Below, piece by piece: positions 1-64,000 of a stretch of 64,000 bases of DNA (its first letter is position 1; each line of letters starts with the position of its first letter). Both the position numbers and the translations under genes were made by a program. Source of the DNA: Candidatus Cloacimonadales bacterium (GTDB taxonomy: Bacteria > Cloacimonadota > Cloacimonadia > Cloacimonadales > JAIOQZ01); assembly GCA_963665815.1 (NCBI GenBank), contig OY762463.1, forward strand, positions 800,001-864,000, given 5' to 3'. Below the pieces are notes generated by a model. It did no database searches, was not told the DNA's origin, and saw nothing but the letters and a program-made list of their open reading frames with translations.

Positions 1-1242
1 ACTTTTACTGCAATGAATTTCAATATTGCAAAAGAAATCTTGCAAAAAGAAAAACCTGATCTGATTATTACAGATCTTATGATGCCGGATGTCAGTGGAC
101 TGGATGTTATTCGTTATGTTAAAGAAAATCATACAAACACAGAAATCATAGTTCTTACCGGTTACCCAACAATTAACACTGCTGTTGATGCAGTAAAACT
201 CGGTGCAGATGATTATCTGACAAAACCTTTTACAGATGTCGAACTTCATCTTGCCGTGAAAAAGACACTTGAAAAAGCAGAAGCCAGAAAATCCTTGAGT
301 ATCGCAACAAAAAATGATTTCGAAACAAAATTTGGAATAATCGGTAAGTCAAAACTTATGCTCGAAGTATTTAAAACTATTGAAAAAGCTTCAGACATTA
401 AAAGTACTGTTCTTATTACCGGTGAAAGCGGTACAGGAAAAGAGTTGATTGCCAGGGCTATTCATTATGGAGGCAAGAGATCAGCTGAGCATTTTGTTCC
501 GATTAATTGTGGAGCAATTCCTGAAACGCTGCTTGAAAGCGAACTGTTTGGTTACAGAAAGGGTGCATTTACTAATGCAAATGTGGATAGAGACGGTTTT
601 TTCCAAAGTGCTGACAGAGGAACAATCTTTCTGGATGAGATATCAGAAACCAGTTCTCTGATGCAGATCAAACTTCTTCGTGTTATTCAGGAGAAAGAAG
701 TTTATAGAATTGGATCTAACTCAGCAGAGAAAGTCGATGTAAGAATCCTTGTTGCCTCTAACAAAGATCTATATGAACTCGTTGAACATAATAGATTCAG
801 GCAGGATTTGTTCTATAGACTCAATGTACTTACAATCAGCGTACCTCCTCTCAGAGATCGAGGTAATGATATTCTTCTACTGACCAATTACTTCAGCAGT
901 AAATTCTCCAATGAATTTGGGAAACCGGCTCCAGAATTCAGCGATGACGTTCTGGAAGTCTTCAAAAAATACATCTGGCCCGGAAATGTTAGAGAATTGG
1001 AAAACCTTATTCACAGATTGATAATTATGAATGAGGGAGAATGCATCTCTTTATCAGATCTGCCTGAGTTGATGAAAACAAGACAGGAAACCAGATACGA
1101 CATAAACAAACCATTGAAGGAAGTTGAAAAAGAACACATTATGAATGTTCTTGAATATGTTGATAACAATAAATCCAAAGCTGCAGATATTCTCAAAATC
1201 GACAGAAAGACACTGCACAACAAACTTAAGCAATATGAGTAA
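1..1242 (+). CDS. Sigma54-dependent response regulator (NtrC/AtoC family; REC-AAA+-HTH), 5'-truncated by the window edge
   Basis: Frame is open from base 1. REC motifs (DLIITDLMMPD, YLTKP), Walker A GESGTGKE, ESELFG..KGAFTNA, Walker B FLDEI, WPGNVREL, C-terminal Fis-type HTH. Confidence 0.95.
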   Translation, partial: TFTAMNFNIAKEILQKEKPDLIITDLMMPDVSGLDVIRYVKENHTNTEIIVLTGYPTINTAVDAVKLGADDYLTKPFTDVELHLAVKKTLEKAEARKSLSIATKNDFETKFGIIGKSKLMLEVFKTIEKASDIKSTVLITGESGTGKELIARAIHYGGKRSAEHFVPINCGAIPETLLESELFGYRKGAFTNANVDRDGFFQSADRGTIFLDEISETSSLMQIKLLRVIQEKEVYRIGSNSAEKVDVRILVASNKDLYELVEHNRFRQDLFYRLNVLTISVPPLRDRGNDILLLTNYFSSKFSNEFGKPAPEFSDDVLEVFKKYIWPGNVRELENLIHRLIIMNEGECISLSDLPELMKTRQETRYDINKPLKEVEKEHIMNVLEYVDNNKSKAADILKIDRKTLHNKLKQYE

Positions 1243-1274
1243 TTTTTCCCCAATGAGGTTGAATTACTCATATT
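1232..1274. promoter_or_regulatory. Candidate enhancer (UAS) for the sigma54 activator; 13-bp perfect inverted repeat
   Basis: AATATGAGTAATT (1232-1244) and AATTACTCATATT (1262-1274), about 130-170 bp upstream of the sigma54 promoter. Confidence 0.5.
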
Positions 1275-1401
1275 TTCACATAATCACTACTTCTACAATT
1301 TAACCATAAAATTTCAACTATTCTCATTTACTAGCCTATCTAACTGTATATAAATCTTTTATCCTGAATCTCAGTTATAATAAACTGTCATTATTCAGAA
1401 A

Positions 1402-1417
1402 TGGCAAACAGATTGCT
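1402..1417 (+). promoter_or_regulatory. Sigma54 (-24/-12) promoter of the gdh operon
   Basis: TGGCAAACAGATTGCT matches TGGCAC-N5-TTGCW with exact GG/GC spacing; lies ~30 nt before gdh and just downstream of an enhancer-binding protein gene. Confidence 0.8.
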
Positions 1418-1442
1418 TTAATCAGAGTAAAAATACCTGGAG

Positions 1443-2732
1443 ATGAATATGAGTTATTCGTTTAACGCTTATGCAATGGCTCAGGAACAGTTTGATTCAA
1501 TAGCAGATAAACTTAGTCTGGATCGTGCTGCCCGAGATTTACTTCGAAATCCAATGAGAGAATTTCATTTCAACATTCCGATTAAAATGGACGATGGGAC
1601 TTCACGAGTATTCAGAGGATTCAGAATTCAGCATAATGATGCTCTTGGACCAGCCAAAGGCGGAATAAGATTTCATCCTCAGGAAACCGCAGACACAGTG
1701 AGAGCTTTAGCAATGTGGATGACATGGAAAACATCTGTTGTAGATATTCCGCTTGGAGGCGGAAAAGGTGGAGTTGTGTGTGATCCGCATAATTTATCTT
1801 TCAGAGAACAGGAACAGATCTGCAGAGGTTATGTTAGACAACTTGGGCAAAATATTGGACCGTTGCGAGATGTTCCGGCTACAGATATCATGACAAACGG
1901 ACAGCATATGGTCTGGATGCTTGATGAATACGAAACGATGACCGGCAAAAAATATCCAGGAATGATTACAGGGAAACCTGTTGGCATGGGTGGGTCACTT
2001 GGAAGAACCGAAGCAACCGGATATGGTGTAATCTTTAATATTCGTGAAGCCCTGAAGCAGATGAATATCCGACCTGCTGAAACGACTGCATCTTTTCAGG
2101 GTTTTGGAAACGTAGCTCAACATGCAATCAAGCTGTATAATCAGATGGGTGGAACAGTTCTCTGTGTATCTTCATGGGATCAGGATGACCAGAAGTCTTA
2201 CGCATTTTACAAGAAAGATGGTATTATTCTTACAGAACTCCAGAAAATAACAGACCATTTTGGCGGAATTGATAAAAGCAGAGCTAAAGATGCAGGCTAC
2301 ACAGTTATGCCAGGAGATAAATGGGTTGAAATAGAGTGCGATATACTTATTCCTTCTGCTCTGGAAAACCAGATTACCGAAGTAAATGCCAAACTGATTA
2401 ACAACAAAGTAAAAATTATTGCAGAAGGTGCTAACGGACCAACAAACCCAAAAGCAGATAAAATTCTTCACGAAAGAGGAATTTTCCTCATTCCTGATTT
2501 TCTTTGTAATGCCGGAGGCGTAACATGCAGTTATTTTGAGCAGGTGCAGTGCAATATGAACTATTTCTGGAGTAAGGATGAAGTTCTGGGAAAACTGGAT
2601 TATAAACTTACTTCTGCATATCATAAAGTATCTACTCTGGCGAGAAACAAGAATCTTTATATGAGGGATGCAGCATATATGATCTCTATTGATCGTGTTG
2701 TAAGAACCGCAAGAGCAAGAGGATGGATTTAA
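1443..2732 (+). CDS. gdhA: Glutamate dehydrogenase (Glu/Leu/Phe/Val dehydrogenase family); start may be ATG 1449
   Basis: GPAKGGIRFHP, MTWK, GGGKGG, TGKP..GGSLGRTEATGYG, QGFGNV, EGANGP, PDFLCNAGGVTCSYFE. Confidence 0.93.
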   Translation: MNMSYSFNAYAMAQEQFDSIADKLSLDRAARDLLRNPMREFHFNIPIKMDDGTSRVFRGFRIQHNDALGPAKGGIRFHPQETADTVRALAMWMTWKTSVVDIPLGGGKGGVVCDPHNLSFREQEQICRGYVRQLGQNIGPLRDVPATDIMTNGQHMVWMLDEYETMTGKKYPGMITGKPVGMGGSLGRTEATGYGVIFNIREALKQMNIRPAETTASFQGFGNVAQHAIKLYNQMGGTVLCVSSWDQDDQKSYAFYKKDGIILTELQKITDHFGGIDKSRAKDAGYTVMPGDKWVEIECDILIPSALENQITEVNAKLINNKVKIIAEGANGPTNPKADKILHERGIFLIPDFLCNAGGVTCSYFEQVQCNMNYFWSKDEVLGKLDYKLTSAYHKVSTLARNKNLYMRDAAYMISIDRVVRTARARGWI

Positions 2733-4462
2733 TGTACGATTTGACTTCCGGTTTACTGGACACTTATACAGAATCAAAACCTGAAAAAATTAGATTTATA
2801 GGATCAGGTTTACCGGGAGGAAAAGCTTCCGGACTTATAAAATTGAACGACATACTTGATAAGCATCTCCCTGAAAGGGAAATTGATGGCATGAAAGTAG
2901 ATATTCCTGGAATGTTCGTAATATTGAGTGATGTATTCGATCAGTTCATGAGCAATAACAATCTTTATGAGATTGCTCTCTCAGATACTTCTGATGAGGA
3001 AATAGCACTTGCTTTTGTAAACGCTTCAATAGGACCATTATTCACAGGTGAATTGTATGAAGTAATTGATTCAATCAATGAACCTCTTGCAATTCGGTCT
3101 TCCAGTATTTGCGAAGACTCCATGAATGAGCCTTTTGCCGGAGTATATGAAACAAAAATGATAGCTAATAATCAATTTGAGAAATCAGTAAGATTCAAGT
3201 CTTTTGTTGATGCTGTGAAATTTGTTTATGCTTCTTTATTTTTCAGGCAATCAAAAGAATACTTTAAAGCAACAGGCTATGACATAAAACAGGAAAAAAT
3301 GGCTGTAATTGTTCAGGCTGTTACAGGAGATCACTATGGTGAATACTATCACCCGATGATTTCCGGAGTATTAAAGTCTTACAATTTCTATCCGTCTGAA
3401 GCAATCAAACCTGACTCCGGTTTCGCAGCTCTGGCATATGGTATGGGTAAAACTATCGTAGATGGAGGGACCTGTTGGAGCTATTGCCCGTCTTGTCCGC
3501 AAACTCCTCAGCCTTTCAATGGCATTAAAGATATGCTTAACAATACGCAAAAAAAATTCTGGTCGGTAAACCTTCAGGCTACAAATAATTATAATCCGGT
3601 ATCTCAAGACGAATATATGATAAAGAAATCAATATTTGATAAAGACATAAGAGGACAACTTCAACAAGTATGCTGCTCATATGATTATCGAAATGACATG
3701 CTTATTCCCGGTATTGCAGAAATGTGTTCACCAGTGATGGACTTTTCCCCTATCCTTAAGGATGAAACATTGCCTTTGAATAGCATTGTTCGAAAAATTA
3801 TGGATATCTGCGAAAATGAAACAAACGAAAAAGTCGAAATAGAATTTGCGGTTTCGCATAATAGACATACAGAGCACAAGCCTTTTTTCAGCTTGCTGCA
3901 GCTAAGACCAATTAATATTTCACACGACCTTATTGATGTTCCGGTTGAAATGTTCAAGTCAAGAGATACAATTCTTAGTTCCGATAAAGTAATGGGAAAC
4001 GGTTCATGTAATACAATTAAAGATATAATTTACATTAAACCGGAAGCATTTAACATCACTGAAACTGAGCAGATTGCTTCTGATGTTTCAGAACTGAACT
4101 ACAATTTCAGAAATGGAGGCAGGTATCTTCTTATTGGATTTGGTCGCTGGGGAACTTCAGATAAATGGTGCGGAATTCCAGTCAACTGGTCACAAATATC
4201 CAGAGCCAAAGCAATAGTTGAAACAGTATTACCTACAATGAAATCCGATTTCAGTCAAGGTGCTCACTTCTTCCATAATATGACTGCACACCATGTTTTC
4301 TATTTTTCAGTTAACAATGAACATGCTAAAAATCTCGATTGGACCTGGATACAGAATCAAAAAGTAGTAAATGAAACTCGATACGTTCGTCATGTAAGAC
4401 TTGAAGGAGAACTTACAATCCTCGTTGATGGCAGAACAAATAGAGGAGTTATACTTAAATGA
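2732..4462 (+). CDS. PEP/pyruvate-binding (PPDK_N-like, ATP-grasp) domain protein
   Basis: GGKASGL, PLAIRSSS..EDS...PFAGVYET, EKMAVIVQ, GMGKTIVDG, EIEFA, LLQLRP, GFGRWG, SQGAHFFHN. ATG 2732 overlaps the gdh stop (TAATG). Confidence 0.85.
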   Translation: MYDLTSGLLDTYTESKPEKIRFIGSGLPGGKASGLIKLNDILDKHLPEREIDGMKVDIPGMFVILSDVFDQFMSNNNLYEIALSDTSDEEIALAFVNASIGPLFTGELYEVIDSINEPLAIRSSSICEDSMNEPFAGVYETKMIANNQFEKSVRFKSFVDAVKFVYASLFFRQSKEYFKATGYDIKQEKMAVIVQAVTGDHYGEYYHPMISGVLKSYNFYPSEAIKPDSGFAALAYGMGKTIVDGGTCWSYCPSCPQTPQPFNGIKDMLNNTQKKFWSVNLQATNNYNPVSQDEYMIKKSIFDKDIRGQLQQVCCSYDYRNDMLIPGIAEMCSPVMDFSPILKDETLPLNSIVRKIMDICENETNEKVEIEFAVSHNRHTEHKPFFSLLQLRPINISHDLIDVPVEMFKSRDTILSSDKVMGNGSCNTIKDIIYIKPEAFNITETEQIASDVSELNYNFRNGGRYLLIGFGRWGTSDKWCGIPVNWSQISRAKAIVETVLPTMKSDFSQGAHFFHNMTAHHVFYFSVNNEHAKNLDWTWIQNQKVVNETRYVRHVRLEGELTILVDGRTNRGVILK

Positions 4463-7400
4463 GACATAATAATGACTCAAGGCACATCATATATGAATTA
4501 ACAGAAAGGCAGAAAGAGCTTAATTGTATTCATGATGTTGAGAACATTCTTACCAACTTTGATTTATCTTATGATGAAATCTTTAAATCTCTTCTTCAGA
4601 TACTTCCACTTGGCTGGCAGTTTCCTGAACAGTGTTTCTGTGAAATTGAATATCTGAATAATATATATAAGAATTCAAATAATGGAGTAAAAAAATACTC
4701 TCAGTCTTCCCCACTTCATAAAAACAACGTACATTATGGTGAAATTTGTATTTACTACAAAGATGTACCTGAACAACACAAAGATAAACCTTTTCTTCTC
4801 GAAGAATATTCTCTTCTTAACACTATTGCCAGCATGCTTGCTTCTTATCTTGCTGTAAGATCAATCAAATCAACAGAAAAACCGGAAAAAGCAGAAACTC
4901 CCAACAGAAGTGAATGGAAAATAGTTGTTAACATGCTGAAAAACACAGATGTCAGGTTATATATCAAGATAGCGAGAAAAGTACTGAATCTGATGTTTCA
5001 GACAGGTGTATCCGATCATGTAGATATTTTCTCAATTCTGGGGAAAAATCCTGAGTTAACCAACCCTGAAGTATTTCAGGATATAAATACTCCATCTAAG
5101 AAGAATGAATTTCAAGCGTCTATAGCCCAAAGTACAAAGTTGTTTGAACTGGCTGAAAAAAATCTGTCAGGTGAAGATCTGATGCTAAATGTAAACAGGT
5201 GGATTCAGGAGGATAAGCTTAGCTTCCTCATAGCTGCTTTAAAAAACAAACACACTCCACTATATGGGATTCAAGATGCTATAACTCGCTACGTTAATCT
5301 TGAAATGGATGAAAGTAAACTTTCTCCATATTCTCACATGAATGTAAAAGTTCTTCTCATTCAACGATTGTTTACGAGCCACCTGAAATTTGTAAACATT
5401 GCAAAAAACTATATTGAACTTACTGATTTCCATGATGTTCTGCAACATACAATATATCCAACAAATTCGCATGGAAAACTTGGTGGGAAAAGTACAGGTT
5501 TATATTTTGCTAACAATATTATAAAAAGGGAAACAGATCCGGAATTTCATAAAGGTGTTAAAACCCCTGAAACATGGTACATAGCTTCTGATGCTATGCT
5601 TAGTTTTCTTCATTTCAATAATCTGGAAGAAATGGTAGAGCAAAAGTACAAAGACATTGAGCAAGTAAGAGCTGAATACAGTAATATTATACAAATTTTT
5701 AAAAATTCAAGTTTCCCTCACGAGATTTCAAAGGGTCTGTCTCACATTTTGGACTCCTTAGGTAACAAACCTGTAATTGTCAGAAGTTCTTCACTCCTGG
5801 AGGACAGTTTCGGAGCTGCTTTCTCCGGTAAATACAAAAGCCTCTTCTTAGCAAACCAGGGAACAAAAGAAGAACGGCTTGCAGCTCTTAAGGACGCTAT
5901 TGCAGAAGTATACGCATCAATTGTCGGGCCAGACCCTATTGAGTATCGTAAGGAACATGGATTCATTGATTTTCAGGAAGAAATGGCAATCCTGATTCAG
6001 GAAGTTGTCGGAGTAAAAACAGGTAAATACTTCCTGCCGGCTTTTGCTGGAGTTGCATTTTCTAATAATGAGTTCCGCTGGTCTTCACGAATAGAAAGAA
6101 ATGATGGGCTTGTAAGACTTGTTCCGGGACTGGGAACAAGAGCTGTAGATCGTCTCAGCAGTGATTACTGCATTCTGGCATCCCCCGGAAAACCGGGAAT
6201 CAGAGTAAACGCCTCAACAGATGAATTCCTGAGATATTGCCCGAGATACATTGACTTGATTAATCTTGAAACCAATACTTTTGAAACTCTCCCTATTTCT
6301 GATGTAATTAGGGAATGCAAGGATGATTTCCCAATGTTTCAGAAACTGTTTTCCGTATACAGTGATGGAAATCTTCATGAGAAATCCGGATTTACAATTG
6401 ATTTTGATAAAGAACAGTTAATTGTCACAGGGAACAATCTCATCAACAACACAAATTTCCTGAAAAGAATGAATACAATACTACAGGTACTGAACACTAA
6501 AATGGGAACTCCGGTAGATATTGAGTTTGCTGTTGTTAACGATGATATTTACCTGCTTCAATGCAGACCGCAGACTTTCTCTGTTAATGATGAACCATTG
6601 CCAATACCAAAAGATATACCGAAAAAGGATGTCATTTTTTCTGCCAATAAGTATATTTCAAATGGTAGAGTTCCGGAAATCACTCATATTGTTTATGTTG
6701 ATCCTGAAAAATACTCAGACTTACGCAGAATAGATGATCTGAAAAACGTAGGACGTTGTATTGGAAAACTAAATCTCCTGTTGCCAAAGAAAAAATTCAT
6801 TCTGCTTGGTCCCGGAAGATGGGGATCAAAAGGGGACATTAAACTTGGAGTTAATGTCACATATTCCGATATTAATAAAACTGCAGTTCTGATTGAAATT
6901 GCAAAGGAAAAAGGTCGATACTTGCCAGATTTGTCATTCGGAACACATTTCTTTCAAGACCTTGTCGAAGCACAGATAAGATACATCCCGCTTTATCCTG
7001 ACAAGAAAGAAATCATATTCAACGATGCGTTTTTCAATTGTGCAGAGAATATTCTTGTAAAAATGCTGCCGGAGTACAAAGACATCTCTGATGTTGTTAA
7101 AGTTATAGATGTTCAAGCTGAAACCGGAGGTAACATTCTTAATATTGTGATGAACTCGGAACTTGAAGAAGCACTTGCTTTTATAAAGAAACCGGAGACT
7201 CATACAGACCACACATCATACTTATATAACAGCTCGGATATCATTGATGATAATCATTGGTACTGGCGTATGGAAATCGCTGAATATATAGCTTCGCAAC
7301 TGGAATCTGACTTTTTTGGTGTAAAAAACCTTTACATTTTTGGCTCTGTAAAAAATGCAAGTTCTGGACCATCAAGTGATATAGATTTGATTGTACACTT

Positions 7401-7614
7401 CGATGGAACTGATGAACAGAAAGAGAAATTGAGCATCTGGTTCAATGCCTGGAGTATGTGTCTTGATCATATAAACTACCTGAAAACCGGATACAGATGC
7501 GGCGGACTTCTCGATGTTCACTTTGTCACTGACGAAGACATAAAAAACAAATCCAGCTTTGCTGTAAAAATAAATGCAGTAACAGATGCTGCAAAAAAAC
7601 TGGAGATTAGATAA
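4459..7614 (+). CDS. PEP/pyruvate-binding domain protein with N-terminal GAF-like sensor and C-terminal Pol-beta-type nucleotidyltransferase domain
   Basis: N-terminal ERQKELNC...GWQFP...PFLLEE; central GGKSTGL, VRSSSLLEDS, FSGKY, GLGTRAVDR, DIEFA, GPGRWGS, SFGTHFFQD; C-terminal LYIFGSVKNASSGPSSDIDLIV. Confidence 0.85.
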   Translation: MRHNNDSRHIIYELTERQKELNCIHDVENILTNFDLSYDEIFKSLLQILPLGWQFPEQCFCEIEYLNNIYKNSNNGVKKYSQSSPLHKNNVHYGEICIYYKDVPEQHKDKPFLLEEYSLLNTIASMLASYLAVRSIKSTEKPEKAETPNRSEWKIVVNMLKNTDVRLYIKIARKVLNLMFQTGVSDHVDIFSILGKNPELTNPEVFQDINTPSKKNEFQASIAQSTKLFELAEKNLSGEDLMLNVNRWIQEDKLSFLIAALKNKHTPLYGIQDAITRYVNLEMDESKLSPYSHMNVKVLLIQRLFTSHLKFVNIAKNYIELTDFHDVLQHTIYPTNSHGKLGGKSTGLYFANNIIKRETDPEFHKGVKTPETWYIASDAMLSFLHFNNLEEMVEQKYKDIEQVRAEYSNIIQIFKNSSFPHEISKGLSHILDSLGNKPVIVRSSSLLEDSFGAAFSGKYKSLFLANQGTKEERLAALKDAIAEVYASIVGPDPIEYRKEHGFIDFQEEMAILIQEVVGVKTGKYFLPAFAGVAFSNNEFRWSSRIERNDGLVRLVPGLGTRAVDRLSSDYCILASPGKPGIRVNASTDEFLRYCPRYIDLINLETNTFETLPISDVIRECKDDFPMFQKLFSVYSDGNLHEKSGFTIDFDKEQLIVTGNNLINNTNFLKRMNTILQVLNTKMGTPVDIEFAVVNDDIYLLQCRPQTFSVNDEPLPIPKDIPKKDVIFSANKYISNGRVPEITHIVYVDPEKYSDLRRIDDLKNVGRCIGKLNLLLPKKKFILLGPGRWGSKGDIKLGVNVTYSDINKTAVLIEIAKEKGRYLPDLSFGTHFFQDLVEAQIRYIPLYPDKKEIIFNDAFFNCAENILVKMLPEYKDISDVVKVIDVQAETGGNILNIVMNSELEEALAFIKKPETHTDHTSYLYNSSDIIDDNHWYWRMEIAEYIASQLESDFFGVKNLYIFGSVKNASSGPSSDIDLIVHFDGTDEQKEKLSIWFNAWSMCLDHINYLKTGYRCGGLLDVHFVTDEDIKNKSSFAVKINAVTDAAKKLEIR

Positions 7615-8498
7615 TGATAAAAGCTTTGTTTACAAGTGATCTTCACTGTAAAAAACATAAATACGAATTTCTGTTTAGAAATATCAGAACAGAAAAACCG
7701 GATGTTGTTTTTATATCAGGAGATTTAACAAGCTTATCATGCAATCATGATCAACAGAAAATATTCAGTAACTTTTACAGCGATTATCTTGCAGAAAAAC
7801 TGTTTGCTTTAAAAAATGAACTTAAAGAAGAATATCCTGATATCTTTGTTATTCCCGGGAATGACGATGGAAAGGCTGCCATCGCTCCATTAAAAGAAAT
7901 GGAAGAAAGGCATCTGCTTACTAATGTTAACGAACGATTCTTAAACTTTGGCAAATTCACAGTTTTTGGATATTCCTATGTACCGCCAACTCCGTTCATG
8001 AATAAAGACTGGGAAAAGTATGATGTTTCGGCATTTGTGGATGTCGGATGTGTATCACCTGAAGAAGGATACAGATCAGAAGAAGTCAGCTTTCATGATT
8101 TACGTTATTATACAATAAAGAAGGATCTGGAAATACTTTTTGAGGAAAGAAATCCGGAATCCCTGATCTGTATGTTTCATTCTCCACCTTATCAAACTAA
8201 TCTTGATAGAGCAGCTCTCGATGGTAAACTTTTTAATGGTGTTCCATTAGATGTACATGTGGGAAGCATTGCTATAAAAGATTTTATTATTAATAAAAAA
8301 CCTCTGTTATCTCTGCATGGACATGTCCATGAGTCCACCACAATAACCGGATCATGGAAAGAGCGTTTGAATTCAACTGTCTGCCTGCAGGGAGCATCAT
8401 TAATGAATGAATCAGTTGTAATAAAATTAGATCTGGAAAATCCGGAATCTGCAGAGATACTAAAGAATCCAAAGACGAATGATTCCGGATATAAGTGA
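7614..8498 (+). CDS. Calcineurin-like metallophosphoesterase (Icc-related)
   Basis: SDLH, SGDL, PGNDD, HSPP, HGHVHE motifs; start overlaps the upstream stop. Confidence 0.9.
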   Translation: MIKALFTSDLHCKKHKYEFLFRNIRTEKPDVVFISGDLTSLSCNHDQQKIFSNFYSDYLAEKLFALKNELKEEYPDIFVIPGNDDGKAAIAPLKEMEERHLLTNVNERFLNFGKFTVFGYSYVPPTPFMNKDWEKYDVSAFVDVGCVSPEEGYRSEEVSFHDLRYYTIKKDLEILFEERNPESLICMFHSPPYQTNLDRAALDGKLFNGVPLDVHVGSIAIKDFIINKKPLLSLHGHVHESTTITGSWKERLNSTVCLQGASLMNESVVIKLDLENPESAEILKNPKTNDSGYK

Positions 8499-8539
8499 AA
8501 GTATTATTAAAATACTATAAATAACTCCAATTGAAAGAA

Positions 8540-8600
8540 GCCTGTTTACGAGTTAACACTAACCCACCAAGCCTTGTGTTACAGTAAGCAGGCGTTTTTT
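8540..8600 (+). terminator. Probable intrinsic terminator of the gdh operon
   Basis: GCCTGTTTAC...GTAAGCAGGC stem (inner TAACAC/GTGTTA) followed by a T-run. Confidence 0.6.
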
Positions 8601-8700
8601 ATTATTGAAATTCATCTCTACAATAAATCATCTTCGTAATACTTGACTTATTTTGTGACATGTACTTTGTTAGAAGTCAAGATAATTTTATGGAGATTAT

Positions 8701-8985
8701 ATGATTTCTGTTTGTGGAGTTATATGCAAAACTGATTGCGGCTCATTTGAAAATCCATGTAAAGGCTGTAATGAACTCAAAGGGGAAGTATCCTGGGTTG
8801 AATTTATTGGCAAAAAAGTATGTCCAATTTATCAATGTGTTATTGATAAAAAAATTACCACATGCGCTTCATGTGAAGAAAGACCATGTGATATCTGGTT
8901 AGTCGAAACTAGGAATCCTTCCGTATCAGATGAAGAATTTATGCAAGATATACAGAGTAGACTTAAGAATTTAAAAAAGCTCTGA
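8701..8985 (+). CDS. Small Cys-rich metal-binding protein (DUF3795-like)
   Basis: CG..C...C, CKGC, CPIYQC, CASC...PC pattern; GGAG RBS. Confidence 0.75.
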   Translation: MISVCGVICKTDCGSFENPCKGCNELKGEVSWVEFIGKKVCPIYQCVIDKKITTCASCEERPCDIWLVETRNPSVSDEEFMQDIQSRLKNLKKL

Positions 8986-9132
8986 TCCAAACATATTGAC
9001 ATACAAATATCATAGTATGGATTACAATTATTTTTGCAGATGCACATTGCAAAATCTCAAACATAGTGCAACAAAGTTAAATTTTCGATGTTAACCCCCA
9101 AACATCACTTATGTTCAGGAGAAATCTCTGAC

Positions 9133-9160
9133 AAAAAAAGGCTTCCATGTAAAGGAAGCC
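9133..9160 (-). terminator. Intrinsic terminator of the 9181-9930 gene
   Basis: GGCTTCC/GGAAGCC stem with A7 on the + side (U-tract on the - strand). Confidence 0.75.
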
Positions 9161-9180
9161 CCTGAAGTGTTAATCCGATT

Positions 9181-9930
9181 CTAATTCGCCGGTTTGAGGT
9201 TATACATATCAAGAATTTCTTTTATCTTGCCTGAATCGGTTAACTCTTTCAGTTTATTGTTAAATTTGTCGAAAGTTGCTTTATCAATATTGTCTTTCAG
9301 GAATCCAATAAAATAGTTTAGTTTTTTTGAATGACCGGCATATCTTACATTTTTCAATTTAAGCTTGCGTACAAGCTGATTTCCGACATCCACGTTTGAA
9401 AAAACAGCTTGAGTATCTTTGAGGGAAAGATTCTGGAAAGCAGCTTCATCAAGTGGATACACTTCAATATTAATAGATTTTTCCTGCTCAGCTATCTTCC
9501 TGAGACTTTTTTCGGTATTTGAAGGACCATAAACACCAATTTTATAATCAAGAAGCTGACGCGGATTCTTATATTCAAGGTCATCTGATGTCTTCACAAA
9601 GAAACCATACTCAGTTTCGTTAATCGGATGACTGAAATATAACCATGATTCTCTGCTTTTGTTTTTCCCCATAACAAACAGTGCATGGGCTTCACCTTTT
9701 TTTGCTCTCTCTTGTGCATCTCCCCATTCAAAAAGTCCGATTTCTGCTTCAACTCCAATTTCCTTGCATACAAGTTTTATTATATCTACATATGGACCGC
9801 TAATCTGTCCGTTGAATGTAAAACTGAATGGAGGAAAGTCCTGGGTGTAAAATACAATCTTATCGACTGCAATTGCATAGGTTGCTGCAAGTATTAAAAT
9901 TAAAAGTACTGCTATTCTTTTTTTTAACAT
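9181..9930 (-). CDS. Periplasmic substrate-binding protein (SBP family 3-like), stand-alone
   Basis: Signal peptide, FPPFSF, G..VDII..V, RESWLYFSHP, FNNKLKEL..SG...EIL. Confidence 0.85.
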   Translation of the reverse strand: MLKKRIAVLLILILAATYAIAVDKIVFYTQDFPPFSFTFNGQISGPYVDIIKLVCKEIGVEAEIGLFEWGDAQERAKKGEAHALFVMGKNKSRESWLYFSHPINETEYGFFVKTSDDLEYKNPRQLLDYKIGVYGPSNTEKSLRKIAEQEKSINIEVYPLDEAAFQNLSLKDTQAVFSNVDVGNQLVRKLKLKNVRYAGHSKKLNYFIGFLKDNIDKATFDKFNNKLKELTDSGKIKEILDMYNLKPAN

Positions 9931-9974
9931 TCTTAACCTCTCTCATCTTGATTTATAAATACAAACAAATGTAA

Positions 9975-10769
9975 TTATGTTAATAGTGATCCATTTTCAG
10001 CAAGATAATCAACAATAATAAGATTATCATATTTAGCAGCAACATGTAAAGCATTAAGAAAATCCTTATTTTTAATGTTTACATCCGCTTTATTTTTTAT
10101 CAGAAGACGCACAATATCCAAATGATCGTTACGGGCAGCTTCATGTAAGGGGGTGTTTCCGTACTTATTAATTGCGTTAATGTTAGCACCTTTAGTAATA
10201 AGGTATTCAACAATTTCTTTGTGTCCGTTTCTGGCAGAAACATGCAAAGGCGTAGAGTGATCTGCCGTCTGAGGAGAATTCATGACGAGGTCATTATCTT
10301 CATCCACAAGTGATTTCACGATTTCAAGATAACCGTTAAGTGAAGATTTATGCAATGCATAGTCTTTATCGTAGATGGTTTTTGCCTTATGAGCACCCTT
10401 ATTTACTAAATATTCTACAATTTCAGTGTAACCTGCTACAAGAGCTTCATACAATGGATTCTTACCGTAAGAACTTTCAGCATTGATGTTTGCTCCGTTA
10501 CTTATAAGGTATTCAACTATTTCAGAGTTCCCTCTTCTGATAGCTTCGTGCAATGCAGTTAAACCATCATGTTCATTCTTTGCATTGACATCTGCCCCAT
10601 TTTCAACCAGAAACTTAATCACATCTAATTGTCCATGATATGCGGCAACCGGTAAGGCTTTTTCACCATTTTCAGATTGAGTATTAATATTCACACCACT
10701 TTTAAGTAGCTCTTTCATTCTTTCGATATTTCCGCTTATAATTGAGGAAAAGAATTTTCTTGTTAACAT
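9975..10769 (-). CDS. Ankyrin-repeat protein
   Basis: About 6-7 repeats of TPLH.AA..GH.EIV.YL...GA.IN; ATG 10769 has a GGAG RBS. Confidence 0.92.
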   Translation of the reverse strand: MLTRKFFSSIISGNIERMKELLKSGVNINTQSENGEKALPVAAYHGQLDVIKFLVENGADVNAKNEHDGLTALHEAIRRGNSEIVEYLISNGANINAESSYGKNPLYEALVAGYTEIVEYLVNKGAHKAKTIYDKDYALHKSSLNGYLEIVKSLVDEDNDLVMNSPQTADHSTPLHVSARNGHKEIVEYLITKGANINAINKYGNTPLHEAARNDHLDIVRLLIKNKADVNIKNKDFLNALHVAAKYDNLIIVDYLAENGSLLT

Positions 10770-10796
10770 TTTATCTCCAATGACTGTCAAACAATA

Positions 10797-10994
10797 TTAA
10801 ATCTTATCTTTCAGCTTTAACATTAAATTTTTCTTAGCCTTTTTGATTGTAATTCCGACGCCTGTAATTGTAATAAACTCAGGTTGATTATTGGTTTGCA
10901 TATCTCTTTTTGAAAAATCTTCTTTAGCCAACAGAGCAACCACATAATAAACACCATTAATTAATTTAGGTTTAAAGAACTTTCTTATGTACAT
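10797..10994 (-). CDS. Small basic hypothetical protein (weak HicB-N-like pattern)
   Basis: AAGGAG RBS before the ATG, 65 aa, ends 27 nt before the ankyrin start. Confidence 0.55.
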   Translation of the reverse strand: MYIRKFFKPKLINGVYYVVALLAKEDFSKRDMQTNNQPEFITITGVGITIKKAKKNLMLKLKDKI

Positions 10995-11212
10995 TTCTTT
11001 CTCCTTGTGCTTTTGAAAATAATATATTCATTTTTTGGGAAAAAGTAAACATTTAAAAATTAACTACACTCAGTAATTATTTACCATGAAAAGCAATTAT
11101 TAGTTTTTTCACAGAAATAAATCAGAATACTTTTAATCAACTGCTTAGTTTGTAGCCTTGATTGATTAATCATTAGTTAACATCTTTTAGCATAAAGTAA
11201 AATGTATGTCAA

Positions 11213-11240
11213 CAAAAAAAAGACAGCTTTTCGCTGTCTT
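11213..11240 (-). terminator. Intrinsic terminator at the end of the FG-GAP array
   Basis: Minus strand AAGACAGC-GAAAA-GCTGTCTT followed by a T-run. Confidence 0.8.
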
Positions 11241-11264
11241 ATACTGTTTGATAGTATTAAATTA

Positions 11265-13790
11265 TTATTTCAAAAGTAACATTTTTTTATTTTGAACACC
11301 ATCTGCTGTTTTCAGTCTGTAGAAATACACGCCACTGGATACATCTGCTCCATTCAGGTCTTTACCGTTCCAGATTATAGAATGCTCACCTGCATCTACA
11401 TGATCATTCACCAGATTCTTAACTTTCTGTCCCTTAATGTTGTATATTGTGAGTTCTGCATCTCCAGCCTTCGCCATAGAATAACTGATCTTTGTTTCAG
11501 GATTGAAAGGATTGGGGTAGTTGGAAAGGAGATGTGTTTTGTATTGCGGAATTTGCTCGTCTGTGTTTACGGGATTGCCAAAATTATATTTAACTTTGAA
11601 CTTTCCATCAAAGTAATCTATATAAGCAAGGTCTTCACAACCATCTCCATTAAAATCAACCATTGAATAAGAATAGAAACTGTTACCATCCATATTTATA
11701 TTATAAGTGTTCCAGTCGCTGTTTCTTCCATTATTTACTATTGCTTTCAAAGTTGATGCAAGCATTCCTTGCCTGAAAACGATATCCATATCATTATCAT
11801 TATCAATATCCGAAAGTAGTATTCTTTCAAATGGAAAAGTCAGAATAGGCCGAAACCATCCTGCGGAGATACTATCTAGGCTTTCCTCAAAGTAATCTTC
11901 ACTATTATCTCCCCAAAGAACAGAGAATTCACCAGAATCCTGATAGTCTATTGCAAAAACAATATCGAGATATCCATCATTGTCAAAATCGTTACACTCA
12001 TATGTCACATTGGGTGCAGGGAAATTATATAAAGTACTTTCATGATTGAACCCATTCCCGTTATTATTGATGAAACACCCAATTTCTGCAATTCCAAAGT
12101 AGATTCTGACAAATAGTATATCGGGATAGTTGTCTCCATTAATATCAGCAAAAATTAATGGCAAGTTATCAATATAATTCAGTTCAAAATAATCTTCAAG
12201 AGAGAACTGTCCGTTTCGATTTAGATAAATCTTTAATGGAGAAAAGATACCCTGAACAAGAATATCTTGATCTCCATCACAGTCAATATCAATAAAATCA
12301 CATCTAATCTTAAACATAACTTCATCATTTAACGACAAATCTGGAATTCCGGAAGAGTTCATGTACAGACATAATCTGCCTGGAGTTCTATAAGGAAGCG
12401 ATTGAACTTCTTCTATAGTAATGAAATCTGCAATCTCATTGCCATCAATATCACCGATATCATAATCAACTATTAGATTCGTTCTTACAATATTGCTTAA
12501 TGTATCACTTAATGAGCTATTTTGATTAAATAGTGACATGCAATTATTTGTTACTAAAAGGTTAATGTCTTCTTCCTGCAATTTCTCAATGCACTTAACA
12601 GATCTGTAATCCTGCAAACAGAATGCTTCATTAGAATAACTACCATTTACATTATAGTGGACCAGAGGTGCTCCCCCTGTAAATGATGTGTTATGTGTAC
12701 GTCTATAAAATGAGATAACATCTTCATATCCATTGCCATCGAAATCTACAATATCTACAATAGAATTGCATTTAGGGAATGACGGATCAGGTATATAACT
12801 ATCTCCACTTAATCGGTATAGCATTGAATTAAAATTGAAATCGACGAAAATTTCAAATATGTTGTCAATATTGATATCTCTTACTATAACATTTTTAACT
12901 CCTCTTTGAGTTTCAATAATGTTATAAGTATATGTAAATAACTGATTGCTATCATTCAATATAACAGTCAAATGACTATCATCTCTATCAGAATATATTA
13001 GATCTATTAATCAGTCTTCGTTAAAATCAAAGAAACCAATAAAGTCATTACTTTCTGCATCAGGTAGAACTGGATGATAGTTAGTAAAACTCATTAGCGC
13101 AGAATCAAACTCCAGCCACCCAAAAGAATTACGAGCTTCTGTCATAACAAAAAGATCTTTGTCTCCATCTAAATCTACATCATATGCCGATTTATTACTG
13201 TATGCGATGTAATTAACTGTATCCTGGATTTGAACAATGTTGAATGTATCATTTACAGTTGCTCGCCATAGAAAAAGCATATAATTACCACTACAACAAA
13301 GATCTGTTACTCCATCATTATTAAAATCATCACCTACAGTAATTGCTTGCCCCATCAGATCAGAAAAGGAAATTACAGAATCTGTAAAATTTCCAAATCC
13401 ATTATTTTTGTATAGTTTCACCCATATATTTGTTGTATGAACAATATCATTATCACCATCATCATCAATATCAAAAATCGAAATGTTTCTCATTGAAGTT
13501 AAATAGTCCCCAATAATGTTCTCTTCACCTAAAATACCATTATTATTTTTGAACCAGACAAGTTGATGGCTTTGAGTGGAATAAGTGACTAAATCCTTTA
13601 AACCATCCCCATCAATGTCTCCAAAAATAGATTCACTACCCATTATTTTGGGCACAACAGATGAATAATCAATCGAACTTTGAAAATAAGGATCCGAAAA
13701 GCACTCAGGGATTATAATTAGTAGAAATGCAATAGACAGAAATAGTTTTAACTTATTGTATCCACATGTATTTATGATACTAATTTCCAT
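11265..13790 (-). pseudogene. FG-GAP/VCBS repeat protein with CTD (array gene A), interrupted by one in-frame TGA at 13011-13013
   Basis: ORFs 13011-13790 and 11265-12971 share a frame; the junction reads FFDFNED*LIDLIYSDRDDSHLTVILN, with the stop at the Gly of a DxNxDG motif. Joined length ~841 aa matches the paralogues. Confidence 0.85.
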
Positions 13791-13831
13791 GTAAACTCCT
13801 TAATAATTTTGATAACTACTTCTTATATACA

Positions 13832-16279
13832 CTATTTAAGAAGTAACATTTTTCTATTTTGAACACCATCTGCTGTTTTCAGTCTGTAGAAATACACGCC
13901 ACTGGATACATCTGCTCCATTCTGGTCTTTACCGTTCCAGATTATAGAATGTTCTCCTGCTTCGACATGATCGTTCACCAGAGTTTTTACTTTCTGCCCT
14001 TTTATGTTATAGATTGTAAGCTCTGCATTGCCGGTCTTTGCCATAGAGAAACCGATCTTTGTTTCAGGATTGAAAGGATTGGGATAGTTGGAAAGAAGAG
14101 TTGTCTTATAATGCGAGATTAGTTGGTCATTACAACCCAACAAAGACTCATTATAGATAAGATTGAGCTTACCGGAAAGCCTGTCTACATAGACAATATC
14201 AACTAAATCATCACTATTAAAGTCCACGCAAACAGCACTTACCATGCCTTCTTCTTCAATTAGAGATATTTGATTCCAGGACTCATCAGCACCTCGGTTC
14301 TCATATATAGTGATAGATCCTCGAGTGTCACTATTATATCCTCTACCGACATATAACAGATCTTTATCTCCATCATTATCAAAATCTACAACTGAAGAAT
14401 TCGAAAAGAAAAAATCATTATCACCAATAACCTGTTCCTCGCTGTTCATGAAGTTATAATTAGAATTTCCGGTGAAAATGCAAATAGTATTATTGCTGTT
14501 TACTCCATATACTATTAAATCTTTGTAGCCATCATTATCCACGTCTTCTAGAAGATAATAATTTATCGGTGAATCTCCGATAGCACTATGTTGTGTAAAA
14601 GTGAAGTCTCCATTTCCGTCCATATTGACTAGTTCTCCTGTATCTTTACAATATAGAATATCCGGCACACCATCATTATTTAAGTCATCTATTGTCATTT
14701 TTCTCCAATAATCCTGAAGTGTTTCATCGGCTAAGAAGTTAAAGATTCCTTCGTCGTTCTCATAGAATCTTATTACACCTCTTGAGAAGTCGTAAATATC
14801 CATATCTCCATCTGCATCAAAATCAGAAAATCCCCAACTAAGTCCTCCCTGATCTGCTAAAGATAAATGCTGGTATGGTTGTTGTCCATCATATGTAAGA
14901 TGCAAGAAACGTCCTATTGGATCATCATTCATTCTTGCATAAAAGATATAGTCAAGTTGTCCATTTGAATTCACATCCACACAATCAAATCCGGACAAGT
15001 CTCTGCAACATAGCACGGTGCTCAGAGAAACACCCATATCATCATTAAACCTCATCTCACCTAACACATTGCGATTACAGTATGAAATCAAAGTTTCACC
15101 GGCAACATCACTGAGCTTTAGACCATGAACGTCTATGAGGGAATTTACTTCAATGTTTTCTCTGGAGAACTGCCCATTATTATTAAGATGAACACAAAAA
15201 ATATCATCGGCAATTTCAGTTACAATCTCAGGGTAATTATCATCATTGCAGTCCCTGATCCATATATGCAAGGCATGCTCCATGTTTTGGGTAATTAGTT
15301 GATAACTTGTATCTGTTTTCATGAATATATAAATTCTATCATTCCGGTTACTATGTAGAACAAAATCATCCAGATTATCATCATTTAAGTCAGTCTTTAA
15401 AACACTTGTTAAAAGATCAAAGAAGTACCCCGCAACAAGTGTACTATCAGAGAAGCTCTGATTAATATCATTTTCATAAACTATTACACAACTGAGATCA
15501 CTGTTCCAATGAAGAATATCTGGCAAATCATCATCATTATAGTTTATTAGAATAAACAAATCGTGTTCAGTAATATTAACTGGTAGTGTATGCCTTACAA
15601 AATTAACAATTAACGGATCGAACTCAAACCAGACAGCAACACTGTCGGTATAGTCGTATCCCAGAATATCGTCATATCCATCATTGTTTAAATCTGCAAT
15701 GAAATCATATTTCTGACTGCTTTTGTTAAATGATGTATGCTGATTCAGAATTACTGCAAATGAATCAGTAACAGTCGATCTCCATATTAATGCAGAACCT
15801 GAATTACCTGCAGTATAAATATCCATAATACCATCAAGGTTGAAATCATTTACTACAAGTAATTCTCCATTCATCAGTTGCGAATCAATAGTTATTGAAT
15901 TGTTTACATTGAACTGTCCGTTTCCATCATTAAAATAAATATTTATGTTTTGATCTAGTTCTGTTGAAACTACCAGATCAAGTGCAGCATCATTATTCAT
16001 ATCAAAGCAATCAAGAGATAAAATAGATGTCAGCTGCAAATCCATACGATGTTCAGAATCAAAAACCCCATCAATATCAGAATCTTCAACCCAATAAATA
16101 CCATCCAGATCAAAATCTACAACATCAATAACACTGTCATTATTGATATCTACTTCTAAGTTATTACCTTCTTTATAGTTGCTGTTACTATTGTAAATTT
16201 CTAAGGGTTCACTGAAACTAATAGCCCCCAATAAACACCAGATTGACATCATTATTATAGAAACCAGTTTAACTTGCAT
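13832..16279 (-). CDS. Secreted FG-GAP/VCBS repeat protein with FlgD-Ig/T9SS-A-like CTD (array gene B)
   Basis: GGAGG RBS before ATG 16279, signal peptide, many Dx[DN]xDGxxD motifs, [13 protein letters not shown]. Confidence 0.9.
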
Positions 16280-16536
16280 TTTTCCTCCAAAATACATATT
16301 GCCTTAAGAAAATATTACATTGCTTATCAGTTTTTAAAAATTATAAGAAAAAATAGTTAGAAACATGCAATTTATAAGTAATTGCAATTTTGATTGAAAG
16401 AATATGAATATATGATTTCACAACCTATACTTATAACAACTTTTAAGCCTTGTAACCTCCGCTTATATGTATCTCTGGATTAAAAAAAAATGAAAACTAA
16501 ACCGACAATTCACACGCATATCTTAATCTGTCAATA

Positions 16537-16565
16537 AAAAAGACAGCCGAAGCTGCCTTTTTTTT
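16537..16565 (-). terminator. Intrinsic terminator after array gene C (possibly bidirectional)
   Basis: Minus strand AGGCAGC-TTCG-GCTGTCT followed by a T-run; related to the 11213-11240 terminator. Confidence 0.8.
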
Positions 16566-16584
16566 AGTTGACTTGATTAATACA

Positions 16585-19134
16585 TTATTTCAAAAGTAAC
16601 ATTTTTTTATTTTGAACACCATCTGCTGTTTTCAGTCTGTAGAAATACACGCCACTGGATACATCTGCTCCATTCAGGTCTTTACCGTTCCAGATTATAG
16701 AATGCTCACCTGCATCTACATGATCATTCACCAGATTCTTAACTTTCTGTCCCTTTATGTTGTAGATTGTGAGTTCTGCATCTCCAGCCTTCGCCATAGA
16801 ATAACTGATCTTTGTTTCAGGATTGAATGGATTGGGGTAGTTAGCGTTTAAGACATTACTGAAGTCAGAAGTTTCATCTTCTCGATTTGATATATGTACT
16901 GGCTCTACTTCTATACTGCAAATATCATTAGTTCTATAATCCATAAATATGAACTCATTCAGATTGTCTTCATCCATACCAGCAATTCCTACTTTCAAAG
17001 CGCAATAATCTTCAGGAATATCAATTGTGCATGGATACCATGAATCATTGTTATTCTGAAGAATAACCAGTCCTTCTGGATTCATTACGGAATGAACAAT
17101 TAGATCCTTGTCTCCGTCAAAATCAATATCTTCTACCTTCACATATCTGCCTTCAAACTCTAAACTATTATACTCTATATTGTCAGTATATATGATTTCA
17201 CCTGATTGATTTACCATAGAGCTGTCATTAATACCATAATGAATAGCAACATTACTACCGTTTGCCATATAGCTTGAATATATGATAAAATCATCCTTGG
17301 AATCCATGTTTAAATCATCTACTACAACCTCATCAAAACTGACTGATGGTGTCAGTAAAACATTGAAATCTCCAAAATTCTGATTTCCATCATTAAGAGA
17401 ATATACAATCTGGCCTGTATTGTAACTCACCACTATAATATCCTTATATCCATCATTATTAACATCCGAGACATTAACTGAGCTAATTCTAATAATATCA
17501 TGATCACAAACTACAGATATATCTCTAATACTCCTTCTATCGATCTGCTGAGTATTATCTAAACGAGTTGATGAACAATGCAATGTCATCCTGTGAAAAC
17601 CTTTTTCGAATAGAATGTAATCATTAATTGAGTCAGAATCAATATCCTCAACATATATCCCCGGATACCCCCCGTATGAATCGTAAACATCCGGACGTAT
17701 TGTTGAAGACTGGTCCAGACAATAGTAAAAATAGTTCATATCAGATGTATGATTCTGAATTTTCTTAAGTACCATTATTTCATAAGCGTTGTCACTATCA
17801 AAATTATTAACTGCTGAGCAAGTCGTAATTCCTCTTGGAGTATCAATAAAAAAAGGACTCTGAATTCCATTATCACCGCATTCTAAAGATCCAAAGTAAA
17901 GACTTTTTAGAAACAGTTCCATTGTTCCGTTGTCATCATAATCAATATAACTTACTTCAGCATTTCGATTTATTCCCCTAACAATACCAGTGTTCAGATT
18001 AGTACTTAGATTTTGACCATACACAAGATAATCTAAACCATTATAACAATATACTAAGTCTTGCTTTCCATCTCCATCAATATCGCATAAACTTGTGTTA
18101 AAATTTATCTGATCGCTTTGTGATTCTACATGTAGCCTTCCATTTTCAAAGTCAAGTATCTCAATACTGAACTTATTGGTAATAATTGTTTCTGTTTCAT
18201 CATCATCATCAATGTTGCCCTGTATAATTATACCTTCAGGGTCGAAGACACAACTGTTTGTTACAGAAGTATATGATGTAAGGAAATTATCCTGCAAATT
18301 GCTGAGTGTATCTGCTTCATTAACTCTAACCTCAAAGTTGTTGTTTGTATCAAAGAAAATCATATCTGAAAATGAGCCTGCTCCCGGTTCTGCCATAATC
18401 AGTTTTGAGAACATTGGAAAATAGAAGTTGAATGTAATAATATTATCATATAAACACAATGCACTATTGTTCAACATCCAGATACACTCCAAAGAGTCTG
18501 TTTCTGAATTAAACTTATAAGCAAGAATATCAACATCAGAGTCATTTTCAAAATCACTGAATATTTTCTCGTAACTATTATAAAAAGCCATATCGAAGTC
18601 AGAAGTCAAACAATGAGTATCGAAGTCATTATTTAAAAAATTTCTCTTGAAGTATGAGTTTTCCCCCATTACCAGAATCTCTGAAACACCATCGCCATCC
18701 AGATCTGCAACTCTGAACTCCTCACTTTGATTAACAACATTAAAAATATTTTGACCTGAGAGATGCTGGTATGTTGAATCTCCATAGAATATTCTTCCAT
18801 GGCCACTGTTAATGCAGAAAAAGTCATTGAAATTGTCTCCATTAAAGTCAGCAACGTAATCAATATCATAGCTATCAATGTAGTTTGTACTGAAACCCAA
18901 CGGGATCAAACCATTAAAATCGGAATTATCATTTCTTATCCAGAAAAGCTCTCGACTTGAACGTTTCTGAGTAATAATATCGTCATCTCCATCCATATCA
19001 AGATCAATAAAAATTGAGTTTTCTACTCTGAAATCATCATATAGTGACTTCAGAACAATTGGTTCATTATATGTAAATTCTCCAGATAGAACTGCAATAA
19101 CTAACCATAGGTAACAAGCAGCAGCATACTTCAT
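16585..19134 (-). CDS. Secreted FG-GAP/VCBS repeat protein with CTD (array gene C)
   Basis: GAGGAGG RBS before ATG 19134 (MKYAAAC...), DxDxDG repeats, CTD identical in protein to gene A. Confidence 0.9.
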
Positions 19135-19240
19135 AATTCCTCCTCTTATACTACTATAGAATATTGATTCCCCAATCTGTTCCATCATAAATATCTTCCT
19201 GTTTTGCCATGAACTCAAAAAAATTACGATGCATATCAAG

Positions 19241-19290
19241 TTTGAGAGCTTTGCTGATTAATCATATATTGACAGAGCAAAGCTCTCAAA
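19241..19290 (-). repeat. Post-stop hairpin element, copy after gene D
   Basis: 15-bp perfect inverted repeat TTTGAGAGCTTTGCT...AGCAAAGCTCTCAAA, 4 nt after the stop. Confidence 0.85.
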
Positions 19291-19294
19291 GTCA

Positions 19295-21763
19295 TTATTT
19301 CAAAAGTAACATTTTTCTGTTTTGAACACCATCTGCTGTTTTCAGTCTGTAGAAATATACACCACTGGAAACATCAGAACCTTTTTCATCTTTACCATTC
19401 CAGATTATAGAATGCTCACCTGCATCTACATGATCGTTCACCAGATTCTTAACTTTCTGTCCCTTTATGTTGTAGATTGTGAGTTCTGCATCTCCAGCCT
19501 TCGCCATAGAATAACTGATCTTTGTTTCTGGATTGAATGGGTTAGGGTAGTTGGAAAGGAGTTGAGTAGAGTATTCAAACTTGTTATAATCCATATTGGC
19601 AATAGAATTATCACAGTTGTTTTCAAATAGATATATTTTCCCGTTTGAGAAATCATGGAAAAGAATATCCACATCATTATCATAATTAAGTGTGAAAGTA
19701 CTACAACTCGTCAAATCCATCAACCCCAGAACGTTGTTTAAGTTAATTGAATCTCTTCCGCAATTTTCAGCAATAACTAATTCGTAATGTTCAGGCTCAT
19801 TCTTAACATAGTAAATATCCAGATCATCATCGTTGTCAAAATCAGCAATACCACTAAAACTATATCTTGCTCCATGGGTATCAATTACTCTTACATCCTT
19901 GAGAAGAGAATCCTGAAAGCTATAGAATATTTTTGTTGTGTCACCGGAAGCGCAAAAATCCAAGCGTCCATCCATATCAAAATCAACAATTTTGACATTC
20001 TGAAAATGATTCAGTTCAGAATAAGAGCTAATCAATGTGAAACCAAAATTCTCGTTATTCTGAAACAAACTGTAACCGGCATTCATTTCACTTCCCGAAA
20101 AATCAACTAATCCATCATCATTAAGATCTATAAAATCAGTTTTCTTGCTAAAGGACACATCACAAAGCGTATTAACAAGAGAAAACTGATTATTGCAGTT
20201 CTCAAAAAAGAATAATTTATTCACTCTGTTCTGTAAGTTTAAAGTTGCATTGCAGACAATATCCAAATCAGAATCATTATCAAAATCAATAAATTTCAGG
20301 AACGAGCAACTACCATATTCCGATAAATCATTTAATGATAAAAGTACTTGAGTTTTAACTCCATTAATATATACACAGAGAAAATCTTCTAATTCGCCGG
20401 GGATTAAACAGTTATAGTAAGAAAAAATAATATAGTCTCTTACGCCGTTGTTATCCAGATCTGCATCATCGTGAAGATTAATCCATGACAAACCTGACAG
20501 TGGAGGATCAATATAAGCCAGAGTATCCTGAGTCTATACCAGTCCTCCTATGATGTGTCTGCCTCTATAGGAAATAATGTTATCATCACATTTGTAACAA
20601 TTTAGGAACACAGAACTGAGGCTTCTCAAATCTGCATTACAAGAGTAAAAACAACCGTTATCACTGTAGATTACGTTCCCGCTTGAACAGATTAAGTCTT
20701 TATAACCGTCATTGTTAACATCATAAGTATTTACAGGGAGAAAACCCTTCAAAGTGCTCTCATGAATAAAGCTCATGCTGCTTCCTGAAGTCACATTCTT
20801 GTAAACCCAAGCATCACCGATTTGTTTTTGCACAACGAAATCATCTCTTCCATCATTATTGAAGTCATCAAAATAGATATGCCAAAAGTCCCTGAGGCTA
20901 TCCTGCAGAATTACCTGATCTGAAAATCCGAAACCTGAGTTATTCAGCAAAAATCTTATTCCTTCATCAATCATACTTATTCCAATATCAGGAAAGCAAT
21001 CCCCATTCAATTCAATAACCTCAGGCACGCAATATTCATCTGTTTGAGGTGCTACATTATGTGTAATACTGAAGTTATTTATGTTCATGTCGAACTCAAG
21101 CCAGGCAAGAGAATCTCCAGCAGAATTACTTCCAAAAATATCTAAATCTCCATCATTGTCGAAGTCTGCAATAGATTGAATATTTTGTACGGATATTCTA
21201 TTACTCTTGAAAATAAAATCACATAAAGAAGTATTAACACTGAAGTCATCATCAGTAAAATTTCTGGTGCAGAAAGCAATAGTATTTGTAAAATTATCTG
21301 CTGCAAGTATATCTTCAAGATTGTCATTATTGATATCATCAATTATCAGATTTGTAATATTGCTCAGACCTGTTTCAAACTGTCTGTACAAATTGAAGTT
21401 TCCGGTTCCATCATTATAATAAATATAAATAGTTCCTGATGTTTCATTGCAGATAACAACATCTTCAAACCCATCATTAGTCACATTTGCCACACTGGCA
21501 TGAATATAATAATTATCAAATTCATGGATTACGTGGCAAATATCACCATTATTGTCACAATCTGTATCTTCATCCCAAACAACTTGGCAGCTAGTGATTC
21601 GAATCCTGTCCAGATCACCGTCCTGATCCACATCCAGAATAGATTCATGACTCCAGAATTTATGCCCACCGTTATTATATGCAAGAGATGCCTTGTTAAA
21701 CTCAATTTCACCAAAGAGAAAAACTGATGTAAAAAAAATGATAAGAACTAATATCTTTCCCAT
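19295..21763 (-). pseudogene. FG-GAP/VCBS repeat protein with CTD (array gene D), interrupted by one in-frame TAG at 20534-20536
   Basis: ORFs 20534-21790 and 19295-20491 share a frame; the junction reads [26 protein letters not shown]. Joined length ~822 aa; GAGG RBS before ATG 21763. Confidence 0.85.
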
Positions 21764-21814
21764 TATTTCCTCATTATTTATTTGTTCCAAGTGTTATTAC
21801 TATTCATTTTAGAG

Positions 21815-24265
21815 TTACTTCAAAAGTAACATTTTCCTGTTTTGAACACCATCTGCTGTTTTCAGTCTGTAGAAATACACACCACTTGAAACATCAGAGT
21901 CTTTTTCATCTTTACCATTCCAGATTATAGAATGCTCTCCGGATTCGACATGATCGTTTATCAGAGTTTTTACTTTCTGTCCCTTTATGTTATATATTGT
22001 CAGATTTGCACTGCCGGCTTTCGCCATTGAATATTTGATATTTGTTTCCGGATTGAACGGATTTGGGTAGTTAGCGTAGAGTTGTGTATTACAGAACGAC
22101 AAATCATGTTTTCTTATTCCCGTATGTATGTTGTTATATAATATGTACATTTCCCCTGTCACATTATCAAGGTAAACAATATCATCAGTTCCATTCTGAT
22201 CAACATCACCTGAAGACATTCTCACTATGTTATCAGGTATATGAGCAAGAGTCACTATTTCCCAGTTTGTGCTATCAACCGGATTTAGAGCAACATCAAT
22301 CAAACTTTCCCAAACGATTTCACCATAATGAAAATTGTTAACAGCAATATCTTTAACACCATCATTATTGAAATCTCCAAGTTCAATACTATATATATAT
22401 CCTGGGAAAAATAATGTATCAGGTACCTGACTGAAGCTGAAAGAAGAGTTACTACCCTCTCCATAACGAATGAGGAGATTATTTCTGGAAGAATCATCCT
22501 TGACAATCATATCAATGCGTCCATCCAGGTTAAGATCGTCAAAGGCAATGATATCAGAACTGATATCTGCTATCCATTCTGATAATCCAAAGCTGAATAA
22601 GCCATTATTCTTTATCCAGAAAAGTTGATCATTACTTCCAGTATATACAATATCCCTGATGCCGTCATTATCCATATCAACATATTTGCATGTATTTCTG
22701 TAAAATAGATTATCTGTATTCACAACCACAGAGTCTACTAAAGTTCCATTTTCATTGCTGAATAAATGGGTATTCTCATTGCGTATATCAATTAAGTCCA
22801 TATCTCCGTCAAAATCAAGATCAACAAACATTAATTCACGTCCACCACGATAATTACTATCATCAAGGATGATGTTCTGACCATTCAAAGACAAAATCAG
22901 TGCTTTGGTATCATCGTCGGTATAAGTTGCATAAGCGCAGTCAAGTTGTCCATCCCCATCTACATCTGCAAAAGCAGCGTCACTTACCGTAGCTATCCCT
23001 GGAGTAAGAAAATTTGAGTGAACAAACATACTGTCTTCTAACATGAGATAATTAAGATTGTAACGATGTCTGCACCCCAAAAAAAACCGATCATCATGAA
23101 TTATTAATGATATCTCATCCGTATTTCTAAATGAACTCACTCTTATGTTTTCATTATCGATATTTCCATTGTTGTTCTTATATACTCTGAAAATATACGT
23201 GTCAGGTTCGGTAACAATTTCTTTGTACTCATCTCCATCAAAATCTTTGAACCAGAGGTTACCCCCTGTACCATACAAATTGCAATCAAAAATAAAACCG
23301 GTTCCATTATTTACATATATGCCTGCCTTCTCTCCATAGTATAAGATAATTAAATCATCACGGGCATCCTGATTCAGGTCATATTTGTAGATATCATAGA
23401 CTGAATCCAGATTGTTAAACAGAATTGAAGAGTTTGAGAAGCTCTGATTTTCATCATTTTCGAACATCTGAATTGCATTCAAACTATCTGAATAAACCAG
23501 GAGGTCTGTTAAACCGTCTGAATTGACATCAATTGGAGTAATACCGGAATTTTCCCCCATGAATCTAATCGGAAGTTGATGATATATAAAACTATTTGTA
23601 TTGGGATCGAACTCACGCCAGTTATAAGGTTCGTTATATCCTGCAAAACCAACAACATCCATATAACTATCATTATTTAAATCAGCAAGAGAACAATATC
23701 TGTCATATTTATCCTGAATTGTTCCATATGGTAATGCAATTGAATTGAAAGGTGCCGTTGTCTGAGTTCTGGAAAAGTACTTAACTGAATCACCATCACA
23801 GGTATAAATATCCTGAATTCCGTCCTGATTAAAATCATGAATGAGAATCATTCCAAAATTTCCAATAGAAGTTTCCAGTGCATCCATATTATTCATGCTG
23901 AAGTCACCTGTTCCATTTCCGTAGAATATATACAAGTTATGATCCCCATCGAATTTAGCAATGATTTCTTCAGTTCCATCATTATTCATATCAACATAAT
24001 CCAACGAATAAAAATTGTTTGTAAAATGACCAACATAATGTTTGGTGTCCGGGATGGAATCTCCATCAGTGTCCTCAGCCCAGTATGGACCATCCTGATC
24101 ATAAAATATAACATCGAGATTGCCATCCGAGTTCACATCATCAACAAATCCGTCCTGATCAAGGAAGTTTTGATCACTATTGGCAATTTCAACCGGACCG
24201 GTAAAATCAACTGCCCAAATATTGCAAACCATTAACAAAACAATTGATACAAGATGATGTCTCAT
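21815..24265 (-). CDS. Secreted FG-GAP/VCBS repeat protein with CTD (array gene E)
   Basis: GGAGG RBS before ATG 24265, signal peptide, DxNxDG repeats, CTD; body closest to gene F. Confidence 0.9.
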
Positions 24266-24662
24266 TTTTCCTCCGTTCTGTATCAATATCCCAACATACT
24301 GATTTAATATTATATTTAAACTTTCATTCAAATGAAAGATTGCACTACATAGACGTATCAATTCGAGAGCTTCACCGGAACTCTCTGTCTGCTAATCAGG
24401 TAAAGCTCTCAATTATTATTTATTTCAAAAGTAACATTTTTTTATTTTGAACACCATCTGCTGTTTTCAGTCTGTAGAAATACACACCACTGGAAACATC
24501 AGAGTCTTTTTCATCTTTACCATTCCAGATTATAGAATGTTCTCCTGCTTCGACATGATCGTTAACCAGAGTTTTTACTCTCTGTCCTTTAATATTATAA
24601 ATTGTCAGCTCCGCATTACCTGAATTTGCCATTGAATAGCTGATTTTTGTTTCCGGGTTGAA
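24259..24662. repeat. ~404-bp direct repeat, copy 1 (CTD of F + spacer + start of E); copy 2 at 26888-27291
   Basis: By-eye alignment shows one mismatch (24278 vs 26907). Confidence 0.92.
24363..24412 (-). repeat. Post-stop hairpin element, copy after gene F
   Basis: Minus strand TTGAGAGCTTTACC...GGTGAAGCTCTCGA, pairing with two G-U wobbles. Confidence 0.8.
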
Positions 24663-26894
24663 CGGATTCGGGTAGTTGCCAAGGAGTTGTGTATTACAGA
24701 ACGATAAATCATTATTTTCTTTGATTCCGATAAGAGGATTGTTATAGAGTACTTTAATCTCGCCTGTGCTATTATCTACATAAGCAATATCATCAGTACC
24801 GTTTTCATCAAGATCTGCACCAGCCATTCTAATTTCGGTATCTGATATATTCAGCAAACTGACAACTTCCCAATTATTATCAATTACTGGATTTATCGCA
24901 ACACTGACACTGCTTGAATGTCCATGATTATCATGATAGAAGCAATTTACTGCAATATCATCAACACCGTCATTATTATAGTCTCCCAGCTCAAGTTCAG
25001 TTATATCTCCCGGTAGTAACAATGTGTCTGCAGATTGACTGAAACTGAAATTATAGTCATTACCTTCTCCGTAACGTACAAGCAAATGGTTTGGAGCAAA
25101 GTCATCTCTTACAAGCATATCAATGCGTCCATCCAGATTTAGATCAGTAAAAGCAATTATATCTGAACTAATTGTTGTTAGCAGCTCTGATTCTCCAAAG
25201 TTGAAAGAACCATTATTCTTGATCCAGAACAGTTGATTATTGCTTCCTGTATAAACAATATCCCTGATGCCATCATTATCCATATCAATATATTTACTTT
25301 TACTTCCCTCAAAAACAAATCCTAAATCATCTGTATCGATAACAACAGAATCAATTAATGTTCCATTTATATAATTGTAAAAATGAGTATATTCAATGCC
25401 GAAATCAACTAAATCACTATCTCCATCATCATCCAGATCCGCAAACATTAATCCACGTCCACCACGATAATTACTATTCTCGAGAATCATATTCTGACCA
25501 TTCAGAGATAGTATCAGGTTTTTAGTATAAGAATTATCATAGAAATTAATTGCGTAAACATAATCAAGCTGTCCATTGCCGTCTATGTCAGCACAATCTG
25601 ATTTATTTATTTCACCAACTGAAACTGATGGTGCTTGAATATTTGACAGATCTGCAATACCATCATCCAACATCAGATAGTTAAAATTATAAAAGTGGCT
25701 GCAAGATATAAAGGTGAGGTTATCCGATTCTCTTATTGATAACCTATCTGTGTTTCTGAATGAACTGATTCTTACATCATCATTACTGAAACTACCATTG
25801 CTATTATTGAAGACTTTGAAAACATCATTTTCAGATTCTGTAACAATCTCTTTATAACCATCTCCATCTAAATCTTTGAACCAGAGGTAATCTCCTGTTC
25901 CATAAATATCTGTGATATAATTGAATCCATTCCCATTGTTTAGATATATGTTTGCTATTTTCCAATCAGTTTGGATTACAAGATCTTCTAGTCCATCTGA
26001 ATTTAAATCACATTTATAGATATTTCTGACATTTCCAACATTATTTATCAAAATTGATGAATTTGAAAAACTTTGGGTTGCATCATTTTCATATAGTACA
26101 CAAGCGTTAAGACTATCTTCATAAACCAAAAGATCAATTAAACCGTCAGTATTTCCATCAATTGGAGTGATTCCGCTACTTACTCCCCTAAACCAGAGAG
26201 GAAGATAGTGATGTATGAAACTGTTTGTCGCAGGATCAAACTCTTGCCATGAATAAGGCTCGTCATAACTCCAAAAACCGACAATGTCCATGTAGCCATC
26301 GTTATTTATGTCTGCAAGGCAGCTTGATTTGACATACCTATGCTGACTCGTTCCATTCTGAAGATCAACTAAAATGAATTGAGACCAGGCTTGAGTTTTG
26401 TAAAAGTATTTGCATGATCCGCCTGAAGTATAAATATCCTGTATTCCATCATGATTAAAATCATGAATAAGAATAAGCCCATCTTTATAAACACCACTAT
26501 CCAGAATATCCATGTCATTTAGGCTGAAGTTCCCTGTACCGTGACCATAAAATATATAGAGATTAGTATCAGCTTCAAAATTAACAATAATATCTTTCTC
26601 CCCATCATTATTCATATCAATATAATCTAATGAAGACAACATTTGAGTAAAGTTACCTACATGATGTTTTGTATCAGGAAAACCATCCCCATTAGTATCT
26701 TCAGCCCAGTATGGGCCATTATAATCATCATAAAAAATCACATCAGGACTGCCATCTGAATTTACATCATCAATAAATCCGTTCTGATCAAAGTAGTTTT
26801 GACCACTGTTTGCTATCTCTACCGGAACATTAAAATCCACAGCTCCAATATTAGAAAGCACTACTAAAATAATTACTACAAAGTTAAGTCTCAT
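24420..26894 (-). CDS. Secreted FG-GAP/VCBS repeat protein with CTD (array gene F)
   Basis: GGAGG RBS before ATG 26894, signal peptide, DxNxDG repeats, CTD. Confidence 0.9.
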   Translation of the reverse strand: MRLNFVVIILVVLSNIGAVDFNVPVEIANSGQNYFDQNGFIDDVNSDGSPDVIFYDDYNGPYWAEDTNGDGFPDTKHHVGNFTQMLSSLDYIDMNNDGEKDIIVNFEADTNLYIFYGHGTGNFSLNDMDILDSGVYKDGLILIHDFNHDGIQDIYTSGGSCKYFYKTQAWSQFILVDLQNGTSQHRYVKSSCLADINNDGYMDIVGFWSYDEPYSWQEFDPATNSFIHHYLPLWFRGVSSGITPIDGNTDGLIDLLVYEDSLNACVLYENDATQSFSNSSILINNVGNVRNIYKCDLNSDGLEDLVIQTDWKIANIYLNNGNGFNYITDIYGTGDYLWFKDLDGDGYKEIVTESENDVFKVFNNSNGSFSNDDVRISSFRNTDRLSIRESDNLTFISCSHFYNFNYLMLDDGIADLSNIQAPSVSVGEINKSDCADIDGNGQLDYVYAINFYDNSYTKNLILSLNGQNMILENSNYRGGRGLMFADLDDDGDSDLVDFGIEYTHFYNYINGTLIDSVVIDTDDLGFVFEGSKSKYIDMDNDGIRDIVYTGSNNQLFWIKNNGSFNFGESELLTTISSDIIAFTDLNLDGRIDMLVRDDFAPNHLLVRYGEGNDYNFSFSQSADTLLLPGDITELELGDYNNDGVDDIAVNCFYHDNHGHSSSVSVAINPVIDNNWEVVSLLNISDTEIRMAGADLDENGTDDIAYVDNSTGEIKVLYNNPLIGIKENNDLSFCNTQLLGNYPNPFNPETKISYSMANSGNAELTIYNIKGQRVKTLVNDHVEAGEHSIIWNGKDEKDSDVSSGVYFYRLKTADGVQNKKMLLLK

Positions 26895-27291
26895 TTTTCC
26901 TCCGTTTTGTATCAATATCCCAACATACTGATTTAATATTATATTTAAACTTTCATTCAAATGAAAGATTGCACTACATAGACGTATCAATTCGAGAGCT
27001 TCACCGGAACTCTCTGTCTGCTAATCAGGTAAAGCTCTCAATTATTATTTATTTCAAAAGTAACATTTTTTTATTTTGAACACCATCTGCTGTTTTCAGT
27101 CTGTAGAAATACACACCACTGGAAACATCAGAGTCTTTTTCATCTTTACCATTCCAGATTATAGAATGTTCTCCTGCTTCGACATGATCGTTAACCAGAG
27201 TTTTTACTCTCTGTCCTTTAATATTATAAATTGTCAGCTCCGCATTACCTGAATTTGCCATTGAATAGCTGATTTTTGTTTCCGGGTTGAA
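26888..27291. repeat. ~404-bp direct repeat, copy 2 (CTD of G + spacer + start of F); includes the hairpin at 26992-27041
   Basis: Near-identical to 24259-24662. Confidence 0.92.
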
Positions 27292-29532
27292 TGGGTTAGG
27301 GTAGTTGCAGAGAAGTTGTGTTCTATATTCAGGAAAATCAGTGTCTTCATTAGGAGTGATTTCGGTAGTATTGATATGAGCTTTTATCTTCTTTGAGCTA
27401 TAATCAATAAACATAATATCCTGTAATCCATCCTCATTCACATCAGCTGCACAATGTAATATTTGATTATTGAAAATGTAGGAAGAACTGTCTAAAAGCA
27501 TAGTATTTATTAGATTCACGCTTCCATCGTTCTCTGCAACTTCCATTTTAACAGTCTGAAAATCATAATAATGAAGCTGAGTATATAAAAAATCATTATC
27601 ATTATCATTATCTAAATCAACGAAATCAAAACTTCTATAATAGCCACTTGGACCAACAATAATGGGAACTGTTGCGAAACCATTTGATAATCCAAGATAA
27701 GCCTTAGGAGCTGAACCAGTATTGAAATCCCAGGTTACAATATCTTTTACACCATCACCATTTGCGTCCCTATATTCAAAATCACTGAAAACCGTACTCA
27801 ATATTGAGACCGGATCATCAAAGCTAAATCCACCCAGATTATATGCTAAATTCAGTGAACCAGTTACATTAGTATAGAGTAAATCGCAAAAACCATCTTC
27901 ATTAATATCAGAAAAATCAAATCTTCTGACATAAGATGGTCCGTCAACATGGTATAGATTTGAGAATGTACAATTGTTGTTTTCATATACTTTAATTCTG
28001 AAGACATCATCATCAACAGAATAGCATGTAATATCAAAATCCCCATCGTTATCTACATCGTTGAACTCAGCACATGCAATTAGGTTTTCAGATGCGAACG
28101 AAACAATATCCTGCATTCTGGTTCCATTAAGATAAAAAATTATTTTGTCCTTTAAAAAGCCTTGCTCAACATATTCCTCAACAAAAATATAATCTAATAC
28201 TCCATTGTTATCAATATCTTCACAATCAAAATCATTGAAGAATCTGATATCTCTTACTGGTCGATCTTGAATTATGATCTCACCATCAACCAGCTCTGCT
28301 TCAGCAACATAATAATATCCTGCAATTACATATCTGTCCGTACCGGAAACATTCTTTTTAAAGAAGGATTGAACGTATTTCAAAGGAAGTATTTTTGAAT
28401 TATCAAAACTGAATGATCCGTTGCTATTCAGATAAATCATATAGTCCCCACCAAGATCACACGTCATATCAAGTTCACCGTCATCATTCATGTCTTCAAT
28501 CCAGAAATTAGTTACATCAGAAGTTATTTCTGATGATATTTGAAGTCCGGATGTGCTGTTTAGATAAACTTGCATTTTGGCATTCCCTGATTCCTTACAA
28601 CTTAGTTCAAAATCAGGCAGACCATCATTATTAACATCATAGGACTCCATTTGATATATTCTATCAATATTATCAGCAAAAGGTGTCAAATTTGTGAAGC
28701 CATTTGTCTGATTATTCTGAACAATCCTGATAGTTTGAGCATTTCTGTCATAGACAATAACATCTGCATACCCGTCATTATTCATGTCGCTTACTATAAA
28801 TGAGCTGTAATCATTACAGTTGCATATAAAATGAGAAGTGTTAAAAGAGTTAGTACCTGGATCAAACTCATACCAGACAATTTGCCCCGTATCTGTCTTA
28901 AGTCCAATATAATCCATATAACCATCATTATTAACATCTGCAATGTTTGAATTATCATTATATACACCATTTCTTAAACATAACATATTATCGTTTAGCT
29001 GATTAACTCTGAATGTATCATTCACAGATGGTCGAGTGAGATACACAGATTTACTGTTATCAGAGATTATTATATCCTGAATTCCATCAAGATTGAAATC
29101 ATATATGGTCATAGCAAAGCCAAAGTAATGCGATGTATGATAATCTTCTCTGGAAAAAATTCCAGTACCGTCGTTTGTGTAAATATAAAGTAGATCTCTC
29201 GCATCATCTGCTGTAACTAAATCTTTGAAACCATCATTATTCATATCTACATAGTATAATGTCCCAGAAACAGTTTGGTCTATTAGATGCGTCATGTCAA
29301 TACAATCGTCAAAGACACCATTATTGTTTGAGTCCTCATGCCAGAGAACACCATTACTATGCTTTGGAATGAAATCATCATCACCATCATTATCAATGTC
29401 ATCAACAATAAATTGATTCTTGTCAACACAACCATATTCCTGATTGGATATTGTAACCGGAGCAGCAAACTCTATAGCTGTAATACTACTAATCAACAAT
29501 ACAAGAATTCCTATACAAAAAATCTTTTTCAT
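27049..29532 (-). CDS. Secreted FG-GAP/VCBS repeat protein with CTD (array gene G)
   Basis: GGAGG RBS before ATG 29532 (MKKIFCIG), DxNxDG repeats; body closest to H, CTD identical to F. Confidence 0.9.
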   Translation of the reverse strand: MKKIFCIGILVLLISSITAIEFAAPVTISNQEYGCVDKNQFIVDDIDNDGDDDFIPKHSNGVLWHEDSNNNGVFDDCIDMTHLIDQTVSGTLYYVDMNNDGFKDLVTADDARDLLYIYTNDGTGIFSREDYHTSHYFGFAMTIYDFNLDGIQDIIISDNSKSVYLTRPSVNDTFRVNQLNDNMLCLRNGVYNDNSNIADVNNDGYMDYIGLKTDTGQIVWYEFDPGTNSFNTSHFICNCNDYSSFIVSDMNNDGYADVIVYDRNAQTIRIVQNNQTNGFTNLTPFADNIDRIYQMESYDVNNDGLPDFELSCKESGNAKMQVYLNSTSGLQISSEITSDVTNFWIEDMNDDGELDMTCDLGGDYMIYLNSNGSFSFDNSKILPLKYVQSFFKKNVSGTDRYVIAGYYYVAEAELVDGEIIIQDRPVRDIRFFNDFDCEDIDNNGVLDYIFVEEYVEQGFLKDKIIFYLNGTRMQDIVSFASENLIACAEFNDVDNDGDFDITCYSVDDDVFRIKVYENNNCTFSNLYHVDGPSYVRRFDFSDINEDGFCDLLYTNVTGSLNLAYNLGGFSFDDPVSILSTVFSDFEYRDANGDGVKDIVTWDFNTGSAPKAYLGLSNGFATVPIIVGPSGYYRSFDFVDLDNDNDNDFLYTQLHYYDFQTVKMEVAENDGSVNLINTMLLDSSSYIFNNQILHCAADVNEDGLQDIMFIDYSSKKIKAHINTTEITPNEDTDFPEYRTQLLCNYPNPFNPETKISYSMANSGNAELTIYNIKGQRVKTLVNDHVEAGEHSIIWNGKDEKDSDVSSGVYFYRLKTADGVQNKKMLLLK

Positions 29533-29833
29533 CTTTTCCTCCAACAAAAAGATCGTGGCACCCCAACGTGCCTAATTGAGAGCTTTGCAACAATTCACAC
29601 CTTATGAATTATGCAAAGCCCCCAAATATTTATTATTTCAAAAGCAACATTTTTCTATTTTGAACACCTTCTGCTGTTTTCAGTCTGTAGAAATATACAC
29701 CACTGGAAACATCAGAATCTTTGTCATCCTTACCATTCCAGATTATAGAATGCTCTCCGGATTCGACATGATCATTCACCAGAGTTTTTACTCTCTGTCC
29801 TTTAATATTATAAATTGTTAGCTCCGCATTACC
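29528..29833. repeat. ~306-bp direct repeat, copy 1 (3' CTD of H + spacer + start of G); copy 2 at 32115-32420; includes the hairpin at 29576-29625
   Basis: Three mismatches by eye, none in the spacer. Confidence 0.92.
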
Positions 29834-32119
29834 CGTTTCTGCAAGTGAATAGTTGATCTTAGTTTCCGGATTGAACGGATTGGGATAGTTGCCATAAAGC
29901 TTTGTTGAATACTCTGGTATATCGGTATCTGAATTGGAAGTTACTATTGTGTTATTGATATATGTTTTTATTTTTTTTGTACTGTAATCAATGTACATAA
30001 TATCCTGCAAACCATCTTCGTTTACATCAGCAGTGCAATGCAGTATTTGGCTATTTATCATATAAAAACAGCTATCCAGGAGTACAGAATTAGTAAGGTT
30101 CATTGTTCCATCATTCTCTAAAATCTCCATTTCCAGATATTCATAACTATTATTATGCAAGTGTGTTAATAGAACATCGTTATCATTGTCGTTATCAAAA
30201 TCTACAAAATCAAGACTTCTATACCGACATTCAGAACCAATTGTTACAGGTGTTGATGAAAAATTACTACTTGATGTACCTAAGTATACTTCCGGAGCTA
30301 CATAATTCTCAAAATTCCAGGTTACAATGTCTTTCACTCCATCTCCGTTGGCATCTTTATGTTCAAAATCACTGAAAACCGTACTCAATAGTGAGATCGG
30401 AGCATCAAAGCTCATTCCTCCCAGATTATATGCCACGTTTAATGAGCTATTTACATCTGTATAAAGTAAATCACAGAAACCATCACCATTAACATCAGCA
30501 AAATCATGCCTTCTAATTGAAGACTGAGCTACTTCATCATACTGATTAAAGAAAACACAATTACAGTTTTCATATACTTTTACACTGCTTACACCATCAT
30601 CAACTCCATAAAATGTAATATCATAGTTTCCGTCATTATCTACATCATTGAATTCAGCATCTTTAATAGAATTCCAGGAAGCAGATGATACTAAATCCTG
30701 CATTCTGGTTCCATTAATATAGAGTACTATTTTTTGTTTAGTCAATCCCTGCACAGAATAACTCTCAACAAAGATGTAATCCAAAACACCATTGTTGTCA
30801 ATATCTTCACAATCAAAATCATTGAAGAATCTGATATCCCTTACAGGTTTATCTTCAATAATCATCTCACCATTAATCAATTCAGCTTCTACAATATAAT
30901 AATATCCTGCAATGATATATCTGTCTGAGCCCAAAACATTTTTTTTAGTAATAGATTGAACTTGCTCTAATGGAATTATTTTTGAATTATCGAAACTAAA
31001 TATACCGTTGTCATTCAGATAAATCATAAAATCATTTCCAATATCACATAACATATCAAGTTCACCATCTTCATTAATGTCTTCAATCCAGAAGTAACGA
31101 AAGTCAGATTGAATTTCTGAGGATAATTGAAGCCCGGAAGTACTGTTCAGGTATATACTCTTCTTTGTGTTCGAGGATTCACCATAACTTACTGCAATAT
31201 CGAGCAGACCATCGTTGTTAAAATCATAAGATTCAATCTGTGAAAGATAATCAATACTATAAACAAAAGGAGTCTGGCTTGAAAAACCATTAGCCTGATT
31301 ATTCAAAACCACTCTAAGAGAGTAAGCATTATTGTCATAAATGATAATATCGGAATTCCCATCATTATTAATATCACTAAAAATGAATGTACCATAATCA
31401 GGATTATTACAGATAGAGTGAGAATTTGTAAAAGTATTAACATTCGGATCAAATTCATACCAGACAACTTGATTTGTATATATGTCATAACCGATATAAT
31501 CCATATATCCATCATTGTTAACATCAATAATGTTTGAGTTGTCGTTATATAAACCATTTTTGAGATACAACACATGGTCGTTTAAATGATTAACTTGAAA
31601 TGTATCATTAACAGATGATCTTGTAAGATAGACAGATTTACTGTCACTGGAAATAAATAAATCCTGAACTCCATCAATATTAAAATCATAAATGTTTATT
31701 GCAAAAGCCATATACATAGATGTACAATATGCTTCTTTCGAAAAAAATCCTGTTCCGTTATTAGTAAATATATACAATGAGTCATGGCTTTGACCAGTAG
31801 TGACAATATCTTTAACACCATCATTATTCATGTCCACATAGTATAATCCCGAATGACAAATTCTATCTATAGAATGAGGCATATCTATACAACCATCATA
31901 AACACTATTACCATTAATGTCTTCATACCAGTAAACATTATTACCAAACTTTGGAATAAAGTCATCATCACCATCATTATCAACGTCATCAACGATAAAA
32001 CGATTCTTGTTCACACACCCATAATCCTGATTGGATATTGTAATAGGAGCAGCAAACTCTATGGCTGCAATACTGCCAATTAACAATACAATAATACCAA
32101 TGCAAAAAATCTTCTTCAT
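29633..32119 (-). CDS. Secreted FG-GAP/VCBS repeat protein with CTD (array gene H)
   Basis: GGAGG RBS before ATG 32119, signal peptide, DxNxDG repeats, CTD. Confidence 0.9.
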   Translation of the reverse strand: MKKIFCIGIIVLLIGSIAAIEFAAPITISNQDYGCVNKNRFIVDDVDNDGDDDFIPKFGNNVYWYEDINGNSVYDGCIDMPHSIDRICHSGLYYVDMNNDGVKDIVTTGQSHDSLYIFTNNGTGFFSKEAYCTSMYMAFAINIYDFNIDGVQDLFISSDSKSVYLTRSSVNDTFQVNHLNDHVLYLKNGLYNDNSNIIDVNNDGYMDYIGYDIYTNQVVWYEFDPNVNTFTNSHSICNNPDYGTFIFSDINNDGNSDIIIYDNNAYSLRVVLNNQANGFSSQTPFVYSIDYLSQIESYDFNNDGLLDIAVSYGESSNTKKSIYLNSTSGLQLSSEIQSDFRYFWIEDINEDGELDMLCDIGNDFMIYLNDNGIFSFDNSKIIPLEQVQSITKKNVLGSDRYIIAGYYYIVEAELINGEMIIEDKPVRDIRFFNDFDCEDIDNNGVLDYIFVESYSVQGLTKQKIVLYINGTRMQDLVSSASWNSIKDAEFNDVDNDGNYDITFYGVDDGVSSVKVYENCNCVFFNQYDEVAQSSIRRHDFADVNGDGFCDLLYTDVNSSLNVAYNLGGMSFDAPISLLSTVFSDFEHKDANGDGVKDIVTWNFENYVAPEVYLGTSSSNFSSTPVTIGSECRYRSLDFVDFDNDNDNDVLLTHLHNNSYEYLEMEILENDGTMNLTNSVLLDSCFYMINSQILHCTADVNEDGLQDIMYIDYSTKKIKTYINNTIVTSNSDTDIPEYSTKLYGNYPNPFNPETKINYSLAETGNAELTIYNIKGQRVKTLVNDHVESGEHSIIWNGKDDKDSDVSSGVYFYRLKTAEGVQNRKMLLLK

Positions 32120-32420
32120 CTTTTCCTCCAACAAAAAGATCGTGGCACCCCAACGTGCCTAATTGAGAGCTTTGCAACAATTCACACCTTATGAATTATG
32201 CAAAGCCCCCAAATATTTATTATTTCAAAAGCAACATTTTTCTATTTTGAACACCTTCTGCTGTTTTCAGTCTGTAGAAATATACACCACTGGAAACATC
32301 AGAATCTTTGTCATCCTTACCATTCCAGATTGTGGAATGCTCTCCGGATTCGACATGATCATTCACCAGAGTTTTTACTCTCTGTCCTTTAATATTATAA
32401 ATTGTCAGCTCCGCATTACC
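32115..32420. repeat. ~306-bp direct repeat, copy 2 (3' CTD of I + spacer + start of H); includes the hairpin at 32163-32212
   Basis: Near-identical to 29528-29833. Confidence 0.92.
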
Positions 32421-34685
32421 TGAATTTGCCATTGAATAGCTGATCTTAGTTTCCGGATTGAATGGGTTAGGGTAGTTGCCAAGGAGTTGTGTTTTATATT
32501 CAGGTATATCAGTGTCTGAATTCGGGAATACAACACTATTATTAATCATTACATTTATCTTCTTACCCTTGATTCCATAATAGACAATATCCTGCAATCC
32601 ATCATCATTTATATCTATGAGTTTGAAATCAAAGCAATAATCAGAATCTTCTTCTGTTGCAGGCACATCGTTCCAATTTGACATAACTCCCTCGTTTTCA
32701 AGAGAATGTATTGCCATGCACTCATATCCGGTTTCAATGCTGTAAACTAAATCCTTATCTCCATCCAAATCAAGATCACTAATACGCATTGTTTGCGTGC
32801 TTCCTGCATATCCAAAAACCATTGGAACTGTGGAAAAACCATTAGATGTGTTTCCTGCATAAACAGCAATAATCGAATCCTGATAAGTACTATATTTTAT
32901 GATATCTTTAATTCCATCATCAGTAATATCCTCATAGATGAACCTGCTGAAATACCCATTCATAATCAAAGTCGGATCTGAAAAATTGAAATTCCCGTTA
33001 TTATATGAAATATAGAGATCCTGATTCCCATCTGAGAAAATCAGATCTTTATCCAGATCCCCGTCAACATCATCAAACACATGCCAGGATGTAATAGAGT
33101 TCAGAACAACATGCGCATTATCTGTAAACCCATTGTTGTTTTCGTATATTTTGATTGATCTCTGGAAATCCTCGTTTACATGGCATTTCAGATCAAAATC
33201 TCCATCGTTATCAATGTCTATGAAATCTAATCTATTTATTGTGCTGTACCTGCTATACGGAAGATTCAATACAGTATCAAGTTGGTTATTCATATAAATT
33301 AACAGTCTGCAATGTTCCGGATTAACTTCATTATCTTCGGCATAATCTTCCGAGATAACAAAGTCAAGAATTCCATTGTTATCAATATCTTCTACATCAT
33401 ATGAGAAAATATATCCTTTGCATACTAAAGGAACATCGTCAACAACCCATTCACCGGAAATCAACTCAGCTTTTACCAGGTAGTTCGCTCCTTTAATTAT
33501 CAATTCAGGATTAATACCGTCATCAAGGTACCTGACATCATATACTAAGCTTAATCCATCAAGTTTGCAGTTATCAAACCCAAAAGATCCATTATTATTG
33601 TAAAAATAAAGAAAATCATCTCTGTTTATTTCAGCTACTATATCCGATGCTCCATCGTCATTTACGTCTTCAATAAATACTCCTGTAACAGGAATTTCAA
33701 TTTCTTCACTGAATGCAAAGCCATTTCCTGTGTTGAGAAATATTTTCAGATGATTAAACCCATGATGAAGAACAATATCAACCATGCCATCACCATTCAT
33801 ATCCCCTACAAGCAGATGCTTAAGGTTAACTAAACTGTCTGCAATAACTGTTCTCTGGGTAAAATCGTGATTCTGATCATTTTCGAGAAGTGATAAGGTC
33901 TGTAATCCGCTCTCATACAGAAAAACATCCTGATCGTTATCATTATCTGCATCAGCCACAACAAATTGATTGTAAGGATCGTAATTGGAAATCACATTGC
34001 AGTTTACAAATGTGTCAGCTGTCGGATCGAACTCATACCATAACAAATTGCTGAACGAATCATTTACACCCACAACATCCATATAACCATCATTATTGAA
34101 ATCAACGAGATACGAATAATCATTGAATGCCCCTCTTCTATGCCCATGGACAATGCCGGATAAAACATCAACCCGAAAAGTGTCATTCACTGATGAACGT
34201 GTCAAAAATATAGTTCTTCCCCATCCGGAAAAATAAGCGTCTTTAATTCCATCATTGTTAAAATCGTAGTATAATGCATTATCAGACTTATAATCTGTTG
34301 CATAATATGTTTCAAGAGTGAAGTTGCCTGATCCGTCATTCACAAATATATAGAAGTTTTCATCAACATATACAGTAACTGCAATATCCTTAAATCCATC
34401 GTTATTCATGTCTACAAATTCAATAGATTCAAGCCAGTAACTGAAATTTCCAATATCATGATTTGTATCCGGAACACCATCCCCATCAGTATCTTCTACC
34501 CATACAGGACCGTTTGCATCACGAATAATATAGTCGAGGTCTCCATCATAATCAATATCATCAATAATCCTGTTACGGTTTTCATAAGTACAATTGGACT
34601 GAATAATTGTCTCCGGATCAAGAAAATTGATTGCCCCAATAGAGCATACAATAAGCAAAGTAAATATAAACATTATTTGCTTCAT
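32220..34685 (-). CDS. Secreted FG-GAP/VCBS repeat protein with CTD (array gene I)
   Basis: GGAGG RBS, signal peptide, about 14 regularly spaced Dx[DN]xDG-type blades, CTD. Confidence 0.92.
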   Translation of the reverse strand: MKQIMFIFTLLIVCSIGAINFLDPETIIQSNCTYENRNRIIDDIDYDGDLDYIIRDANGPVWVEDTDGDGVPDTNHDIGNFSYWLESIEFVDMNNDGFKDIAVTVYVDENFYIFVNDGSGNFTLETYYATDYKSDNALYYDFNNDGIKDAYFSGWGRTIFLTRSSVNDTFRVDVLSGIVHGHRRGAFNDYSYLVDFNNDGYMDVVGVNDSFSNLLWYEFDPTADTFVNCNVISNYDPYNQFVVADADNDNDQDVFLYESGLQTLSLLENDQNHDFTQRTVIADSLVNLKHLLVGDMNGDGMVDIVLHHGFNHLKIFLNTGNGFAFSEEIEIPVTGVFIEDVNDDGASDIVAEINRDDFLYFYNNNGSFGFDNCKLDGLSLVYDVRYLDDGINPELIIKGANYLVKAELISGEWVVDDVPLVCKGYIFSYDVEDIDNNGILDFVISEDYAEDNEVNPEHCRLLIYMNNQLDTVLNLPYSRYSTINRLDFIDIDNDGDFDLKCHVNEDFQRSIKIYENNNGFTDNAHVVLNSITSWHVFDDVDGDLDKDLIFSDGNQDLYISYNNGNFNFSDPTLIMNGYFSRFIYEDITDDGIKDIIKYSTYQDSIIAVYAGNTSNGFSTVPMVFGYAGSTQTMRISDLDLDGDKDLVYSIETGYECMAIHSLENEGVMSNWNDVPATEEDSDYCFDFKLIDINDDGLQDIVYYGIKGKKINVMINNSVVFPNSDTDIPEYKTQLLGNYPNPFNPETKISYSMANSGNAELTIYNIKGQRVKTLVNDHVESGEHSTIWNGKDDKDSDVSSGVYFYRLKTAEGVQNRKMLLLK

Positions 34686-34733
34686 TTTTCCTCCAATGCC
34701 AGCAAATACCCAACATATCTACTGGTAAACAAG

Positions 34734-37136
34734 TTATTTAACTAATAGCATTTTACCGTTAAAAGTACTCCTTCCTGTCGAAATTCTATAGAAATAAATG
34801 CCGCTTGATACATGACGTTCATTATCATCAGTTCCATTCCAGTTTAACGAATGTTTACCTTTAGTTTCAAAACTGTCAAGCAAAGTTTTTACCTTCTGTC
34901 CCTTAATATTATAAACGTTAATTTCAATATTACAATCTTTATCGATATTGTATTGTATTGTGGCTTCGGGATTAAAAGGATTAGGATAGCAACTCGCTTC
35001 TATTCCTTTAATTTTACTCATATCTGTTACTTCTGCGAATTCGTTAAATACCCCTGAAGAAATGCTTCCATTGGCTGAATCAAACACAAGTAAATCAAAG
35101 TAGCTGCCGAATGTACTAACTATTTCCTGCTCTAAAGTAAAATTCTGATCAATGATTTGATACTCTTCCCAGAGACTACCGAAATAGTTATTCTCAAGAA
35201 CAGAAATCATATATCCATCATTACTATAAGAAACATTCAGAATATCATTGCTGTCATCATCGCCTATATCAACAATTGGATAACTGACTAATCCATCTGA
35301 GAAAGCTACAAAATTATCATGTTCCTGAAATCCATTGACTGATCTGTCCCCATATCGTATATATAATCTTCCGTTTCTTACAATAAGCAGATCAACTATA
35401 GAGTCATTATTAAAATCTGCAGGATGTATACTATTAAAATCCAAGAAATTATCAATTAAAACAGATTCGCTAAAGCTGATACCATCCAGATTAAAACTCA
35501 CTTGTAGAGAATTATCCTGAGATGTTTCAGAAGAAAAGTAAATAATATCCTCTAATCCATCCCCATTAACATCTGCAAGAGAAAATTTACCTGAGGTATT
35601 ATCGACTACCACAACTTCCCTGTCCCCCATAAACTCACCGTTAATATTGTAGTAAACAGAAATTTGTTCCATTTGTGAATTGTATATAACCAAGTCACAT
35701 TCAGAATCATTATCAATATCTACAAATTCCAGTTTCATGTAAGTTTGTTCATATAGTTCAATATTGTTGTTTAACAAATATTTTCTATTGTTATCATGCT
35801 CTATAACAAGTGAAAACTCATTATTACCTGTAGACAATAATGCTGCCATGTCAGCTTCACCATTTCCATCAATATCTGATATACAGAAATCTGACACATT
35901 CTCTGCTAAAAAAGGTTTCAGTTTAAAGTCCAATCCTGAATCAGCAATATCAGCTCTTATAACCCTGCCTTCATGAAGAAAGTAAACTACCTTTTCATTT
36001 GTACTTATTGGGCTATATACAGTTACATTAGAGTAGTCGAACCTGCAACCTGCTATAAAAAATCTATCTTGATTTCCGGTATCAGACAACACGAGATATT
36101 GTAGACACTCACCATTAAAATCTGAAAGAATCGGATTAAACATCCCATCATTATTTAGATCAGAAAAGCCACACAAAGATTCCCACTCATTTAGAATTAG
36201 ATTAAAGCTTTCCACAAACAAGTTCTCATGATTTTCAATAAAAGTCACTACAGAATCTGAATGAGTAATAACCATATCATTTTCACCATCCCCTGAAAAA
36301 TCTACGATATTCAGTGTATTTATATGTCCGTATGAATCAAGAATTGTTCCTGAGTACTGATAATTCTGAGTATCAGTTGCAGAAAACGTATTAATATTAC
36401 CGTTTTTCACTGCGAGAATTTCTTTCACACCGTCACCATTGATATCTTCAGCACTTAGCGATTCATATAATGTACTGTCGGAAATCAGAGAGTCTTCAAT
36501 ATGGACACCCTCAATAAGATCAGCTATTATCAACCCCTGACCATTGCTGAAGATGATCTCATTATCATTATCATCATCAATATTAACAAAGGCATAACCT
36601 GATATGTCACTAAGACATTCTAAAGAGTCAATATCACTGATCAATCCATCAGAGCTCTGTTCATACACCAGGATTAATCTATTGGAAACAACACCCAAAG
36701 TAATTAAACCATCATCTGCTTCTCTTAACACATTTATACTTGAAACATTTCTGCCAGTATTAATGGGAAACGTACTTAACAGGTTAATCTGAGCATCATC
36801 TATTTCATACATTGTATTTATGTCATTAATCAATAAAAACAAGTAAATGCTTTCAGTAATATCTGATTTATAAACAGAAGCGTATTCAATTGTACCATCG
36901 ACCGTTAGTAAAGAGTATTCTTCGTTGTACAATACTCCGTAATTGCTTTTAATCCATGAAACACGGCTATCATAAATGGTAATAATATCATTGAAACTAT
37001 CATTATCAATATCAGCAAAAAAATAGAAATTACAATCTTCCAAAACGGGAATGTACTCGCGATTATTATCGAGCTGATATTCAGCAGCAAGATTTAATGA
37101 AATGCTGAAAAAAACAATCAATAGCAATATTCTCAA
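34734..37136 (-). CDS. Secreted FG-GAP/VCBS repeat protein with a divergent CTD (array gene J, first in transcription order)
   Basis: TTG start with AGGAG RBS, signal peptide, more degenerate repeats, [15 protein letters not shown]. Confidence 0.88.
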   Translation of the reverse strand: MRILLLIVFFSISLNLAAEYQLDNNREYIPVLEDCNFYFFADIDNDSFNDIITIYDSRVSWIKSNYGVLYNEEYSLLTVDGTIEYASVYKSDITESIYLFLLINDINTMYEIDDAQINLLSTFPINTGRNVSSINVLREADDGLITLGVVSNRLILVYEQSSDGLISDIDSLECLSDISGYAFVNIDDDNDNEIIFSNGQGLIIADLIEGVHIEDSLISDSTLYESLSAEDINGDGVKEILAVKNGNINTFSATDTQNYQYSGTILDSYGHINTLNIVDFSGDGENDMVITHSDSVVTFIENHENLFVESFNLILNEWESLCGFSDLNNDGMFNPILSDFNGECLQYLVLSDTGNQDRFFIAGCRFDYSNVTVYSPISTNEKVVYFLHEGRVIRADIADSGLDFKLKPFLAENVSDFCISDIDGNGEADMAALLSTGNNEFSLVIEHDNNRKYLLNNNIELYEQTYMKLEFVDIDNDSECDLVIYNSQMEQISVYYNINGEFMGDREVVVVDNTSGKFSLADVNGDGLEDIIYFSSETSQDNSLQVSFNLDGISFSESVLIDNFLDFNSIHPADFNNDSIVDLLIVRNGRLYIRYGDRSVNGFQEHDNFVAFSDGLVSYPIVDIGDDDSNDILNVSYSNDGYMISVLENNYFGSLWEEYQIIDQNFTLEQEIVSTFGSYFDLLVFDSANGSISSGVFNEFAEVTDMSKIKGIEASCYPNPFNPEATIQYNIDKDCNIEINVYNIKGQKVKTLLDSFETKGKHSLNWNGTDDNERHVSSGIYFYRISTGRSTFNGKMLLVK

Positions 37137-37509
37137 ATTGACTCCTATAATTTTAAAAAAATACTTTAAAATCGACTATATATTTTTAAGCATAAAATGT
37201 TCCAAAATATAATTATTTTTTTAACATTTATACTAACTGTGAGCTCTAAAATAGCAAAACTGAGAAGCTTTAACTAAAGAATTTTGATGAGAATTTTGAA
37301 TTCATATATAAATCCTTTCAGAGAAGCTTATTTTGAGCTTAATCTGATGAATTCCAAAACCAAGTCAACTATCCCAGTTATGCGAATCTCTCAAAATATT
37401 ATAAGATAGTAAAATTGTGACAACAAAAAAATATAATATAAGTTGATTAATATTTCTTGCTTGACATTCAATAATGATTTAATTCTCTAACATAGTTAAA
37501 GGAGAACTC

Positions 37510-37998
37510 ATGGATAGACCAAGTTGGCAGAAATATTTCATAGAAATGGCTTACCTTGTAGCCCAAAGAGCAACTTGTACCAGAAGAAAGGTTGGAGCTG
37601 TACTTGTTAAGAATAATCAGATTATTTCCACAGGATATAATGGTGCCCCAAAAAGAGTTGCACATTGCTCAATTACCGGATGTTTGAGAAAACAGTTAAA
37701 TGTACCTTCCGGACAGAATCATGAACTTTGCAGAGGAATTCACGCTGAACAGAATGCTATCATTCAGGCTGCGGTCAATGGAACACCCATAAACGGCTCT
37801 GTACTATATTGCACAACTCAGCCGTGCATAATCTGCACAAAAATGATAATCAACGCTGAAATTACAAAAATATTCATTGCTGAGACATATCCGGACAATA
37901 TGAGTCTCGACATGCTTGATGAGGCAGGTGTCGAAGTAATCTATGTTGACAGAAAAACAGGAGAACTTAAGAAAATTACTAACGCTGAGCTTGTTTAA
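37510..37998 (+). CDS. dCMP deaminase (cytidine/deoxycytidylate deaminase, ComEB-like)
   Basis: [34 protein letters not shown]. Confidence 0.93.
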
Positions 37999-38776
37999 CA
38001 TCAATAGATTTATAACTATCTCCAAAGTATTTTCTCAATAAATCTTGATACTCCTTTGTTTTCTTAAACTCTCTAGTTATATGCGAAAAGTGTTCAGTAA
38101 ACTCATGAGATACTTTTCTTTTGTTAAAGATTATATACAGACCATCGGTTTTTACCGGATTCTTCAGCCAGGGTACAATATTGCTAAAACCTAATTCATT
38201 AAGAAGAGCTGAACCGTTTCCATATTCGGCGATTATATAGTCTAACCTACCATCTTCAAGTTTCATGAAATTCTGTTTATCGTAAGTGGTTTCTTCTACC
38301 AGACAATACTTGCTGATAAATGAAATAAACTCTTCAGTATAACTGTACCCACGTACAATTCCAACTGCTTTACCTTTCAGATCGCCTAAATTTGTGTATT
38401 CATCAGTGGAATCTGCATTTGTCCATATTGCCCACGGAGAGATGATTAATGGTTCATCGGGATAATAGGCATAAGCGGCTCTTTCATGAGTATAGTTTGC
38501 AGAAAATAATGCATCCGTCTTATCGTTTTTAAGCATCTCAACAGCTCTTTTCCATGGCAACATATCCATAGAATTTATATCCGTATCAAGTTCTCTCATA
38601 ACATGTATCACAATATCATAACTATATCCGAGAACAACTCCCTGCTCAGAAAACTGATAAGGCTTCCAATCATCGCAGACAAGCCTGATTCCCTTTTGAA
38701 TCTGTTGGCTATACAATATGCAGGAAATTATGATCAATAATACAACTAACTTTGTTTTCAATTTAAATCTTATCAT
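37979..38776 (-). CDS. Periplasmic substrate-binding protein (SBP family 3-like)
   Basis: Signal peptide from ATG 38776, [27 protein letters not shown]; 3' end overlaps the deaminase gene by 20 nt. Confidence 0.85.
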
Positions 38777-39003
38777 AATAATAAAATAGCAGAACAGTAA
38801 TTCAAGGCAAGAGTAAATTTTTCTTTTTTTTCTTGACATCATTTCCTCAAGAGTTACATTTTAGCTAAATTTCTCCCCCCTCTCTATACTTTTATAGTAT
38901 ATTGTCTTTGAAAAGTTATTTTCTTAGTTCTGAAAGTGGATTAAATCCATTGTAGGAATTCTATGCTTAAAGTAATATATTAATTAATAAATGAGAGGCC
39001 AAC

Positions 39004-41853
39004 ATGAGAAAGTTTATAACATTCTTTCTGGTAGTATTTTTCGGCACAGTACTGTTTGCACAGACTGATGCAGATTTTACTGCTGACATCCATTTCGGGT
39101 TTAAATCTCAAGTAGTTAATTTTACCGATCAATCTAATGCTAATCCTATAGGATGGGATTGGGATTTTGATAATGACGGTACGGTTGACTCACAAGTGCA
39201 GAACCCAACCCACACCTTCAACGAAGCAGGTGTGCATGTCGTTGCATTGACTGCATCTTTCTTTTCATTAACAGGTACTGTTCAAGATACCAAACTTGAT
39301 ACTATCGTTATTTATGAAATTAAATTTGATGCAATTACAGCCAGTGGTGACACTGTAGGTGCTATTCCTTTTGCTGTACAATTTGCTGACAGAACTTTCG
39401 ATGATTTCCAGAATAACCTGCCACCTCTTCCGGTATCATTTGCCTGGGATTTCGGTGATGGAAACACATCAACTGAGCAACATCCTGTTCATTCCTATGA
39501 TACAGGCGGTTACTATGATGTTTCATTGGAAATTACTCTTGATGAAAACCTTACTGTAAACACTTACCTTGTACAGGATGAACTTATCAAATGGGACAGA
39601 AATGATCCTGATGTAAGTTATATCCGTGTTTATGATGTCGACTTTACAAAAGACATCTTATGGGGATTTGCACCTCAGGTTGTGAACTTCACAGATATAT
39701 CTGTACCAACACCTGATGCATGGAACTGGGATCTTGATTTCCAGAATGCTCCAATGCAAATTGATTCTAATGTACAGAATCCACAGTTTACTTATAACGA
39801 CGCCGGCCCATATTACAATATTTTCCAGGCAATCTACAATCATCCTGACGGACCAGATACAGTAACAGTATATGACTCAGTGGCAATCTTCCTTGTTGAT
39901 TTTCATGCGACAGAAGATTTCTCCGATCCTGATATTGTTGACTCAGTTGGAATGGTAAACTTTGAAATCAACTTTACAGATTATTACACATGGCGACCTT
40001 GGATTGATGCAGGTCTTCAATCATGGCTTCCACCTGCGGATCTCGTTACATGGGATTGGGACTTCGGAACCGGTGATTTTGATACTGTAGAAAATCCTTA
40101 TTATATTTATACTGATTGTGGTTTCTATGATGTTGAACTGACTATGGAAATTGATCCCCAAATGACAATCAATCAGGTTCTTGCCACACAAACTCATGTC
40201 AAGTGGGACCCGGCTGATCCTGATAACTGGTACATCTGGGTTAAAGGACCAATATCAGCATTGGTATGTGACAACTCAGAAAGTATGATGTATGACAATA
40301 AAGCAGGAACATTAATCAATGCTGCAGGCAGTTACATTAATCTTTTTGATCCTGGTTTCCAGATTTCTGTTGTAAAATTCCGTGAATGGGCAGAAACACT
40401 GTTTGAAATGGAATTGTATGATTATGACGGAACAAACAGCCCTCTAAACGCAGCGAACTCCACTCTTGGTGGTATGGGTAATCCACTGGGATACTCAGGA
40501 CCGGGAGAAGGTCTGATTGAAGGACTTAATCAATGCCTTAATCATTCAGATCCAACACCTGCATCACAGATTTTTGAAGCAGTAAATAATCCACAAGATA
40601 TCGTAGATACTATTCATGTTGTATTATTCACAGACGGACTCGAAAACTGTGCTCCGGCACTTAATCCAAATCCTCCATTCAATGGAACTATTCTCAATTG
40701 GATTGCCGGTCAAGCCTGGGCACCATATCTCAAAATCCATACAATTACTATGGGTTCTAATACTACAATGTTTGCTTTAATGCAGGCTATTGCACAGAAC
40801 TTCCAGGGTGTTTATCACGATGCAAGTACGGATAATATAGTAAATATTATGCAGGATATCAGTGTTGCTATGCGTGGACCTGCTGCAACAAGAATTGCAA
40901 ATATAGCTGGTTCTTTTGATCCATCTGATGCTTCCAGAACATTACCTGAACATCAGGTATATGTAGATTCTTATGCCAAAGATGTTACTTTTGTTCTCAA
41001 TTGGGACAAACCACAGGCAGATTTATTCTTTGAACTGATTGCACCTGACGGAACAATAGCATTTGAAAGAGCTACATTGCTTACTCATGCATTACCATCT
41101 TCTGAAACAAATATTAACTATACAATAAAGAATCCTATACCGGGAGCATGGACTGTTCGCATTTCAGACAATTCAGTTGGTAAATATCGTAATGTTAATT
41201 ATGAATTATATGCTCACGCATCATCAGAATTAACTGGTAAACTTTATTTTGCACAAGAAACTCCGCTTCCTGGAGATCCTCTTGATGTAACTGCTGTTTT
41301 AAGAGATGTTCATGGAGAAGCATATTCTGTAGATAACGTATATGCGGAAATTACAAGACCTGATGCTTCTATTGAGTATGTAACACTTACAAACTCTTCA
41401 CCTAATCACTATACTACTCAGTATACTAACACAAGTCTTGAAGGTGCTTACAGATTCAGAATATATGTTGAAGCACATAACTCTCAAGGTGAAATAAGAA
41501 GATCATTTGGTTATACTAAAGCTTTAGTTAACGATAACTCTCGTCTTGCTGACGGTGAAGATGTAAACAACATAGAAAAATTCACTGTAAGAAACTATCC
41601 AAATCCATTCAATCCTGAGACAACCATCGAATTCAGTCTTCCTGCTAAAGAAGCTGTTACTGTTGACATCTATAATATCAAAGGTGAAAGAGTAACAAGA
41701 TTAGTAAACAGTGAAGTTTATGAATCAGGTGTACACTCTGTTAAATGGAATGGTGTTGACTCTCAAAACAAACAGGTAGGGTCAGGAACTTACTTCTACA
41801 AAGTAAAAACTCCTGCTCATTCAGAAGTTAAAAAAATGATATTACTCAAGTAA
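39004..41853 (+). CDS. Secreted protein: four PKD-like domains + vWA domain + Ig-like region + CTD
   Basis: Repeated VNFTD.S...W.WDF..G....Q.P...Y; MIDAS-like DNSESM and [23 protein letters not shown]. Confidence 0.88.
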   Translation: MRKFITFFLVVFFGTVLFAQTDADFTADIHFGFKSQVVNFTDQSNANPIGWDWDFDNDGTVDSQVQNPTHTFNEAGVHVVALTASFFSLTGTVQDTKLDTIVIYEIKFDAITASGDTVGAIPFAVQFADRTFDDFQNNLPPLPVSFAWDFGDGNTSTEQHPVHSYDTGGYYDVSLEITLDENLTVNTYLVQDELIKWDRNDPDVSYIRVYDVDFTKDILWGFAPQVVNFTDISVPTPDAWNWDLDFQNAPMQIDSNVQNPQFTYNDAGPYYNIFQAIYNHPDGPDTVTVYDSVAIFLVDFHATEDFSDPDIVDSVGMVNFEINFTDYYTWRPWIDAGLQSWLPPADLVTWDWDFGTGDFDTVENPYYIYTDCGFYDVELTMEIDPQMTINQVLATQTHVKWDPADPDNWYIWVKGPISALVCDNSESMMYDNKAGTLINAAGSYINLFDPGFQISVVKFREWAETLFEMELYDYDGTNSPLNAANSTLGGMGNPLGYSGPGEGLIEGLNQCLNHSDPTPASQIFEAVNNPQDIVDTIHVVLFTDGLENCAPALNPNPPFNGTILNWIAGQAWAPYLKIHTITMGSNTTMFALMQAIAQNFQGVYHDASTDNIVNIMQDISVAMRGPAATRIANIAGSFDPSDASRTLPEHQVYVDSYAKDVTFVLNWDKPQADLFFELIAPDGTIAFERATLLTHALPSSETNINYTIKNPIPGAWTVRISDNSVGKYRNVNYELYAHASSELTGKLYFAQETPLPGDPLDVTAVLRDVHGEAYSVDNVYAEITRPDASIEYVTLTNSSPNHYTTQYTNTSLEGAYRFRIYVEAHNSQGEIRRSFGYTKALVNDNSRLADGEDVNNIEKFTVRNYPNPFNPETTIEFSLPAKEAVTVDIYNIKGERVTRLVNSEVYESGVHSVKWNGVDSQNKQVGSGTYFYKVKTPAHSEVKKMILLK

Positions 41854-41873
41854 TATCTTAAACATAATTTACT

Positions 41874-41907
41874 GGGGATAGTTTATTAACTGTCCCCCTT
41901 TTTTTTT
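41874..41907 (+). terminator. Intrinsic terminator
   Basis: GGGGATAGTT/AACTGTCCCC stem followed by a T9 run. Confidence 0.85.
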
Positions 41908-41920
41908 AGGATCATGCATC

Positions 41921-42424
41921 ATGAAAGAATCTATAATGCAAAGCAACAGAATTTACCTCAGAGAGTTTTGTATCTCCGATCTGAACGAGATATATGATAT
42001 GAGTAGAGAATCAGACCTGAAGAGATTCCTGCCAGACCAATATTATGAAAACATCGAAGTAGCAGAAAAAACTCTTAACTTCCTTATGTCTCAATATCCA
42101 AGCTCCACTCGGATTGATAAAGCTTATGTTTTAGGTGTTGTTGATAAAGCTTCTGAGAGACTAATTGGACATGTTGGATTAAGCCCTGTCAAATCAGGTA
42201 TTGAGGTTGGTTACGCAATCAGGGATTCTCATAAGAATGAAGGACTGGCAACTGAGAGTGTTAGACTACTGCTTAATATAGCGAGAAAGAAGTTTCATTT
42301 GTCGCAAGTTTTTGGAATAGTGAATAAAAAAAACATTCCCTCAATTAAAGTATTGGAGAAATGCGGTTTCATACTATCTCAATCTAACGATAATTCCTTA
42401 GTATACATAGCAACTATATTGTAA
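41921..42424 (+). CDS. GNAT N-acetyltransferase (RimJ/RimL family)
   Basis: RIYLREF, LIGHVGL, EVGYAI...HKNEGLATE, NIPSIKVLEKCGF. Confidence 0.9.
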   Translation: MKESIMQSNRIYLREFCISDLNEIYDMSRESDLKRFLPDQYYENIEVAEKTLNFLMSQYPSSTRIDKAYVLGVVDKASERLIGHVGLSPVKSGIEVGYAIRDSHKNEGLATESVRLLLNIARKKFHLSQVFGIVNKKNIPSIKVLEKCGFILSQSNDNSLVYIATIL

Positions 42425-42495
42425 ATCAAATCACCATTCATTAACAGAGAAAGAAATATTCACCTACATACCTATTAACTTTTCCACTATTATAC

Positions 42496-42523
42496 TTGAC
42501 AATATATTAATCTACTCTAATAT
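42496..42523 (+). promoter_or_regulatory. Putative sigma70 promoter of the padR-protease pair
   Basis: TTGACA-N16-TAATAT, 25 nt upstream of the ATG. Confidence 0.45.
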
Positions 42524-42548
42524 CAGGAAAATTCTTCAAGGAGTATAT

Positions 42549-43106
42549 ATGTCAATATCCGATATGATCGTTCTTGGTGAGCTCAATAAGCATCCTACAT
42601 ACGGTTATGAGCTTTGCAAAGCAATTAAGGATAAAGGTATACATAGTCATTCAGGCATCAAGATGCCATCAGTATACAAATCACTTTCCAAACTGGAAAA
42701 GAAAGAATATATCACAGGAAAAAGAATTGAAGGCGATAAAAATCCCTCCAGAACTGTTTATCAATTATCTGATTCCGGCTATTTATACTTTGCAGATCTC
42801 GTAAAAAAATCAATAATTACATACAGAAAAACTCGTAATGAATTCTGGATAGCATTAAATTATATAGATAACATAATATCAAAAGAGGAGTTCATTCACA
42901 TTCTGCGAGAACGAATTAGTAATATCAAAAATGAACTCGAAAAAATCATGGGGAAATTATTGGGTGCAGAGAAGCTTCCTCTTCAAATTGAATACATGGT
43001 TAAGATGAGTACAAAGTCTAAAGAATCTGAAATTGAAGTACTACAGGAAATGCTGGAATCAATAACCAACAATGCAGACAGTAGTACTATAACTTTTAAA
43101 AAATAA
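42549..43106 (+). CDS. PadR-family transcriptional regulator
   Basis: VLGEL..HP.YGYEL, SVYKSL.KLEK..YI, RTVYQLS..G. Confidence 0.9.
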   Translation: MSISDMIVLGELNKHPTYGYELCKAIKDKGIHSHSGIKMPSVYKSLSKLEKKEYITGKRIEGDKNPSRTVYQLSDSGYLYFADLVKKSIITYRKTRNEFWIALNYIDNIISKEEFIHILRERISNIKNELEKIMGKLLGAEKLPLQIEYMVKMSTKSKESEIEVLQEMLESITNNADSSTITFKK

Positions 43107-43115
43107 GGAGTAAGT

Positions 43116-45971
43116 ATGAAAAAGTTTCTACTTTTTTCAATTATATTGCTTTTAAGCAGCTTAACTTTGCTGGCAGTTCCAAATCATCCGTCAGTTATAA
43201 AAGAATTGCTTGAAAACGGGAAAAGAGATTATCAAGATCTCATACAGCAGGGAGAGCTGGATAGTCCGTCAAGACTTGAACGTGTACCTTATCAGGTTGG
43301 TGATACACAGTCATTCTGGAAATGGAATCTGTCTGTTATGCCTCCTACTAACGTTCTTGCACCAGCAACATGCCGGGCTGTAGGAGATCATTGTTACTTG
43401 TTTGTTGCTGATTCAGAATGGAATGTACATATGGATCAGACCGATGTTGATTCCATAATGACGTATCTTGAGGAAAAAACACTTAGGGACACTGTATATG
43501 GTGCAATTGAAATGGATACACTTCATTTCGGTCAGATTCCGGATGTTCATGACAACGATCCTAAACTCATTGTTTTCTACTCAGCATTACAAAATTTTAA
43601 CGGTTCATCATTTGACGGATATTTCAGTGTATACAACCAGATGACAGATGCTCAGGCACAGATGTACAATCAAAGATCCAACGAATGCGAAATGATTTAC
43701 ATGACATGTCATCCCCTTGATCCTTCAGCTCATATAAGGATTTCTGTTCTGTCTCATGAGCTGCAGCATCTTATTCACTGGGGAGCAGACAACGATGAAG
43801 AAACATGGGTAGATGAAGGTGTAGCTGAATATGCAATGCATTTGTTTGGCATGCCAGATCCCATAACTGATTTCAATCATACCCCTGATAACAGCCTAAC
43901 ATCCTGGGATCAGCATTTCAGTGATTATGTTCAGACATATTTGTTTATGGAATATCTTGCTGAAAACTTTGGTGGACCTTCCATAATGCACGATATAGTT
44001 CAGGAGCAACAGAATAGTATAACAGGGATTCAACAGGTATTGATAGATAGAGGATACATGATTCCTGTTCAAGCGGTATTTTCTAACTGGACTGTAGCGA
44101 ATTTCACAAACGATTATCAGGAAATTGATTTACCTGAATTTGACTGTTCTTATGTACATAACAGTCTCCCCGGATCAAATTCATCCACTGTTGAGGCATG
44201 GTCATGCAATTACATCAAACCTGTCTCAGATAGTGATATACTTTTCACATTCACAGCAAATCAAAACCTGGATATAGTTATAATTAAGAAAATGCTTGAT
44301 GGCACATACGCAACTGAACAGGGAATAATAAATTCTCAAACCGGCAGTATACTGGTAGCAAATCCTGATTCAGTAGACTTCATTGTTTTCGATGTAGTTA
44401 ACACAAATGACAGTCAGGTTTCTTATTCCTATACATTAGCAGAGGAAATTGCAGATGAACAGAGAAACTTCAATGTGTACAGCTATCAATCCAATAACTA
44501 TACACAGATATCTGCAACAAAGAGAGCTTCAGGAATGCATTGTAATGTATTTGTTGAAGATAATATCTGGCTGAACAGTGTAGACCAGACAGATGCTGAT
44601 CTTCTCAGAAGAGTGTTTGAAGACTCAACTTCAGCAGATCCGCAAGCTGGTATATATGATATCGATACTGCATTATTCGGTGTACCGTCAGATATTGATG
44701 CAAACGGAAAAGTAAACATTCTGGTTTATGATATTGATAATACTGAAATTAACGGTTACTTCTCCCCTATGGATTTGATGGACACTCCAAACAGCAATCA
44801 TATGGAGCTCTTGTACATTGATGACAATCCTCATCAGTCAGGCGTAAACAGCAGTTATTGCTTTTCAACTCTTACACATGAGTTTCAACATCTGATCCAC
44901 CATAATCATGACAATGACGAAGAGACTTGGGTAAATGAAGGACTCTCAGCACTTGCCCAGGACGTTTCGGGATGGATAAGTACAGGCTGGATGATGGCAT
45001 ATCTTATTGATCCGGATAACAACCTGACACAATGGGATGCAGGAGCAGATTACCCGCAAACCTTTATGTTCATGAGATACTTGTATGAACATTACAATCA
45101 GGATGGAAGAATAATAGAACATCTTGTAAATGCTCAGGACAATGGAATAGATGGAGTAAACTCAGCTCTGACAGCATCTGGATATCAGCAACCGGTTTCC
45201 GCTGTAGAAGTATACAATTCCTGGCTGATTGCAAATTACGTAAATGATGCAGACTTTGAGAATGGTAGATACAGCTATGAGACTTATCCTGTAGCATCAA
45301 GCATGTACCGGTTATCACATACAGGTGAATACAACACATATCCTGTGAATAACTACTCAGGCACTGTTAAAAATTGGGGAGTTGATTACATTGAATTCAC
45401 AAATCTCGATAATGATTTAAAAGTAATGTTCTTTGATACACCTGCAAGCTCAGATCATCATATACAGTTTATTCGTTTTGAAAATGACACACCAATCGAA
45501 GTGTTATATTTTGAACCTGATGATTCAGGTATAACTGAAATTGAAGTTTCATCTCACATCCCGGGAAATGATTCCACTATGTGCAATAAAATAGTAATGG
45601 TAATTTCCGAAACAAGTGATGGAACTGATGATACAGCTTATTCATTCTCTGCTGAATTGATAGCATTATCAGTAGATAACGATGTTCCCAAAAAAACAAA
45701 AAACAGACTAAAAGCCTATCCGAATCCTTTTAATCCTGAAGTGAACATTAGCTTCAGTATGGAGAAAGATGGGCATGCACAAATTGAAATCTACAATCTG
45801 AAGGGACAACATGTGAAAACTTTGTACTCAGATAATGCAGTCAAAGGGAATCATGAAATTCAATGGAATGGTAAAGACGACAATAACAATTCAGTATCTT
45901 CCGGTGTTTATTTCGTAAGAATGAAAACAGTAGATACAACCCTGAATCATAAAATAACATTGCTTAAGTAA
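43116..45971 (+). CDS. Secreted zinc metalloprotease with two tandem HExxH (M30-like) domains + CTD
   Basis: SHELQHLIH...WVDEG and THEFQHLIH...WVNEG in duplicated contexts; YPNPFNP CTD. Confidence 0.85.
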   Translation: MKKFLLFSIILLLSSLTLLAVPNHPSVIKELLENGKRDYQDLIQQGELDSPSRLERVPYQVGDTQSFWKWNLSVMPPTNVLAPATCRAVGDHCYLFVADSEWNVHMDQTDVDSIMTYLEEKTLRDTVYGAIEMDTLHFGQIPDVHDNDPKLIVFYSALQNFNGSSFDGYFSVYNQMTDAQAQMYNQRSNECEMIYMTCHPLDPSAHIRISVLSHELQHLIHWGADNDEETWVDEGVAEYAMHLFGMPDPITDFNHTPDNSLTSWDQHFSDYVQTYLFMEYLAENFGGPSIMHDIVQEQQNSITGIQQVLIDRGYMIPVQAVFSNWTVANFTNDYQEIDLPEFDCSYVHNSLPGSNSSTVEAWSCNYIKPVSDSDILFTFTANQNLDIVIIKKMLDGTYATEQGIINSQTGSILVANPDSVDFIVFDVVNTNDSQVSYSYTLAEEIADEQRNFNVYSYQSNNYTQISATKRASGMHCNVFVEDNIWLNSVDQTDADLLRRVFEDSTSADPQAGIYDIDTALFGVPSDIDANGKVNILVYDIDNTEINGYFSPMDLMDTPNSNHMELLYIDDNPHQSGVNSSYCFSTLTHEFQHLIHHNHDNDEETWVNEGLSALAQDVSGWISTGWMMAYLIDPDNNLTQWDAGADYPQTFMFMRYLYEHYNQDGRIIEHLVNAQDNGIDGVNSALTASGYQQPVSAVEVYNSWLIANYVNDADFENGRYSYETYPVASSMYRLSHTGEYNTYPVNNYSGTVKNWGVDYIEFTNLDNDLKVMFFDTPASSDHHIQFIRFENDTPIEVLYFEPDDSGITEIEVSSHIPGNDSTMCNKIVMVISETSDGTDDTAYSFSAELIALSVDNDVPKKTKNRLKAYPNPFNPEVNISFSMEKDGHAQIEIYNLKGQHVKTLYSDNAVKGNHEIQWNGKDDNNNSVSSGVYFVRMKTVDTTLNHKITLLK

Positions 45972-45996
45972 AATCAAAAGTTCCCTTTTGCATAAG

Positions 45997-46030
45997 ACAG
46001 GCTATTGATTTTTCTGCAATAGCCTGTTTT
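45997..46030 (+). terminator. Probable intrinsic terminator
   Basis: ACAGGCTATTG/CAATAGCCTGT stem followed by a short T-run. Confidence 0.65.
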
Positions 46031-46181
46031 CATATATAAATCTTCCCTGTATGTAATACATATTAACTACATTAGATATAAAAAAAGCCATATTAATGAA
46101 CAAATATTTTTGTTTAAGATGAATTGGTATTAAATTATTAATGATGATTTATTCATCCCAAAAAGTCACATGTGAGGAATT

Positions 46182-48059
46182 ATGCATATTATTACAGCTC
46201 TTGAAAACAGCAGTTTTATGAAAAAGTTAACCGATTCTGTGTCCTATTTTAAAGATGAAGTAAGTTTACACTCATTTAATGAAATTGATTCAATGGAAAC
46301 TTACAATGGAAACCAAGGTATTACTTTTATTGATTTCAGTAATTTTGAGATTCTCAATGAGGAACTACAATCTACATTCATCATTTTAGTTCTTCCTGAG
46401 AATGTTATAATTCCTGAACCTATATCCAAAATAAAGCGAAATTTTGATTCTGTAATAGATGATTCCATTTCCATAACATCACTTAAATCACTAATAGATA
46501 ATCATCTGAGATTCAGTTATATAAGAAAGAGCAAATCCATAAAAACATGGTTTGATACACTTCCAATTGGCTTATTCAGATTATGCCTTGAGCCAGACGA
46601 GAAGGTTGTTTATTTGAATAATAAGATTTTGTCAATGCTTGGATACACTTTTGAAGAGATACATAATCTGAAACTCTGTGATTTTTTTGATGATTCGGAG
46701 CTAAGAGAAAATCTCAGAGAGATAATATATAGAGATAAAAAAATCAGTAATGTCGAAATGGAAGTTAAGCGAAAGAATGGAAGTAGAACATGGGTTAAAT
46801 GGTCAGGTACTCTCAGAGAAATTGACCAGCAATTGTTTCTTGATGGTGCAGTTGAAAACATAGACGAACTGATTAGTCTGCGTAAGGAACACAAAGGACT
46901 TGAAGATCAGTTAAAAAGATCTCAAAAACTTGAAGCAATAGGTGTTTTAACTGGAGGTATAGCTCATGATTTCAATAATATTTTAACTCCAATAATGGCT
47001 TATTCTGAAATGGCAATGTACAAACTTTCTCCATCAAACATTATATACAAAGATTTGAAGGAAATAGAATACGCATCCAGGAAAGGGAAGAAATTGATTT
47101 CACAGCTAATGAGTTTCAGCAGGAAAACAGAAAGTGTAAAACAGGTTTCGCAATTGAAACCAATAATTAAGGAAGCGATAGACCTGATAAGAGCTTCAAT
47201 TCCCTCAAATATTGAGTTAATTACTCTTTTTGATCGTGATTGTGGATATGTTATGGCAGAACCCACAAAAATTCATCAGGTAATTGTCAATTTCTGCACA
47301 AATGCATCTCATGCAATTGATGGGCAAAATGGGAAAATCAGAATTAAACTTGAAAAAAAGAAGCTATTTGAAGATGACTTAGTTGCATTTGATAAACTGT
47401 TGAAAGGAGTTTACAATATTATAACCATAGAAGACTCGGGAAAAGGTATTCCTGCTGAACACCTCCAACATATTTTTGATCCATTTTATACAACTAAAAC
47501 AGAAGATAAAGGTACAGGACTTGGATTATCAGTAGCAAAACGAATAATTCATAATCATAATGGTGAAATTTCTGTTTCCAGCAACTTAAAAAAAGGTACA
47601 ACCTTTAAGATATTTCTACCTACAGTAAAGTATAAGGCTAAAAATGTGGAAAAAGACAATGATGTTCACTTTATGAAGGGAAATGGAGAAAATATTCTTG
47701 TAATTGATGATGATGTTTCAGTGACAAAAGCTCTAAGAAGAACATTGGAATTTATGGGATATCATGTGACTCAGTTAAATAACAGCTTCATTGCTCTTGA
47801 TAAACTCAAGTCTGCTGAGGTATCTTTTAAACTAGTAATTTCAGATTTTATGATGCCTGAACTGAATGGGATTCAACTTTCTCATGCAATAAGAGAATTT
47901 GATACTGATACTCCGATAATAATTTTAACAGGTAATGAAGAAAAGATAAACAATTCAGAATTGGAGAAGTGCAATATTTCTGATGTTATACGAAAACCTG
48001 TTTCGATTCAGGGCTTGTCAAATGCACTCTACAAAGCATTAACAAATAAAAAAAGATAA
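46182..48059 (+). CDS. Hybrid PAS sensor histidine kinase / receiver
   Basis: PAS; H-box GGIAHDFNN; N-box; DSGKGI; DPFYTTK; GTGLGL; C-terminal REC. Confidence 0.93.
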   Translation: MHIITALENSSFMKKLTDSVSYFKDEVSLHSFNEIDSMETYNGNQGITFIDFSNFEILNEELQSTFIILVLPENVIIPEPISKIKRNFDSVIDDSISITSLKSLIDNHLRFSYIRKSKSIKTWFDTLPIGLFRLCLEPDEKVVYLNNKILSMLGYTFEEIHNLKLCDFFDDSELRENLREIIYRDKKISNVEMEVKRKNGSRTWVKWSGTLREIDQQLFLDGAVENIDELISLRKEHKGLEDQLKRSQKLEAIGVLTGGIAHDFNNILTPIMAYSEMAMYKLSPSNIIYKDLKEIEYASRKGKKLISQLMSFSRKTESVKQVSQLKPIIKEAIDLIRASIPSNIELITLFDRDCGYVMAEPTKIHQVIVNFCTNASHAIDGQNGKIRIKLEKKKLFEDDLVAFDKLLKGVYNIITIEDSGKGIPAEHLQHIFDPFYTTKTEDKGTGLGLSVAKRIIHNHNGEISVSSNLKKGTTFKIFLPTVKYKAKNVEKDNDVHFMKGNGENILVIDDDVSVTKALRRTLEFMGYHVTQLNNSFIALDKLKSAEVSFKLVISDFMMPELNGIQLSHAIREFDTDTPIIILTGNEEKINNSELEKCNISDVIRKPVSIQGLSNALYKALTNKKR

Positions 48060-48068
48060 GTGTAAAAA

Positions 48069-50843
48069 ATGAAAAAGATACTATTAGCGCTTGATTATGA
48101 AACTTCTTTGCAAATTAAGAGTATCATTGAACCTCATTTTGATGATATACAACTCATTGATGATTATAATATATACAAGAAAACTGAGAAAGATCTTCCT
48201 GATATAATTATTACGGATGAGAATAGTATTAATAATATAGCTGAACTTTGTGAGCTTTCGACAGACACATATCAAGAAAATACTTTTCTGATCATTCTTA
48301 AAAATGTAAATGAGAATTTTGAGTCTCTCGAACTCAACAAGATACCTTTTGAATACAGTGTAATCAAATTCAATGCTATTGATGTTGTTTCCGAAATCAA
48401 ATCAATTTTTAAAAGTAAAAAGAGCATTTCAGACAATTTGAGAAAGAAATACGAACTTGGTAAAACTTTAACCTATCTTTCAGAGTCCTATAAAGACCTG
48501 TATCACTCCATGACAGATTTGCTTTTTGTAATAGCTCCGGATGGGAGCATACTGGATGTAAACAGCAGATCCTGCGAGGTTTTGTGGTATAATCGTGAAG
48601 AGTTGTTAGAAATGAATTTTTCTGATATACTTGATACAGAACTTCTGGACACAGATGAGAATTATTGGGATAATCTCGGGGCAATTAATGAAGTAAAAGA
48701 ATATGAAATTGTTTCAAAATTTGATAAGAAGATACCTGTAGAAATCAATACAACTCTCTTTTCATTTCGAGGAAAGAGAGCAATACTGAAAATAGCTAGA
48801 AATATAATTGATAGAAAAAGAATAGAGAGAGAAAGTCTGAGTAATATTTACAGACTTGAAACCTTCCTACATAATTCTCCGGATGCTTATGCAATATTTG
48901 ATTCAAATATGAAGTATGTGTTATGTAATATGAGTGAAATAAAATTACTGAATCCTTATTCCAAAGTGGTTTCTGAAGCAGACTGCAAAGAATGCAGTTT
49001 TAACTCAGATAGACTTGATTTCAGTTTGCTATCGGAATACAAAGATGTAATGAGGACTGGTATTCCTAAGAAGTTTGAACAGTCTTTTGTGCATCCTTTC
49101 AAGGGAACTGTCCACCTTCAGATAAAAGCATTCAGAATCGGCAATGAGCTTGGTCTTATTGCAACCGATAGTACAGAATTTATAACAGCGAAAAAAAAGT
49201 ATGAAGATTTCTTCAACTACTCTCAGGATCCTCTGATTATAATTTCACCTGAAAATTACAAAGTAATAGAAGCTAATCCTTCGGCATTTTCAGTTTTTAA
49301 AGCAAATAATGAAAATCCAATATTAGAACGTACTCTTTTAGAAATAACTCCCATTTTTCAACCAGATGGTAAAAGAACCAATAAACTTCTTTCCGAAATG
49401 TTTAAATATGCGCTAAAATTCGGAAGCATTTATTTTGATCTGCAAATGATTAGAATGGATCAATCAAAATTCTACGCAACCTTAATGCTAAGCAAAGTGA
49501 TTCATGATGAAAAGATTCTGGTGCAGGCAACGGTAAGAGATGTAACGGCAAGAAAAAGGGTTCAGGATGAGTTAAAGAAACTCAGTACAGTCATTGAGCA
49601 AAGTCCAGTATCTGTATTGATTACAGATTCAAAAGGGCTAATCGAATATGTGAATCCCAAATTTTGCGAGATAACCGGTTATAACATAAATGATGCTTTA
49701 GGAAAAAACCCCAGTATTTTACAATCAGGAAAAACTTCGGAAGAAACATATATTGAACTTTGGAATACAATAAACAATGGAAATGTATGGAAAGGAGAGT
49801 TACTGAATAAGAAAAAGAATGGGGAACTATATTGGGAAGATGTTGTAATCTCCCCTGTTCTAGATGGAAATCATAAAATAACTAATTTTCTGGCAATGAA
49901 AGAAGATATTACAAAGCGAAAAAAATATCAATCAGAAAAGAAAGATCTTGAGCAGCAGCTTAACCAGGCTCTTCGCTTAGAATCAATTGGTACTCTTGCC
50001 GCAGGAATAGCTCATGAAATCAACACACCAATTCAATTTATTGGTAATAACACAGGGTTTGTTTCCAAAGCAATGAAAAGAATTTTCAATCTGATTGAAA
50101 AATATCACAATGTTTTATTGAATCAATCCGATTGCATTAAACCCACAGAAATTCTTGAAATGTATAAGCAAATTGATAAAAATTTCAAACTGCAATTCAT
50201 GCAAAAAGAAGTACCGGAAGCAATTTCAGAAACACTTGAAGGAGTCAACAGAGTTGCTAAAATTGTACAGGCAATGAAAAATTTCTCTCATATGGGTTCC
50301 GAGGAAGAGCAACTTGAAAACATTAATGATGCAATTGAAAGTACAGTTATTATTTCTAAGAATGAATGGAAGTATGTTGCTGATGTTAAAACAGAATTAG
50401 AACCTGATCTCCCTAAAGTGAAATGTGTCATAGGTGATATTAAACAAGTTTTATTGAACTTGATTGTTAACTCATCTCATGCAATAAAAGATAAGGTTGA
50501 TGGTGGTATCATAACTAAAGGATTGATAAAGATTAAAACATTTTCAGATAGTGACTCTGTAAATATTATTATATCAGATAATGGTACAGGTATCCCTGAA
50601 CATATACAGAATAGAATTTATGAACCCTTCTTTACAACAAAGGAAGTAGGAAGAGGAACAGGGCAAGGACTTTCAATTGCATATCAATCAATTGTTGAAA
50701 GGCATAAAGGAGAATTATCCTTCAATTCTGTTACAGGAGAAGGAACAGAGTTTATTATCAAGCTCTATATTGATGGCTCAGACAACCAGCTAAACCACAC
50801 ATTAAAACTATATGAGAAACTTGAATGGAGTGATAATGATTAA
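48069..50843 (+). CDS. Multi-PAS sensor histidine kinase
   Basis: Several PAS/PAC domains; AGIAHEINTP; NLIVNS; DNGTGI; EPFFTTKEVGRGTGQGL. Confidence 0.93.
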   Translation: MKKILLALDYETSLQIKSIIEPHFDDIQLIDDYNIYKKTEKDLPDIIITDENSINNIAELCELSTDTYQENTFLIILKNVNENFESLELNKIPFEYSVIKFNAIDVVSEIKSIFKSKKSISDNLRKKYELGKTLTYLSESYKDLYHSMTDLLFVIAPDGSILDVNSRSCEVLWYNREELLEMNFSDILDTELLDTDENYWDNLGAINEVKEYEIVSKFDKKIPVEINTTLFSFRGKRAILKIARNIIDRKRIERESLSNIYRLETFLHNSPDAYAIFDSNMKYVLCNMSEIKLLNPYSKVVSEADCKECSFNSDRLDFSLLSEYKDVMRTGIPKKFEQSFVHPFKGTVHLQIKAFRIGNELGLIATDSTEFITAKKKYEDFFNYSQDPLIIISPENYKVIEANPSAFSVFKANNENPILERTLLEITPIFQPDGKRTNKLLSEMFKYALKFGSIYFDLQMIRMDQSKFYATLMLSKVIHDEKILVQATVRDVTARKRVQDELKKLSTVIEQSPVSVLITDSKGLIEYVNPKFCEITGYNINDALGKNPSILQSGKTSEETYIELWNTINNGNVWKGELLNKKKNGELYWEDVVISPVLDGNHKITNFLAMKEDITKRKKYQSEKKDLEQQLNQALRLESIGTLAAGIAHEINTPIQFIGNNTGFVSKAMKRIFNLIEKYHNVLLNQSDCIKPTEILEMYKQIDKNFKLQFMQKEVPEAISETLEGVNRVAKIVQAMKNFSHMGSEEEQLENINDAIESTVIISKNEWKYVADVKTELEPDLPKVKCVIGDIKQVLLNLIVNSSHAIKDKVDGGIITKGLIKIKTFSDSDSVNIIISDNGTGIPEHIQNRIYEPFFTTKEVGRGTGQGLSIAYQSIVERHKGELSFNSVTGEGTEFIIKLYIDGSDNQLNHTLKLYEKLEWSDND

Positions 50844-52065
50844 CTCAGGAAGAAATTTGAAAGTAATATTTGTTGACGATGATCTGGCAATGCTTGAATC
50901 CACAAAGAGATTGTTCTTTGATATGGACGAGTGGGATATGGAGTTCTACGAATCCGGTGCAGAAGTAGTGAAAAGAATAAAAGAAGAATTCATAGACATT
51001 GTTGTAAGCGATATGAGAATGCCAGAGATGAATGGTGCTGAACTTCTTGATATTGTAAAGAACTTATCTCCCGGTACAATCCGAATAATCTTGTCCGGTT
51101 ATTCGGACAAAGAAATGATTTTGAAGACTGTATACTCTGCTGATCAGTTTATTGCAAAACCTTGCAAACCGGAAACTTTGAAAAAAGCGATAACAAGAAC
51201 AAGAATGACAATTGAGAATGTCTCCCCCGAGGCAATGAAAGAAATTGGTAAAATAACTCGGAAAATACCTACCCTGCCAGATATATACATTGAACTGGAA
51301 AAAAGGGTGAAAAAAGATACATGTTCTATGAAAGATATAGCATGTTTAATTAAGAAAGATATTGGGATAACAGCAAAAATTTTTCAAGTAGTAAACTCAG
51401 CTTTTTTTGGGCACTCTGTTAGAATTAACAATATTGAAATGGCAGTTTCCCATCTCGGTATTGAAACACTTCAATCAATTTTACTTGCCGAAAAGATCTT
51501 TAGAACTTTTTCAAAAAAAGACATTAGTGATTTCGATATTGTAGAAATTTATCAACATTGCTTTCTAGTGAGTATGCTATCTAAAAAAATCACTTCCAGT
51601 CTGACCGACAATGACCATTTAATAAACATATCTTCAATAGCAGGAATGTTGCATGATATTGGAAAACTTTTACTGATAAAAAACAAGCGTGATTATTACT
51701 TTTCTTTGTTTAAACAAGCAAAAACTGAAAATGTTCCATTAATTGTTAAGGAAAAAGAGTTACTGGGTTTTACACATGCAGATATCGGATCCTATTTAGC
51801 AAAAAGATGGGGGCTGGATGAAGAGATATATCATGCATTACTATACCATCACAATCCCCACCACGCCATTACTAAAGAGAAACCAGTAACAATGGCTGTT
51901 TACATGGCAAATTTATTGAGCTATTATGAATATGATAAAATAGACAAATCACATGATTTCGATAAAGGTTTTTTGACAAAACTTGATTTGTTCAAGTATC
52001 TACCGGAATGGAATGATGTTTCCAGAGAAATGAAAGAAATACTTGCCCGAGGTGAAGTATTGTAA
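50836..52065 (+). CDS. Response regulator with HDOD output domain
   Basis: REC (FVDDD, SDMRMP, KP) + PTLP..Y, VVNSAFFG, GMLHDIGK, HADIG.YL..RWGL; GGAG RBS before ATG 50836. Confidence 0.9.
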   Translation: MINSGRNLKVIFVDDDLAMLESTKRLFFDMDEWDMEFYESGAEVVKRIKEEFIDIVVSDMRMPEMNGAELLDIVKNLSPGTIRIILSGYSDKEMILKTVYSADQFIAKPCKPETLKKAITRTRMTIENVSPEAMKEIGKITRKIPTLPDIYIELEKRVKKDTCSMKDIACLIKKDIGITAKIFQVVNSAFFGHSVRINNIEMAVSHLGIETLQSILLAEKIFRTFSKKDISDFDIVEIYQHCFLVSMLSKKITSSLTDNDHLINISSIAGMLHDIGKLLLIKNKRDYYFSLFKQAKTENVPLIVKEKELLGFTHADIGSYLAKRWGLDEEIYHALLYHHNPHHAITKEKPVTMAVYMANLLSYYEYDKIDKSHDFDKGFLTKLDLFKYLPEWNDVSREMKEILARGEVL

Positions 52066-52077
52066 GCAGGAGAGATA

Positions 52078-53241
52078 ATGGAATTTGAGAACAGGAAAGT
52101 TCTTTTTGTTGATGATGATCCAAATATACTTAGAGCACTGAAAAGAGATTTGTGGGGAGAATTCAATGTCTTAACAGCTGTTGGAGCATTAGAAGGTTTA
52201 AAAGTTTTAGCAAATGAAAGTCCTGTTGAAGTCGTTGTATCAGATATGACTATGCCAGTGATGAATGGTTTGATTTTCCTCAGAAGAGTTCAGAATGAAT
52301 ATCCCAACTGTATAAGAGTTGTTCTTACAGGTAATGCTGATCTTGATATTGCCGTAAAAGCTGTTAATCAGGGACAAGTATTCAAGTATCTTCAAAAACC
52401 AAGCAATACGGAAAACATAATCAATGTAATCAAAGAAAGCATTGAGAAATACGACCAGAATAAGGCAGAAAAGCAACTTCTTGAAAGTACATTTCAATCA
52501 ACAATTAATGTCCTGATAGATATAATGGCTTTAATCAATCCTGTTTCTTTCAGTAGAACAAACAGAATAAAGTACTTTGTGACTAAATTGGTTAATTTTC
52601 TTAAGCTCCCAAATGCATGGCAATATGAAGTTGCAGCAATGCTGTCCCAGATTGGCAGTGTGACTGTCCCTCCTGAAATTATGGAAAAACTGTATTCAAT
52701 TGAGGAGTTCACTGAAGCAGAAAGCAAAATGCTTAGAAGTATTCCAGAAACAGGATATAATCTAATATCAAAAATTCCTAGAATGAATACTATTGCGTTG
52801 ATTATTGCGAATCAAATGCTTGAATACAAAGCAGATGAGGATCGTATTGAAGATATAACTACTCCTGAGATTATTGGAGGTTATATACTGAGGATTTCAT
52901 ATGATTTTGATTCCTTCCTATCAAAGTGTTTTACACATAGAGAAGCATATTTAGAATTAGAAAGAAACAAAAATGTTTATCATCCCGTACTACTTGATCT
53001 GATTAAGAAAATCAAACCCCCAGAAATGCAAAAAAAGAAAACCATGGTTGCAATCAGGAAACTCATGGTCGGAATGATTCTTGAAAATGATGTAAAAACT
53101 AAACACGGGGTTCTCTTAGCAAAAAAAGGACAAAAAATCTCTTCAACTATGAAAACAATGTTTGAAAATAGATTAACTCATGATGATATTCCGGAAAAAA
53201 TCATGGTTTCTATACATAAAAAAATAAGTATGCATTTTTGA
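52078..53241 (+). CDS. Response regulator with a degenerate HD-GYP-like output domain
   Basis: REC (FVDDD, SDMTMP) followed by AAMLSQIG in place of LHDIG; no GYP motif. Confidence 0.8.
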   Translation: MEFENRKVLFVDDDPNILRALKRDLWGEFNVLTAVGALEGLKVLANESPVEVVVSDMTMPVMNGLIFLRRVQNEYPNCIRVVLTGNADLDIAVKAVNQGQVFKYLQKPSNTENIINVIKESIEKYDQNKAEKQLLESTFQSTINVLIDIMALINPVSFSRTNRIKYFVTKLVNFLKLPNAWQYEVAAMLSQIGSVTVPPEIMEKLYSIEEFTEAESKMLRSIPETGYNLISKIPRMNTIALIIANQMLEYKADEDRIEDITTPEIIGGYILRISYDFDSFLSKCFTHREAYLELERNKNVYHPVLLDLIKKIKPPEMQKKKTMVAIRKLMVGMILENDVKTKHGVLLAKKGQKISSTMKTMFENRLTHDDIPEKIMVSIHKKISMHF

Positions 53242-53266
53242 GTTATAAGGGTATGTCTGTTATTTT

Positions 53267-53581
53267 CTATTTCATCAAAACCATTTTTCCTGTTTCAGAA
53301 TAATCCGGTGTCTGCAATTTATAGAAATATACTCCGGAACTAACGGAATTTCCTGTATCGTCTTTTCCACTCCACCTCACAGAATGTTGTCCGGAAGGAT
53401 TAATCTTCCCGTCTATGAGAGTAATTACTTTCTGACCTTTAATATTGTAAACTGTGAGATTAACTTCAACTTCTTCATTTGAATGTCCCTTTAGTGAGAA
53501 CTCTATAGATGTTTCAGGATTGAATGGGTTTGGATAGTTACCCTTTACATTGGTTACTTCTGTATATCTGTTTACATCTGA
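53267..53581. repeat. ~315-bp direct repeat (CTD coding), second copy at 55108-55422
   Basis: About four mismatches by eye. Confidence 0.9.
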
Positions 53582-55075
53582 GTTATCTGTTATATCATCT
53601 CCAATGGGGTTATTGGGATTAAGATAAGCCATAGGATCGTAATCCGTGAATTCATGAATATTGAGTTCATATGTATTTCCCCCACCAATCCCAAGTCTCG
53701 GATTTCCTACAATGAAATTATCATAATGCGGGTAAATCCCCCAGCCTTGCTCAAATTCATGAAGGCTAGCTCCATTAGATATAAACAATTCACTCCCTAC
53801 GTCCAGATAAATACTGCAAGGGCCATAATGCAGTGCATATTTATATCCCGGACTATTTGTTCTTGTGAGTATAGAGTACTGAAGCCTTAGCACTACATCA
53901 CTGAGATTTTCAATAACTATATATGATAATGAAGGATCTAAACCATAACTTCTAGCGTTAATTTCAGCAAACTTCAAATCTCCGGGCATAGCATAACGCC
54001 AATAGCCTAAAAGTAGGGCATCACTTAGCACACCGGGGTCTGCAAAGCTGATATTATCTCCATAATTATATGCTCTTCTCTGATTTGTCCCGATTGCCGG
54101 AAAAGAATTCCACTGCTCAAGGTTTGAGTCAACAAGACTATAGGATACTCCTTCGCCAATATCAAGCTCAAATTCTCCCTGAAGGAAATTCGCAGGTATA
54201 TCAACACCATAAGCAAGTGCATTAACTCCACCACCAATCCAAGTTGATGCAAACTCACTTAAAGTAGCTCCCCTGGAAACAACAAGACAACCATATGGTG
54301 GAATTAAACCTGTAAGATAAAATCTATAGTCAGAATCATTACTTTTGGTTAATATTAGATTTGATATATCTACTGTATAGCATGATGCATTATAAATTTC
54401 CAGGAATGCAGCATTCTCATTACTTCCGGGAACATTATCCGAACCTTCCGAAATATAGATATCTCCCTTATCAGGGAATACAATCACAGAATCTGTTATG
54501 CAAACTGTATCTATAACAGTCGTTAAACCGGTGACAGTAAAATTGATATCTTGAGAAAAGCTCCCATTCGGTACCGGATTGCCATCATATAATGTTATCT
54601 GGTTTTGCACACCGCTTTGATCCCAGTGTATTCCGAGGAATTCGAAATCATCAATGACATCAAAAACCATTACTGCACAATCAGTCCATGTATCTCCGAG
54701 ATTGTAACATACTCCCGGAATTGTCGGTGCCCAGGGGTAAAGACCATTTATACCACATTTTATAGAAGACATTTCAACAGGTACAATTGTATAGACATCT
54801 AATACACTGAAAGCAGTATGGTCTTCAATTGGTCCAAGACTGTAGGAGTCCGAACAGTTAAAACTAATTGCAGCATTATTATATAGTATTCTCTGTGCAA
54901 AAAAACCAAGAGGAACATCCCCGGCATTTGATTTAATCTGGAGTTTTATTTTATATTGATTGTTCACAGCATCATAACCCATGCCATCAGAATCATAAAC
55001 CATGTTATAATCTATACTGCCGTATAAAAAAACAGACAAACCAAAATACAATGTAAGTATAAAAAATATTTTCAT
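53267..55075 (-). CDS. Secreted protein: cohesin-like N-domain + two lamin-tail-like domains + CTD
   Basis: Signal peptide; GDIYISE...FLEIYN and GDLKFAEIN...YIVIEN repeats; CTD; paralogue of 55108-56907. Confidence 0.75.
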   Translation of the reverse strand: MKIFFILTLYFGLSVFLYGSIDYNMVYDSDGMGYDAVNNQYKIKLQIKSNAGDVPLGFFAQRILYNNAAISFNCSDSYSLGPIEDHTAFSVLDVYTIVPVEMSSIKCGINGLYPWAPTIPGVCYNLGDTWTDCAVMVFDVIDDFEFLGIHWDQSGVQNQITLYDGNPVPNGSFSQDINFTVTGLTTVIDTVCITDSVIVFPDKGDIYISEGSDNVPGSNENAAFLEIYNASCYTVDISNLILTKSNDSDYRFYLTGLIPPYGCLVVSRGATLSEFASTWIGGGVNALAYGVDIPANFLQGEFELDIGEGVSYSLVDSNLEQWNSFPAIGTNQRRAYNYGDNISFADPGVLSDALLLGYWRYAMPGDLKFAEINARSYGLDPSLSYIVIENLSDVVLRLQYSILTRTNSPGYKYALHYGPCSIYLDVGSELFISNGASLHEFEQGWGIYPHYDNFIVGNPRLGIGGGNTYELNIHEFTDYDPMAYLNPNNPIGDDITDNSDVNRYTEVTNVKGNYPNPFNPETSIEFSLKGHSNEEVEVNLTVYNIKGQKVITLIDGKINPSGQHSVRWSGKDDTGNSVSSGVYFYKLQTPDYSETGKMVLMK

Positions 55076-55107
55076 AAACTCCTCTCAGATCAAAGTTAAA
55101 AAAAAAT

Positions 55108-56907
55108 CTATTTCATCAAAACCATTTTTCCTGTTTCAGAATAATCCGGTGTTTGAAGTTTATAGAAATATACTCCGGAACTAACGGAATTTCCTGTATC
55201 GTCTTTTCCACTCCACCTCACAGAATGTTGTCCGGAAGGATTAAGCTTCCCGTCTATGAGAGTAATTACTTTCTGACCTTTAATATTGTAAACTGTGAGA
55301 TTAACTTCAACTTCTTCATTTGAATGTCCCTTTAGTGAGAACTCTATAGATGTTTCAGGATTGAATGGGTTTGGATAGTTACCCTTTACATTGGTTACTT
55401 CTGTATATCTGTTTACATCTGAATTACCGGTTAATTTGTCACCTTGGGTTGGATCAATAAGATTAGTAGCAACAAGGTCATCTATTCTGTCATCTTCAGA
55501 CATAATTGTTAATGCATTAGAGTCTGTACTGAATTCACGTATAGAGAGTTCATAGTAGTTTCCTCCACCAATCGCAAGTTGAGAATCACCTTGAAGAAAT
55601 TGTCCTTGAAAACCATCACCCCAGAAACGTTCGAAAATATCCTGTGATGCCCCATTAGTTATTATAACTTCTTCTCCGGCTAAAAGGTATACCCAGTCAA
55701 AACCGTTTATCAAAGCAAAACTGAAGCTTTCTCCATTTATCTTTCGAAGCAGACAGTTTTCCAGCTTCAAGGTTTCGTTACTTGTATTTTTTACAACAAT
55801 ATATGAAACCGAAGGATCTATGTCATAAGCTCTGGCATTGACTTCTCCAAAACTTAAATCCCCCTCTGCAGGATGACGCCAGGTTATTGGTCCGCCAATT
55901 GAGAAAAAACCCGGAGTTGCGAATGAGGGATTACCAGGACTCCAATTATCAGGAGTGACTCTCTGCATTCTTGAACCACTTACAACAACAGGGGAAATAT
56001 CTAAAATTTCACCGCTTACATGAACCAGATTGTAACTATGACCTCCACCAATATCAAGGCTGATACTTCCTCGTATAAAAGCACTATTTTGATTAAAACC
56101 ATTTCCTCCCCAGACATTCAGAAAATTAGTAATCGTTGCACCGTTTGAAACGACCATGCATTCGAGAGGCGTGATTCTGCCACTAAGAGGAATAAAACTT
56201 GTAGTGTTATTATTTTGTGCTATTGTCAAAGTGGACAGATCAACAACATTACCTGAAACATTAAGAATTTCAATAAAACCTGTGTTCAGGTCGTTTCCAG
56301 GTGAGTGTGGAGAGATTTCGGATATAAACAAGTCTCCAACTGAAGGTTGAACTGCATTGCCGGATATAGAAATATCATGATCCCCCAAAAAACTTCCATT
56401 AGCTACATCAGGGCTGTTATATTGTGTAATGTGGTTTTGCACCCCGCTTTGATCCCAATGAATATCGACTGTAAACTCACTATTAACCACATCGAAAACC
56501 ATAACTGCACAGTCTGTCCAGGTATCCCCAAGATTGTAACACATCACGGGAGAAGTTGCAGGTCCATCGTAAATGCCATTAATTCCGCATTTCACTGGTG
56601 ACATCTCCACTGGCAGAAGAGTATAAACATCCATTGCACTTGCAAATAAATAATCTTCAACAGGTCCTAAACTGTAAGAATCTGTAATATTGAATGAAAG
56701 ACAAGCATTGTTATAAAGCAATCTCAGATTAAAGTACCCCATTGGAATATCACCTGCATTGGATTTAATCTGCAATTTAACTCTATATTGATTATTCACA
56801 TTGTCATATCCCATGCCATCAGAATCATAAACCATGTTATAATCTATACTGCTATACAAGAAAGCAGTTAATACAAAAAATACAAAAAAAATTGAAACCA
56901 GTCTCAT
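55108..56907 (-). CDS. Secreted protein: cohesin-like N-domain + two lamin-tail-like domains + CTD
   Basis: Signal peptide, GGAGG RBS, GDLFISEI...FIEILN and GDLSFGEVN repeats, CTD. Confidence 0.75.
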   Translation of the reverse strand: MRLVSIFFVFFVLTAFLYSSIDYNMVYDSDGMGYDNVNNQYRVKLQIKSNAGDIPMGYFNLRLLYNNACLSFNITDSYSLGPVEDYLFASAMDVYTLLPVEMSPVKCGINGIYDGPATSPVMCYNLGDTWTDCAVMVFDVVNSEFTVDIHWDQSGVQNHITQYNSPDVANGSFLGDHDISISGNAVQPSVGDLFISEISPHSPGNDLNTGFIEILNVSGNVVDLSTLTIAQNNNTTSFIPLSGRITPLECMVVSNGATITNFLNVWGGNGFNQNSAFIRGSISLDIGGGHSYNLVHVSGEILDISPVVVSGSRMQRVTPDNWSPGNPSFATPGFFSIGGPITWRHPAEGDLSFGEVNARAYDIDPSVSYIVVKNTSNETLKLENCLLRKINGESFSFALINGFDWVYLLAGEEVIITNGASQDIFERFWGDGFQGQFLQGDSQLAIGGGNYYELSIREFSTDSNALTIMSEDDRIDDLVATNLIDPTQGDKLTGNSDVNRYTEVTNVKGNYPNPFNPETSIEFSLKGHSNEEVEVNLTVYNIKGQKVITLIDGKLNPSGQHSVRWSGKDDTGNSVSSGVYFYKLQTPDYSETGKMVLMK

Positions 56908-57210
56908 ATTTCCTCCATTTGCTAGAAAATCTTTATTATTATGTTTGTGTAATTATTCTAAAATTTATATTTTCTCCGTTTTGAACCTGAGTAAATTCTG
57001 TATCTGAAACAATGTTTACCATGCTCCAGCCCGATCATTCCACACTTCTCTATACATTTCAGCAGAATTAAATTATTTATTGATTAACACTTTAATTTAT
57101 TCTTACTTAATATTATATATCGTAAGTTCAGTGTCAACAAATTTATTTTTATCAAAAAAATATTTTATTCGAGTTAACTTAATTATTTTCTCAAATTATC
57201 TAACAAATAT

Positions 57211-57324
57211 TTATTTCATCAGAACCATTTTTCTGGTCTGTATAGAATCATTAGTTCTAAGTTTGTAAAAATACACTCCCGAGCTGACTGATTTTCCTGA
57301 TTCATCCCTGCCGTTCCATTTAAC
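57211..57324. repeat. 114-bp direct repeat (3' CTD), second copy at 58397-58510
   Basis: One mismatch by eye. Confidence 0.88.
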
Positions 57325-58368
57325 CGAATGCTTCTCTTTTAAGCTCATTACATCGTCGATTAATGTAATAACCTTCTGTCCTTTAATATTATAAACTGAT
57401 AGATCTACATCTACAGGGCTGGTATACTTGTCGCTCATGTCAAACTCAATTGTTGTTTCAGGATTGAACGGATTAGGGTAGTTAGAGATATGAAGATTTG
57501 CCTCAGCGAAATCAGTTACTCCCGCAGGAATAGTTATTGACTTAGGGAAATAATATCCCTCAATTATTCCTCCGGTCTGTACAACCTCAATCCAATAGTG
57601 GTATATCTGCTCCGAATGCACATCAGTATCAACAAACTCATATTGGTTGTTATTATCCATCTCATGCAAAATAAAATTACCTGAATTCAATATCGAGGCA
57701 GTTGAGAAATCAGAACTTACACTTCTCCAGAGTCTGAACCCCATCAAATCTGTTTCGGATATTGATACCCAAAACACATGTACATCAAAATATCTGTCTA
57801 CTGAAACATAAAAACTTTGGAAATCTACTGAAAGGATCTGGTACTCACTAGTTACTCCCGGATCAGCTGTTGTTGGAGGTGAAGGAGCTGACCATTGGTT
57901 TGGTTGTGTTTGAACTACACGTTCCCAGGCATTTACTACAGGTGTTGCATCAATTTCTAAACGTACATCCGGTAAATTTAGAGAATAATCGTAACCGCAA
58001 CCGATACCGATTAATAAATCACCTTGTACGAATAATGTTGTATTTATATCAAGTGTTACTCCCCAGGCAGATTCGAATGAAACTAGATCAGCACCGTTAG
58101 TAATTATAACTATACCGAATGCAGGAACTGTTCCTGCGAGGTTAACTGTATATAATGTTTTAGCGTTTTCTAATGTTACGCCTGAAAGAGATACTTCGTC
58201 TGCCGTGATGTTTTTTATTTCAATAAATCCTGTTGATTGAGATTCACCTGCATTGTTGCATGAAATTTCACTGAAATATATTTGACCTTGGTTAACAGCA
58301 TTAAGACTGGAACCTGCAGCAAAATATAAAAAAAATAAAACAAATGATGTTAATAATAATCTCTTCAA
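57211..58368 (-). CDS. Secreted lamin-tail-like + Ig-like + CTD protein
   Basis: TTG start with AGGAG RBS, signal peptide, IYFSEI...FIEIKN, W....E.DLMGFRLWRS Ig-like segment, CTD. Confidence 0.78.
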   Translation of the reverse strand: MKRLLLTSFVLFFLYFAAGSSLNAVNQGQIYFSEISCNNAGESQSTGFIEIKNITADEVSLSGVTLENAKTLYTVNLAGTVPAFGIVIITNGADLVSFESAWGVTLDINTTLFVQGDLLIGIGCGYDYSLNLPDVRLEIDATPVVNAWERVVQTQPNQWSAPSPPTTADPGVTSEYQILSVDFQSFYVSVDRYFDVHVFWVSISETDLMGFRLWRSVSSDFSTASILNSGNFILHEMDNNNQYEFVDTDVHSEQIYHYWIEVVQTGGIIEGYYFPKSITIPAGVTDFAEANLHISNYPNPFNPETTIEFDMSDKYTSPVDVDLSVYNIKGQKVITLIDDVMSLKEKHSVKWNGRDESGKSVSSGVYFYKLRTNDSIQTRKMVLMK

Positions 58369-58396
58369 TTTACTCTCCTGTATTTTAAAATTCCAT

Positions 58397-61174
58397 TTAT
58401 TTCATCAGAACCATTTTTCTGGTCTGTATAGAATCATTAGTTCTAAGTTTGTAAAAATACACTCCCGAGCTGACTGGTTTTCCTGATTCATCCCTGCCGT
58501 TCCATTTAACAGTGTACTTTTCTTTCAAGCTTTGAATGCCATCAACAAGACTGATTACCTTTTGCCCTTTAGCATTATAGATTGTCAAGTTAACATTGAT
58601 CGGTTCACCATATCTCCCCTTCAGTCTGTATTCGATTGTTGTTTCCGGATTGAACGGATTGGGATAATTACATTTCAATTCAGTTCTATCGCTGTAATAT
58701 GGTGGAATATCATCTGAATCCCATAAAGTTGCACTTACAGGACCATGAGTTACAGAATTTCCATCCAGACTTACAATCTGCAGCCAGTAGTAAAGTTTTG
58801 TACCTTCCGGTATATCTTCAGTATCATTATCAATGTATTTAAATTCTAATGTGTTAACAGTGGTTGAAATATCCTCGAATGTCAGGAATTCAGCCTGATC
58901 ATAGAATTCGTTGTCATTCCTGTATAATGTGAATCCAAGCAGATCAGAATCAGAACCAAGACTCCAATCCAGACTAACTTTGTTTCCGGATATTGCTACA
59001 GCTTCAAATGACGAAAGTATAACAGGTAAAGACTGATCTTCCGGATCTCCAATTGCCCAGTTCGAGAACTCTGTAACTCCTGTTACAGTTACCGAATTAT
59101 TCGCAGTATTAACAACTCCTCCCGCAAATTGCCACTCAGCACCATTGAATCTGTATAAGCTTAGCCTTGCTTCCGATTCCGAGGGAGAAGTAAATCCTGC
59201 CCCTGCCAGTTCTTCATCAGTATAATATAAGGTAAGATCAGCATTGAAAGCTGCTCCGCCTGCATCAATGTCAAACCAGCAAGACAGACATGTTGAGCCA
59301 TCAGGTATATTGGACGGCTTTGAAGTATGCTTAATCAATTTCAGTGTATCTATTGATTCAGATACAAAATCTATCACTGCAATTGTATCCTGAGAAACAA
59401 AGTCATATTCACCTGTACCGTTAATCTCCGCATTTACCTGCAGAGCAGATGCATCAACTGCTGCTTTTGCATTCAGTTTACCATAACCGAATTTATAGTT
59501 TGGACTGTTTCCGCCATAGGAAGAGCTCTGAGTTTCTATATCGGTATAAACATTATCTGTCAGTTTGTTCAATATATAAGATGCATCAGCATCATTATAC
59601 TTTTCCAGCAACAATGCAGCAGTACCTGCAACATGTGGAGCTGCTCCGCTTGTACAGCACAAGGAACTGTAACCGGTATCCGAAGAAGCATCCGGTGCGT
59701 ATACATCCGTAGGCGCAGAAACATCCGGTTTCTGTATGCCATAATACCCACCAAAACTTGAGCCCCAGTACGCTCTGCCATTAGAACAGCTATAACCTCC
59801 AACAAGTATTACTGACTCAGACATTCCATATACATTGAGTGATGGAGCCTGTACTGTATAATTGTTGAACTCGGCATCAATTCCGGAAGAATAAACCTGT
59901 CCCCACCATTCTCCACCATTATCATCATGAGCTTCACTGATAGGTTCCAGAGAAAGTGTCCAAATATCTCCGGCTGTAATTGTTCCGCTTTCGTCCGATA
60001 CAACAAATTCGATGTAAGGATTATCAATTGCAGTGGAGTCATGAGCTACATACACTCTGCCATATGGTGTATCAAAAGATGATGTTCCTGAAATTACTGC
60101 ATATTGCGTAGATCCGGGATCAGTAATCCTGAGATTAAATTGATCTCCCGTATAATAATAGTATCTACTTACCAGATAATCAATATTTTCTGTCAGTGAT
60201 CCTGATATTTCGATTTCAATATCATCAACCGGATTAGAATAGCTTGTTGCAGATGCACTCAGTTGGTGAGAATTATACCAGTTACCACCGGCAACCGATA
60301 CTGCTCTCCCCTCTCCAGAAAAAGACTCAAGAGCTTCAGCAACAGGATGAGAACCATCAGGTTCTCCCCAGAATGTTCCAAGACTGATAGATAACACAAC
60401 AGGTACTCCTGGATAAGCAGCATCAGAAATCTGTTTAATGTAATTTATCGCATCAATAGTATATGAGGTTCCCGATGCCTTCTGCACATAAATTATGCTT
60501 GCACCGGGAGCAATTCCTTTCAATTCATTATTTATAGAACCGGAACCATCTCCGCTTGCAATACCTGCACATTGAGTACCGTGGTTATATCCGTTAACGA
60601 TTGCAGGACCGGAACCGGAATTCAAGTCACTTTCGGAATATTCATAACCAAAATCGTATCCGGATGGAGCATTCCCATCATGCTGCTGATCCCATATTCT
60701 GAGAATTCTTGTTGAATCCTCATCATCTTTGAAAGCTGCGTGTGCCCAGTTAAAAGGATGTGAATCTATAATCCCGATGATCACTCCGGCTCCAGTAAAT
60801 CCCTCAGCGTGAACAGAGTCTGCATTAATGCCTGCATATCGACTGCTTATGTAATTGTATGGTCTGGAATTATCCATTAACTCAATATCAGAAACATCCT
60901 TGTAGATTTTGCGTAATAATCTTCTGCAATCCGGATTATTCAAAGATTGTAAAGGAACAACAGCAGATTTTATGTTACCCAAATCAGTAATAACCTGTAT
61001 TCCCTTTTCAGCCAGTTGACAAGGAGAAGCATCAGATTCAATAATACATCTTACTAAATCATTATTTCTTTCAGTTGTATTAGACCAATTGAGGTAAACA
61101 GGTACTCTTAAACAGTAAATTGAGCTAAAACTCAGTATGATCATAATTAATAGGGTTTTATATTGTTTTTTCAT
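58397..61174 (-). CDS. Secreted S8 (subtilisin-like) serine peptidase with CTD; start 61174 or 61192
   Basis: GAGVIIGIIDS (Asp), NHGTQCAGIA (His), CTSGAAPHVAG (Ser), KPDVSAP, FGYGKLNA; CTD. Confidence 0.9.
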   Translation of the reverse strand: MKKQYKTLLIMIILSFSSIYCLRVPVYLNWSNTTERNNDLVRCIIESDASPCQLAEKGIQVITDLGNIKSAVVPLQSLNNPDCRRLLRKIYKDVSDIELMDNSRPYNYISSRYAGINADSVHAEGFTGAGVIIGIIDSHPFNWAHAAFKDDEDSTRILRIWDQQHDGNAPSGYDFGYEYSESDLNSGSGPAIVNGYNHGTQCAGIASGDGSGSINNELKGIAPGASIIYVQKASGTSYTIDAINYIKQISDAAYPGVPVVLSISLGTFWGEPDGSHPVAEALESFSGEGRAVSVAGGNWYNSHQLSASATSYSNPVDDIEIEISGSLTENIDYLVSRYYYYTGDQFNLRITDPGSTQYAVISGTSSFDTPYGRVYVAHDSTAIDNPYIEFVVSDESGTITAGDIWTLSLEPISEAHDDNGGEWWGQVYSSGIDAEFNNYTVQAPSLNVYGMSESVILVGGYSCSNGRAYWGSSFGGYYGIQKPDVSAPTDVYAPDASSDTGYSSLCCTSGAAPHVAGTAALLLEKYNDADASYILNKLTDNVYTDIETQSSSYGGNSPNYKFGYGKLNAKAAVDASALQVNAEINGTGEYDFVSQDTIAVIDFVSESIDTLKLIKHTSKPSNIPDGSTCLSCWFDIDAGGAAFNADLTLYYTDEELAGAGFTSPSESEARLSLYRFNGAEWQFAGGVVNTANNSVTVTGVTEFSNWAIGDPEDQSLPVILSSFEAVAISGNKVSLDWSLGSDSDLLGFTLYRNDNEFYDQAEFLTFEDISTTVNTLEFKYIDNDTEDIPEGTKLYYWLQIVSLDGNSVTHGPVSATLWDSDDIPPYYSDRTELKCNYPNPFNPETTIEYRLKGRYGEPINVNLTIYNAKGQKVISLVDGIQSLKEKYTVKWNGRDESGKPVSSGVYFYKLRTNDSIQTRKMVLMK

Positions 61175-61374
61175 ACTCAAAATTATGAACATGACTCAGT
61201 ATTTTGCAAGTTTTTTTTATCATGACAACTTTTTTTTTGTGTTTCCAGTGCTTTATGCTTAATTTTTCATTGTTATCAAATTTTAAAAAAATCTCGATAA
61301 ATACTGATATAATGTTTTTTATTGACAAAAATAGTGATTTAACTAACAAAAAGAAAAAACGAAATAGGTGAAGC

Positions 61375-63516
61375 ATGTCTTTTCAAGAAAAAATTGAGAA
61401 CAATCTTAATGAGCTATCTGCAGCAATAATTGATATTGATGAAAAAGATAATCAGGAAATCGGTCAGTTACTGATTCAGTTTGAAAATCTCGTAAAACTT
61501 ATGAAAGATGAAATCACTCCTGAAGTTGATTATATCATCAAAGAAATTTCGAAATGTCTGGAATCATTAATTCTTAACGATATTGATCCTGTTGATGATA
61601 TTGATGCAGTCTATGAAGCAATCTTTAAAAACTTTGAAGATTTAAGCAACTATATAACAAAACCTGCAAAACGAACCGGACTCTCAGAGCAGATTAAAAC
61701 CAGAATGAATGCTCCCGATGAAAGATCAGCAAAAGAGCAAGTCCCACTTGATGAAACTGAAGAACCGAGCGAAATTGATGAACCATCTGCATCTGAAGAG
61801 TCAATAACTGCTGAGCAGAATGATCCCTATGCAGATTTGAATAAGCAGGATGAAGAACTGGATATGAATGATGAAGATGACGATATTTTCCTGGACTTTC
61901 TTCAGGAAACTCATGAATATATCGAAACTCTTGAAAATGAAATCATAGACCTTGAAGGTGATCCTACAAACAAAGAAATCATTAACAATGTATTTCGACC
62001 TTTCCATACGCTTAAAGGGGTTTCAGGATTCATGGGATTGAAATTACTGACAAATATTTCTCATGAGACTGAAAATCTGCTTGATATGGCAAGAAACGAT
62101 AAACTGGCAATAGACGAGTCTATTATACAGGGGATTCTTAACTCTCTTGATATGATAAAAAGCATTGTAAATAAATTGTCACCGGAAAACAGAAAAGAGC
62201 AAATTGATCAAAGCAGAGTAGACCAGCAGATAAATCTTCTTAAGATTTTGATCTCTCAGGAAAAGAAACCGGCAGATTTGAAACTGGATCTTACAAAACC
62301 TGAAGATAAAGATGAAGCCGATGATAAACCTGCATCATCTTCTAATTCAAATGAACGCCAGAAAGATGCCCGGGTAAAAGTAAAAACCGATAAACTTGAT
62401 TATCTCGTGGATATGGTAGGTGAATTAGTTATCAATGCAAACCTTGTTGCTCAGGATAAAAACATTGCTAAGATAACTAATCAGGAATTTCTCAAAAAAC
62501 TAAGTCATATGAACAGGGTTGTCAGTGAACTTCAGAATGCTTCCATGGCATTACGTATGATTCCTATTGCGTCAACATTTTCCAGAATGAAAAGAGTTGT
62601 CAGGGATTACACTCATAAATCCGGCAAAAAAATAAATCTTGTTCTCAAAGGTGAAGACACTGAAATCGACAGAAACATTGTAGACAGTCTTTACGATCCG
62701 CTTGTACATATGATTCGAAACTCCTGTGATCATGGAATAGAAGACTCAGAAGCCAGGAGTAAAACCGACAAACCCAAAGAAGGTACAATCACCCTTGAAG
62801 CATATCACAAGGGAAACAATATTGTGATAGAGGTTATTGATGATGGTAAGGGACTGGATAAAGAAGCTATTCTTGAAAGAGCAATTGAAAGAGGACTTGC
62901 AAAGCCAAACGAAACCCTTACAGACCAGCAGATATTCCAATTTATTATGATGGCTGGATTTTCTACCGCAAAAAAAATAACAAATGTTTCCGGTCGTGGT
63001 GTAGGAATGGATGTTGTTAATCAGACATTAAAGAACCTTGGTGGACGTGTTGATATAAAATCAGAAAAAGGGAAAGGCAGTATATTCAGTATCAGTTTAC
63101 CGCTTACTCTGGCAATAATTGAAGGTATGCTGGTCAAGAATGGTGATGAACTGTTTATCATTCCGGTTATAAATGTGAAGAGAACACTAAAACCTGATCC
63201 TGCTGCAATCAACAAAATTGTTGGTAAGGGCGAAACCCTTAATCTGCACGATAATCTTATACCTATTTTAAAGCTTTATGATGTTTTTGATACACCAAAT
63301 GCTAAAAAGAACTATGAAGATACACTGCTGATTATTGTTGCAGGCGGTAAAGGAAAAGACTTTGCAATACTTGTGGACCAACTTATTGGTATACAGGATG
63401 TAGTAATTAAGAGTCTTGGAGAAAAATTCAAAAAACTTAAAGGTATCTCAGGAGCAACTATTCTCGGAGATGGATCAGTTGGACTGATTCTGGACGTTAA
63501 CAGTCTGCATGATTGA
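61375..63516 (+). CDS. cheA: Chemotaxis histidine kinase CheA
   Basis: Hpt FRPFHTLKG, dimerisation LVDMVGELVI, DPLVHMIRNSCDHG, SGRGVGMDVV, C-terminal CheW-like domain. Confidence 0.96.
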   Translation: MSFQEKIENNLNELSAAIIDIDEKDNQEIGQLLIQFENLVKLMKDEITPEVDYIIKEISKCLESLILNDIDPVDDIDAVYEAIFKNFEDLSNYITKPAKRTGLSEQIKTRMNAPDERSAKEQVPLDETEEPSEIDEPSASEESITAEQNDPYADLNKQDEELDMNDEDDDIFLDFLQETHEYIETLENEIIDLEGDPTNKEIINNVFRPFHTLKGVSGFMGLKLLTNISHETENLLDMARNDKLAIDESIIQGILNSLDMIKSIVNKLSPENRKEQIDQSRVDQQINLLKILISQEKKPADLKLDLTKPEDKDEADDKPASSSNSNERQKDARVKVKTDKLDYLVDMVGELVINANLVAQDKNIAKITNQEFLKKLSHMNRVVSELQNASMALRMIPIASTFSRMKRVVRDYTHKSGKKINLVLKGEDTEIDRNIVDSLYDPLVHMIRNSCDHGIEDSEARSKTDKPKEGTITLEAYHKGNNIVIEVIDDGKGLDKEAILERAIERGLAKPNETLTDQQIFQFIMMAGFSTAKKITNVSGRGVGMDVVNQTLKNLGGRVDIKSEKGKGSIFSISLPLTLAIIEGMLVKNGDELFIIPVINVKRTLKPDPAAINKIVGKGETLNLHDNLIPILKLYDVFDTPNAKKNYEDTLLIIVAGGKGKDFAILVDQLIGIQDVVIKSLGEKFKKLKGISGATILGDGSVGLILDVNSLHD

Positions 63517-63523
63517 GGACTCT

Positions 63524-64000
63524 ATGGCTAATATATTCAAAAAACACGAAGTATCAGATAAACTGTTTGAAAAATTCTCTAAACTTCTCTATGATAAAAC
63601 AGGTATTAATCTGCATTATGGCAAGAAACAACTTCTTCAATCACGTTTAAGCAAAGTTCTGCGAGAAAGGAATCTTGAGTCATTTGAAGAATATTATGAT
63701 ATTGTAATGCAGGATAAATCAAATCAGGAATTAGTAAAGCTGATAGATATTATATCAACAAATGTCACTTATTTTTTCAGAGAAGAAAAGCATTTCGAAT
63801 TCATGAAAAATGTCTGGATTGATGAAGTAGGATTAACCGGTGACACCTTGAACATCTGGAGTTCTGCTTGCTCAACAGGTGAGGAGCCTTATTCAATAGC
63901 CATACAGCTATTCGAGCTTCTTGGAAAATCCCGTAAATTCAATATACTTGCCTCCGACATCTCAACAAGAGTCTTAAAGACTGCTCAAAGAGGTGTATAT
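63524..64000 (+). CDS. cheR: Chemotaxis methyltransferase CheR, 3'-truncated by the window edge (absent from the ORF track)
   Basis: Manual translation from ATG 63524: TGINL...KKQLLQSRL, STNVTYFFRE..HF, IWSSACSTGEEPYSIA, ILASDIS. Confidence 0.95.
   Translation, partial: MANIFKKHEVSDKLFEKFSKLLYDKTGINLHYGKKQLLQSRLSKVLRERNLESFEEYYDIVMQDKSNQELVKLIDIISTNVTYFFREEKHFEFMKNVWIDEVGLTGDTLNIWSSACSTGEEPYSIAIQLFELLGKSRKFNILASDISTRVLKTAQRGVY

Follow-up and report, generated by a model that had tools for sequence, protein, structure and literature searches.

A run of paralogous genes on the minus strand of this genome raises the question of what keeps a hairpin loop constant when its stem changes from one gene to the next. 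In the window, by which we mean the whole 64,000-nt stretch of DNA analysed, five genes of the array are each preceded by a small hairpin with a GUUGGG loop. The genes, these hairpins and their neighbours are as follows.

32220..34685, minus strand: gene I, FG-GAP repeat protein with a T9SS C-terminal sorting domain (CTD) (Pfam FG-GAP_3, 4.6e-33; Por_Secre_tail, 3.8e-07)
29633..32119, minus strand: gene H, paralogue of I with 42% identity to it (Pfam)
27049..29532, minus strand: gene G, paralogue (Pfam and identity comparison)
24420..26894, minus strand: gene F, paralogue (Pfam and identity comparison)
21815..24265, minus strand: gene E, paralogue (Pfam and identity comparison)
34699..34725, minus strand: hairpin before gene I, CCAGUAGAUA-U-GUUGGG-UAUUUGCUGG, 10-pair stem with two G.U pairs
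32144..32159, minus strand: hairpin before gene H, GGCAC-GUUGGG-GUGCC
29557..29572, minus strand: hairpin before gene G, GGCAC-GUUGGG-GUGCC, duplicate of the H hairpin (covariance model R1, 30.4 bits)
26911..26932, minus strand: hairpin before gene F, AUCAGUAU-GUUGGG-AUAUUGAU
24282..24303, minus strand: hairpin before gene E, AUCAGUAU-GUUGGG-AUAUUGAU, duplicate of the F hairpin (R1, 34.6 bits)
19166..19177, minus strand: weak hairpin 32 nt before the ATG of gene C, GAUU-GGGG-AAUC
32165..32210, minus strand: large 12-pair hairpin, GGGGGCUUUGCA...UGCAAAGCUCUC, just past the gene I stop and directly upstream of a GUUGGG hairpin
29578-29623, 26994-27039, 24365-24410 and 19244-19287: further copies of the large hairpin

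Re-reading the sequence bore out the preliminary description in the coordinates of all five GUUGGG hairpins on the minus (coding) strand, in the distance to the ATG (23-29 nt beyond the loop end) and in the GGAGG that lies 3' of every hairpin. Its count of three independent examples is correct for the window, since the E/F and G/H hairpins are recent duplicates. The I hairpin lies within the 48-nt spacer separating genes J and I. The weaker hairpin before gene C is located as described; the fold puts it in a small stem (z -0.35), and it is closer to a second, GGGG-loop family discussed below than to the GUUGGG family. GTTGGG is not over-represented in the window (12 copies, 14.3 expected); the departure from randomness is in where it sits and in the stems that flank it.

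A search of the whole window against Rfam release 15 gave 0 matches at the gathering threshold. The neighbouring large hairpin is a dispersed palindrome of the REP type, in which one stem sequence recurs at many loci, and GCAAAGCTCTC occurs 29 times in the genome; the stems of the GUUGGG hairpins are unrelated to one another. The small hairpins also do not have the G+C-rich stem directly before a U-tract of an intrinsic terminator or attenuator. Only the G/H copies score as terminator-like (5 pairs, with a T-run from 6 nt past the stem), and no T-run follows the E/F and I hairpins.

The marked genes extend beyond the array. Enrichment before CTD genes, on which the preliminary description had made its proposal depend, was found in the genome containing the window (G000): using our own crude gene calls and home-made start codons (3019 genes, 179 with a CTD by our own HMM), GTTGGG at -60..-10 precedes 9 of 179 CTD genes and 2 of 2840 others. 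At -70..-12 it is the most CTD-enriched hexamer (9 vs 5; Fisher 1.2e-8, uncorrected for the roughly 4096 hexamers and with duplicates counted). Within 0-100 nt upstream of called starts, same-strand GTTGGG occurs 13 times, 10 of them before CTD genes, and one more site overlaps a called start; the stems at the 10 CTD-gene sites have 5-11 pairs, those at the three others 1, 5 and 1. When a strict GTTGGG hexaloop with a stem of at least 5 pairs was required, 5 CTD genes and 0 others remained, placing this loop at the top of the 1474 loop sequences seen. At random upstream positions, strict hexaloop stems reach at least 5 pairs in 1.1-1.4% and at least 8 pairs in 0.1-0.16% of cases.

The GTTGGG-marked genes comprise the FG-GAP array, a beta-helix protein, a beta-propeller (SBBP) protein, a peptidase of the C25 family and two proteins of unknown type; eight independent sites in G000 stand before non-homologous genes. 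Since the CTD is the sole feature common to them, the motif was not inherited by duplication of whole genes. This confirmed that the observation is real and wider than the paralogue array. The earlier proposal that the hairpin coordinates translation of the paralogues was thus too narrow: as it also stands before unrelated T9SS cargo genes, it marks a small cargo regulon rather than one gene family.

Individual sites differ in how they are predicted to fold. The minimum-free-energy fold shows a clean GUUGGG hexaloop only for E/F, G/H and the gene g856. The I leader folds into an 11-pair stem with a GUUGG loop (-14.9 kcal/mol, z -3.1) and the F leader reaches -6.6 kcal/mol (z -2.4), while at g585, g855, g2926 and g1203, that is, at four of the eight independent sites, other pairings are favoured and GUUGGG does not appear as the loop. 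G.U pairs occur in the stems and would become A-C mismatches if the opposite strand were read, indicating that the structure is specific to the mRNA strand.

Comparison with G001, the sole same-genus genome compared, showed hairpins before its array orthologues (4 copies) and also before orthologues of g2926 and a g856-like gene. The I hairpin is identical there (L123 16803). The orthologue of the H hairpin reads GGUAC-GUUGGG-GUGCC, a C to U change that retains a G.U pair, and that of the F hairpin CUGAUAC-GUUGGG-GUAUUGG, in which the closing pair has changed from U-A to C-G. The loop is therefore invariant between the two genomes and these compensatory stem changes preserve pairing, as had been noticed within the window. 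Across 7 sequences, 89.6% of 48 cells were paired, compared to 23-52% with the partner slid; both sides were altered in 8 of 8 pairs, and the covariation score was reached by 0 of 500 shuffles.

Among 151 genomes of the order, the hairpins (by covariance model) were found only in G000 and G001. Covariance-model matches outside the genus were at chance level, none with the hairpin-SD-ATG layout, and a related-locus search there gave distant FG-GAP and CTD matches only. Homologues of g856 in five genomes of the family have different leaders, and the output of an SD-anchored pattern scan of 40 relatives was dominated by noise.

The search for a partner of the loop led to one locus.

G000:C1, about 2361549-2361669, plus strand: predicted sRNA gene of about 120 nt with three CCCAAC motifs, a promoter and a terminator, 1.5 Mb from the window

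CCCAAC is the exact complement of the GUUGGG loop, and the three copies at 2361594-2361647 are the sole same-strand triple of the hexamer within 60 nt in the genome. By prediction the locus is an independent transcription unit, with a promoter (TTGACA-16-TATATT) matching 11 of 12 consensus positions and a Rho-independent terminator of 11 pairs with the T-rich tail CTATTTTATA. The predicted RNA (fold z -5.2) would expose its C-rich motifs redundantly: motif 1 is half in the loop and half in the stem of a 5' hairpin, motif 2 lies in an unpaired linker and motif 3 in the terminator loop. It is identical over 105 consecutive positions in G001, where one flank is unrelated and the other diverged. 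By blastn it was found, like the hairpins, only in G000 and G001 among the 151 genomes; with two genomes representing the genus, the co-occurrence of hairpin and sRNA is weak evidence.

The 6-nt complement is exact in the leaders of 10 CTD genes, upstream of the SD and not on it. Complementarity is longer in three leaders (I, 8 nt; g856, 9 nt; g855, 10 nt), of which g855 and g856 are paralogues; because the three seeds have three different flanking bases, chance alone would lengthen the match to 7 nt in 3 of 4 cases. In a genome-wide duplex prediction (duplexfold) for the sRNA and all leaders, long and unrealistic duplexes prevailed. Rfam (release 15) gave no more than sub-threshold scores at this locus, and a metagenome scan by the three motifs returned at least 117 loci, with none sRNA-like by blastn among the matches listed. 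The preliminary description had left three options, an RNA-binding protein, an sRNA or a cleavage signal; the second has now gained a conserved predicted gene with 3x CCCAAC.

We hold, with about even confidence, that the hairpin is the docking site of a C-rich, multi-seed sRNA, comparable to LhrC or RNAIII-rot. In a subset of T9SS cargo mRNAs, the leader or intercistronic spacer would hold the hairpin as a functional RNA element whose role is to display a constant GUUGGG hexaloop shortly upstream of the ribosome-binding site. The trans-encoded sRNA of about 120 nt would dock on this loop through its CCCAAC seeds, and pairing at -23 to about -50 would alter ribosome access or mRNA decay and affect all marked cargo genes together. 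A seed of C and A only tolerates no wobble, which could explain why the loop is invariant though the stems vary. Transcription of the sRNA, pairing of the two RNAs and the direction of the effect are what we infer; by analogy, repression appears somewhat likelier than activation. Several points count against docking of an sRNA. First, the guaranteed complementarity is only 6 nt. Second, a 6-nt hairpin loop is sterically strained when fully paired. Third, loop and seed are both invariant in G000 and G001 and show no loop-seed covariation. Lastly, a lone triple cluster is about 4% likely by chance, since a triple of this kind occurs for only 17 of the 442 similarly abundant hexamers.

Two known systems resemble the proposed sRNA docking. 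In Listeria monocytogenes, the LhrC1-5 sRNAs act on lapB through three redundant C-rich sites (a 5' hairpin, a single-stranded segment and the loop of the terminator), which base-pair with a G-rich stretch that lies upstream of this surface-protein mRNA's start codon in a low G+C host (PMC4132741). The candidate sRNA has the same three-site layout. Compared with LhrC, its motif is CCCAAC rather than UCCC, it is predicted to act on a dedicated hairpin loop that lies upstream of the SD and not on the SD itself, and its predicted gene is single-copy. The two are not homologous: the locus has no Rfam match, and an LhrC score of 17 bits, at chance level, falls elsewhere in the genome. RNAIII of Staphylococcus aureus is a 514-nt multifunctional RNA. 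The C-rich loops of three of its hairpins bind three UUGGGA motifs of rot, and one of these contacts covers the rot SD, according to a review (PMC4691137). The word here, (G)UUGGG(A), is nearly the same and is also presented in hairpin loops; unlike in the rot contacts described there, each target carries one loop, outside the SD. Since the phylum is unrelated to S. aureus, this likeness is convergent.

Other RNAs were also compared. Pairing of the loop with rRNA was rejected, as 16S lacks CCCAAC, CCAAC and CCCAA and the 3.8 kb after it, where 23S lies, lack CCCAAC. One tRNA D-loop reads AGUUGGGA, and we mention this possible D-arm mimicry as a curiosity only. Chlorobi-1 RNA (RF01696; consensus GaGCAGguGu-AAUGGGGGa-CacCUGCuC) likewise presents a G-rich loop on a GAGCAGG/CCUGCUC stem, and this stem recurs in the candidate sRNA terminator and in one hairpin of the 450-nt region described next. 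Membership in the Chlorobi-1 family was rejected, with a best score of 17.1 bits against a gathering threshold of 50, a level reached by 9 of 14 control genomes.

A parallel system was observed in the same genome, consisting of AUAGGGGUAU leader hairpins and a 450-nt region rich in CCCCU. This region, at 797880-798350, contains about 12 CCCCU motifs (12x AGGGG on the minus strand), trails a cargo gene and adjoins a histidine kinase and a sigma-54 response regulator; Rfam scores within it were sub-threshold only. Its repeated helix has G.U pairs on the plus strand and A-C mismatches on the minus strand, and its terminator is on the plus strand. The AUAGGGGUAU family therefore has its own multi-copy complementary locus, so that the same logic is seen twice.

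The foremost alternative to a docking sRNA is an operator role for the loop, comparable to Csr/Rsm sites or the thrS operator: a sequence-specific RNA-binding protein would bind the G-rich loop and perhaps also the nearby SD, and the three GUUGGG (minus strand) and the 12 AGGGG would serve as decoy RNAs that titrate the protein. We consider this unlikely. Constancy of the loop across variable stems is classically a mark of protein recognition, the SD lies 6-40 nt from the hairpin and could be reached by a dimer bridging two sites, and the genome has a CsrA homologue and one RRM protein and no Hfq. CsrA/RsmE sites and CsrB/RsmZ sponges likewise combine a G-rich loop hairpin near the SD with a separate multi-copy locus, and the 12x AGGGG region would be sponge-like, of CsrB type, if read on the minus strand. 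AUAUAGGGGUAU resembles the CsrA SELEX consensus, but with GGG for GGA. The GGA core of CsrA/RsmE sites is, however, absent from the G/H (GGGG) and I (GGGU) hairpins and from all four array hairpins of G001, so the earlier statement that the loop differs from the ANGGA loop of CsrA holds; of the eight independent sites in G000, six owe their GGGA solely to the closing base A. Furthermore, csrA is located within a flagellar cluster, where flgK-like and flgL-like genes flank it in the manner of flagellin-dedicated CsrA systems, and the RRM protein was rejected as the binder because the leader of its own gene has no such loop. Unlike for CsrB/RsmZ, strand evidence at both multi-motif loci favours the complementary strand: read on the minus strand, the triple has its first GUUGGG in a terminator loop and its other two beyond the U-tract of that terminator, no minus-strand promoter for the triple was found, the minus-strand upstream context is unrelated in G001, and the helix and terminator of the 450-nt region favour plus.

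It is improbable, in our judgement, that the hairpin works alone in the processing or stability of a polycistronic array mRNA, marking a cut site together with the large hairpin and then shielding the downstream cistron's 5' end, no dedicated trans factor being involved. The array spacers are short (48-100 nt in G000, for I-H and H-G; 47-103 nt in G001) and contain no convincing promoter, the promoter scan of the window being at chance (114 found vs 103 expected), and the order of stop, large hairpin, small hairpin and SD is common to both species. In the cip-cel operon, moreover, the stoichiometry of secreted proteins is reported to be set by intercistronic stem-loops (PMC10311766). A purely structural role, however, needs no invariant loop on wholly changed stems, the motif also stands before monocistronic-looking genes with promoter-like sequence of their own (e.g., g2926), and the locus with the complementary 3x CCCAAC is left unexplained.

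Finally, a DNA-level element (promoter, operator or recombination site) or an artefact of chance or descent is hardly credible: the sites are intergenic and lie ahead of genes, the T-run-bearing G/H copy scored as terminator-like and E/F and G/H are duplicates, but an operator would conserve the arms and not the spacer, the palindromes are imperfect as double-stranded DNA owing to their G.U pairs, the sites share no second promoter element at a fixed spacing, and eight independent sites stand before non-homologous genes with stems whose chance level is 0.1-1.4% per site. Among specific promoter types, we rejected a Bacteroidota-type -7 element (TAnnTTTG) since this genome uses TTGACA-type promoters, TTGACA being the upstream word that dominates, and sigma-54 (GG-N10-GC) and ECF-type promoters were rejected on inspection of the eight sites, where the spacing is wrong for sigma-54.

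T9SS cargo proteins are very numerous in genomes of this group (179 in our count here), and to our knowledge almost nothing is known about how the expression of subsets of them is coordinated; a narrow full-text literature search found no paper tying T9SS cargo genes to leader hairpins or sRNAs. What is newly seen is a conserved predicted sRNA locus with 3x CCCAAC complementing the leader loop. If the pairing of this sRNA with the GUUGGG loops holds, it would amount to a T9SS cargo regulon controlled post-transcriptionally, in a lineage that has been little studied, and to a clean natural case of a hairpin label gained independently by unrelated genes and read by an sRNA, with two concrete candidate RNA partners in which defined mutations are possible. 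More tentatively, and with somewhat more doubt than belief, the sequences of both families suggest a two-channel RNA addressing of the very large T9SS secretome in one genus, in which GUUGGG and AUAGGGGUAU labels were acquired independently by unrelated cargo genes and each is read by its own conserved C-rich multi-seed RNA (120 nt with 3x CCCAAC; 450 nt with ~12 CCCCU). If true, subsets of secreted proteins would be switched together post-transcriptionally.

The GUUGGG-loop hairpins of the preliminary description were all found at their given coordinates on the coding strand upstream of FG-GAP repeat genes E to I, with 23-29 nt from loop end to ATG and a GGAGG between; as it had noted, E/F and G/H are duplicates, leaving only three independent stems in the window. 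The genes lie in a paralogue array whose features are as follows (window coordinates).

13832-37136, minus strand: about ten paralogous FG-GAP repeat genes with a type IX secretion C-terminal domain (CTD)
19166-19177, minus strand: weaker hairpin of the preliminary description, gene C, also present
24282-24303, minus strand: GUUGGG hairpin, gene E
26911-26932, minus strand: GUUGGG hairpin, gene F
29557-29572, minus strand: GUUGGG hairpin, gene G
32144-32159, minus strand: GUUGGG hairpin, gene H
34699-34725, minus strand: GUUGGG hairpin, gene I
32165-32210, 29578-29623, 26994-27039, 24365-24410 and 19244-19287, minus strand: large hairpin directly 3' of array stop codons
19295-20491 with 20534-21790, and 11265-12824 with 13011-13790, minus strand: two paralogues, each apparently broken into two ORFs, an N-terminal one with FG-GAP but no CTD and a C-terminal one that carries the CTD

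The two split paralogues may be disrupted copies. The large hairpin is REP-like or terminator-like, without a U-tract, and the palindrome forming its stem (GAGAGCUUUGC/GCAAAGCUCUC) is dispersed: its 11-mer occurs 29 times in the genome. G and H also have a second small hairpin (AUCUUUUU / AAAAGAUG) around the Shine-Dalgarno (SD) site (32117-32141 and 29530-29554, minus strand), whose loop, GUUGGAG, almost repeats the GUUGGG of the hairpin upstream.

The source genome (G000) is a single contig of 3.96 Mb with 36% G+C, in which TTGACA-type promoters and GGAGG SD sites are the usage; among 3019 genes from our own crude calls, 179 carry a CTD according to our own HMM. The window shows no excess of GTTGGG (12 copies observed, 14.3 expected), and what is non-random is its position and flanking sequence, not its frequency there. 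Genome-wide, the anticipated enrichment was present: GTTGGG lies at -60 to -10 in 9 of 179 CTD genes and 2 of 2840 others. It is also the top CTD-enriched upstream hexamer (9 vs 5 at -70 to -12; Fisher 1.2e-8, uncorrected for multiple tests and with duplicate genes counted). Sixty sites are not wholly within called genes, and 13 of these lie on the same strand 0-100 nt 5' of a gene; CTD genes follow ten of the 13, with stems of 5-11 pairs, and the other three have stems of 1, 5 and 1 pairs. One additional site overlaps a called start. At random upstream positions, a strict hexaloop has a stem of at least 5 pairs in 1.1-1.4% of cases and of at least 8 pairs in 0.1-0.16%. When all strict hexaloops with stems of at least 5 pairs up to 100 nt upstream of genes were ranked, GTTGGG came first (5 CTD genes, 0 others). 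Other words enriched before CTD genes were CACACCT (5 CTD genes vs 2 others), TGGAACA (7 vs 11) and, within 20 nt of the start, AAACCT (7 vs 4).

The GTTGGG-marked CTD genes outside the array are of several types.

g585: beta-helix
g855 and g856: unknown type
g2926: SBBP propeller
g1203: C25 peptidase

The CTD is the only feature they have in common with the array, and the hairpin was therefore acquired independently about eight times. Minimum-free-energy folds gave a clean GUUGGG loop for E/F, G/H and g856 only; the loop of I folded as GUUGG, and for g585, g855, g2926 and g1203 other pairings were favoured.

A related-locus search found no close homologue of the array outside the genus. In the sister species (G001), the single genome of the genus that was compared, where the highest protein identity is 59%, the orthologous array keeps the hairpins, as the preliminary description would predict, in spacers of 47-103 nt with the same order of stop, large hairpin, small hairpin, SD and ATG. 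The I-type hairpin is identical, the H-type differs by a single C-to-U substitution, which leaves a G.U pair in place, and the E/F-type reads CUGAUAC-GUUGGG-GUAUUGG in G001 and AUCAGUAU-GUUGGG-AUAUUGAU in G000, with C-G replacing U-A as the closing pair in G001 and several further changes that preserve pairing. Likewise in G001, the GUUGGG hairpin is retained, with altered stems, before the g2926 orthologue and before a gene resembling g856. In an alignment of seven sequences (six distinct), selected as hairpins and including one non-homologous to the others, 89.6% of 48 cells were paired, compared with 23-52% for slid partners, a figure that describes the set and is not proof of structure; 8 of 8 pairs had changed on both sides, and the covariation score was reached by 0 of 500 shuffles. 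Since the stems contain G.U pairs, the structure is specific to the mRNA strand. Searching with a covariance model of the hairpin recovered the G000 training copies and three G001 copies only; its seven weak matches in the 149 other genomes of the order equal chance expectation, and all seven lack the hairpin-SD-ATG layout. The hairpins are thus real, non-random and conserved, and these computations make it very probable that they are a functional RNA element.

We consider it unlikely that the hairpin is a protein operator. The genome encodes csrA (G000:C1 3352065-3352328, minus strand, 87 aa, between flgK-like and flgL-like genes) and one RRM protein (1628188-1628397); a canonical CsrA site is excluded because GGA is absent from G/H, I and all four G001 array copies, in keeping with the earlier remark that the loop is unlike the CsrA motif. 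That the hairpin is a stand-alone stability element seems quite unlikely. A dispersed repeat is excluded because the stems are unrelated, a promoter because there is no common second element (the window promoter scan was at chance level), and a terminator save for a weak terminator-like score of G/H; Rfam gave no match for the hairpins.

No complement of the loop was found in 16S rRNA or in the following 3.8 kb, the location of the 23S gene, and no Hfq gene was found in G000. A hexamer cluster scan of the genome gave one same-strand triple (2361594-2361647), and such a triple exists for just 17 of the 442 hexamers that are about as abundant. On the plus strand the triple consists of three copies of CCCAAC, the exact complement of the GUUGGG loop.

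G000:C1 2361549-2361669, plus strand: predicted sRNA gene of 120 nt with three CCCAAC, from promoter and terminator prediction

The predicted promoter (TTGACA-16-TATATT) matches 11 of 12 consensus positions, the 3' end is an intrinsic terminator of 11 pairs with a T-rich tail, and the fold of the ~120-nt RNA has a z of -5.2. Half of motif 1 is in the loop of the 5' hairpin; the linker that holds motif 2 (ACACCCAACAAAAAA) is unpaired, and the terminator loop contains motif 3. No Rfam family matched. G001 is identical over 105 consecutive positions covering both hairpins and all three motifs, with flanks that are unrelated past the terminator and divergent on the promoter side. By blastn against 151 genomes of the order, the full locus occurs in G000 and G001 only; the one partial match examined proved to be a look-alike terminator whose loop differs. 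A minus-strand reading would put the first GUUGGG in a terminator loop and the other two beyond its U-tract, which argues against a minus-strand decoy RNA. The C/A-only seed permits no wobble, in line with a loop that never varies. Complementarity extends past the 6-nt core to 8 nt for I, 9 nt for g856 and 10 nt for g855; a 7-nt match equals chance expectation. A short element adjacent to the sRNA (G000:C1 ~2361760-2361900, minus strand) contains a hydrophobic ORF of 23 codons; the element matches ~45 places in G001 and is thus multi-copy.

The candidate has the layout of the LhrC sRNAs of Listeria monocytogenes (PMC4132741). According to a review (PMC4691137), rot mRNA of Staphylococcus aureus has three UUGGGA motifs bound by RNAIII hairpins 7, 13 and 14, nearly the GUUGGG target word. 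The present case differs from both systems in that the site is the loop of a dedicated hairpin 5' of the SD, and the genes bearing it are unrelated members of a single secretion class.

Another family of leader hairpins, sharing the core AUAGGGGUAU and a GGGG tetraloop, lies 24-35 nt before the ATG of six other CTD (T9SS cargo) genes, and its complement is concentrated in one region.

G000:C1 2886518, 2980002, 3391849, 3787023, 3789880 and 3793055, outside the window: AUAGGGGUAU hairpins
G000:C1 797880-798350, lying 1.65-2.1 kb to the left of the window: 450-nt, highly structured non-coding region

Six of the eight genome copies of the family's 10-mer precede those genes, whose SD is GGGGGA or GGGGA, and G001 has at least five sites. 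The 450-nt region is flanked by a CTD gene before it and, after it, by a histidine kinase and a sigma-54 response regulator (window 13-1242). It contains 12 AGGGG on the minus strand, hence 12 CCCCU on the plus strand (next-best genome window, 6), several in hairpin loops; its fold has a z of -12.65 on the plus strand and -6.24 on the minus, and it is 94% identical in G001. Plus-strand transcription is favoured by the presence of a terminator and by G.U pairing within a repeated helix.

The same logic in two systems raises our confidence in loop-sRNA pairing. As the partner of the hairpin loop, the candidate sRNA is the best single explanation, with about an even chance of being correct on computational grounds. 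In the array, processing of a polycistronic transcript may act beside the hairpin, because the hairpin there follows a copy of the 29-copy palindrome. Pairing of the sRNA with the loop may repress the marked CTD genes, by blocking 30S docking or recruiting a nuclease, or may activate them; by analogy, repression is favoured.
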